Assembly: GCF_964204645.1 (NCBI RefSeq)
Contig: NC_134027.1
Location: forward strand, 1,520,485 to 1,584,484
Direction of reading: 5' to 3'
Length of the DNA: 64,000 nucleotides
From: Tubulanus polymorphus
Taxonomy: Eukaryota; Animalia; Nemertea
A model generated the notes under the pieces. It searched no databases, was not told the origin of the DNA, and saw only the letters and a program-made list of their open reading frames with translations. The translations under genes were made by a program, and so were the position numbers. This document shows positions 1 through 64,000 of the stretch, one piece after another (positions within the stretch are counted from its first letter, which is position 1; each line of letters opens with the position of its first letter).

Positions 1-132
1 AAGGTACGTTTATGAAAAAATAAGCTTGCATAGGCTGACAATAACCCTGCAAAATGTCTTACATGACTCTTATGGCTGAGATTGAAGTAAAATTTTCTGT
101 GAAATTAAAATGGTTGCCTATTTCATTTTCAG

Positions 133-1046
<914 letters not shown>

Positions 1047-1508
1047 CTTTGGTCCAGCCAGTTTAGATTGTACAAAATACTAGTTTTAATGTAATATATG
1101 TAAATCATAAATAAATAAATTATTCAAAATATATGAAATAAGGAATCAAGACTTTTGTTTTATGTCTCAGAATATTTGGGTCTTCTCCTATGCTTTAGCT
1201 GCTTGACCACTAATTTCATATTCCTTGCTTGTCTTGACGATGGTCTGATTAAAGCTCTAAAATCTAAACACATCAAAGAGTTAAGCCTATAATATGAGAC
1301 ATTTTGAAATTAGATTTTCTAAACCATGAACAAATTTCACTGTTTTTCATTAGTTTCTATTGTATCAAAATAAAATATGAGTTTTATTGATCCGTATATT
1401 AGTGCATACCCAGTAATGCCAAATCCGCGTATTAGCGTTTGATAGATAGACGGCGCTTTGCTTGATTATCGGTGATTTTGGGGCCGAATTTCAGTAGATC
1501 TTGTCGAG

Positions 1509-7284
<5,776 letters not shown>

Positions 7285-9653
7285 TATGTTTATCATCGAT
7301 GAAAACTACTTGTTATACGCATTAAACTGTTTAAATACACCAAAAACATTTCTGCATGAAAAATAGTTGCAAAAGTGGCAGAAAATATGATTCACGAAAT
7401 TGAAAACAAAAAACTTAAATTCTAAGCTGAAAATTGTTTTTGCGGGGATATTTGTAAATCGGCACTGTAGAATTGTAAAAGGCCACACAGATTGTTGTTG
7501 TGCTTCTTTAGTGTTTTTGCGACATAACAAAACAATTCATGGGAAACTATTATGATACGACAGAAAGAGGCATTTCAACTTCCAATTAATGTAGCTCATA
7601 AATAGCTCAGTGAATTATTATTCATATTTGTCAATGTAGAACTCTCCTCTATCTCGTAATAATTCAACTAAATTCATTGTCACTGAGTTCAGATTTTCTT
7701 GCTGGAAATGTAAATGTTAGATTGAGAAGAACAGTTTTTTTCTGTGATACTGCGTTTTTTTATAGATGTATCTGATTAAATAGTTTGTGTGTTGTATTTT
7801 CGTACTGTATATAAAATACTGAAAACCAAAAACCAATTTCAATGTTACCCACGAGAAAATCTATCTATGTTTTTGCTGCAGTCTTTGATTGAAAATTGAC
7901 TATGATTTTGACACTTTGAAATGGACAACTGTGGAACTAGTTTACAGATGAGTAAAGTTCGAGAGGCTAGTGATAGAAGTGTAGGTTCTCTACTGAAAGC
8001 AGACAGCCAATAGATGTTTGGGGAATCATTTGGCCAATCAAAATTCTCAATCACACTTGGTAATTATCTCTATTAGTCAATCAATCAAACTGTGAGAGTA
8101 AGAGATTGAAATTGAAGTTGGTAAAGATACCTTAGAGTTTAGAAAATAATGCAATAGGGATAGTGTTCAATTCCTTATTTACATTGTTTATTGAATATAT
8201 GTGCTATGATTTTGTGGTCTTTTTACAGCAAACAAAACCGAATGAAAAGCCACAAGTTCTAGTCTTTTTCATTTGACTATTTTCAGTGTGTAGGATAGTG
8301 AGAAATTTTAAACAGTTTTTTGCTGGCTGTGGTAAATATACAAGTGTGTCCTATTATACTACAGAATGAATAAATAAACTGAATGTTTGTATAATAACAA
8401 CTCATAGAAGTGTAAACTATAAAAATAAATTAAGAAATCCTGAACAGAATGTATGTCCGTGTTTTCCATCTTTCAAGCATCTAGACTTTGAATTGTCTTA
8501 CAAGTTTATCTGATTTTTTTGTCACCGCGATAAAGTATGGTTATCAAAAGCAAATCGCGCATCATTTCTGGGTAATTTCTATATGTCCCACTCCATGAAT
8601 GAAATAAGTGAAATTTATTGGTTCCGTGATGTCCGGGAAAGTGAAAACTACTACTTCGTAAAATATCCATTAAAAGATTTAATTCATGCTCCAAAAATCA
8701 TTGAGAATAAAGTTTAATTTACTTTAAAATCATTCTGTGGCATGTGAGTTGGTTAATTTACTCAATGCAAATACATTCGCTTAGCAAATAGTACTAGTAA
8801 AAAAGGCTTGAAAATCGTTTGCAAAAGTAGAATCCCTTAAATAAAGTTTGAAAATTGATACGATTTCTCGTTAAAAGCAAAGTATAGTTGAATGATGAAT
8901 GAAATTTGTTTTTCAAAAAGAATCAGTGTTCCTCGCATGCCAAAGTAGAATAGCGAGGCTCTGTTACGTATCAGCCGTTAGGTGCTGCCCCATCGAATTA
9001 CGATAGCGGATTTTCAGTGAACTAAGCTACTAAGTAGTTAGACTGGTCGCCTGTCCATTTCTGCGTCACCTAGACTGGTTACCGGTCTCTATCTTCAATT
9101 AGAGACTCGCCACCTTCGGTCTGAGTTAGGCGACTATAGTCGAACTAAACGAAACCGAATGTCTGTTGGTCGGCACAATTTTTCCTATCACTCGTCGTAA
9201 TAGTTACCGATATGAAATTGATCGATTTTCCTCTAGAAAAATGAAGCTTTCGCAGAAAATTCCAAAACAGGTTCATTCCACAAGTTCGAATTCTGAGTAT
9301 TGTCCCACTGAAGTTCTCTTCGTCAAAGAAGGCTGAAAATCGAATCTTAGTCTTAGAAGTTTTCCTCAATGTCCAAGAAAAATGGGCCTGCTGCTTTTAA
9401 GGGTTCGAATCCAGCCCGAGTTTTCCTGTGTTCACTGACGAAGCCTGCGACAGTGGGTCCGAATCAGGAATTAAAACACGATTTTCCCTTATTCCATAGA
9501 GCTTGGGGTATAAACCGGGTTTAGAATAATTATAACGAGACAAGTATAAGTATACAATATAGGTTTATTTGACGCACAAGCTTTCGCTACTAATCAGTAT
9601 TTATAGGCAGACTGACACTAATTAGAGAGAACCGCGTGAGAAGAGTAATTACA

Positions 9654-9795
9654 AATACATAATACAATACATATTACAATACATGGTACAATACATAATA
9701 CAATACATGGTACAATACATATTACAATATATGGTACAATACATAATACAATACATGGCACAATACATATTACAATACATATATTACAATACATA
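9654..9795 (+). repeat. 12-bp minisatellite (CAATACATATTA-like)
   Basis: About 11 visible tandem copies with variants. Confidence 0.85.
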
Positions 9796-9869
9796 ACTAA
9801 GTGAGTTGATATATGATTAATTACAGAACAACAAAATAAGTGATGTATCAGGGATGCACAAAAAGACAA

Positions 9870-10045
9870 ATGAAATGGCGCGAGATTACTTCAAAATAAA
9901 ATGGCACGAGATGAGACTTCAAAATAAAATGACGCGAGATGAGACGTCAAAATAAAATGACGCGAGATGAGACTTCAAAATGAAATGCCGCGAGATGAGA
10001 CTTCGAAAAAATGGCGCGAGATTACTTAAAAATAAAATGGCGCGT
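9870..10045 (+). repeat. ~28-bp tandem repeat (AAAATAAAATGGCGCGAGATGAGACTTC)
   Basis: About 6 diverged copies. Confidence 0.85.
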
Positions 10046-11307
10046 GAAAAATTTAATTCTATCATTTTAATGTGTAATATTATATAAGTGTATATTTGTC
10101 TATTGTTTTCTATTTGTATCACTGTTTTCTGTACGTATTTTTTTTTTTGGGGGGGGGGGGTTAATTGTTAAACCACCTAGCTCCTCTACATGTGTAAACG
10201 TTTATGTAGTTTCTATTATGTAGAAAAAAGTTGTCAAGTCCAAATCGTCAATTCCTCATCCTACCAGCGTCACGCTTAACCCACAAAATCGTGGAAGCTT
10301 CGTTTTAAGGGGAGGGGTGAGGGTGGGGGCGTTGGATAATTGTGAAATATATTCAAAATACCTAGAAGAATTAACGGTTGAAATTATTATTTTAATTGGG
10401 GGGTCAAATAACTAGTTAGAACTAACATAAATTCTATCAATTCTATTTATCTACAAGAACTATTAGACATGTCATACAAGTCGCACCTGAATCTTTTCAA
10501 GCCACTCTGTCATCATCATTCAACTTCGGGTTCGATCTTCTGTTGCCCGGGGGTCTTTTTCTTCTCACTGAAATCATGGACGTATCAACTCTAGTTGATA
10601 AGTCCACGCTGAAATATGCCCTACCTTATTCAATTCAGACCGCTCTTTTTTTTCATCAGTAGGCGAGTCTGATGTATCTTCCATGAAGCTGTAACACTGG
10701 GTACCGGTACCTGTTAATTAAACCTAACCTAACCCTAACCTAAGGTGCAACTATCTTTTCCTAAATCTAAATCTAAACATAATTTCGACCGCTAATGTTA
10801 AATAAATGTTCCACCTACCTTACAGCAACCTTGTATTAACGCGGATGAAGCAGCAATTTGAAAATGTAATCCTTTTATTTAAGAGTCAATCTTAAAGTCA
10901 TTTTTAAATTCCGTGTCCTGTTGCCAAAATCCAGTTGTATTAGTAACAAATAGTTTATCAGCTCAGCTGCGTTTGGTTACAATCTAATGAAAATTCTCTT
11001 TTTCTAAAACGTGTCCTATCTGAGCTATATCCAGCGACAGAGACTTCTTCACCGCGTAGAATTTCCAAGTGTAATGACAACTTTTAGGAGCGCCCACCAG
11101 TTTTTAACTGACCCCCTTAAAATTCGTAGCCGGTGATTGGTGGGGAATGATTTCAAAAGGTATTACAGGTAGGTCACTGGCCATTCTTGAATTGTGGTCA
11201 ATGGCATCTTTTCTTTTGAAGTTTGAAAACGCTGAGTTTATGTGACGCTGATCGGCGATTATCCGGCCGGTTGCGTTGGTCTAGGCGTCGACATGAAGCC
11301 AGCCTTA

Positions 11308-11415
11308 AGCCGGGCGTAGGTCGGCCTTGCGACGGCTTGCGATTCACTGCGACTCGAATCACTGCGACCGCCAGCGACGATCGCGTCGCGTCGCAAGGTC
11401 GACCTACGCCCGCCT
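11308..11415. mobile_element. PIF/Harbinger-type MITE
   Basis: TIRs AGCCGGGCGTAGGTCGGCCTTGCGAC / GTCGCAAGGTCGACCTACGCCCGCCT; TTA on both sides; related element at 61053-61247. Confidence 0.7.
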
Positions 11416-11661
11416 TTAGGCGTCGCTTCGCGGAAGGAAGTTTAGAAAGTGTAAGGAAAAAAGTGTATTGAGTGTCAGAATATTAATAGATAGTATTTTC
11501 ACCCTCACGCAAGCCTCATGGATAGCGGAGCGGATGATCGGTTAAAAATATGCACGCCCATTCGGACAAACTGCTTTCATGGGCCACTGGTGGTAGTGTC
11601 TAATACTAAGCGAACTGCCCGAATTATGGATCGGAAAGTACGTTTATAAAGTCACTCACCA

Positions 11662-11846
11662 GTGATGAGTGGAACAAGACACCTCTAGAAAATAAACAGC
11701 TCCCACTGAGCATATCTTACAACTGAATCAGGAAATTTTTAGTTAAGGGTCGGGTAGAAATTGGAGAATTTTAGATTCCCTCTGATCTGTAAGAACCTAG
11801 TTTCAAGTAGGTCTTGGAGCACAGTTCAAGTTTTTCTCTTAAATCA
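11662..11846 (+). repeat. Interspersed repeat, copy 2 of 6992-7168
   Basis: Direct sequence match. Confidence 0.9.
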
Positions 11847-12461
11847 CAAACTGCAAGATCTCCACACGAGCAGACACTCGATAGGAAGCTTGTTTGGGAC
11901 TTAATTCCAGCAGGAGAATACAATAGGAACTTAAAGTTAGGAACTGGACTGTGTTTTAACTGGAAAGCTTAGATTAATTATAAAGATAAATAAAATTCGT
12001 TTTACTATACTAGGAAGTGGATATTTTGCCAATGCGGCATTATTTTAGTAAACGCTATTTTGCCAATGGCTATATATAATAAGATATAATAATAAAATAT
12101 AACAATAACATCATTATATTGGGTGTAGGGGTATTGGGTTCAATTGTACTTTCATATTCATTTCTGTTTTTACGTTTATAGTTAAAGAGCATATGCCATC
12201 AAAATAGACTATTGTGTAAGATTCATTTTCATATGTGATGTATTCAGTTATTTCACTAGACATTTAATGCGATATTTTATCGTTTTGGGAGAGATTTGAA
12301 TAGATAAATTCTTATCATTATATAGTTTTGCTACCGTTGTTTATGACATGATAATCGATATCAGTGAATCACTGTCGGTATATCTATATCACTACGATCA
12401 TTCTCAGGACACAATTTTTTCTTGCGCAGTGTTTAAGTCCATCATAGTAACCTCGCGAAAA

Positions 12462-13641
12462 ATGGCTGACCACGGAACCGATAATTGTAACTATTTCTTA
12501 TAATTTTGAATATCGTGCTTATATATTCAACGTCGTGCTTATATATTAATATATTTTCTATTACGGTACGTGAAACAAAAGTTGTTTCGTTCTTATTTCA
12601 GCTGTAGAAAGAAGTCTGAAGATTCGACAGATAATATCCAGCGTTGCAGCCGTTCTTGTTACTGTTGCGCAGTGTATCATTCTAGATGTGTTCATCTTTG
12701 AATTTCCACAGGTTATTCCGTGTTTTTATTTACTTTGCGTCGCGGACTTTCTTGTTGTTTTACTGCTTATTGCTGCATGCGCGATGTCCTACGTGTGCTT
12801 CATCAACAACAGAAAAGCCTCCTTCGCTAAATACGTAAAATGCACCAAATTCCTCGGATACCTACCACTAGCGAGTTTATCCTGGTTGGCATATGCTACT
12901 GTGATGATTGCGAAAATTACAATAGGGTACCAGGAATTCGCGAATTTGCTTGTACACTCCGAATCCAAATTCTATTATCCGAGCGTTTTCAAATTCGCCA
13001 TCGCTGTGTCGGCACCTATACTACTACTGATGTTCTCCTGCCATTATAATCCATCGATGTTAAAGGATGACAAAAAACACGACGAAGGAAATGAAGACAA
13101 AGGACATGACAACAAAGACGAAAATGTAAGGATCTTTGCACTTTTTACTGCGGTTATGTTTGACATTCTAGATAGCGTTGAGTTTATGGAGGTGCTTCTC
13201 GTTCGAGATTCTAATATCATTTCAAAAATGACTTTCAACCTGGAACGTTCGATTCTTGCATTTCCTCTGATTGGTTTCATTTTGCCCGTTTTGCCATTAC
13301 TCATTCTAAGCCATTCATACGTATGCATATCGGGCCAGGTGAATCAGCGGAAATGTGCAATTAAAGCAAGATTGTGGCTGCGGATCGCGCATTCATTGTG
13401 CTTTATACTGTTGATCAATATCCCGTTTTTCGTGCTTAGGGCATATTTATGGGGGGAAACGCATCTGGTCCTGTCATCGTTTGTCATGAAGAACATGATT
13501 CTGATTGTTCTCGGAGGTTATAAGGCGATCGTTGAATTGTTAAATAAACTGAAAATTAAATGTGGCACCAACAACCAATCAGACAGGACCGAATCAAGCC
13601 CACATCCTGAAAATTCCAATTTGTACGATTCAAGAGTCTAG
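12462..13641 (+). CDS. TMEM121/CECR6-family multi-pass membrane protein (exons 12462-12486, 12602-13641)
   Basis: Micro-exon MADHGTDN (phase 1) joins in frame to SVERSLKIRQ..QCIILDVF; several TM helices; family-like motifs LPLASLSWLAY, FDILDSVEF, NIPFFVLRAYLW, SSFVMKN. Confidence 0.75.
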
Positions 13642-14828
13642 TATGAACACGTTACGTACCACGTGTTACAGTGCGGCTCTCATGGTTTATTTGTTTGCTA
13701 AAGACATGCTTTCATCTTGATAGATTAAGTCAATTTTATTCCATATCTCACCTGCTTGATTGAAAACAAGGAATTCTTATTATATATAGGATAACAAATT
13801 TGTGTTTGTGATATTAATATTAGCCTAAAAATGAAAATGATATTATAAAAATACTCATTATATACCCCGGTATGTGTTGATTGTCCTTACTTTACAAAAC
13901 TATGCTCACTATACTGTAAATCGGCAAGTATTATCAGCCATGCCGTGATCTTTAATTCTTTTGGTATCTAAGTTCTACCATTCAATATAATAAAGTAGCT
14001 TGCTTTCGATGTACATAAGTCTTGTGTTTTTCTCCTATGAAGCCGTAGCAATCCGCTTGGCGTGCGAAGGCCATTTTACGAATGTGTCTGGGCCAAAGTC
14101 GTCTTGCATTTTCACTAGCCTCACAGGGACTTGATAGTCACTGATATCCAATATCAGTAACCAATATCATTGACCAATATTTATTTCTTTAATTATACAG
14201 GGGTATTGGAGCTGGTTATTGATATTGGTTTCACTACCGGAGTGACAATGACAGCGAAGTCCCAGGCAAAGCTAGGGCTCAATGTAGTGTGGGGCGTTTT
14301 ATCGATTTTTCTATCTGGATATTTTGAATATACAATACAGAAAGGAAATTCCATGAATTGATTAAGATATATCTTATTTCGTTAACTTTTGGATACTCCA
14401 ATTTTCCACCCGACTGGAACTGAACATATTACGGTCCATGTGTCCGGCCTGCTACAGTGACCCTAGACTGGTTGCCTGTAACCAGTCTAGTTTACGAATT
14501 ACTTTAGTTCACAGAACTTCCGCTAGGTGACCGTACGGTGCTGCCATCAAGTTTGCGCTTAGAAAACTTCAATTATTAATGATCTTAATTTTAGGTAATT
14601 TTAAATATTTATACGGTAGAGCCATGATTAATGTCAGAAATTTAAGATGGATACATTGTGAGATCGCGACTGGCGAAAAGTGATTTCTATCAGAGACGAG
14701 CTACGGTGATTGCGAATAAGTCTCAACCGCATTGATGATGGTTTCGCTTCCGGGTTCGTGAAAAATATAGAAATCTTTGAAAAAAACCAAAAAAAAACTG
14801 GAAATAATCGTGATTTGTGAGACGTGTG

Positions 14829-15347
14829 ATGAATGTTGTTGATGCAGCAGTCAGCAGCGATAAAGTTCACTCATACGTCGATGGAATTTTCGCTCTTTTA
14901 GATTCTTTATTGTCTCCGATCGAAGCCGAATCGACGTCGAATTCGTGGCTCGGTGGAGAATCAAGCGAGGAATCGAGATTCCAGCTGAAAATACTCTGTC
15001 TACTCGTGTTGTTACTCATTGCTAACGTGTTCGCAGCTGCGTTCGCTTGGAGTGTTTACGGTGAAAGGATATCGGATATGTTTCTATGGCCAAGTGAGTA
15101 AAAAAGTGGAAAACTTGGGCTGTGGCCAGCAGGGAGGGGCACCACCGTGGCCGTGGTGAGGGTTCTACCTTTACTGGCTCCATCCTCATCTGATCACTGT
15201 CAAACAAAAAACAACGTTTCTTTCCCATATTTGAAATGAATCCGTTTTGATTTTCCAGATGAAAGCAACGAAGAAACTTCAGAAGAGACAAATCCTGAAA
15301 ATACTACGAATAATGATATGAAAGATCAACATCTTCATAGAGAATGA
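14829..15347 (+). CDS. Small uncharacterised single-pass membrane protein, ~117 aa (exons 14829-15093, 15259-15347)
   Basis: Open frame with hydrophobic segment ILCLLVLLLIANVFAAAFAWSVY; donor A|GTGAGT and acceptor TTTTCCAG are phase-compatible and give an acidic tail NESNEETSEETNPE...HRE*. Confidence 0.6.
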
Positions 15348-15452
15348 ACTGAACATTATTATTTTGAAATTTATTTATTCAGAATTTGCCTTCAATTTTA
15401 ATTACTACAAAACCAGTTTGATTGTAGTTTAATTTCGATCACAGTTTCAATC

Positions 15453-17148
15453 ATGTCTGCGATTAAAAAGTTCTTCGAAAAGAAGAAAATGGAATTGAAA
15501 TTTAAGAAGTTGGGAACAGGGCATCGTTTAAATGAGGAATCATCGGGTAGTAATTCTATCGGCGCTACTGGTAGTTCGTCCGCTCGACCGACCTCCCCTC
15601 GACGAGCTCCGATCTCATCTGAAGCTCAAAAAGCTGCTGAAGCCGCAATGGCGCGATTGAATAAACCAACTACTAGAAAACCAGGTCAGCTTCTCACTTT
15701 CCACTGGTTTTACTTTAAATGATTTACTCTTAACTTTCTACCATTGTGCAAATATTATTGTTCATCCAACTCTCTGACCGGCCGAAAGACTCGTTTAAAA
15801 GTATGTATGCTGTATCTATGTGTGTTTGTAATTATAGTGAATTCGTTGGACGCCGAGAAACAAGCGATGCGTCGACAAATAGAAGCTGAACGTGCAGCAC
15901 ACAATAAAACAGCGGAATATTTCACAGGTCCTCGTGAGGTACGAGTCAAACTCGCTGCATAAATCGTCTTAGCTCGGACGATCATCGAGTTAGTTATAGA
16001 AATTGAATTAGAAACTTTCTTCGGTTTTTAAAATAATTAACCTAGTCGTATCTGGTCATTTTGGTTCTATTGCCAATCTAACAAATTAAGACCAGTGTTA
16101 AGATTTAAAACTACTTTTGTAATTGTAGGTTTGTAAAGACCATGCCGATGTTCTAGCCGGTGTATTCTTCAAGTGTCCGATGGTCGGTCCAGATGTTTTA
16201 CCGAAATCTGAAATGGAGGCGAAAATCAACGAATTCCTGCTGATGCAACTGAGCGAAGAACCGGAGATGGCTTCGGCGATGATGATTCATACTCTCAATA
16301 AAGACAAAGATAAAGTGAAATCGTGCGTCGATATTATTTGTAAATATTTGGATAATTTGATCGATAACGAGGGCGGCGAAAAATATTGTAAGATTCGCGT
16401 CGGTAATCGAGTATTTCAAGAGAAAGTGATCGCGTTAGAGGGAGTCGATGAGTTCATGCAGTCAGTCGGGTTTACGCGTCGTATGATCCCGAATCCGGAA
16501 ACGGAAGAGGAATTTTACGTGATTTCCGCCGAGCTGGCCGTTGACGTCGAACGTCTGTCGACGATCAAAGACGTTTTACTGGCGGCCGAACCACTCAGAC
16601 CGGAGTTAGATCGCGGATTACTTGTGTTCCGCTGCGGTGGCGCCACCGCTGCGGTTGCGCAGATCGAGCGCGTACGTCTGCCCGACGCGTTCTACGCGAT
16701 CTCAGCCGACGAGTTGAAACGTGAGCAGCAACTGCGAGCAGACGCCGTCGAGAAACTCGGCATGTTGCGAACGAAAGCGATGCGAGAACGAGACGAACAG
16801 CGCGAACTACGTCGATATCGATACACGCTCATTAGAATACGATTCCCCGATTCATTCGCGATTCAGGGGACATTCCGAGCGAATGAGAAAGCGTCGGCCG
16901 TTTTCGAGTTCGCTCGCGAGAACCTCGAGAATAGTTGGATGCCGTTTGTGTTGACGGTTTCGAGCGGACAACGAATCGACGATTCCGATTCGTCGACGTT
17001 AGCCGAGTTAGGATTAGTTCCGGCTGTCGTATTGAATTTCTCATTTGATTCAACGATTCAAGCTGAAGTCGCGTCTCAACGAGGAGCAGCAGCAGACGCT
17101 ATCGAATATCTTCGATCTGATTTAATTTCGTTGGCACAGAATTTATAG
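15453..17148 (+). CDS. UBXN6: UBX domain-containing protein 6 (PUB + UBX p97 cofactor); exons 15453-15684, 15838-15938, 16129-17148
   Basis: MSAIKKFFEKKKMELKFKKLGTGHRL, VIM-like AAEAAMARL, VFFKCPMVG, PUB motif EKYCKIRVGNRVFQEKV, LRTKAMRERDEQRELRRYRYTLIRIRFPD..QGTF, UBX LAELGLVPA. Confidence 0.95.
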
Positions 17149-18071
17149 ATAATTATTTACACGACTTTTGAACGAAACTGAAAATGCTTTTGATTTGTGC
17201 TAGTTTGAAAACTAATATCATTTAGAGATCATAAAATACAGGAAACCTCACCTGCCTCACACAAACAACCGGGACTGGTTAAATGGATCCTAGTCTGCAA
17301 GGTTTACTGTATTTATTTATTGATTAGTGTTTGGCAGCTTTATAAAAATGCAGAATACCTGTATACCAGTTGATAGAACTCCTATTCAGTATTTGGTTGC
17401 AACTCTTGTTGAATTTGAACCAAGAATTCAATGGTTACTTAAACAGATTCAACTGTAATCTTACATTTCACGACGCATGTTTTAAAATTTTTGACTGTTT
17501 TCCTATTTGCATGATTTATCCTGCTTATAAATGCTGGTTGTCGGTTGTTTCGGTGTAAAGGCACATTTAAGTTGAATCATCCATAGTTTTGTTTGGTTAC
17601 CTCGTGAAAAATAAGTATGTGAAAAAAAGGTGTAATATATTATGATAATCATGAACTATGATTATAAATGTCAATAAATTATCTTTATTTAAATGTTAAT
17701 TCCAAGCTGTTCTGTTTTACTAGTTTTTAAGGAGGAGTCAATTAGCTTCAGTCTTTATCTCAAATTACAATCCTTCAACTGACTGGGTTGGAATAAATGA
17801 TGGTAATGAATCGGATAGGTCAACTATGAGGTGGTGTTCATTTGGTCTAATCCTTGAAATGGAACCGAGAGCCTCTGGTCTCCACTGAAATTCTCCACTT
17901 GCAAACAATGCTCTGAGGAAAGCTTTAAAAAGACTCCAACAAGGTCAAGGACTCTTGATTTCATATTAACACTTAATTTCTTACATCACACAAAATTACA
18001 ACTATGATATTGATACATAAAGGATTTCTATAACTCGGATTCTATCCCGTTGCCAGCAGCAGACAGCATCT

Positions 18072-21000
18072 TCATCTCTGCCAGGAATTCATTCGCAACA
18101 TATTCTGAAGCTGCAGAAACAAAACGTAAGATTTACCACTTCATTGTTTTACACTGAACAGTTCTGCATCTTTCAGAATGTCAAACTTCAACTTACCACA
18201 GTTCCAGCACTCGATAATACATCTGATAGTGAACTACAACCACCTCTCATCTGAAACATTCACATATAAAAACACCCTGAATTTGTTGTGCCTGAAGCTA
18301 TGACAGAGATTTCAAAACCTCAATTAAATCTTTCATGTATTTTCGAAACAGGAATTACACAGGGAATATACAGTAGACACCTGACATAATCTCTTCACAC
18401 AAACACCAGATTATGAATCGAATAAATTCTAACTCTAATTATCACCTCACTCATACAAAAATCATTGTTTATCAATTGATTAGAGTCAACTGTACATTAA
18501 ATTCCTTGCTTTTCCATATCTCCAGATTGAACTTGATTGAATCAACTGTGTTTTTACCTGTTGAATACACTTGCCAGCTTTCTGCACTTCATTCAGTCTA
18601 CGATCTAAAAACATCCACGTATCTTTATGACCCTCAGACGTATCTTGAGTCATGTATATTTCACTAGTTTTATACACGTATGCCAACATAGCTCTCTTCG
18701 TGTACCAGTTCATCTGAAAATATAAAGTTATATCCTGATCGTTTCATAAACTTCATTAAGTCAAAATACGTGACTCGAGCCGAGCCTACAGAATCCACAT
18801 CCGATGACGCATTTCAAAGGGTTTCACTTACATCATGTGAATTATCACCCGCATAATACCAAATATCATCGACTAACCGGGTCAGATTCCTGAGGGCAGT
18901 CGGTGAATTCTGTGGTAACGCTTGTAATCCCATAGCCTGAAATAGTTCAACATTAATTATAAAACCTGAAGTTATTTTCAATCATGAAAGAGTTTAGAAT
19001 TTATTGCCTTTATTCTACCTGAGGCCACGTGTTGATGTATGGTATAATCATTTGTAGTCGAGTTTCCAAAGCATCTTTGATAAATACTGGAACTGGTCTC
19101 TTACTGGAAAACAACATCAATCAACTTCTATTTAGTCACCCAACTGTGGAACGGAGTCCAGAGTCAAGTTTAACCCTCTCAACTGTGGAACTAGCCATGC
19201 AACTGTGGAACTGGGTCCAGATTCCCATTAAACTCACACACCTGTGGAACTGGATCCAGAGTCGCATTAAACCCAAACAACTGTGGAACTGGATCCAGAA
19301 TCAAATTAAACCCACACAACTGTGGAACTTGGTCCAGGAGTCAAAAAACCCCACACAACTGGAACTGGATCCAGAGCCAAATTAAACGCCAGTTTCCTAG
19401 CAATTGAAAGTGTAAAATTCTTACTCAGTTTTGCCAGCTTTGATCTGTTGTGTTTCTACGCTGAGAACGTCTGCTAAACGTTTGTTACAATCAGTATAGA
19501 AATAATGAACCAACTCGATTCCACCTCGAGGAAACAGACCTTGCGTTACAGCCGGTAAACCTAAATCAACCGCACCTGAAAAAAACCCGTATATCGTGAG
19601 ATAAATGCGGAACTCAAGCAAAATCAACTGATTGAAATGAATAATTTTACTTTACCTGCTCCGATAGCGTTTGAAGTCCATCCATGTTCATGCACATGAT
19701 TCACAGCAGCTTCCAGGATCTTTCCCTTCAGTTCTTCTTCGGTATAACCTTCATCCGACGAACTAGAAACAAAAGATAATTTCTTCCAATCATTCATTCA
19801 TTGAGAATGACTGGAGCAGGTGATATCAATCTTAATGAAGTCACAGTACAGTAGACTGCTTCCCCCAAGTCACATGCTTTGGATAACCATGTCTAGCACA
19901 ATTTATAACAATTTCCAAACCAACTCATCTTGATAATGACCCATCCCTCCTCGGACTACACCTTACACGATTCTTGTCCGTGACTTGTGGTTTACCTGTC
20001 AGATTCACTGTCTGATGAAGAGGTACCTCCTGCTGTACTGCTACAATTCCTCAAAACTAGAATCCTCGCCAATCCTGAAGTAAAAAATTTAATCAGCATT
20101 GATCGGAAAATTATGCGTTAAGTCCACCGAGTCAGCAAGAATTTCAATTTCCGAGAAATTTTGACATAGAAGCAGAACCGGTGATCGATGAAGAACTCAG
20201 TCTTCTGAAAGGTTGGGGTTAAAGATATCCCAATAACCGTGACGACCTCCTTAACCTGACCCTCTCAGCTCTGCAAATTGACATCAAGGGTTTTTACTTA
20301 TTTCAATATAAACTACTAATAAACATGATGTTTGGAGTGAAGTAGATTTATTTAACCGATACAAGAAACCAGATTTTAACAATACAATAGAGTCGTTTTA
20401 CTCAATACAAGCTCAAAGAGCAGCTCTGCAGTAGTGAACTGTCACCTCAATTCCTGGGGCGGAGTTTAAACATACAGTCCGTGTATCACATGATCGAATA
20501 TGTGAATATGTTAATTCTAATGGTAACAATGATAATGAAGAGACTATTATTACAATCATTGAGAGTTCAATTTCTTCAAAAAAGTGTAAAACTATCCATA
20601 ATAACATCATAAACAGGTATTTATTATTAATCAATGCTGCTACAGTAGACTGTGCTCACCGCGAAGCTGCTTGCCTCGGGTTATCACATACCCCGGACTG
20701 TGCTTACCATGGAGCCGGTTGCCTCGGGTTATCACATACCCCGGACTGTGCTTACCGTGGAGCCGGTTGCTGAATCATACAATGTAATATTAAAATCAGC
20801 GCAAAGTCTACTGTATATTGCATAGTATTGAGAAATATAACATTCATTACAGGAAACTTTACTTGTTTCATTCGAGAAGATAAGTTCAGAAAAGAGCTTA
20901 AGCGTTCGGCCTCAAACCCTTTGATATATAGTAACTTGGCCCACACAAGATCGCTTCTAAAAATCTAACATTCAATCTTGATTTATCTGCATACATCGAA

Positions 21001-24000
21001 CAAGAAGAGCAGTAATTATACGGGTAGTTAGTTCGTTAAGAGATCTGCGTTTCTTATTAATTAACAACACGTTTTAATACTTGAGTTGAAAATAGGAATA
21101 AATGCAAAGAATAAAGTGTTAATCAACTAAGCCTCCTCACGCCTCACAGGGTTTCAAACCTGATGGCGTCGTGAGACTTGATGTCGAATAACGACAAACT
21201 AAACTAAATGAGGCCCTACACGCTGCATCAGTTAACCCACTAGACAGCGTGCATATCTATAATTCATTTTCAACTAACTTTCATCCAGATTTTAAGCCGC
21301 CCACACAAAAGATTAGACAAATCACATAAATCTTGATAAACTCACGATTGATGTTTAGGTTTATAGTTTGATTTTCATTCATTATCCGTGGAATTTCCTC
21401 GATTGCCACAGTCAAACGTAGAGAGCAGAATCAGGAGGATTCAAAATTCCCAGCACCCGAAAAAAAATATCACTTAAAATGCTACAGTTTTTATCTGTAT
21501 AGATGTGACCAAAAAAAAGTAGTAAAACTAGAAAATAATAGGAAAAAGTTCCCATGAGTGACTTCAACATTTGACAACAAAATTAGACTTTAAAATCATA
21601 GCACGTTTTTATAATGCATAAAATTGTGTGGTGAGGTCTGAAGAGGCTATAATGCATAATGGTCTATACTAAAATAGCTAAAACCAAATGAACTGAGACT
21701 GGTTTTAGATCTATAACCTCATGACTGCTGAACTCAACCCAAAGAAGCGCCAGTTCTATGCTCAGCAACTGACTCTTCATCCTCCCTACCTCGGAATCAG
21801 ATTTGAATCCCTGTAGCAGAAGGATGAAGGCTGAACTCTATAAATTCAACAACCAATCGTACAACTTTATCTGTACTTCAATTTCAAAATCGAATTCCCT
21901 GTTTCGCTCCAAGTAGGTGTGCCTGGTGGATTCTAAAGGGACACCAAATCAAAACAAATCAGACTAAATCTTCCAACCAATTAAGTTACAGGGTTAATCC
22001 CTATTTTCAGATCAAAAACATTTGAGTTTTTAGATTGTAAAACTATGAATTGTTTGATGTTTGTTGTTTGTGTGAATCAATGATTTCCTGAACTCGAACT
22101 ACGACGCTTTGCATCATATCAAACGTATGCAGCGCCGTCGTGACGATATTCATTTGTTGGTCTTTCGGTAATCGGGGTAAGGGTAAACCTCCGACCGTAA
22201 CGCTCGTTAAATCGGAATCTTTATTTCCGCTCGAGTCGGTCAGGAGCGACGACGCTTCCCCTTTTAAACCGCGCAGTTCGAGCTCGTAATGAGCGCGGGA
22301 CATTTCAATCCCCGTCAACAACGGTTCCATGTAACTCGACGTTAAATTCGCGACGTAATTCCAGATGGCGGTGGCGTTAACGTTTGGGTCGTCGCGCAGC
22401 ACGAGGTATCGTAGCAGATTCAACGCGGCCATGATCGCGTCGGAGTGCTCCAACAGATCGGTCGTCGCTCCGTCCGCGAGCGTGAAGATATTTGAGTAGA
22501 ACCGCGGTAACTTGTCAGCGGAGAAACTGTCGTCGCTGTCGTCACGTCGTAAACTAGAATCGATTTCTTGTTTTAACAGTTGAATAACGAACCCGGTGAA
22601 CCCGGCGTGGTGACTGATGTTTAATAGGTAATAGATGAACGAGTTTTTACCGCGCGAGTCAAATTTCGACAGTTGTTTCGGGAATAATCGTAAAGCCGTC
22701 TGTCGAACGTCTCTCGCTGAGCAGCGAATAACGCACTGCGCGAGCAGACGCACGCACTGAGTGAAATCGTCGTTATCGAGCCAGTCATACGATACAGAAC
22801 CGGGCGCGATCTCCGCGATCAACTGATCCACGATACGAACCCCCTTCGCGACGACGAACGGCTCCGAACGCTGCAACAGCGCCACCGCATACGGTAAACT
22901 ATCGAGGAAGACGAACTCCGCTCGCAGAACGCTCGGATAATTCAACGACGCGTGCATTCGTTCACCGTGGATCAAATAAACGAAACACGCGACACCTAGT
23001 TCAAGGTCGTTCTCTTCGTTACGATATCCACCGGCGTCGTCTGCCGCAGTCACGAGTTCAGACATCCACGTGATAGCGCGATGTAAATCAGCGCACATCG
23101 ACGTGACGTATTTAATCAATAATTCAGACATGACGCGCACGAGTGATTTCGTTCCGTTCTCGTCCACGGTCAAATCTAGAAATACGAGGGGGTGATTGAG
23201 TAATTTCAACAGGTACCGAACGACCAGTTTCCTCTGATCGGGGATCCCCGGTTTCTCGTTACCGCCCGAGTCAGGGATTCCCTGTTTATTGTTACCACCC
23301 GTGACGGGGATTCCCTGTTTACTGTTACCGCTCGCGACGGGGATTCCCGGTTTAGCTTCGTTTACGAACGGTTTCAAAAACGTCAACAGAGCCGATATCA
23401 CGTCGCCGATTCGTAGGATTTTTGGATCGCTATCGAGGATCTTTTTCTCGTTGGTTTCTAAATTCGCCGATACGTCTTTCGACGGTAGTTCGAGGCAGAG
23501 AATGTGAGCGTACAGAGTCTCGAGGGTCATCTCCAGCGAATATTGACGCTTCGTCGGCAGACGTAACAAAACCGTTTGAATCGCGTGCAGCAGTGTTTTA
23601 AATTTAACGTCATCTTTAAAACTGTCGGCTTGTTCGAGCAGCCCGAGTAGTAACTCTTTAGCGTTTCCCGTCCTCGCCAGGTGGACGAGCGCTTGTTCGC
23701 AGAAATCAACGAGCTTCGGTCGTTTTCGATTGTTGCGTTCGGTTAAACACGAACACAACACCGGAACTAAATCCCATCCGATCGATTCCAGGTGCGTTTT
23801 ATTTTCATCGGCGTAAAATGTGGCGTTCAAACGACAGATTTCTCGTTTAGAGATCATCTGCTGGAGGTCGGCGATGAAAATATTTTGACGTTCCTCGCGG
23901 GTCGGATCGGAGCTATGCTCGGAGCATTCCTGTTTCTGATCACCGCACTCCGAGGAAGCTTCCCGTGGCAGATTAGCACACTCGGACGCTTCCCGTGTCG

Positions 24001-24580
24001 CAACAAAGGCACGCTCGGTGCATTCCTGTTTCTGATTGGCGCGCTCGGAGGAAGCTTCCCGCATTGTATCGATACACTCAGAGTCGCCCTTCTCAGTGGC
24101 GACAACTAGATCAATATTACAACTAGATTCAGCCATTTCGAGTTTGGAATAATTTACAGTCTGTAAACGATAAAAACATCAATAACAAACTCTTCAGTTC
24201 AGCGCAACGCTAAAAAACAAGACACCCCCTCCTTTTCTAAAACAAAAACCTTGCGAAAAAAATCTTCTTAAGAAAACAATGTAATGGTACAATGTTTTTA
24301 AATGGATTAGTGAAGGACTGATTTTAACCGGTATTGAACTCGATACCTCTAAAATTTCCATTAAAAGTATATCACAATAATGCAAGCAGATTGAATTGAA
24401 CTTGATTGAGAAGTTTCTTCAATTTTTTGGTTCTCTCTGAATTTTCAACCAGATGAAAAACTTGATGTGATTCAAAATAACGGTATAAATCGAAGATCGA
24501 ATACTTGACCTACTATAAAAAATCCAATACTCACCGAAACTCGGCAATTCTAGACTTGAACGGCAGATACAGCGCAACAT
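18072..24580 (-). CDS. COQ9: Ubiquinone biosynthesis protein COQ9, mitochondrial (exon 1 24580-24535; exon 2 20074-19996; further exons down to stop at 18074-18072)
   Basis: ILEAAVNHVHEHGWTSNAIGAG, GLFPRGGIELVHYF, LVDDIWYYAGDNSHD, MNWYTKRAMLAYVYKTSEIYMTQDTSEGHKDTWMFLDRRL; N-terminus MLRCICRSSLELPSF|GLARILVLRNCSS resembles a mitochondrial presequence and is phase-1 compatible. Confidence 0.9.
19140..19390 (+). repeat. ~39-bp tandem repeat containing ACTGTGGAACTGGATCCAG in a COQ9 intron
   Basis: 6-7 diverged copies; same core as the 55.7-56.3 kb minisatellite. Confidence 0.75.
20648..20770 (+). repeat. ~48-bp tandem repeat (about 2.5 copies)
   Basis: GACTGTGCTTACC..GGAGCCGGTTGCCTCGGGTTATCACATACCCCG repeated. 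Confidence 0.75.
22043..24136 (-). CDS. GLMN: Glomulin (YAP-binding/ALF4/glomulin family), 697 aa, intronless ORF
   Basis: Motifs IGWDLVPVL, GNAKELLLGLLEQ, HHAGFTGFVIQLLKQEI, TDLLEHSDAIMAALNLLRYLVLRD..NATAIW, GIEMSRAHYE, ALHTFDMMQSVVVRVQEII. Confidence 0.93.
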   Translation of the reverse strand: MAESSCNIDLVVATEKGDSECIDTMREASSERANQKQECTERAFVATREASECANLPREASSECGDQKQECSEHSSDPTREERQNIFIADLQQMISKREICRLNATFYADENKTHLESIGWDLVPVLCSCLTERNNRKRPKLVDFCEQALVHLARTGNAKELLLGLLEQADSFKDDVKFKTLLHAIQTVLLRLPTKRQYSLEMTLETLYAHILCLELPSKDVSANLETNEKKILDSDPKILRIGDVISALLTFLKPFVNEAKPGIPVASGNSKQGIPVTGGNNKQGIPDSGGNEKPGIPDQRKLVVRYLLKLLNHPLVFLDLTVDENGTKSLVRVMSELLIKYVTSMCADLHRAITWMSELVTAADDAGGYRNEENDLELGVACFVYLIHGERMHASLNYPSVLRAEFVFLDSLPYAVALLQRSEPFVVAKGVRIVDQLIAEIAPGSVSYDWLDNDDFTQCVRLLAQCVIRCSARDVRQTALRLFPKQLSKFDSRGKNSFIYYLLNISHHAGFTGFVIQLLKQEIDSSLRRDDSDDSFSADKLPRFYSNIFTLADGATTDLLEHSDAIMAALNLLRYLVLRDDPNVNATAIWNYVANLTSSYMEPLLTGIEMSRAHYELELRGLKGEASSLLTDSSGNKDSDLTSVTVGGLPLPRLPKDQQMNIVTTALHTFDMMQSVVVRVQEIIDSHKQQTSNNS

Positions 24581-25259
24581 TTCCAAATTGGTCTCGCAAA
24601 ATCAAGTGCCCCAATGCGCCATCTATCGACAAACCGATGCGTACAAAATATTGATTCTCCCCGCTGGTGGCAGCACAATACGGTAATAAGTATGGTTTTG
24701 CCATATTTATTGCGGGCCGGTCGGCCAGCTGTTTGTGCACAAAAATTATCATTGTCTAGAATTATAGAAATAAACGAACATTTCGCTTCACTCGTTTTGA
24801 CAAGGGTTTTCTGTTCCTTCACAGAAAACTCTATTGATATTTTCCTCAACTGTAGTACATATCGATGAAGACCGAGTCACTTAATTGAATCCAATCCGTC
24901 GCGAGAACTGGGCTCTGGCATTAAAAGCACCACAGCGAAATTAATGAGATTAAACTTAACAAAACGAACGAAGGAATTAATGAACATGAATGCCATTTTA
25001 TTCTTAAGACAACAATATCCCTAAATGACAGTTAGACAAGACCATCACTTTACTAGCCATAGTTTAGTGATGGGTAATTTACAACTTTACTGAAATACAT
25101 ATCGCGAAAAAACGAATATCACAATTGTGGCAGTGCCAACTAAAAAGTTACTGTTTGAACAATCAAATAAATTTGAAAACGACTGATCTTCATCTGGTTT
25201 CTACCCCTAGACCAGTCTGGTATGGTTGAACCTGCCAGGAGATACCTCCCACCAGCATA

Positions 25260-25499
25260 GGGAGCGTTCACAAATTACGTACCTCAAAATCTCCCGTTTT
25301 TCTGACCCCCCTCCCCCCTTGTACCACCTTTGTACCAAATTCATTGACCCCCTCTTTAGGTACGTACCTTCGCACCCATGACCACATAAGTAAGTACCTT
25401 TTTCGCTGACCCCCCTCCCCCCTTGTACCACTTAGTACCAAAATTCAGTAATCCCCCGCCCCCCCCCCAAATGAAGGTACGTAATTTATGAACGCTCCC
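25260..25499. mobile_element. PIF/Harbinger-type MITE
   Basis: TIRs GGGAGCGTTCACAAATTACGTACCT / AGGTACGTAATTTATGAACGCTCCC; 3-bp duplication ATA; internal direct repeats. Confidence 0.8.
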
Positions 25500-26019
25500 A
25501 TAGCTCTCGGGTCATGGAGGCACACAAGCTATACTTCACCACGTCAAGGTGTCAGTCCATAGTAGAAGACCATACATAAAGGTAGAACCTTAAAAAAATG
25601 TTCAACCTTTTGCGTATATCTACTTTATGAATGGTCACTTATTTAGCCTTCATCATTCAATAAATATTCACTTACAGTAAGTAAATCGGTTGGCGCTATT
25701 TCAATGAAGGCTCGATCTTTCATCAGTTATTTAAAGCATTCTATCATATCAGTTTAGCGTGTTTAATTCAGTTTGGTTTATCGTTATTTGTTTGTTTTGT
25801 TTATTGTGAACTGATAGGGCTGATAGAATGCTAAAAACAACAACAGAAAAGATCTCGTGTTGGCATACTTGGAGGAGATTGATCTAAGGAATGAATTATT
25901 AGACTCACTTACTAAATACCTTATTAATTTAATTTCCACATATTATATGAAAAATTCATAAATACATGTATTAAGAAATATTTAAAAAAAATCAGGGCCT
26001 CTTTAAAAAAAGCGTTAAA

Positions 26020-26228
26020 GTCACCGCTGCTCCAGAATCATTGTTTATAGAATACACTATTATCACTGCTGCTCCTGAATAACTGTTTATAGAATCCACT
26101 ATTATCACTGCTGCTCCTGAATAACTGTTTATAGAATCCACTATTATCACTGCTGCTCCTGAATAACTGTTTATAGAATCCACTATTATCACTGCTGCTC
26201 CAGAATCATTGTTTATAAAATCCGCTAT
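26020..26228 (+). repeat. 42-bp tandem repeat, about 5 copies
   Basis: CACTGCTGCTCCTGAATAACTGTTTATAGAATCCACTATTAT repeated. Confidence 0.9.
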
Positions 26229-27126
26229 TGTCTCCCTAATCGATGTAGGAATCCATCATTTGTAGAAGAAATCCATGGTTGGGTCATAAATCGCTACTGG
26301 CTCCTCGATAAAGTTTAGCTGAAATGAGTAGAAAAAGACGATTCTTTCAAGCATTAATTAAGTCACCATCTTTTCACCACATTTGGAAAGATAATCCTTT
26401 AATTAATGATAGAATTTTTTTTAAAACAACTTCATTCACTATGAAAATCCCGAATAAATGTTATAATTTACTTAGCATACAGACTTATTCAACCCTATTT
26501 AAGAGTAGTGATGGCAATAAGATGCCAGATATAAGATCAGCAATGTGGACTAGTACATTTTTATTGTCAACTGAACAATTATATGGCACCTGAAAAGAAC
26601 AACTTCAGACTTCACAGATATTGAATTCATTTTAATTGTAGATATCTAAACAATCGCTTGATAAGTATTTGTCCCAGCTATATTCTAATACTATACTACA
26701 GTTATATTTGTGTAAGCTTTAAAGCCAAAACTTGATCCTAAAAAAGTTTAAAATAAACGAATTAATACCTTAAAGCATTAATCATAATAATTTCCATGTA
26801 AATCAACTAGCTCGGTTTGTTGGTTTTCAAGTTAGACGGTTCTGTGTGTAGTTCTAATCGGTCGATTTTGGATGACTAGTTGATCTCTGGGGTCTTTCTT
26901 ATGAGATTTAGCTGAAATGAATAAAAGAAGATATCCTGTAATCACAAAATAGATCATTTAGCATTAATCATAATAATTTCCATGTAAATCAGCATACCTT
27001 TCAAGATTATTGGATCTACTATCGATGACTAGTATCTTCTAAGTTCTTGGCTGATGAGTTTAATTCAAGTTGGTCTGTTCTGTGGGTTAAATTCTTATTA
27101 AATCTAATTAATGCAAAGTGAAAATT

Positions 27127-27690
27127 GAGAGAGAGAGAGAGAGAGAGAATGCAAAATTGTAATAGATGGGTACATATTAATTATGTATAAAAATGGATAT
27201 TTCACACAAACAATAAAATTCCGTGACTCCCTCAAGATGCAGGACGGTTGGCAGTTCTGAAAGGTTGAGGGATGCAAAATCATTCAAAGAGAAACATCTC
27301 TTTTTTGCGGCCTCATGTCCTTCATGTGATGATAAATAGGATGAAAACCTAAATAGAGCACGGCCACGAGCTCCGATGAGAGCAAAAGGGATTTTTAGGT
27401 TATTGTGACGTGTGTAGGTACGTCAACACTACATAAATGGGTTGGAGGAATGTGGTGACGCATAAACACGTCACAATCAGTGAATTCCAAGCCATGTCTG
27501 GTCAAGGGTCTGCAAACGTTACTAAAGAGTAAAACAATATAAAAGGACACCGGGAGACATCAAAAGACTGGAAAGAGAACAGCCGGGGAGCGAGAACACA
27601 TAGAAATAATAAAAGCATATTATTCACTGGAGAAGATTCTTCTGTTCATTTTCTATCACCAGATAATTTATACATTATAACCGAGGTATG
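27127..27690 (+). promoter_or_regulatory. Promoter/leader module P1 of the RRM cassette locus
   Basis: (GA)n, several TGACG/CGTCA half-sites, TATAAAAG at 27538-27545, 5' splice site CCGAG|GTATGC at 27685/6; repeated at 32141-32660 and ~35880-36240. Confidence 0.55.
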
Positions 27691-27832
27691 CGTATATTCC
27701 GTAGAAACCTTGTTATATCGAATATCTAATACAACAGGCAATTAAAGGGGGGGTGCTACAGCATTACTAAGAGACATTCACAACTCCTAAACTGCAGTAA
27801 CTCATCCTGAGTTCTAAATATTGTTATTGTAG

Positions 27833-29263
27833 ATCAAAATGCTTTGGATTCATTGTAGCTGCTGTTGATACAGCAGAAATGATAATCAAGGAAAACCCAC
27901 ACCATATAGATGGTGTTGTTGTGGATTTTGAAATGGCGAAAGAGGTAAGCTATCATACTGTGTTATTCAATCTCTGGTAATGCAATCCAAGGTATGTTCC
28001 ATAGATATAAAAAAAACAATATAGCGGTATTTTGTCAGGTAATTAAAGGGGTGCTTCAGCATTACTAAGAGACATTCACAACTCCTAAACTGCAGTAACT
28101 CATCCTGAGTTCTAAATATTGTTATTGTAGATCAAAATGCTTTGGATTCATTGTAGCTGCTGCGGATATAGCAGAACAAATAATCCAGCAGAACCCACAC
28201 CATATAGATGGTGTGGGTGTGATTTTTCGAAATCGCGAAAGAGGTAAGCCATCATGCTGTGTTATTCAAACTCTGGTAATGCAATGCAAGGTATGCTCCA
28301 TAAAGAATATTTCCATTTATTATATATGTTAGGGCCCCGAGTAAGATATAGATAAACAATATAGCGGTATTTTGTCAGGTAATTAAAGGGGTGCTTCAGC
28401 ATTACTAAGAGACATTCACAACTCCTAAACTGCAGTAACTCATCCTGAGTTCTAAATATTGTTATTGTAGATCAAAATGCTTTGGATTCATTGTAGCTGC
28501 TGCGGATATAGCAGAACAAATAATCCAGCAGAACCCACACCATATAGATGGTGTGGGTGTGATTTTTCGAAATCGCGAAAGAGGTAAGCCATCATGCTGT
28601 GTTATTCAAACTCTGGTAATGCAATGCAAGGTATGCTCCATAAAGAATATTTCCATTTATTATATATGTTAGGGCCCCGAGTAAGATATAGATAAACAAT
28701 ATAGCGGTATTTTGTCAGGTAATTAAAGGGGTGCTTCAGCATTACTAAGAGACATTCACAACTCCTAAACTGCAGTAACTCATCCTGAGTTCTAAATATT
28801 GTTATTGTAGATCAAAATGCTACGGATTTATCGATGTGCCACAAGATGTAGGAGAACAAATAATGAAGAACAACCCACACCATATAGATGGTGTGGGTGT
28901 GATTTTTGAAATCACGAAAGAGGTAAGCTATCATGCTGTGTTATTCAATCTCTGGTAATGCAATCCAAGGTATGTTCTATAAAGAATATATACCTTGAAA
29001 TATTGGGGGCCCCGAGTAAGATACAAAAAAACAATATAGCGGTATTTTGTCAGGTAATTAAAGGGGTGCTTCAGCATTACTAAGAGACATTCACAACTCC
29101 TAAACTGCAGTAACTCATCCTGAGTTCTAAATATATATATACATACTATTATCAATGTAGGTCAAAATGCTACGGATTCGTAGTAGCCCCAACAAATGAA
29201 GCTGAAAAGATTTTAAATGAAAACCCACATCTTATAGATGGTGTGGGTGCTAATTTTTGCTAG
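27833..29263 (+). repeat. B-cassette array 1: five tandem exons encoding the C-half of an RRM (27833-27944, 28131-28243, 28471-28583, 28811-28922, 29161-~29263)
   Basis: TGTAG acceptor and AAAGAG|GTAAGC donor; e.g. SKCFGFIVAAVDTAEMIIKENPHHIDGVVVDFEMAKE (RNP1-like KCFGFI, PHxIDG motif); period 340 bp. Confidence 0.85.
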
Positions 29264-29318
29264 GAACGGGACGACGTTCAGCTGTGTTTTATTCATAATT
29301 TTCTCCTTCATTCCACAG

Positions 29319-31657
29319 ATGAAGTTATATGCAAAAAAACAACAGGGAAAAGTTTAAAAAAATATTTCAATAACCATGAAATAAAAAAGCTTATGTGGTA
29401 AAAGATAAAAAAAACCAGTAAGTTTATGATGTTTTTATTTCAAATGTGTTTAATGTTCATAATGAAGGAATAGAGGCGTCATCAGGAATTTAAGGTTGTA
29501 AGGTGTATATGTTTATCTAAGGGATGACGTTCAGCTGTGTTTTATTCATAATTTTCTCCTTCATTCCACAGATGGAACGTAATCCTAATGTCAAATTAAT
29601 TGCAAAGAAAATTGCCAAAAAAACTACAGGCAGTACGTTGAAAAAATATTTTAATAACAAAAAAATTTAAAAAGCGTATATAATAAAAGATAGAAAAAAC
29701 CAGTAAGTTCATGATCTTTTTATTTAAAATGTGTTTAATTTTCCTAATAAAGGAATAAAGGCTCCATCAGGAATTTAAGGTTGTAAGGTGTATATGTTTA
29801 TCTAAGGGATGACGTTCAGCTGTGTTTTATTCATAATTTTCACCTTCATTCCACAGATGGAACGTAATGTCAAATTAATTGCAAAGAAACTTGCAAAAAA
29901 AACTACAGGCAGTACGTTGAAAAAATATTTTAATAACAAAAAAATTAAAAAAGCGTATATAATAAAAGATAGAAAAAACCAGTAAGTTTATGATCTTTTT
30001 ATTTAAAATGTGTTTAATTTTCCTAATAAAGGAATAAAGGCTCCATCAGGAATTTAAGGTTGTAAGGTGTATATGTTTATCTAAGGGATGACGTTCAGCT
30101 GTGTTTTATTCATAATTTTCTCCTTCATTCCACAGATGGAACGTAATCCTAATGTCAAATTAATTGCAAAGAAAATTGCCAAAAAAACTACAGGCAGTAC
30201 GTTGAAAAAATATTTTAATAACAAAAAAATTTAAAAAGCGTATATAATAAAAGATAGAAAAAACCAGTAAGTTTATGATCTTTTTATTTAAAATGTGTTT
30301 AATTTTCCTAATAAAGGAATAAAGGCTCCATCAGGAATTTAAGGTTGTAAGGTGTATATGTTTATCTAAGGGATGACGTTCAGCTGTGTTTTATTCATAA
30401 TTTTCACCTTCATTCCACAGATGGAACGTAATCCTAATGTCAAATTAATTGCAAAGAAAATTGCCAAAAAAACTACAGGCAGTACGTTGAAAAAATATTT
30501 TAATAACAAAAAAATTAAAAAAGCGTATGTAATAAAAGATAGAAAAAACCAGTAAGTTTATGATCTTTTTATTTAAATGTTTTTAATTTTCCTAATAAAG
30601 GAATAAAGGCTCCATCAGGAATTTAAGGTTGTAAGGTGTATATGTTTATCTAAGGGATGACGATTAATTATGTATTTATCTACTATTATCTATCGTTAAA
30701 AACAAAAGCTTTTTTTACATTTGATCTTTAAGGAATTGAATTTTATTGTAAATCCCTGAATTCTCTTACAGATACCAATGAAGCAAAGGCTAAGAAGTGC
30801 AACCAGATGGAGAAATGTAAGTTTTGAATTTTCTCCTTCATTCCACAGATGGAACATAAAGGAATAAAGGCTCCATCAGAATTTAAGGTTGTAAGGTGTA
30901 TATGTTTATCTAAGGGATGACGTTCAGCTGTGTTTTATTCATAATTTTCTCCTTCATTCCACAGATGGAACGTAATCCTAATGTAAAATTAATTGGAAAG
31001 AAAATTGCCAAAAAAACTACTGGCAGTTCCTTGAAAAAATATTTTAAAAACAAAAAAATTAAAAAAGCGTATGTAATAAAAGATAGAAAAAACCAGTAAG
31101 TTTATGATCTTTTTATTTAAATGTTTTTAATTTTCCTAATAAAGGAATAAAGGCGTCATCAGGAATTTAAGGTTGTAAGGTGTATATGTTTATCTAAGGG
31201 ATGACGTTTAGCTGTGTTTTATTCATAATTTTCTCCTTCATTCCACAGATGGAACGTAATCCTAATGTAAAATTAATTGGAAAGAAAATTGCCAAAAAAA
31301 CTACTGGCAGTTCCTTGAAAAAATATTTTAAAAACAAAAAAATTAAAAAAGCGTATGTAATAAAAGATAGAAAAAACCAGTAAGTTTATGATCTTTTTAT
31401 TTAAATGTTTTTAATTTTCCTAATAAAGGAATAAAGGCTCCATCAGGAATTTAAGGTTGTAAGGTGTATATGTTTATCTAAGGGATGACGTTCAGCTGTG
31501 TTTTATTCATAATTTTCACCTTCATTCCACAGATGGAACGTAATATCAAATTAATTGCAAAGAACCTTGCAAAAAAAACTACAGGCAGTACGTTGAAAAA
31601 ATATTTTAATAACAAAAAAATTAAAAAAGCGTATATAATAAAAGATAGAAAAAACCA
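29319..31657 (+). repeat. A-cassette array: eight tandem exons encoding the N-half of an RRM (29319-29417, 29572-29702, 29857-29981, 30136-30266, 30421-30551, 30965-31095, 31249-31379, 31533-31657)
   Basis: TTCCACAG|ATG acceptor and AACCA|GTAAGT phase-2 donor; MERNPNVKLIAKKIAKKTTGSTLKKYFNNKKIKKAYVIKDRKN; period ~285 bp; A1 frameshifted, A2 and A4 have TAA. Confidence 0.85.
30772..30816 (+). other. Short Arg-rich exon C1 of the RRM locus
   Basis: TTACAG|ATACCA...AGAAAT|GTAAGT, 45 nt, IPMKQRLRSATRWRN. Confidence 0.55.
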
Positions 31658-31878
31658 GTAAGTTTATGATCTTTTTATTTCAAATGTGTTTAATTTTCCT
31701 AATAAAGGAATAGAGGCGTCATCAGGAATTTAAGGTTGTAAGGTGTATATGTTTATCTAAGGGATGACGATTAATTATGTATTTATCTACTATTATCTAT
31801 CGTTAAAAACAAAAGCTATTTTTACATTTGATCTTTAAGGAATTGAATTTTATTGTAAATCCCTGAATTCTCTTACAG

Positions 31879-31938
31879 ATCCCGGACAGAACGCCACTAA
31901 AAGAAAGGCTAAGAAGTGCTACAAGGAGACGGAGAAAT
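31879..31938 (+). other. Short Arg-rich exon C2 of the RRM locus
   Basis: 60 nt, phase 0-0, IPDRTPLKERLRSATRRRRN. Confidence 0.6.
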
Positions 31939-32140
31939 GTAAGTTTTGAATTTTCTCCTTCATTCCACAGATGGATGGAACATACTGTTTACAATTCAAA
32001 CTGAAATATTTTGACCTTTTATTTGTGGTATATTTCACTAAATTTTAAGTATTAGTGAACTTTTTATTTGAAATATCATAATCTATTGAAAATATTTCGA
32101 GCAATAACTAGACATGCGTAAAGAATACCCCTTGGCCAGT

Positions 32141-32660
32141 GAGAGAGAGAGAGACAGAATGCAAAATTGTAATAGCTGGGTACATATTAATAAAGTATAA
32201 AAATGGATATTTCGCACAAAAATAAAATTCCGTGACTCTCTCAAGATGCAGGACGGTTGGCAGTTCTGAAAGGTTGAGGGATGCAAAATCATTCAAAGAG
32301 AAACATCTCTTTTTTGCATGGCCACGAGCTCCGATGAGTGCAAAAGGGATTTTTAGGCTACTGTGACGTGTGTAGGTACGTCAACACTACATAAATGGGT
32401 TGGAGGAATGTGGTGACGCATAAACACGTCACAATCAGTGAATTCCAAGCCATGTCTGGTCAAGGGTCTGCAAACGTTAGTAAAGAGTAAAACAATATAA
32501 AAGGACACCGGGAGACATCAAAAGACTGGAAAGAGAACAGCCGGGGAGCGAGAACACATAGAAATAATAAAAGCATATTATTCACTGGAGAAGATTCTTC
32601 TAGCGTTCATTTTCTTCTATCACCAGATAATTTATACATTATAACCGAAATACGGTATGC
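32141..32660 (+). promoter_or_regulatory. Promoter/leader module P2
   Basis: Near-identical direct repeat of P1; TATAAAAG at 32496-32503; donor TACG|GTATGC at 32654/5. Confidence 0.55.
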
Positions 32661-32806
32661 GTATTGCGAATATAACGTAGAAACCTTGTTATATCCGAAT
32701 ATCTAATACGACAGGCAATTAAAGGGGTGCTTCAGCATTACTAAGAGACATTCACAACTCCTAAACTGCAGTAACTCATCCTGAGTTCTAAATATTGTTA
32801 TTGTAG

Positions 32807-34707
32807 ATCAAAATGCTTTGGATTCATTGTAGCTGCTGCGGATATAGCAGAACAAATAATCAAGCAGAACCCACACCATATAGATGGTGTGGGTGTGATT
32901 TTTCGAAATCGCGAAAGAGGTAAGCCATCATGCTGTGTTATTCAAACTCTGGTAATGCAATGCAAGGTATGCTCCATAAAGAATATTTCCATTTATTATA
33001 AATGTTAGGGCCCCGAGTAAGATATAGATAAACAATATAGCGGTATTTTGTCAGGTAATTAAAGGGGTGCTTCAGCATTACTAAGAGACATTCACAACTC
33101 CTAAACTGCAGTAACTCATCCCGAGTTCTAAATATTGTTATTGTAGATCAAACTGCTATGGATTCATAAATGCTCCTGTTGATGTAGCAGAACAGATAAT
33201 CAAGGAAAACCCACACCATATAGATGGTGTGGGTGTGATTTTTGAAATCACAAAAGAGGTAAGCCATCATGCTGTGTTATTGCAATCCAAGGTATGCTCC
33301 AGAAATATACCGTTATTATAAATGTAGGGGATTCATGATCTGCCCCTTTCTGATGTAGATTTCATACCTATTTATATTTGTAAAAATTGTACTAGGCAAA
33401 TTCTCAAACCAACCCCCGGGTCCTGCTCCTGATGACGCCTATGTGGAAATAAAAACTGACATCACTTTAGTATTTTATACAACTTAACTTCTTATTTCTA
33501 CAATACACACTAGCACGCTACATATAATTCCATGTATTCTAACCGAGTATGCCAATGTGGCATTTTCTTTATAACAACAGATCCTCCTTTATTCGGTAAC
33601 CAAAAACCTGTATGTCTCCTGGAGAAAATACTACACACTTTGAGGTTAATCCTTTTAATCAAAAGTTTACTAAACCTACAACGTTTCACCTTTTTCCTAA
33701 CAGCCATCATCTGGTGTATGGGATTCATTTCAATCACATCCGTGAATTTGATATCAATAAATACTCAATACGTTCTAATACGATATTAATATTGTTATTG
33801 TAGGTCAAAATGCTACGGATTTATCGATGTGCCAAAAGATGTAGGAGCAGAAATAATGAAGAACAACCCACACCATATAGATGGTGTGGTGATTTTTCGA
33901 AATCGCGAAAGAGGTAAGCTATCATGCTGTGTTATTGCAATCCAAGGTATGCTCCAGAAATATACCGTTATTATAAATGTAAGGGCCCCTAGTAAGATAT
34001 AAACAAGAAAATTAATTCAAAAAAAATTATTTGACGCCTGCAAAAAAAATGTAGAATTTCTGGGATAAGCTTATGTGGAATTGCAAATTTGAAATCGAAA
34101 ATTTAAGAAATTTGGGGAATTATGAGATTTGGCGATTGGGTAGATGATACAGTTCTTCGACGTGGTTTAATTGTTTTTATTGAAAATTCTCAATAATTGA
34201 TTACGAACTTGCGACCGACTTCATTTACTTATGCCTCTAAGCGGGTCTGCAACTTCATTGCCTCCATGGGCCCTAAGGCAATTAAAGGGGTGCTTCAGCA
34301 TTACTAAGAGACATTCACAACTCCTAAACTGCAGTAACTCATCCCGAGTTCTAAATATTGTTATTGTAGATCAAAATGCTTTGGATTCGTAATCGCTGCT
34401 GTTGATACAGCAGAAATGATAATCAAGGAAAACCCACACCATATAGATGGTGTTGTTGTGGATTTTGAAATGGCGAAAGAGGTAAGCTATCATGCTGTGT
34501 TATTCAATCTCTGGTAATGCAATCCAAGGTATGTTCCAGATATAAAAAAACAATATAGCGGTATTTTGTCAGGTAATTAAAGGGGTGCTTCAGCATTACT
34601 AAGAGACATTCACAACTCCTAAACTGCAGTAACTCATCCTGAGTTCTAAATATTGTTATTGTAGATCAAAATACTTTGGTTTCATTGTTGAGGCACACGA
34701 TGTGGCT
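32807..34707 (+). repeat. B-cassette array 2 (32807-32919, 33147-33258, 33804-33913, 34370-34481, 34665-~34707 truncated)
   Basis: Same splice sites and spacers as array 1 with variant cores, e.g. SNCYGFINAPVDVAEQIIKENPHHIDGVGVIFEITKE. Confidence 0.85.
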
Positions 34708-35879
34708 GTATTTAGTAGGGGCAAGGGGAAATTTTGGAAAAGTGGCTTTTTGCAAATATCATTATATCCTCCTCACCAAAGAATATAAAGGTTAGTTTTT
34801 CACAAAGAGCAATATTCACAAAGAGGCATTAGTATTTTTTCCAATGGCAAAGTATTTTTTCAACAATTTTTGTGGTTTTTTGCATGGACTATGATGCCAT
34901 TTGCATTTAATTTTTTCTAATGTTCCTTTTCAATGTTCCTTTTTGATTGAGTGCCAGGACATGCCTAAGAGACTACTGATAGAACGACACGTAAAGCAAG
35001 ATCGCGGATCCAGTAAAAGTTTGAATGCTTCACCAAATTATTCTATTTGAAGTAACTATCAAAATTTTGAGATGCCAATTACCAAAGGCGCCATCTTTGA
35101 ACATAAACAAACGGTATCTGGGTAACGAAAAACAACCGCCACATTTTGATTGAGTGCCAAAGAAAACTGTAAAGCAAGATCGCAGATAATTTTGACTGCT
35201 AAAATATTAAGGTTTGTTCTTCACAAAGAGGCATAAGGAATCAACCCCAATGGCAAAGCATTTTCAACAATTTTTGTTGTTTTTTGGCGTGCGAGACTGT
35301 GGACTATGAATTTTGATGCCATTTGCATTCTAATGTTCCTTTTTCAACACGCCTAGCCTGGATTTTTACAGGATCGACACACTTCGCCAGAAAACGACAT
35401 TCGTTCCTGCATGAAAAACTAAGCTAAAAATCAATCACAGACTCCAGTTTCACAGAGCAGTTTCACAAAGTCCCTTTAATTACAATTAAATCACTAAATC
35501 ATCATCATATTTGAATTGTCATTATTAATCTTAGGCCATAAGTTGGTAATAAAGCGTTAACTTTATCATAATTAAGTCAATGACAAGATTTAATTCTCTC
35601 ATGCTGACTCAAATTGCTGACATCCCCAGGGCAGTAATAACTGATCAATTTCCATTGTTTAAAATTTCAAGCATTATTTACCATTGAGAGAAGGGTCAAT
35701 TTTTTGTTCCCTATTTGTGCTAACTAGCATTCCTCATTTATTTAGTGTGTCTGATCTGCTACTGCTTGAAATGAATCATATCGTGTGATGGAAAATTACT
35801 ATAAACATCAAGAAAAAACTAGTTGTTGCAATTATTCTAATAAATAGAAGTAATGAAAATAAACACGTCTGCATGTGAC

Positions 35880-36240
35880 GTATGTGTCCACGTAGGAAAA
35901 CCTAAATATAGCACAACCACGAGCTCCGCTGAGTGCAGAATGTATTTTTAGGTTATTGTGATGCGTGTAAGTACATCAACACTCCATACATGGGTTGGAG
36001 GAATGTTGTGACGCATAAATACCTCACAATCCGTGAATTCTAAGCTATGTGTGGTCAAGGGTCTGCACGAGCTACTAAAGAGTAAAACAATATAAAAGGA
36101 CACCGGGAGACATCAAAAGACTGGAAAGAGAACAGCCGGGGAGCGAGAACACATAGAAATAATAAAAGCATATTATTCACTGGAGAAGATTCTTCTAGCG
36201 TTCATTTTCTATGACCAGATAATTTAAACTACGGTATATG
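35880..36240 (+). promoter_or_regulatory. Promoter/leader module P3 (more diverged, partial)
   Basis: Homologous to P1/P2; TATAAAAG at 36091-36098. Confidence 0.5.
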
Positions 36241-37497
36241 TATATACCGTAGATATCCAAATGTCATCTAAAACCAAGGGATATTCATGCGTGTGTGTAT
36301 AAAAAGACTTCAATGCTACTAAGCGTTCAATAGAATATCACAGAAACGCCATTAGAACGGGAAGTTGATTCAATCACATAAAAATACTAATTAAGTGCTA
36401 TGAATTAAAAATATAAAAGTAAATGAAAATACATTCCCCAAATCCAAGACAAGAATCATGACCAAAATATAAATTACCTTCCCTACAAACTGCATGTAGT
36501 TCTGACTTATTTTTTTAATATAACTTCAAAAACAATGATGTTTTTAAGAAACAAGAGTTCAAGTTATAATTGTTCGTTTGCCCTTTTTGCTAACAGAAGT
36601 ACACACGATCATTTCGACTTTGCACATGGAGTGGACTAGATCGGTGTTGTGGAGTCCAGAACTCTCGCTATTCGCGATCTGATTTTAAACAAGTAAAATC
36701 GTTACCATATACTACTTGTATTCACCCGGTTGGTTTTTATTTTCATCATAAAAAGAAGGTATTAACTCTAGGCCTGGTCGGCAGCATTTTATTTTAACGA
36801 TTTTTACAGTTAATTTATCTGACCCGGCCGGGGAATTTGAAACAAGGTATCATTTTTTGGCCTAACAGCAAGCGCAAAGAAGCAATATTGAGAAAATTTA
36901 CAACCGCAAGCGGCCGATTTCTAAAACAGATGAGAATTCCGCGTGGATCCGTGGATTTTGGTACCGAAAAATAGAATTTTCCAAATAGTCTAAAAATGAT
37001 GTAAAAGATTGCTTCAAGTGCTCAGAAAACGCTTTAAATTTCGTTGGGGGAGCGCCAGAAAAAGCCATCAGCTTGTTCGCATGTTTAATAATGTTTAGTT
37101 CGAGTGTATAATTTTAAAAAATCCGCGGATTTTATAGGTCGGTGTTCTCATCCCTGATCTAACTTGTTTGATATTTTTGGCGTAGCACGCCAAGGCCACC
37201 CGTGTGCACCTAATTCTGCGGCCAGGATTTAGCCAGATTTGAATTCAATGTGCATGCATGAGATACTTGATTAATTGACCACTTGACCTACACTATTGAC
37301 AGGTGCAGTGCATGATGCTGCGTCGTTTGTTGCTGGGTAATTAAATTGCTGCGGCGTAGTTGTTGCGGCCGCTAGTGTGCGGCGGTCTTTAGTTATACTA
37401 CACAGGCTGCGAAAACATTAATCATTGAAATCGTCCTGCACTGATGTGGGCGCAGTATATCGGGGGTTGACTGTAATTTGTAAATTTCAAAACTTAC

Positions 37498-40138
37498 GTT
37501 CAGTCTCCTTGTAGCACTTCTTAGCCTTTCTTTTAGTGGCGTTCTGTCTGGGATCTGTAAGAAAATTCAGGGATTTACAATAAAATTCAATTCCTTAAAG
37601 ATCAAGTGTAAAAATAGCTTTTGTTTTTAACGAGAGATAATGGTAGATAAATACATAATTAATCGATTTTGAAATTTATGCTGTAATGAGTGATGGATTA
37701 TTGAAATATTAACGATTGAAAAGGAATTTTCACAATATGCAATGAGCTCGTGTAGACGCTACTTAATGCGAACACAGGTTTTCGTCGAACCCGGGTTTCA
37801 ATGTACATGAGCTAGAGTAGACGTGGTATTACAGATCAATTGACAACACGTTTGGGAAGAATAAAAGGTTAAAAATTAGAGCAATTCAATTAAAGGAAAG
37901 GAATAAGGTAGGAAGAAGAGATGAGGCAGTGATCAGAGGGAAATGTGGGTGAAATGTTGAAGGGTTTTAATGCCTCTTTGTGAAAAACTAACCTTTAAAT
38001 TTTCAGCAGCAAAATTATCCACGATCTTGCCAACCACAGGTGCTGCTGCTGCTACCAGTGCTGCTGGTTGCGCCGCTGCGGCTGGTGTTTTCTGTTCACA
38101 AAAAAATTAATCAAAAATTTTACTTAGGAAAAAATAAATGTTAATCGGGAACAGGCTTTCTCGAAACTTGAAGAGTGAGTGATTTCGGGTCCAAGTACAA
38201 TTCACATGAGTATGAGTATTAGTGCATCTTTCAAGTGAGTGATTTGGCTCACGTTAGCTCTTCATTGACAAGCTGACCAGTCAGTCAATGAAGTCAACAT
38301 TGACCAGTGTACAGGTCAAACTACAACTGATGATAACTACTTTAATTCAAACCACAAGAAAACTAGATTTTGCAGCCAAAAAATTCAGACAAAATACCGC
38401 TATATTGTTTATCTATATCTTACTCGGGCCCCCAATAATAACAGTATATATTCTTTATGGAGCATACCTTGGATTGCATTACCAGAGATTGAATAACACA
38501 GAATGATGGCTTACCTCTTATGCTAATTCGAATGTTACATGCACCCCATCTATATGGTGTGGGTTGTTCCTCATTATTTGTTCTGCTATATCCGCAGCAG
38601 CCATTGAAAATCCAAAGTATTTTGATCTACAATTACAATATTTAGAACTCAGGATGAGTTACTGCAGTTTAGGAGTTGTGAATGTCTCTTAGTAATGCTG
38701 AAGCACCCCTTTAATTACCTGACAAAATACCGCTTTATTGTTTTTTTATATCTTACTAGGGGCCCTTACATTTATAATAACGGTATATTTCTGGAGCATA
38801 CCTTGGATTGCAGTAACACAGCATGATAGCTTACCTCTTTCGCGATTTCGAAAAATCACCACACCATCTATATGGTGTGGGTTGTTCCTCATTATTCTTT
38901 CTGCTACATCCGCAGCAGCTACAATCCGTAGCATTTTGATCTACAATAACAATATTAATATCGTATTAGAACGTATTGAGTATTTCTTGATATTAAATTC
39001 ATGGATGTGATTGAAATGAATCCCATACACCAGATGATGGCTGTTAGGAAAAAGGTGAAACGTTGTAGGTTTAGTAAACTTTTGATTAAAAGGTTTAACC
39101 TCAAAGTGTGTAGTATTTTCTCCAGGAGACATACAGGGTTTTGGTTACCGAATAAAGGAGGATCTGTTGTTATAAAGAAAATGCCACATTGGCATACTCG
39201 GTTAGAATACATGGAATTATATGTAGCATGCTAGTGTGTATTGTAGAAATAAGAAGTTAAGTTGTATTAAATACTAAAGTGATGTCAGTTTTTATTTCCA
39301 CATAGGCGTCATCAGGAGCAGGACCCGGGGGTTGGTTTGAGAATTTGCCTAGTACAATTTTTCATATATTCACAAATAGGATGAAACCTACATCAGAAAG
39401 GGGCAGATCATGAATCTTGGATAAAGGCATGAAAAGTGCAGAAATTATCGCTGGTTTGATCAGAAAAAGCCGTCACTCAAACGCCATAAATATTTATTAG
39501 GACCGAGTCTCTTAGATATGGGGGCAAGGGTAGTAATTTGTCAGTTATTACCATGGACTCAGGTTGAGGATTTACCCCTTGGGCCACTTGACCCAGTCTA
39601 TAAAATGGGCACAGGTCTTATCCATGTGCAAATTACCCTTTTTGGCAAGGTTTGGTCCCACCTGTGGAAATCAACCTGAAATAAACCACATTAGCAGGGT
39701 CTTTTACAATCCAGGGTCATAGCTAGCATTTGAATTTCAGGGGGGGGGGGCAGAGAAACCCGAAAAATGGCAGTTCTATAGGATATAATAATATTTGCAA
39801 AAAGCCACTTTTCTAAAATTTCCCCTAGCCCCTACTAATTACAGCCCGGCAATCCACTCATTTTTTGTACAGTCAACCCCTGATAAACTGCTATCAGGTG
39901 TGATACAAGTGTTCGTAACATCTTACAACCTAAAATTCCTGATGACGCCTTTATTCCTTTATTAGGAAAATTAAACACATTTTAAATAAAAAGATCATAA
40001 ACTTACTGGTTTTTTCTATCTTTTATTACATACGCTTTTTTAATTTTTTTGTTATTAAAATATTTTTTCAGCGTACTGCCTGTAGTTTTTTTTGGCAATT
40101 TTCTTTGCAATTAATTTTACATTAGGATTACGTTCCAT
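37498..40138 (-). pseudogene. Inverted copy of the RRM gene in canonical exon order: A (40138-40007), B (38940-38835), B (38626-38515), D (38091-37993), C (37554-37498)
   Basis: Reverse-complement matches to the plus-strand cassettes; phases 0-2, 2-0, 0-0, 0-0; D = KTPAAAAQPAALVAAAAPVVGKIVDNFAAENLK. A has one extra A in a homopolymer, the first B has a 4-nt deletion, the second B has TAA just before its donor. Confidence 0.7.
39304..39950. mobile_element. TIR-bounded non-autonomous element in the A-B intron of the inverted RRM copy
   Basis: AGGCGTCATCAGGA ... TCCTGATGACGCCT terminal inverted repeats; single ends recur in A-repeat spacers and at ~33428-33441. Confidence 0.6.
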
Positions 40139-40188
40139 CTGTGGAATGAAGGAAAAAATTATGAATAAAACACAGCTGAACGTCATCC

Positions 40189-40390
40189 CGGTGCGATTCA
40201 AGAATAGGGGACTATAGTAATATATGTAGTGATAGTTATCAATTAAGTAATAATATTAGTAATTGATAATGATGATATATAATGATAGTAATGTACATAG
40301 TAATTAATGATAATTAGGGAACTAAACCTAACCCTAACCCTAATCCTAACCCTAATCCTAACCACTAGTCCCCTATTCTTGAATCATACC
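40189..40390. mobile_element. MITE with internal (CTAACC)n tract
   Basis: GATTCAAGAATAGGGGACTA / TAGTCCCCTATTCTTGAATC inverted repeats enclosing telomere-like hexamers at 40322-40363. Confidence 0.65.
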
Positions 40391-40789
40391 CTCATTTTTG
40401 GAGTCGTTAGGCCTATATCACCAGTGCCCCGTTCGGCCAATAATGTCATCTTGCTTTACGTCGGCCTGCAAATGGCGGCCTCGTGCAAAAAACAACAAAA
40501 ATTGTTGAAAATGCAATGGGGTTGTTTCCTCACCTCTTTGCGAAAAAAAGAACCTTTATATTCTTTGGTGAAGCAGTGTACCTGGCTGCGCTCATGACTT
40601 CTGCAGTGTTAGCCTATCAGTTCACTCTGGCTTGGCACTCCTCAATCAGAATGTGGCGGGTACTAAGTCGTACATTGGTCTGGTCAATATCGCATGGCTC
40701 ACAGCACCTTTACAAGTTTCGTTTCGGCTGACTAATTGAGCCAATAAGAGGCCGGCATTCGCCTAATAATAAGAAATGCCTCCTAATCC

Positions 40790-41130
40790 AAAGATTGTTC
40801 GAATAATAACACTGCACGCACAGACCCACTATTCAAAAATCTTGAAATCCTCACAATTAATGATGCCCTCATCCTCACTTTTTATTGAAAACACCATCAA
40901 ATCGTCACGGCCCCACATCTGATTACTCCACCGCAGAAAATGTGTCTCCTTTAGTCAACATCAGAAAAAAAACCATTCCTTTAGACCACGAGTTATATTC
41001 TTTCTTTTCAAAACAATACTGCCAACCCAGCATCGATCTTAAATTCACTCTCAAAATATTCTTTCAAACACTGCGACTACCTTTTTCCAATGACATCCTA
41101 CAAACAAGCGAACATACTCAGACCCTATCT
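40790..41130 (+). mobile_element. Degenerate LINE (CR1/L2/Crack-like) ORF2 3' remnant
   Basis: Translation NNTARTDPLFKNLEILTIND resembles the 'HTxPLFxxLxILxxxD' motif found after the RT domain of such LINEs; remainder disrupted. Confidence 0.4.
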
Positions 41131-42014
41131 CGAATGCAGGAAAAATTGGCCAGGAAAAAAATGGCCAAGGAATGAACAAATTGCCAAGGTACCGGTATTT
41201 GCCTCGGAAAAAAAGGCCAAGGAAGCCTTGGCCATTTTTCCGTTCACTCCCTATCTCACCTCCGCCTACAATGATTCCATCAATGTAATTAAACCCTAAT
41301 GGCTCATTTTCCTGAACTTGCACTAGTTTATATCTTATTAGTTAGTTACCTAATCGTAGGTGGTAAGCTTTTTATAATCGGATGAGCTTAAACGTATGTG
41401 GTTTGTGAAAATATCCGATCGTGACACTAAACCACAGTCAGGTTACTGACTAATATCTTATACTCATATCTAGACTCTCCTGAAATTTACGAAAATTATC
41501 AACTCTCATTTCCTTTCCCTTTGTTTCTTCATTTTCCTTTCGTTTTTTTTCTGGGTGTTTGCGACGACAGCGGCCTATAAGGCTTTGCTAGGCCCACTAA
41601 GAAAGCTACCTCTGTTTATATTGGAGGGACTAGAAAGAAACGTTCACGTTGACTTTCTTTCTGGTCTTAAGTAACTTGTTTCAACAATTTATTCGGTGGC
41701 CGCCTTCCATCATGCGAGGTAATATAACGAGAATCCCTCAATAATGAAGAAGAATAGCTCAGTCGGCCGATTCTTCTCAGAGTCCGGTTTCGACTGGATG
41801 CAGATGCAACGCGTTGTTATTGAATCTTTCACACGTCATTAGACACAATGAGCCTTTCTCCCTCGTGGCGAAGCTTTAAACATTACACATGCTTCAAAAT
41901 AAAAAAATACTTTTATTTCGGAATTATTTGATGATTTACGGACATTGCGAAATGTAGTCTAATATTAATTATTAACCTAATTAGCCGTTGTATTGTAGGG
42001 AACCGTAACAACGA

Positions 42015-42181
42015 AGGGCCACCTTCGGTTTTCTGAGTTAGTCGACTATAGTCGAACTAAACGAAACCGAATGTCTGTTAGTCGGAACTATACTCCGGAA
42101 ATAGTTCGAAAATCGAGCGCATTCGGTTATTAGTTCCGACCACTAGTCGACTAGATAGATACGAAAACCGAATTTGGCCCT
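42015..42181. mobile_element. Fold-back MITE immediately upstream of FCSK (partial copy at ~9110-9173)
   Basis: AGGGCCACCTTCGGTTTTC / GAAAACCGAATTTGGCCCT TIRs and internal inverted symmetry; left part matches 9110-9173. Confidence 0.7.
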
Positions 42182-42315
42182 GCGAAATGCAGAATAATCA
42201 TTCCGGGAATCGAACCTAAATATGCGGAAGTTATTGTCAATCAAAATTAAGTTTATTGAATCTAAAAAACCAAAAGTAAGCTTTTGGCTTAGGCCTATAT
42301 CTGTTGAAATCTATA

Positions 42316-45300
42316 ATGAAGTGGACAGCGATTGTGGTTACATGTGCAGATGAGACAATTGAAGAAACTGTTAGAACAGGTGTGTTTAGTTGAAAAATGT
42401 CGAGGTTGCATTTTTTTACACCGGTACTGTTGTTGTCAAATGCATTGATGTCAACACACAAACATGTTCAAATATGGTGCCACTGGATAGTATATTGTTT
42501 ATTTAGCAATGATATGATAAAAAAGAGTAAAATTGAAAAAAACTGATAATCTTAATATTTAGCAATTCGGTAAGCCCTAGGCCTAGTTCATCGATGGATT
42601 CGGTGAAGTTCTCTCTGCTGAGCCATTGATCCGCAGTTAGCGGTTTTTCTGTGTGACTCACAGCAATATTATGCTCGATACCAATTCTATTTACAGAGTT
42701 AATTCTGCGTCAATCGAAAGGTTTAATAGATAATGACACACTGTTGATAACAGCTCAAGATCCTCAGACTAACGTTGGCAGTGGAGGAGCAACTGTAAAC
42801 GCGCTATTGATTGTATCTGAACATCTCTGCGCTCGAAAAGGTTTCACCGTACGTAAATACAATATCACGTCGGTATAATTCATACCTCAATTTATCGGCA
42901 TAGTTTTAATTATTTTTTTATTTATATTTTAGGTTGTCAATCCTGATGTTCTTCAAGATTCCTCAATACTGATTTTTCATGTTGTAAGTAAAGGTGTGCC
43001 ATAAATAGCATGTCTGGAAATGTAAGACATACAATCATTTTTCACCTTTTGCATTCTACAGATTTTTCTGTCCATCATCTTCTAGAATTTACAATTCTAG
43101 CTAATGTCAGTTTTATGATACTCTATCAAAAATCATTCTGTGTATAACTACGACTCCTTGATTCCATGAAAACTCCTTCTAAACCAAACAATGTTTTTCA
43201 AGGTCCTTGAAAATCCTTGAATTTGGGCAAAATGCCCAAAAGTCCTTGAAAACTAGTTTAATTTTGAGAAATTGGCAATTAGAAAATGTTCAGGTTTTAG
43301 GCCTAGTTATTATACACACAGATTCAACCGATATTAAGTTTACCGAGAGATAAACAGTACCGATTTAGGAGGAGCCTACTGTATTAGGGATATGAAAGTG
43401 ATGCATAAACTCCTCGAAATTTGAAATTTAACTCCTTTAAATCTGGAATGACTGATCTGTAGGAACCCTGTATATGCTTAGTCGTCCAGACCTGGCATAG
43501 GTAGCAACATATAAGTACCGTAATTTCCTTTCGTTAATAATCAACATCGAAGAATCATAAAAAATCATACTTAAAATTGTTTCTTGTAAGGGACGCATGT
43601 TTCCTTTTGGAAATGGAAATCGAGCCTTTCTGAATCTACCAGCTACAGTAACCGCTCAATACGACCATATTGTAACTAACATCGATGCCTTGTTGCATAC
43701 GATAACAACAAAGGTTTGTGAATCGTTGAAAATGATTGAAACGATAAACTCATTTTTCTGTCGAATGATTTTATTTTACTTTATCATCTTCTCTCTCTAT
43801 TTAGATAGCAGTAGAAGCGCCCCCTGGTGTTTGGGTCAGTAGTACGGACATGTTTTTGGCAGTAAATTACACGGATGATGGTAAAACCTGCTTCCATACT
43901 TTCTATTAGTAACGTTTTGAGTGAACTGTGAAAAACCTGACACTTCTCACTACGATGTCTACAGCTGAATATCGTGTTTTATTTCAGACAAATCATTGAT
44001 ACCTTGGAGTGAAGGCATTCAAGTGTGCGCTATATCGGTTCCTGGTGATGCAGAATATGCTAAACAACATGGCGTTTACAAAATCAATCAACAGGTTAGA
44101 GTGATGTAAAAAAATTGATATCTTAAAATTCAGAAGAAAATCTGTCCTGATTGTGATCAGTAGCGGCTTATGTGATTGTGAAAAATTATCTGAAAAATGT
44201 TTGAAATCCTGGTATTTTGTCGTGAGTAAAAAATTGTATTGATGCAAAAACTGTGAAAATTTCATCGATTTGACCCCTGTTAGTTTTAATCCTGCATTCT
44301 ACAATGAATTCTATTTGTATCGTCAGTAGTTTGTGTAATAATTCTATCGGTTCGTTGTAGGGTAATTTAACCGGTATAGTTTACCGAGGTTCAGAAGAGA
44401 AAATACGAACATGTGAACTGCACGGTGGAAATGTTCCTATGGTAAACATTGACATGAAATAAACCTATAAGGTTCCCATCAGGTGTAAAGGGTTACACCT
44501 TATAAGCATAGATTGAATAAAATCAATAAATTGAATAGATAATAGGGACAATAAAGATCAAACATAACAAATATAGGAAATGTTTTCTGACTGTCTTTTT
44601 TTATAACTGAATTTATTATAGGTTTGTGGAGTTGTTTATTTCAGTCCATTGATTGCGGAAACACTATTGAAATTTCACACACAAAGTCAGTTATACGCTT
44701 GTACATACGTAGGTGTTGACAGCGGAGTGAAACCAATTGAGGTAAACTATAAATAATAATGAGTTTTATAAAGTGTTTACATGCAGACAGCCTGTAAATA
44801 TGCTTCCGTAAGATTGGTATTATCACACCCAGCCTATCAATCATCTCTTCCTGGGAAGAAGTAACATCCGAGCAACTCTGCTTAGTGCTCAAGAGTTATC
44901 TAGCAGGCTAGGTACCCATTTACTCCTGGGTGGAGAGAGGAAATGAGGATAAGTGTCTTGCCCCGGGAGACAGGTAATGTACAGCGTTGAAATAAATCTA
45001 CAACCTGGTTTCCCAGCGAGCGCTCTAATCACACTGCTCCACTGAACCTACGACCTGGCTTCCCACAGTCTCTAACTACTCATCCACACTGCTCCACTGA
45101 ACCTACGACCTGGCTTCCCACAGTCTCTAACCACTCATCCACACTGCTCCACTGAATTAAATAACTTGAATATCATTATTCCACCTCAAATAGCAATTGA
45201 TTTGTTCGGTTTTTAGTTGTCGTTGTTTTTTGACTTTCTGCTGGCGATGTGTGAAGGAATATCACAGCAGGAATTTGTAGATGGAAACTGTTTGTATCGT

Positions 45301-48300
45301 AGACAGAGTATATACTCATTAGCTGGAGGAGATACAGATACAATGAGACAGGCTCGAACTTTACTGTGGAATGAATTACACGATATTTCTGTTAAAGTTG
45401 GTAAGTTACGTGCATCAAATACAGGCTGCCAAGTGGCTTTACATTTCCTACATCTCCCTGCAAAAAACATTGCTGTTGAATACTGCGTGATTATTCAATA
45501 TGTTTTTGTTATTATAAGTTGTAATTCCGGGACAATACGATTACATTTCTTCATCTCCGGCGGAATTTCATCATCAATTACTCAACAATCCGATAAAAAG
45601 TTCATCGGACCCATGTTTCCAATGGCAACCGATTATACATTCGTATATCGAGGTAAGACGACGCAGTGTGAAATTTAAGAGCGATCGATTTGAAAACTTG
45701 TTCGTTTTTTCGTGTTTTTAAGGACGGCGTGAGTATGGCTGAAGATAACAGTATCGTAATAAACTCTGTGATTGATTCTAGTTGTCAGATCGGTTCTAAT
45801 ACAGCAGTATTAAACTGTCAGTTAACAGGCTGCGACGTTACTATCGGTAAACAGTGTCTTGTATCTGGAATACAATCTGAACAACTTCAGGTACTAATCA
45901 TAATCATATAGCTTCAGCGTTAGGTCACCAAACAAACAAACAACTATATTCATCCTTCAAATGTCTATAAACAGTCAACCAAGATATACTGCGCCCACAT
46001 CGCTGCAGAAGAATTTTGGCGGTATATAGAGTATGGCGGTATATCGGGGGTGTTTTACTATGTATTTGTATAGAGATGTACATCGAGAAAACCTGGCAGT
46101 AGGTGGGGGTGGCGGTTAATGGGAGGGCGGTATATCGGGGGTGTTTTACTATGTATTTGTATAGAGATGTACATCGAGAAAACCTGGCAGTAGGTGGGGG
46201 TGGCGGTTAATGGGAGGGCGGTATATCGGGGGTGTTTTACTATGTATTTGTATAGAGATGTACATCGAGAAAACCTGGCAGTAGGTGGGGGTGGCGGTTA
46301 ATGGGAGGGCGGTATATCGGGGGTGTTTTACTATGTATTTGTATAGAGATGTACATCGAGAAAACCTGGCAGTAGGTGGGGGTGGCGGTTAATGGGAGGG
46401 CGGTATATCGGGGGTGTTTTACTATGTATTTGTATAGAGATGTACATCGAGAAAACCTGGCAGTAGGTGGGGGTGGCGGTTAATGGGAGGGCGGTATATC
46501 GGGGGTGTTTTACTATGTATTTGTATAGAGATGTACATCGAGAAAACCTGGCAGTAGGTGGGGGTGGCGGTTAATGAGAGGGCAGAATATCGGGCTTGAC
46601 TACACATGAAATCGCAAATATAGTGTTCGATGTCTTAAGCGAATTGGTTATAACTGTTTGCTAATAATTATTTTACTGAAGACGAGAAAAGAGAAATGTT
46701 TGTTAATTTCTGCCCAACTCTGATGTTTGCGTATTTGTAGAATTTGGAATCATTAGATGTTGTAGATGCGACAGTTTTACAATCGCATACAGTGAAATTA
46801 CCGATGTTTACAGGAGGTGTCACCAGTATTATTACAGCGATAGGATTGATGGATAGCTTAAAGGTTTGTTGGAGAAACATCTGTCAAGCTATTGAAGTAA
46901 AATATACATCAGTTAATTTACTTATCATAAATTGAACAATCATTTCTATATTTAGGGTAATGTGTTAGATGGAACCTATTGTAACCGTCCATGGACAGAA
47001 CTATTTACGAGAACAGGAATAACTGTTGGTGATCTCTGGGATATCGATTTAGTAAGTTCAACAGTAAATAGACCATATCTATGATCAATCCATCTCGTCG
47101 ATAAATCAATGTTTTTTGTTGTTTTTTTATCGCAGCCACAAGAATTAAAGAGATTAGAAAATGCGCGGTTATTCCCTGTGTCGCATATGCATCATTCAGT
47201 AGGACTATCAGAGATATTGTGGTTACAAGGCGTTTCTAGAAACAGTGCAGATATGTTACACAGGTCTGTCATGTTTATTATTCAGATATCATCGCGTCAA
47301 ATTCAACTCAGGTTTTAAGTTCGTCTTATTTGAAATATTGCAGGTGGAGATCATCGTGGAGGCTTTCTTTCAATGACATTTGGAGTTCACTGAGTTTGAG
47401 TAAGGATTTTGAAATGTGTCAGAATCTTGGATTCCTCGTCAGTAAGAACCTCATGCGTGATACACTGTTGGGAGGCAAAGACTTGAGATTATTGCAGCTT
47501 TATAGAACCGCTTGTCTTCACGGATTCCACAGAGAAATTCTTCTTGAATTAGATGAGAGTAGGCATTGATTCTCTACTATAACTGATAAACTTATATTAA
47601 TCTCAATATTTCAGAGTTAATGTGCAAAATGAACAGTTGATGATTTAACAATTCATTCGCCGGACAGTTTTGACTTCACTTCATCGTCACAGTAACCAAA
47701 ATGTTGTCGTTTTTATTTCTCTGATGATGAAGTTTCGTTAAAACTTTGAAACTGTCGATTTTGCTCATTATAACGTATATTGTTTATACTGATAAATGAT
47801 TGGTTTATTTTGTCAGTTGGTATCGAGTGTAATTCACCTGGTATTGCCGCCCGAACATTTGCTAATATAGCGGAGGTTTTAGCGTGTATGGCTGATGGTA
47901 AAGGTGGTCTGAGAAGTGGACCCGCTGGCAATCATAGATGGTCAAAAGCTTTCCAAATATTAGAGGTAAGAATGACCCGCTTTTACTCCGTGTTGTAATG
48001 ATAACATTAAAATCCCACATCAGGAAAGATGAGTTCGAAATATTTCCATGATTTATTAAATATATTGAACTAGTCTATGATAATCGGCTAGTAATATTCT
48101 CGTGAAGTTGACTATTAGGATACAATTTTCCTGTTTCATCACGTAGAAAGGTGATATAATACTGGGCGTGAAAGCTATGGCTGAAGAGAGACAGAACTGG
48201 TTGAAACAGCCGAGTTTATTAGTGAGAGCAGCGCGACATTACGAGGGAGCAGCTCAAATACTGGTCAGACATGCTACAGCTACTGCTAGAAAGGTACATT

Positions 48301-51300
48301 AGTACACAATGCACAAAATATAAATCAGAGTGGCCACTGACCTAGAAAACCTGGAAAACTCAGGAAATTCGGAAAATGGTATTGACTATGCGTTTCTTTA
48401 TCAGTGTGATTCAATAAAAAATGAATGAATTGTGACATTTTGAATGGGGATTTGTAAATGGATGGAAAATGGCTACCCTGTAATTTGATCAACAAAACTT
48501 TTCAAATTGCTCATCAATTTCAGTTTATAAACGTATCTAAGAGCAGCACGCCTTTCCCTAAAGATAAATGGTTAGTTGTTGAATGTTGTGCTAGAGTTGA
48601 TATCGCTGGAGGCTGGTCTGATACTCCTCCTATAACCTACGAACACGGTGGTGCCGTTATCAATGCTGCTATATCAATCGATCAAAAGGTATCTAATTGA
48701 ATTCGATATAGAAATTCTGATAGATAGCTCTCGTTATAATTGATTGAGATCTGTGCGTTGTTTATTTCTAGAGGCCGATTGGAGCTAAAATAAGGAAGAT
48801 TATGGAGTAAGTAATGCATGTTATTACAATACTTTAAGATACGCATTTAAGATTTACCTTTCTAAATGCAAAGATACGCTCGCGCTCTTAAGACTTATCG
48901 ATACCATTTTAAAAAGAAAGCATTTACCGGGGTACCCTAAATCTTGTCACCAATTGCTCTCCGCATTTGTAGTCTATTTCATTCTATATTATCATATTAT
49001 ATCTTAATTTCATGTCTTCTGTAAAGCATATTCGAGGCTTTTAGGAATAAGGCGCTGTATATAAGTTTCATGCAATGGTGATAATGTATTTAGGGGGGGG
49101 GTAATATTGATTGTTGGTGTGTTGAATACTGTATTGTTTTGTTTTTATCACAGACCAGTGATTCGTCTGATACTAGGAGCTGATTCTGATTCTACAACGA
49201 AAATCACCATTTCAAACTTATCTGAATTTGCGGATTATTGTCAACCACATGCTGCAGGTACGGTATCAATCAAAATGCTGCAGGTACGGTATCGATCAAA
49301 ATGCTGCAGGTACGGTATCAATCAAAATGCTGCAGGTACGGTATCAATCAAAATGCTGCAGGTACAGTATCGATCAAAAACAAATAATACATTCCTATCC
49401 AGGAAAGGCTTGAAAATAAACAACTTTGCAATGATCTCCCAGATCTTGCTAGATTTGTTTAAATGTGTATACAGTCAGCCAAACTCTATAAACAGTTCTT
49501 GATGATTGCGTTAACTTGCAGGTGCTCTTCTGAAGGCAGCATTCTTGTGTACGGAGGCAATATCATACCCGTCTAGTATGAGTTTACACGATCAGTTAAT
49601 CAGTAACTATAACGGTGGATTTGAGTTACAGACCTGGTCTCATTTACCGCACGGTTCAGGTGATTATTATTACTGTTGATATCGAGAGAATGTATCAGTT
49701 CCACGAGAGTTAACGTGTTTCTCTTTTTATATTCAGGATTGGGAACGAGTAGTATTTTAGCTGGTGTTGTTATGATGGTTATTTGGGCGGCGACTGGACA
49801 TGAATTAGATGATACAGCTCTTGTACATAGTGTCAGTACTTGTGTAATACATATGTATCCTTAGTCTGTAGTTCCTCGTGCCACTCGTCCCCAACAAGAA
49901 CAAGACACCAAAAATTCAAATTTTTCCCTGATTTTCAAGCAGTCAGAATTCCTTTATTTTTTCCATGCAGGAACAAATAAATCCAGGATTCCTTGATCTG
50001 TAAGAATCGTGTGTATTTAATTGGCAGGTATTACATTTAGAGCAAATGTTAACAACTGGAGGTGGTTGGCAAGATCAGGTCGGTGGACTTTACGGTGGTA
50101 TCAAAGTTGGATATTCTGAAGCTAAATTGCCATTGTTTGTTGATGTGAAATATCCCAGTATATCAACAACGACTATTGAAGCGTTCAGCAACAGACTGTT
50201 AGCCATTTACACCGGCAAAACCAGACTGGCTAAAAACCTACTGCAGGTAAATGAATGAATTCAACTAGAATATTACTGAATAACACAATGAGAATGGAAA
50301 ATACAGTGTGAAATGTTTCCTCAAGCTAATAATCTATTCTAAATTTCTCTTTTATGATAATACTAACGTTCTTAAGATGAATATTAGAATAAAGTGGAAA
50401 TCAATCATTAGCTCATTTCAGATTCATTCTTATAGAGAGATTTAATATCATTGTAACGCATTGCATCAGTGGTTATTTTATAATGTCAGTTGCCTGCTGG
50501 TCTGTACCTGTTAAACCTTCTATATTCAGGATGTTGTGAGGAGTTGGTATTCCCGAAGTCCCGATATCGTAAACACAGAAAACCAACTCGTACAAACCGC
50601 CTGGGATTGTGCTAAAGCATTTGAAGATGGTTAGACTTTTTCATTCACTTCAGCTCTTCAGACATCACATTACTTAGAATAGCTTCTGGCAATCAAATCA
50701 ACAGCCAGTAACCTTCAAGTCATCTAGTCAATTGATTTTAGATTCAACCGAGAACCAGAACTTGAACTTGCTGGTCATAGAGCTTGTTAATATTGTACCC
50801 CATATCTAAGCAATAAGTTACTTTGCAATTTACATTTTTGGTCCATCCTTAGTTGTTTTGAAATCTCTTATTTCAACACACCTTTTAACTACAAGTCTTT
50901 TATGCCCATCATTTGTTATATATCATTTCTAAATTGATGCAAGTATCAGTTCTTAAATCGTAAGCCAAAGAGGGAAGTATATAGAATTACGGCGATGTAT
51001 AATTGTTGTTATCATTTGCAGGCGATATTGAAAGAATTGGTGCTTGTATGAACATGTATTGGGAACAGAAGAAACAAATGGCGACCGGTTGTGAACCAGC
51101 GACTGTAAGAACTATGATGAATGCTCTTCGTCCTTACACATACGGCATGTCTCTAGCCGGTGCTGGAGGTGGTGGATTTCTGTATGTACTTACTAAAGAG
51201 CCGAACAGTGCTGATAAAATCAGAGCTATATTAACAGATTTACCGGTGAGTTTATGAGCTGAGAAAACTGGATAAACAAACAGTGTAGGAACGCGATAGT

Positions 51301-51401
51301 AACCTACGTATGAATTATTGTTACAGGAGATGAAGAAAGTGACAGTTCATGAAACAGCAGTTTGTTTGGACGCGTTCACAATTAACTACGTCAACCTGTA
51401 A
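42316..51401 (+). CDS. FCSK: L-fucose kinase (N-terminal fucokinase domain + C-terminal GHMP kinase), more than 20 exons
   Basis: [140 protein letters not shown]. Confidence 0.96.
44815..45040 (-). mobile_element. CORE-type SINE remnant in a FCSK intron, followed by a ~55-bp tandem duplication (45030-45155)
   Basis: Reverse complement contains GGGCAAGACACTTATCCTCATTTCCTCTCTCCACCCAGGAGTAAATGGGTACC, similar to the CORE-SINE conserved domain. Confidence 0.6.
45971..46604. mobile_element. Tc1/mariner(pogo)-like MITE containing six 91-bp tandem repeats (46035-46590)
   Basis: CAGTCAACC..GATATACTGC / GCAGAATATCGGGCTTGACT ends; related ends at ~37443-37474 and ~39869-39891; 91-bp period. Confidence 0.75.
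49249..49379 (+). repeat. 26-bp tandem repeat x5 spanning a FCSK exon/intron junction
   Basis: ATGCTGCAG|GTACGGTATCAATCAAA repeated. Confidence 0.9.
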
Positions 51402-52351
51402 TAATTGAGAACAAGGGACAAGTTGATAAAATCAACACATTTACATGAATACAAACTGGACTCTCTGATATGTAGTATTTTACACTGAAAATAAGAGTAA
51501 TGATTCTGATTTAGATTTTTTTAGGATCAGCAGTCGAGCGGAAACTAGTCTCGATTACCGGGTAGTATAGTCGTGTCAGGTGTTACTACTGCTCATAGAG
51601 GTTTAATGGATTTCATATCATTTTGATCAATGTTAGGATTGTTATGCAGCAACGAATCATGTCAAATCTATTTTTCACTTAATCATTGTATAATTTATAA
51701 GTGTATTTATTGATACACGTACTTAAATAAAGATATATATCTATATAAAATACGTGTACAGTGATATTGTTTTTGTTTGGATTCGACCGTAAACTATGGG
51801 TCAGGCAGGCTAATAGATGTTTATCAGGATTCAGAGCCACTAAGACAGTCAAGAAGCAGAATCATAGACTATGAGGAAATGAGACTCTTCAATGAATTAA
51901 ACACGATTCTAGTATGTTTCAGTACAGAAAGTCATTTAATTAGACACTTACTTAACATCCTACATCCTTTCATTACTTCATAGGAATGCTTTGTAAATTA
52001 TTGATAGATCACAGATCGGAAGAATAGTTGGCACAACAAAAATAAATAAACCAGCTTTTACAACTACGTTACAAGAAAACTATTAGTTGCATTATATCAC
52101 AGACTACTCTATATTATAAAACTTATTAAAATTAAAATCAATTTATCAAAATAAAAAGAATCTTTGGCATAATTTCAGAAATGATGTTTAACCACAAAAG
52201 AAAGATTAACTATTTTGGCACTTCATAACAGGAAGTCAAAAAATTATCTCTCGTAGAAAGTGCTGACCTTTCATATTGTAGATTTTCGCGCTACAGCTGG
52301 TGCACAGGAGTCAGACCTCAAACAGGTTAGTATCTGCAGGTGCAACATGTC

Positions 52352-55300
52352 TCAGGTAAAGTGGAATTGAGACTTGTGTTTACGAGGTGTTAACCATCGA
52401 TGTTGTAACTGAGGAAAACGATCATTAATCAACTGTTCTTCAAGCGGTGACGGAATAATCTTATGAGTCGATTTCGGTTGAGTCACCAACACATAATGAC
52501 TGGAAAAAAGATCACAATTTAAACCATCGAAAAAATCGACAAATTTCACAGGTAGACAACTACAAATAACGTATAGATACTGACCTACATTTACTGGGTA
52601 TTGATCTACTCGAGACAGGCCGGAATGCGTGCGAACTCGGATGTCGTGGATCCATCATTTTTGCGTCGATGTGAGATTCATATGATTTCAGATGCCGCAC
52701 GTTATAATAATGAGGATCTTGATTTAAACGATATCTAAAAATACGACATCGATACGAATAACTACGGTTTGTAATAGTAGGCGATCAATAGGATGTCGTA
52801 TGTGAAGATCAGTCTCGTACCTGAACGGCATTTCGGCGCCTAAATCCTGTTTTTCCTTTTCTTTCTGTTCAATAAATGCAGATTTTGGTTGAATCGGTGG
52901 ACGGTTTGTAACCCCCGGTAACGGAGTAGACGGTAAAGGACCGGCGGGTGCGGTCATCGCTCGGTCCCGTCCAAAAAACGATGATTCAGATCTCGTCAAA
53001 TAACCGGCTTAATTAGAAAATGTCATCGTCATTAATGAGCTCCGTAGGAACTACTTGATTTTAGGTGATGTGCTACTTACAAGAGATAGGTGATTGTGCA
53101 TCGCAGTCATGGTGACCGAGTAACGCTTTACGTCTCTGTTTACGCTGAATCTCCAAAAGATGGCGCTTCTCAGCTGCACTTTGTATGCGCAGTTCTTTCT
53201 GCATTTTCAGTAGCATATGCCTGTTATATAATAGAGATTAAAACAAAATAATAATAAGATAAAGAATAAAGAAAGGTTTTAACATTTTTAACTTTCTCTA
53301 GAGACCATCCCCAAGTTTGATAAATGAATTTCATTCTCAGATTTGTATCTAGTTGGTTTTAATCCGATTAGTTGTGTGTGAATGAACAATTTCAATTCTA
53401 AGCTCTAAAGAGAAGTAGCCGTACCTTTCAATCATTCTATCAGCCCAGTTATTATCAAAATGAGTTCCATCATTCCTCAATAGTTTGTCCAAAGGCCATC
53501 TGAAATAAAGGAAAATATTATAAATACCTGTAATCTATATACATGTAGTAGGTTTGATGATGAAAAGACAGAGAAATACAAATATATAGTTTAAAACCTA
53601 TCATTCAAACACACCTAGGGCCATTGCAGTCATGTGTCAAATTGAAAAACAGTCTTAGAACATCACTTTGAATGGATCTACAGCCAATCTAACCACTTAA
53701 GACCAGTCTAAGTTCATTTTGGTTCTATGTAAAACCAATCTAACAATTAACTTAAGGCCAGTGTAAGCTCATTTTGGTTCTATAGCCAATCTAATGAGAT
53801 AAGACCAGTTTAAGCACATTTTGGTTCTATAGTTAATCAAAGTCTTATGATATGAGATTGCTTTTGGAAGAAATGTCCCTGCTCTAACCCGGTGAAACCT
53901 AACATTTATATCTATTACATGTATATCCTACCGATGAGACAATTCATTGAAATATTTGAACTCACATCTTCGGAAGTTTGTTAGTATTTTTAGAGAATTC
54001 ACAGTTATCCTCATTGTTATAATCCATGATGCGTAACCGTGGTTTTTCGAGCGATTTACGATATTGGTCCGTTATCCAAACCTCCAACATGAATTTCTTA
54101 CAACTACCGTTATTATCAAATCCATCCATTGTTACCATAGTTACTCGCCGATAATACGTAGATTATTATAAAGAGATTACGATACACGTGATTTCAATTA
54201 AAAAATCCGTAGCCACGAATCACGCTGAATCGCGGTGAATGAATCGTTGTTCGTGATAAACAACGATTCAATAACACATTATAGCGTGAAACACCTCATC
54301 AATCTCATCCCATGAATCGACACAAAATGAACACTTTTATTTCCAACGATATGAATTGAAATCCATTAATAGCTGTAGAGGAGCCAAGACTGTTACTACT
54401 TCATTAGAAACACAAGCTTTTGCTACGAGTCCACAGTAGCTTCATCGGTACTCATTCATTTTATGAACTTCACATTTATTGAATAAATTGAAATCTGATA
54501 ATACCAATTTCTATAAGCTGAATATTATTAACAGTCTATGTCTAGCAATAACTAAGCGTTAACCACATGACCGGCCACCGGATAAAATGCTAATAAACTG
54601 GACACTATGAGTGCGAGGGCAGGCGTGACGCTTAGAGACAATAACCATAAGCAGAACGCTTCATGTTTTAATGACAGTTAACAACTTCAAACAAATAATC
54701 ATAACAAACGCGCACACAACCTAGGGAATATTTATATACCGACAATTAAAGCATTTATTTCGGCTATAGACAGATTCCTGCCGAGCAGAATAGAGTTTAC
54801 CTACGCAAATACAAATTTGTCTAGACTGAAAGAAAGTCCAGGGGTCTAACTAAATAACATTATTAGAATCATTTCAGAGAGAACAAAGTGTTTAATCGAC
54901 CCAGGACTGATTGGCTATACAGCGAGGTGTTCCCACTGACCAGAGATTAAATCTCTCCTGATGATATTTTACAATCTACATTTTGCAGCTAGAATTATAA
55001 TGAGTCATAATGAACGGATTAGTGTCCAGTATTGATTCTGATAAATAGTCTCTCACTGCGAGTCTGATATCAAATTTTCTTGCTGTGCTTGTGTTAATTG
55101 TACTTTACACATGTTTAAACTGAAACAGTACTGCCAGTAACACTCATACTTGGTCAGTTATCTAGAAAACTTAATATAAAAATCCAACAGAATTCTGACT
55201 ACGTTATTCTTGAAGACGACCATTGGGATTTAGTTAAAACGTAGAATAAACTACTTGCTCGGAAATTTTTGGAATTTATTTTTCATTCTAAGTGTGGGAG

Positions 55301-58300
55301 TTAAAAAAATTATCCCTACAACACAAACTGAGATTTCATTATAGATTTTCCAGTAAAGTTCATTCTTACTTCAGGAATGAATAAGTTTTCTATGCATGAA
55401 ATGTCTATGTTTGTATTATACGACCTGAAGTGTTCATAATAGATAAACATGATCAGTCAAGCTTTAAGACCTTTTCACCTTTCAGAGCTGGCTTCACACC
55501 CGCTACTAATAATTGACAACTATGAACTGCATAGTAAACGATTATGTTTCTGACCCAAGATTAATTTGAAGAAATACAGAACAAATTATCTTAGCTAACG
55601 ACTACTGGTAGACCCTCTATACACACTGAGATATCTAAAACTTATTACATTACCCTGAATTCCTAAACTTTGTCACCAGTTCGTCAAACATCGTTTTTAG
55701 ATCCTGAAAAATAGACGATACATGTTGTATTCAGAACTGGGTCAAGTAACTGTGGAACTGGGTCTAGTAACTGTGGAAGTGGGTCCAGTAACTGTGAATC
55801 AGGGTTCAGTAACTGTGGATCAGGGTTCAGTAACTGTGGAACTGGGTCCAGTAACTGTGGATCAGGGTTCAGTAACTGTGGAACTGGGTCCAGTAACTGT
55901 GGATCAGGGTTCAGTAACTGTGGAACTGGGTCCAGTAACTGTGGATCAGGGTTCAGTTACTGTGGAACTGGGTCCAGTAACTGTGGATCAGGGTTCAGTA
56001 ACTGTGAATCAGGGTTCAGTAACTGTGGAACTGGGTCCAGTAACTGTGGATCAGGGTTCAGTAACTGTGATCAGGGTTCAGTAACTGTGGAACTGGGTCC
56101 AGTTACTGTGGATCAGGGTTCAGTAACTGTGGAACTGGGTCCAGTAACTGTGGATCAGGGTTCAGTTACTGTGGAACTGGGTCCAGTAACTGTGGATCAG
56201 GGTTCAGTAACTGTGAATCAGGGTTCAGTAACTGTGGAACTGGGTCCAGTAACTGTGAATCAGGGTTCAGTAACTGTGGAACTGGGTCCAGTAACTGTGG
56301 AACTTGTTGGATAGAAATTTTATCTTACCTTCTGTGAGTCTGATACTGAAGCTGGCGCTGTGTGTGGACGGAAACCACTTTTGGCCGACACTGAAAAATC
56401 ACATACGATAATTTAGGAAAATACAGAAAAATCAAATGAAACGTTATTCGATGTAAATTGTAACTAACGAGTAAATCTCGGTCGTCGTCTCGTTTCATCA
56501 GATGTAAACGGACGTTCAGCCAATAACTGAGCAGCTAAAACATCATCATCATCATCATTCTTCTCCTCATCGTCTGTGAAATTACCACCATCGTCATAAT
56601 CATCGATATCCACCTCTATATCCATACTTAAACCGCCGTTGTCACGGTTACTCGAATACGACCTCGACCTCGTCGGCAGACGGAATGATAATCGATCGGT
56701 TTTTTTCGGATGTCGAGTCGTTGAGACACGCGTTAGATGTCCGAGCGCTGGTTGCTCCGGCGACGGTGACAATGACTCTTGTTCAGTCGATGTATCGATC
56801 GTTTCTTTCGATTGTGTGACAACATCTGATTAGAAAAATATCAAATTTATAGTTAAATATATTTGAATGCATCGGTTATAAACTGACAAAACTTTAGTTT
56901 CAAAGAAAACCAACTCAGGCTGAACAGGGACGGATCCAGGCTGGAAGAATGGAGTTTTTGAAAATTTAGGTACATCTTCATGGAATTTCAGTGCATAATA
57001 GACAAAGATCAGTACAGAGGATATGAAGTCGATTTTCATAGGGCACGTGGTCAGAAAAAGGAGAGCGTGAACCCTCAAATCCCTTCTGAATCCGCCACTG
57101 CTGAACAAAACTCTATATCTAGAGAAAACCTACTCAGGCTCAGAGTAAAACCACAGTCATGAAAATACATGGTGAATATCGTGTATTCATTATTATTATC
57201 AGGAGCCAGTTGCACAGTTGACAGAGCTGAATATAGCTCCAAAGTTTATCTTACCCTTTACAGAATTGGTTTCAATTAAACATTAAATATTACTCAAAAT
57301 AGACTCAAATCTAGACTAAGAACTTTGGTGGAACCAGCTCAAAAATATACGTGTATTCATCAATAAATAGATGGTGATACAATCGAACACTGTGAAAACC
57401 TGTCAATCAATCTCAGCGTAGATCATAATGAATAACTGTACTTTACAACTATTATATTTCAAAAGTTTGTTTATCTCGCAGTTTCAAGATTTATCTAAAT
57501 CCCAATATTGTAACTGTTGAAGAAGATAAGATTTAGATAAATCTTAAAATTGTCAGATAAATAAACTAAACTAAATATCATCAATTGTGCAATTATTCAT
57601 TATCTCAGAACCCGTTTTTACAGTTGAGCATTGTGTAAAAGGCTTAGACTGAGAATTTCTCGAGGTGCTCAAAATACAAGTGAAATCACAGCACGAGGAC
57701 ATGCATTGAACTTCAGGCAGCAAGTGAAAATTTGAAAACATTCTACCATCATCTGATAATCCAGAATCATTATCCTCAGTAGTTAACCAGTTCCCACATC
57801 CTGTTACACCATACAAAATCAATCAATACAAAATACGCCAGTAATCAATCAACTTTTCATTTTGAAAACAAACATCGAGGAGGTAAGTACCTTGAGCAAG
57901 TTGAGGAGCAATATTGAGATCAGTTTTCTCAGTTTTGACTGCATCAGTTTCATCTAATAAAACATCACCGGAAACCTTTTCTGTAACTATTACTTGCGGC
58001 GTATCATCAAAAGTAACAGTACTAGATTGACCCTGAAGAGAGATAGAGCATCAGACGTGAATACAAATAAATAAATCATGAAATAGGGATGATGGCCCCT
58101 TTTACTTATATGATTGATTATCGGTAGATTTGATTAGATCTGGTATCCCTTACAAACCCACTACACTTGCCAGGAACTAAACTAGGGGTTTCGATTTTGA
58201 AAGATTGTGTGCGTTAATTTTTGTCTGCAGCCTGATTTAATATAAATCTACAGATAACATAAGATATAGGCTGATATTCACTTCACTCACTGATGCAAGT

Positions 58301-61300
58301 TGAACGGATGAATTCCTCTTCTTGTCAAAGAACATCATTTGCGTGCGTCCACCATTAGGTGTCTTGTTATTATTTGTAGGTTTAGCGGGTACAGGTTCTG
58401 ATTTGACGCCAGCGCTTGCCGCAGCTCCAACGCGACGTGGTTTAATATCTACAGCAGGTTTACGCGCTGTCGTTGCTGTTCTTTTTTCTGTATAATTGAA
58501 TCATAAATCGTATTGACTATCATTTCAGATTTGGCCATAGATATCTCTAATACCGGTAGATGGTTTTAAGATAGAGCATTAAACATGAGAAGAAAGAAAA
58601 CATGAACTACCGTACTGAGGTTAACATTATTACAAGGAGGGATAAATACCAGTTGTTACTAGAACCAAAGAATGAACATTCCATCACACATGTACACAGC
58701 GACGATAGGGATCATCACAAAGTTAGTTAAAGGTTACCTTTCAGATCGGGCGCCTCGGATAATGAACTGCTATCTTCTTCTTTTAATGAAGCAGGTAAAG
58801 CTGGAATATTTGTTATAGAAGCTCGAACTCTTCCTTTTCTCGCCTGTAGAAAAATATCGAGATATCAGATCGAAGTTTCATGATACACATTTCAATGTAC
58901 AATAATTGATCGATATATATTACCATGGATACCGGTGCCCGACCGTACATCTCACCCCATCGAGCTCCTTTTTTTTGTTCCTCCGTCATTTTTGGAACGG
59001 GAGGTTTCGATCTTTGTTTCTCTGCTTTTTTCGGTAATTTTCGATCGCTGGTTTGCATCTTTTTCCGTACTTCCCGTTTGACTGTTTTGTCGGGCAGTTT
59101 CTCGCCCTAAAACCGTTAAAAATGCAACGTTATTTTCGTAGACAAATAAATTTGTAGATTATTCTCTAGTTCATTCAGAGCTCAGACAATATCCTAGATT
59201 TCTCAACTTCTCATCAGAGCAACTGTAGACAGATATTCCACCTCTACTGGTACTTACTGGTGGTACGAATGAAACCATGATATCAGTGCGTACGGGAGAC
59301 ATAGGTGGCGCCTCTTGTTGCTTTTTCTTCGCTTCTTCTGCCATCAAAGCCTTCGCATCGACAGTAAATGATTTCAGTTTCGATAATCGGTCATCAGTTA
59401 CCGTGGATACCGGAGATGACACTTTCTTCAGTTTATTGTCAATAACTACAACAAAATGAAATTAGACACTGATTTAAAGATATCCAATTACGATACAATT
59501 TAGATTGTCTGAAGTCTTGAAGATTCAGTAAATTGAATTGGAAATACAAATTTTGGGACTCAAAAATAGAGACAACTTAAGTAATTGTGATGACATACAG
59601 GGGCCAGTTGCTCAAAAGTCGATTAAAGAAAACCGGCAGATAGATGCCATAGTAACAATGCAATTTCAATTATCACTATGTCAACTATCCACTGGTTTAC
59701 TCTAACCAACTTTTGAGCAACTGGCTCCCGGTTTAGTAAATCGAACAAGAAAACATGTAGAAATGTAAAAACGGCTGGAGTATTGTGAAGAGTTTGACAG
59801 TATGAAAACTCCAAGTAACGAATAGAATGAAACAAAAAGTGCAACACGAAAGTTAGAATTACCATCTAGAGAGGATGGCTTTAGTGCAGCAGTTGTAATT
59901 GAGCGTGCTATCTTAATAGCTGAACTATTCGGCATAGCAAAACTGGGAATTGTGAGGAATGTACTGGGTACAACGTGTTGACTGGATGGAATATTTGTAG
60001 CGCTCGGTAAACGGAAATACGGCGAAGACGAAGCCGGTTTTATATGATCGGTGCTTAGACAAGGATCGACGTTGAAAACAGATGAAGTGCTGATGTTAGA
60101 CGAGAAACTAGCGATAGATGAGAATTGAGAAACTACAAAGAAAGAAGATTAGAATTAGTGAGAGACACAGAGTGTTTAGTGCGAGGTCAACAAGCTGGAA
60201 ACTGTTATCAATAATATTCCATTGAAATATGACAGAAAAATGTTAAAAGTAATCAATAATCAATGACAAGACCCACAGTAACATCTTTCACATTTTTGAA
60301 CAAATAAATCAAATCATTATTTCATGGGACAAAATAGTATCTTAACGCTTAAAATCGGGAACAGTTGACAGCTGTATGGCAGCAGACCCGATGATTCAGC
60401 TCACCTCGGCCTTCTTTATCACGAATAATCTGGACATCGGCTTCCAACTGACTGCGTTGCCTAGGTGACTTACTCTCATCTTTATCCTCATCAACCTCCG
60501 TCTCTTCATCCTAAACGCAAGAACATGCAACTATCGATCATTATAACGCAGCAATTGATATTTCTTATTTCCCACAAGTTTGAGTTTTTGTTGATAGCGC
60601 ATTGAGCTGTTTCATCAGGTAAATGAGTCAACATGGAGAAACAACAGTAGTTACAGGGAGAGTGATTCTTATTCAAGAACACAGAGTGATCAGGCTTATT
60701 ACAAATGAATTATGAATTATTGGTTTGAACAGATTACCTCAGATAAATGTTCAACTTCACTGGTAACACTCGGTGTTGGTGGCACTGATGTAGTGGGAGT
60801 CGGACCCGGTGATATTCCAAACACCGGATATTCCATCCTGGACTCTTCTTCTTGTTTCACCATATTCGACACATCAGACACACTGATCGGCTGCACACGC
60901 TTCTTCTTCCCTGTAATAAACAATAAATACTACATTGTATATTCATAGTTCGTTAATGTAGCAGGAATTTATAGAAATTAAAACTTGATTATACCAGGGA
61001 GGTGGGAGTGAACTCCCACCTCCCTGCTTTAACCTAAATTTACAGATATTAAAGGTAGGAGTGGGTCGAACTTGCAACTAACAAGTTACACATGTTCTAT
61101 CTACGTTCTGCAACGCAACATAACCATCTCTTCCAGTCACAACTGATATATGCTGTTCATGCGACTGACAGACTATCATTGATGATCGACCTGAGCGCCT
61201 ATTTGCGATCAGTTGCGAGCAGTTTGCAAGTCGACCTACGCCAACCTTTACATATATCATGGTCTGCGAAAATGGGTTTTACGTAATACAAATAAATAAT

Positions 61301-63900
61301 GTGCGATTAATTGTTATACAGGAAAATAAAATACATGTTATATTATTACATTACTGTGATATTACGGGATTCATTAATCAATAAAATAAAATCAACACCA
61401 AGGAAACATCAACGCAACACACAGATCGACCGTACACATATTGCCGAATCTAGTTCCACGGCGTCCAGGATTACGTCGCACTTCAAGTTTTGCTTTCATT
61501 TCTGTAAATTTTTATCGAGCAAAATACAAAATATCATCAGTTTAAACTACCGTACCAGGGCTGCCAACCTCGGTAAAGTGCTATCAGTAACGAATTGAAT
61601 TTTCATCAATAACATTTCATTGAAATATGAAAGAAAATGTTCAAATTAATCAGTGATCAACAGTAAGACCCTCAGTAACATCTTTCATATTTCAGTTCAA
61701 ATTAATCAGTGATCAACAGTAAGAGCCTCAGTAACATCTTTCATATTTCAGTTCAAATGAATCAGTAATCAACAGTAAGACCCTCAGTAACATCTTTCAT
61801 ATTTCAGTTCAAATTAATCAGTGATCAACAGTAAGACACTCAGTAACATCTTTCATATTTCAGTTCAAATTAATCAGTAATCAACAGTAAGACCCTCAGT
61901 AACATCTTTCATATTTCTCTTCAAATTAATCAGTAATCAACAGTAAGACCCTCAGTAACATCTTTCATATTTCTATTCAAATTAATCAGTGATCAACAGT
62001 AAGACACTCAGTAACATCTTTCATATTTCTGTTCAAATTAATCAGTGATCAACAGTAAGACCCTCAGTAACATCTTTCATATTTCAGTTCAAATTAATCA
62101 GTAATCAACAGTAAGACCCTCAGTAACATCTTTCATATTTCGGTATACATCAAACCAGTCTTGTTACGAAAAAATAACAAAGACTGAAAATCAGGAACAG
62201 TTGGAAACTCTGAACTACAGGATGTACTGTAGACATAGAGAGACTCAATAGTGAAACCAAATCTCAGTTTGAGAATGAAACTATTAGGTAACAATAAGTT
62301 GAAATCTAACGAGCTACAGAGATTGGGGGCGGGGGAAAGGGAGGGTTTCTACAGATTTTATACCATGTTTTCGTAACTTCTTTTTTTCTACGGGAAAATT
62401 TGATTTTTCATTTGTATTCACTGAAAATTAAATGTACATGAATCAAATTTAAAGGTTTGAGATTTGGCCATTTGTCTGCTACTAAAGTACACCATTCACA
62501 CGTAGTAGAAGCTCATGGCACATTACCTTCTAATTTCTCTGTAAGCTTCATCTGTTCTTTAAGATCCCCGGATAAAATATCAGAACTCAGAGTCAGATCA
62601 ATTCCTGACATTTTAGGAGTTTCACGAGGTGATAAGTAGATTTCGGTCGGCGCCATTGATAACTCAGACTCCGTTTCTGACTCCTGCGAAAAAAATAATC
62701 AAAATCTTAAATAAATATTTTCAAGCATAACCCAGTCTGAACGCTTTGTTCCGAGTCACAGAACCTTCTTTCAATTAGATCATATGATATGCAGTTATTT
62801 GGCGCATGTTTGCCCGGCAAATTGGCACCGGTCCTGTGGCCAGAATAAATACTTAACCCCCATCCGTGATAAAAGTGACTCATCTGTTTCTGGAGAGCAC
62901 CTTCGATAATAGTTCCACTATCTATTCCTATTCTAATCTATAAATTTGTTACAAAAGACACAAACTTACGACATCTTCCTCATTGTCGGATTGTTTGAAA
63001 GCAGTTCGACCTTCGATAAAATCCTGAGAAAATTCCATATTAAACGGGATCAAGTAACTATCGATATCAACCGCATCCGGATTCTCAGATACTCCTTCAA
63101 ACACTACAGCCGGGTCTTCATAGATTTCAGATTCTACAAACACAAATAAAATGCGTATATAATGTTTCCGAGATGTTTCCTCGAGCTGATATTTCAGTCG
63201 ATACTTTATCCTAATAGCCATCTTACAGGAATAATAATGTCATAACAAAACTATCAGATATAGGCCTATATACAGTCCAGAAAAAAGGGACTGATTGAGC
63301 AATAAGATGGATACAAACAAAGGGTACAGTATCAAAGTCATCCAAAACATTTTTAACCATAGATTGAATTTTTGAAAGAGATATTCATGGATAGTAAAGT
63401 AAGAATCCAGTAGGCCTACCAGTTTCAAACTGTTCTTCGCATTCATCTTCTTCAACTATCAATGATGGACAAGCTGAAATTATTTCAAACAAACTTTTCA
63501 GTTCGACATGCAATAAAAACATCGGAGTGACGGCTGAATAACTGAAAAAACTCGCTGCTGCTGCTGATGCTGCTGCTGCTGAAGATGTCAATTGAAGTAA
63601 ATTAAATCAGAGACACAAATTGGGACCCAAAAATAGAGATGACTTATCTGATGACAACGTAAGCAAGTTTGACTGCAGTACAAATACTTCATCTTTTAGC
63701 ATTGGTTAAGACAACTCATAAAACCAATTGAATATTTCGACGTACTTTTTGAGCATTCAATAATGAAAATATGGTTCTTCATTCCGATTAGAATATCTCC
63801 GCGATTGTTGAAGAAACAAATCGAAGTCAGTGTGGCATCCATTGTTATCTCTGTTAACAGCGTTTTATCCGACAACCAAATCTTGATCGCTCCGTCACAA
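52352..63900 (-). CDS. 3' part of a large WD40-repeat protein, WDR87/WDR97-like; multi-exon, starts beyond the window end
   Basis: Exon CDGAIKIWLSDKTLLTEITMDATLTSICFFNNRGDILIGMKNHIFII is a WD40 repeat resembling the last blade of WDR87/WDR97; many minus-strand exons with GT-AG borders encode a long low-complexity tail ending ...RHKSQFHFT-like stop at 52352-52354; exon chain not fully verified. Confidence 0.6.
55735..56305 (+). repeat. 21-bp minisatellite with two alternating variants (GTAACTGTGGAACTGGGTCCA / GTAACTGTGGATCAGGGTTCA)
   Basis: About 27 copies; intronic. Confidence 0.95.
56925..57100. mobile_element. Short MITE
   Basis: CAGGGACGGATCCAG / CTGAATCCGCCACTG imperfect TIRs. Confidence 0.5.
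59601..59729. mobile_element. Short MITE
   Basis: GGGCCAGTTGCTCAAAAGT / ACTTTTGAGCAACTGGCTC TIRs; related degenerate element at ~57202-57340. Confidence 0.7.
61053..61247. mobile_element. PIF/Harbinger-type MITE related to 11308-11415
   Basis: AGGTAGGAGTGGGTCGAACTTGC / GCAAGTCGACCTACGCCAACCT with TAA/TTA flanks. Confidence 0.6.
61556..62212. mobile_element. hAT-like non-autonomous element carrying nine 56-bp tandem repeats (61640-62141)
   Basis: CAGGGCTGCCAAC / GTTGGAAACTCTG ends; unit TTCAAATTAATCAGTGATCAACAGTAAGACCCTCAGTAACATCTTTCATATTTCAG; diverged single-unit relative at ~60200-60375. Confidence 0.7.
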
Positions 63901-64000
63901 CTGAATTCAACAAACAAGATATAACTATGATTATTAGCTCGGGGTTCGAGTATCTCTGATTACATATTCATTGTAGATATCAATCACTTAGACTATCATT

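Follow-up and report, generated by a model that had tools for sequence, protein, structure and literature searches.

Tandem exons for the two halves of one RRM in a rearranged locus with many damaged copies

The 64 kb window, i.e. the whole stretch of ribbon-worm DNA analysed, contains, in an interval between a glomulin-like and a fucokinase-like gene, two families of short exon-like units, A and B, which encode the N- and C-terminal halves of a single RRM and join in frame. We propose that an RRM gene has here been amplified in tandem and rearranged, with A-(B)n-C as the likely ancestral arrangement, that its diverged B units likely once served as mutually exclusive C-halves, and that in the present haplotype, where 12 of the 21 A and B copies are damaged, expression is probably low or nil; we hold this reading with about as much doubt as confidence. 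The initial annotation had seen here a combinatorial RRM library. That the units are halves of one RRM, with frames suited to mutually exclusive use, stands, while a working library is unsupported: the majority of the cassettes carry damage, no more than 8-16 products are possible with the present arrangement, the A copies are near-identical and variable in number, no splice was found in RNA run X4 and no close protein was recovered from the collections searched.

All 24 A-to-B joins tested in silico were open, giving 78-81 amino acids. The joined peptide corresponds to a PF00076-like domain of about 80 residues in which RNP2 precedes RNP1, and its alignment to an RRM profile of 83 positions, derived from 55 such segments in 8 proteins, runs from position 3-5 to position 80-82. 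The assignment of A plus B to one RRM, of hnRNP A/Musashi type, was confirmed by scores of 34-44 bits, with controls far lower. The profile segments were chosen by the C-half motif, so that the A score is an independent test and the B score is not; A alone reaches 12-15.5 bits, and the 13.0 bits of A5 were attained by none of 1000 shuffles. Single halves gave no RRM match in Pfam scans (four A and six B in one, nine B in another). In a PDB sequence search nothing relevant was retrieved for A, and B showed weak, non-significant matches (E 0.1-1.6), nearly all to RRM proteins of the hnRNP A1/Hrb27C type; to this type also belong 8 of the 10 protein-library matches of B. Two library matches, P0002 and P0005, are non-RRM repeats and were excluded from the profile. 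The protein atlas offered no usable match for A and a top match for B, scored 0.86, that is a lead only. A word-based search of longer proteins, in itself weak evidence, yielded 0 of 459 candidates for B and 0 of 2453 for A, and proteins close to A or B were absent from the collections searched. The aromatic residues of RNP1 and RNP2 stack on RNA. In the alignment of the joined peptide two RNP1 aromatics are kept, the last one is absent and the RNP2 aromatic is changed to Ile; with these losses and a very lysine-rich N-half the joined domain is, judged from its alignment, degenerate as an RRM and differs in this from the hnRNP A1/Hrb27C-type domains that it otherwise resembles.

The nine A and twelve B units, with good splice sites, were found in the number and position first annotated, together with three C exons and with no further A or B copies elsewhere in the window. 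The acceptor of the A units is pyrimidine-rich and their donor GTAAGT; they start in phase 0 and end in phase 2. The B units are entered in phase 2 and end with GTAAGC in the 10 of 12 cases where a donor is left. Five A exons are open, all on the forward strand: A3 (29857..29981) and A8 (31533..31657) of 125 nt, and A5 (30421..30551), A6 (30965..31095) and A7 (31249..31379) of 131 nt. A6 and A7 encode identical peptides; A8 has the top RRM score and represents the type found in the A contig of run X2. The remaining four are stopped, shifted or truncated. A1 (29319..29417, forward) is diverged, with a deletion and a frameshift, A2 (29572..29702) and A4 (30136..30266), both forward and of 131 nt, share one in-frame TAA, and A9 (40007..40138, reverse, 132 nt) is frameshifted. 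Stop-free B exons of 112 nt number four of twelve, namely B1 (27833..27944), B4 (28811..28922), B7 (33147..33258) and B9 (34370..34481), all forward, B7 and B9 lying downstream of A1-A8. The other eight are likewise stopped, shifted or truncated. On the forward strand B2 (28131..28243), its exact duplicate unit B3 (28471..28583) and B6 (32807..32919), of 113 nt each, and B8 (33804..33913), of 110 nt, are frame-shifted in their last codons; B5 (29161..29267, end approximate), diverged, truncated and fused to the A1 unit, and B10 (34665..34708), a 5' stub, are without a donor. On the reverse strand B11 (38835..38940, 106 nt) is frameshifted and B12 (38515..38626, 112 nt) has a stop close to its end. 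One and the same frameshifted B end occurs in five copies. Mutually exclusive exons are expected to be free of in-frame stops (PMC5740500), which is the case here for 5/9 A and, in the full form, for 4/12 B.

Between these exons lie other modules. P1 (27127..27734, forward), upstream of B1, is non-coding and partly a dispersed repeat; P2 (32138..32711) and the partial P3 (35896..36253) follow on the same strand, and the matching part of P2 has a depth above 200 in run X5. The exon-like C units are C1 (30772..30816, 45 nt, phase 0 to 0) and C2 (31879..31938, 60 nt), both forward, and C3 (37498..37554, 57 nt, reverse) in the inverted copy. An additional intron-like module, D1 (33331..33803, forward), was located between B7 and B8, just upstream of the latter, and D2 (38941..39416) is on the reverse strand. 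The inverted copy has kept the order of its single A, two differing B and single C, and reads A-D-B-B-C instead of the A-B-B-D-C given before. B1-B5 are all upstream of every A unit, which makes the proposed splicing of any A to any B impossible in cis; at most 20 open cis pairs are left, with 16 distinct peptides, 8 of which use a full 112-nt B. Neither a promoter nor a first exon could be identified upstream.

An assembly artefact, the danger to which the initial annotation had pointed, can practically be dismissed. Both tandem junctions recur in the DNA of other samples, the B-B back-joint in 13 raw DNA reads of run X5 (another sample and study) and the A-A back-joint in a contig of run X2; furthermore, the copies carry distinct variants, and the summed contig depths of run X1, which are no copy numbers and may come from the source sample itself, scale roughly 9:12:3 (A 377-532, B 500-663, C 105-127, with 46 for a unique junction contig). 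The exact duplication of B2 and B3 means that the count is possibly off by a few. In the raw DNA of run X5 depth is 4.5-7.8 for single-copy sequence, 5-10.6 for A and 32-58 for B, so that each genome copy would hold some 1-1.5 A and 5-8 B units, where the low A depth may be due in part to a bias against AT-rich DNA (the A exon is 76% AT). Run X8 yielded an intronic contig with the B-B junction and a piece of repeat, and nothing else; runs X6 and X7 contributed no matching sequence, X6 not even for the control gene, and carry no weight here. The copy number of A and its dominant type appear to vary between samples.

An unexpected feature is the divergence of the B exons: of the 2353 sites compared in them 409 differ (17%), against 34/1989 (1.7%) in the upstream and 178/1942 (9%) in the downstream introns of the same 7 of 12 copies. 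Variable columns amount to 43/112 in the exon and to 4/95 and 11/89 in the flanks (Fisher P 1e-9 and 3e-5). Exons so far apart within introns so alike suggest that past selection held the B variants distinct. Over the first 32 codons of seven copies pS is 0.35 and pN 0.19; the resulting pN/pS of 0.54 was reached in 0.7-4.8% of 1000 neutral simulations, a modest result (P up to 0.048) obtained with a star tree and recombination ignored. The B exons are also mosaic, with 135 of 378 site pairs incompatible and a clustering P below 1 in 20000 (9 copies). Most A copies, in contrast to the B exons with their four or more deep types, differ by 2-11 changes per 125-131 nt (five compared), and the A copies are young. 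A1 likewise shows more divergence in the exon (15-18/85) than in the upstream intron (1-2/51), and forms with B5 a diverged pair, side by side. The exon-over-intron divergence of B had not been remarked in the initial annotation.

The same exons may be read in another way, as the remains, in scrambled order, of one multi-RRM gene or of a number of paralogous genes, which we consider possible though doubtful. The B types would then have diverged in separate (A-B-C) repeats and been gathered later by template switching and exon-length conversion, never serving as alternative exons, and the locus would be a pseudogene. Such an origin agrees with the fit of C as a phase 0 linker and the open B-C-A-B chains (2/2 tested), with the A acceptor stub found after both C1 (32 nt further on) and C2, with the adjoining of A1 and B5, with the short shared sequence at the junctions between modules, with multi-RRM proteins as the best relatives of B and with the lack of RNA and protein support in the data searched. 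However, at least four deep B types are faced with only two deep A types, and the diverged B4, B5, B7, B10 and B12 all stand behind one common tandem junction, with upstream introns that are almost the same, a situation that would need repeated exon-only conversion; moreover, neither the window nor the protein collections yielded a parent gene. C1 is likely a linker, or a tail after B. The divergence of the A1 exon and the open B-C-A-B chains fit a former multi-RRM gene equally well.

Frames and pairing were analysed with regard to exon choice. A-to-A joins, for which the initial annotation had expected a shift of frame, meet stops, and so do B-to-B joins (one pair each, the stops appearing in A5-A6 and in A8-B7-B9); joint inclusion breaks the frame, and similar exons are neighbours (five A of 125/131 nt, four B of 112 nt), both being features of mutually exclusive exons (PMC5740500). 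The intron after A and module D are joined by an exact 14-nt complement (duplex of -30 to -32 kcal/mol), lying in D1 upstream of B8, whose length was matched in 18 of 20000 shuffles and which was found among 105 module pairs scanned. It is intact after A1, A6, A8 and A9, and broken after A2-A5 and A7 by two uncompensated changes, with no covariation in the A-D pairing. In Dscam-type control a conserved selector at each variable exon pairs with a single docking site. Selector-type pairing for B did not exceed shuffles in any of 8 region pairs, and Rfam gave a single chance-level match (E 0.72).

These features raise the question of an active combinatorial splicing array, restricted to a tissue or stage (probably germline or stage), in which one of A3 and A5-A8 would be spliced to one of B6-B9 to give 8-16 single-RRM proteins, the motifs that follow the individual A exons would be rivals for a single docking site in D and selection would keep the C-halves apart against gene conversion. 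The intact splice sites of all open copies, the 20 open cis pairs, the exon diversity retained against homogenised introns, the 14-nt complement and the presence of the B array in another sample are in its favour. We nevertheless judge it improbable, considering the damage in 12/21 copies, the small differences among most A copies, an A copy number that appears near 1-1.5 in run X5, the weaknesses of the 14-nt match just described and the lack of a C or other exon after B6-B10 on the same strand. The RNA data point in the same direction. In run X4, the sole verified RNA run, of unstated tissue, the neighbouring gene is spliced with four GT-AG joints at a depth of 115.5; the A exon has depth 0 at 5/5 listed places, and B is present only as an unspliced 328-nt contig of depth 7. 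The X4 data are contigs, in which rare forms are dropped, and a further 104 joints lie outside those listed. Cassette splice junctions, which mutually exclusive exons should form from each member to the flanking exons, are absent among the joints listed for 7 of 10 runs, although contigs do not demonstrate absence.

For the VLR-like donor reading of the initial annotation nothing was found in support, and it is very unlikely that the units are silent donor cassettes from which gene conversion feeds an expressed master RRM gene at another place, in the manner of VLR assembly, where an incomplete master gene of the germline is completed as cassettes are copied somatically, or of chicken immunoglobulin pseudogenes. 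This would explain mosaic diverged exons within uniform flanks and the many copies not expressible in place, but germline conversion accounts for the mosaics. An expressed master would have near-identical exons, against which run X4 shows no spliced B and no A, and no protein of the master kind was found in the collections searched. In run X5, furthermore, the B exon depth (32-44) is not above that of the flanking intron (58), and there is thus no sign of extra exon-only copies.

For the amplified, rearranged gene that we prefer, the following course may be envisaged. Starting from A and B as in-frame halves of one RRM, B would have been tandemly duplicated once, flanking intron included, and its copies would have diverged as coding alternatives, gene conversion and unequal crossing-over leaving the introns nearly identical and the exons mosaic. 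Mutual exclusion would follow from frame incompatibility and the decay of double-inclusion messages, perhaps aided by intron pairing. In the scrambled order visible today one recognises that A was amplified in tandem, that blocks were duplicated and that one part was inverted, events which were probably later. Selection may finally have been relaxed, as indicated by the same frameshifted end in five B copies and the same stop in two A copies. As no cassette splice was observed, it is from sequence evolution that we infer the alternative use of B.

Where exon choice is known to involve large arrays, the products are mainly cell-surface proteins. If an RNA-binding protein had its domain split over such arrays, this would be a new way of varying RNA specificity, and an active system would give the surface that contacts RNA a combinatorial code like that of Dscam; even if it is decaying, the locus shows how an exon array arises and breaks down, in its diverged exons, homogenised introns and sample-specific A amplification. 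No RRM exon array of such kind was found by title or abstract in the literature searched, which includes few subscription papers. A viral sequence scan gave 0/22, and a metagenome locus (L001, 1 from 193 pattern matches) was rejected as a chance match, lying on the strand opposite a long ORF which, by its motifs, we take to be reverse-transcriptase-like.

Among known systems, the Dscam1 arrays similarly consist of tandem exons that each encode part of a domain, with short introns and frame-breaking double inclusion; they are undamaged and expressed, with constitutive exons on either side, and in Daphnia their paralogous exons showed no gene conversion (PMC3236188, PMC6071210). The present array differs in having more than half of its copies damaged, strong conversion, a scrambled order and an intracellular RRM, and no splice was observed in it. 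Exons 3 and Ab of U2AF1 are duplicated mutually exclusive exons for part of an RRM-like (UHM) domain, whose double inclusion leads to stops and NMD; they are two in number, differ by seven residues and are conserved throughout the vertebrates (PMC5224494), whereas the array has 12 and 9 copies covering both halves and is lineage-specific and unstable. The primate DAZ genes share with it an RRM gene subject to intragenic amplification and pruning, with copy number varying between individuals. In DAZ the repeated units are the complete RRM block (exons 2-6) and exon 7, and the proteins come to contain several RRMs (PMC2322974); here each half-domain exon is repeated separately, and thus, unlike in DAZ, the repeats cannot chain in frame. 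In bovine CEACAM32 introns were homogenised by gene conversion around a diverged coding exon, which was taken as selection on the exon (PMC7042247), a pattern close to that of B, with the difference that it concerns separate cell-surface family genes and not exons of one locus.

We give roughly an even chance to the reading that the locus was once an A-(B)n-C gene whose C-halves served as alternatives, since amplified, scrambled and partly decayed. Pfam gave no RRM match for the A and B halves scanned on their own (the copies A1-A9 being exon-like units of the N-half and B1-B12 of the C-half); our own profile matched the two when joined. A profile built from 9 B peptides and searched in 1.84 billion representatives returned 10 matches to E 0.001, none of them a close B relative, eight being RRM proteins with 3-19 RRM_1 stretches each; in the atlas the clusters nearest to B were RRM_1 (score 0.86) and the search with A returned nothing. 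By using an RRM profile of 55 RRM segments from the eight matched proteins, picked by a C-half motif, A alone scored 12-15.5 bits, against a mean of -0.1 and a maximum of 8.5 for its shuffled controls (13 bits reached by 0/1000), and 24/24 in-silico A+B splices, stop-free and 78-81 aa long, scored 34-44 bits. As judged from these profiles, the homology of A+B to the RRM is established, in agreement with the earlier claim that the half-exons form one RRM; the joined domain is degenerate at RNP2. The matches include a family of long Ditylenchus nematode proteins with 7-19 RRM_1 stretches (P0001, P0003, P0004, P0007-P0009), three of whose genes lie on equally long contigs, probably one contig; this family is a separate RRM expansion, independent of the Tubulanus array. 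A metagenome locus considered as B-like was rejected as a chance antisense match to a 438-codon reverse-transcriptase-like ORF (114-1430, minus strand), which we take from its motifs to be of the group II intron type.

A protein labelled Tubulanus polymorphus (ribbon worm) at NCBI shares 100% identity with a UBX-domain ORF (16129-17148). The array is flanked by the 5' ends of a glomulin-like ORF (22043-24178, minus strand), a single unbroken frame of 711 codons that contains a short 33-bp repeat, and of a gene weakly matching fucose pyrophosphorylase, presumably fucokinase-like, whose plus-strand transcript begins by 42264; any gene built from the array is thus most likely confined to about 18 kb. 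The plus-strand order is P1, B1-B5, A1-A5, C1, A6-A8, C2, P2, B6, B7, D1, B8, B9, B10 and a partial P3, and the minus-strand order A9, D2, B11, B12, C3, C being short exon-like units, P a non-coding module and D an intron-like one; profile search found no extra A, B or C copies in the window. The tandem period is ~285 bases for A and ~340 bases for B, and the between-copy introns (153 nt and 186-227 nt) exceed those spliced in the neighbouring gene (84 and 91 nt), so that steric exclusion is unlikely. The C units (45, 60 and 57 nt) are open in both phase 0 and phase 1 in all three copies. An A acceptor stub stands 32 nt downstream of C1 and C2, and the module junctions hold short stretches of common sequence, which we read as probable rearrangement via template switching or unequal exchange. 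At 30817-30848 and 31939-31970 just 32 nt separate a C donor from the A acceptor to which it is fused; this is probably a deletion product, and it hints at an ancestral C-to-A link. At 28020-28050 and every B-B junction, a pyrimidine run and AG immediately followed by a GT donor-like motif, 95 nt 5' of B, form a candidate site resembling a recursive splice site.

Seven of the ten listed sequencing runs were compared with the locus. The B-B junction is present in 13 reads of X5, raw DNA from a different sample and study, which carries both B end types (the extra base of B6 is absent from 11/36 reads), and the sole A contig of X2, a run behaving as DNA, is of A8 type joined head to tail. X5 covers five single-copy bins at a depth of 4.5-7.8, A at 5-10.6, B at 32-58 and D at 12-14, giving ~1-1.5 A and ~5-8 B copies, subject to AT bias. 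These junctions and depths demonstrate that the arrays are real, the B array being common to samples and the A array variable; an assembly artefact is barely conceivable. The initial annotation was right about the arrays and the RRM halves; only 5/9 A copies are open, however, and 4/12 B copies have the full stop-free 112-nt form. A store of donor cassettes, also proposed there, is very improbable.

In the seven of 12 B copies compared, with Fisher tests, divergence is 17.4% in the exon, 1.7% in the upstream 95 nt and 9.2% in the downstream intron. Over the first 32 codons of seven copies pS is 0.35 and pN 0.19, a ratio which neutral star simulations matched in 0.7, 2.5 and 4.8% of 1000 runs (three transition biases), six lineages staying all stop-free in 13-15%. 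On this basis, selection on the B exons has moderate support. The B exons are a mosaic. A1 differs from A2-A9 in the same pattern, exon over intron; five further A copies differ among themselves by a mere 2-11 changes. In bovine CEACAM32, an exon less alike than its introns was read as selection opposing conversion (PMC7042247). B-to-B joins break the frame, so coding-constrained B copies of one array would have to be alternatives; from this argument, the chief support, we infer that the B copies may once have been a mutually exclusive array. Debris of a multi-RRM gene is possible but doubtful. The initial interpretation of diversifying cassettes is supported in part.

An active A x B array is unlikely. 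B1-B5 precede every A, so that not every A can be joined to every B in cis; the 20 open cis pairs give 16 distinct peptides, 8 carrying the 112-nt B. A-A joins hold stops, as expected of mutually exclusive exons; A-C and A-B-B also hold stops, and B-C-A-B and B-A are stop-free. On the plus strand neither a C nor any further exon came to light 3' of B6-B10, and read-through past B7 or B9 meets a stop within 11-20 codons; nor did a promoter or first exon for an array gene, and the A exon has an ATG directly at its acceptor. X4 counts as RNA because one contig (depth 115.5) carries four GT-AG joints from the neighbouring gene. Its depth is 0 at 5/5 listed places of the A9 exon; one contig (10.8) covers the A acceptor intron, a B contig (7) crosses both splice sites unspliced, and a unique intergenic contig has 3.8. 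No spliced cassette joint is among the X4 joints listed (104 more lie outside these), and no A- or B-bearing protein was found in the collection that includes the UBX protein, which weighs against broad expression and says little on a germline- or stage-restricted gene. The match of X8 at the locus is an intronic piece; X6 and X7 show no match there, X6 none at the control gene either.

The intron 3' of A has a 14-nt exact complement in D, whole after A1, A6, A8 and A9 and disrupted after A2-A5 and A7, where it carries two uncompensated changes; 18/20000 shuffles attained 14 nt, with 105 module pairs scanned. Since competing selectors arise automatically when one arm of an intron stem is duplicated (PMC6071210), this predicted pairing counts as a lead rather than as evidence of function. 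The locus would operate like the Dscam (PMC3236188) and U2AF1 (PMC5224494) exon clusters and has evolved similarly to DAZ (PMC2322974); by the criteria of PMC5740500, it does not qualify as a validated mutually exclusive cluster, on account of stops in many members and no junction reads found among the joints listed. Among the literature matches listed on RRM exon arrays, lophotrochozoan exon arrays and Tubulanus polymorphus, neither locus nor system is described.

Minisatellites lie at 46035-46594 (91 bp), 55734-56303 (21 bp) and 61639-62141 (56 bp), the second yielding two open frames, one of 127 and one of 199 codons, the longer having no convincing Pfam match. The core of module P (32304-32520) is a dispersed repeat, with X5 depth up to ~280 vs ~7 for single-copy sequence, and a 200-bp MITE-like element (40190-40390), with 25-bp inverted ends and telomere-like hexamers inside, adjoins the upstream flank of A9.
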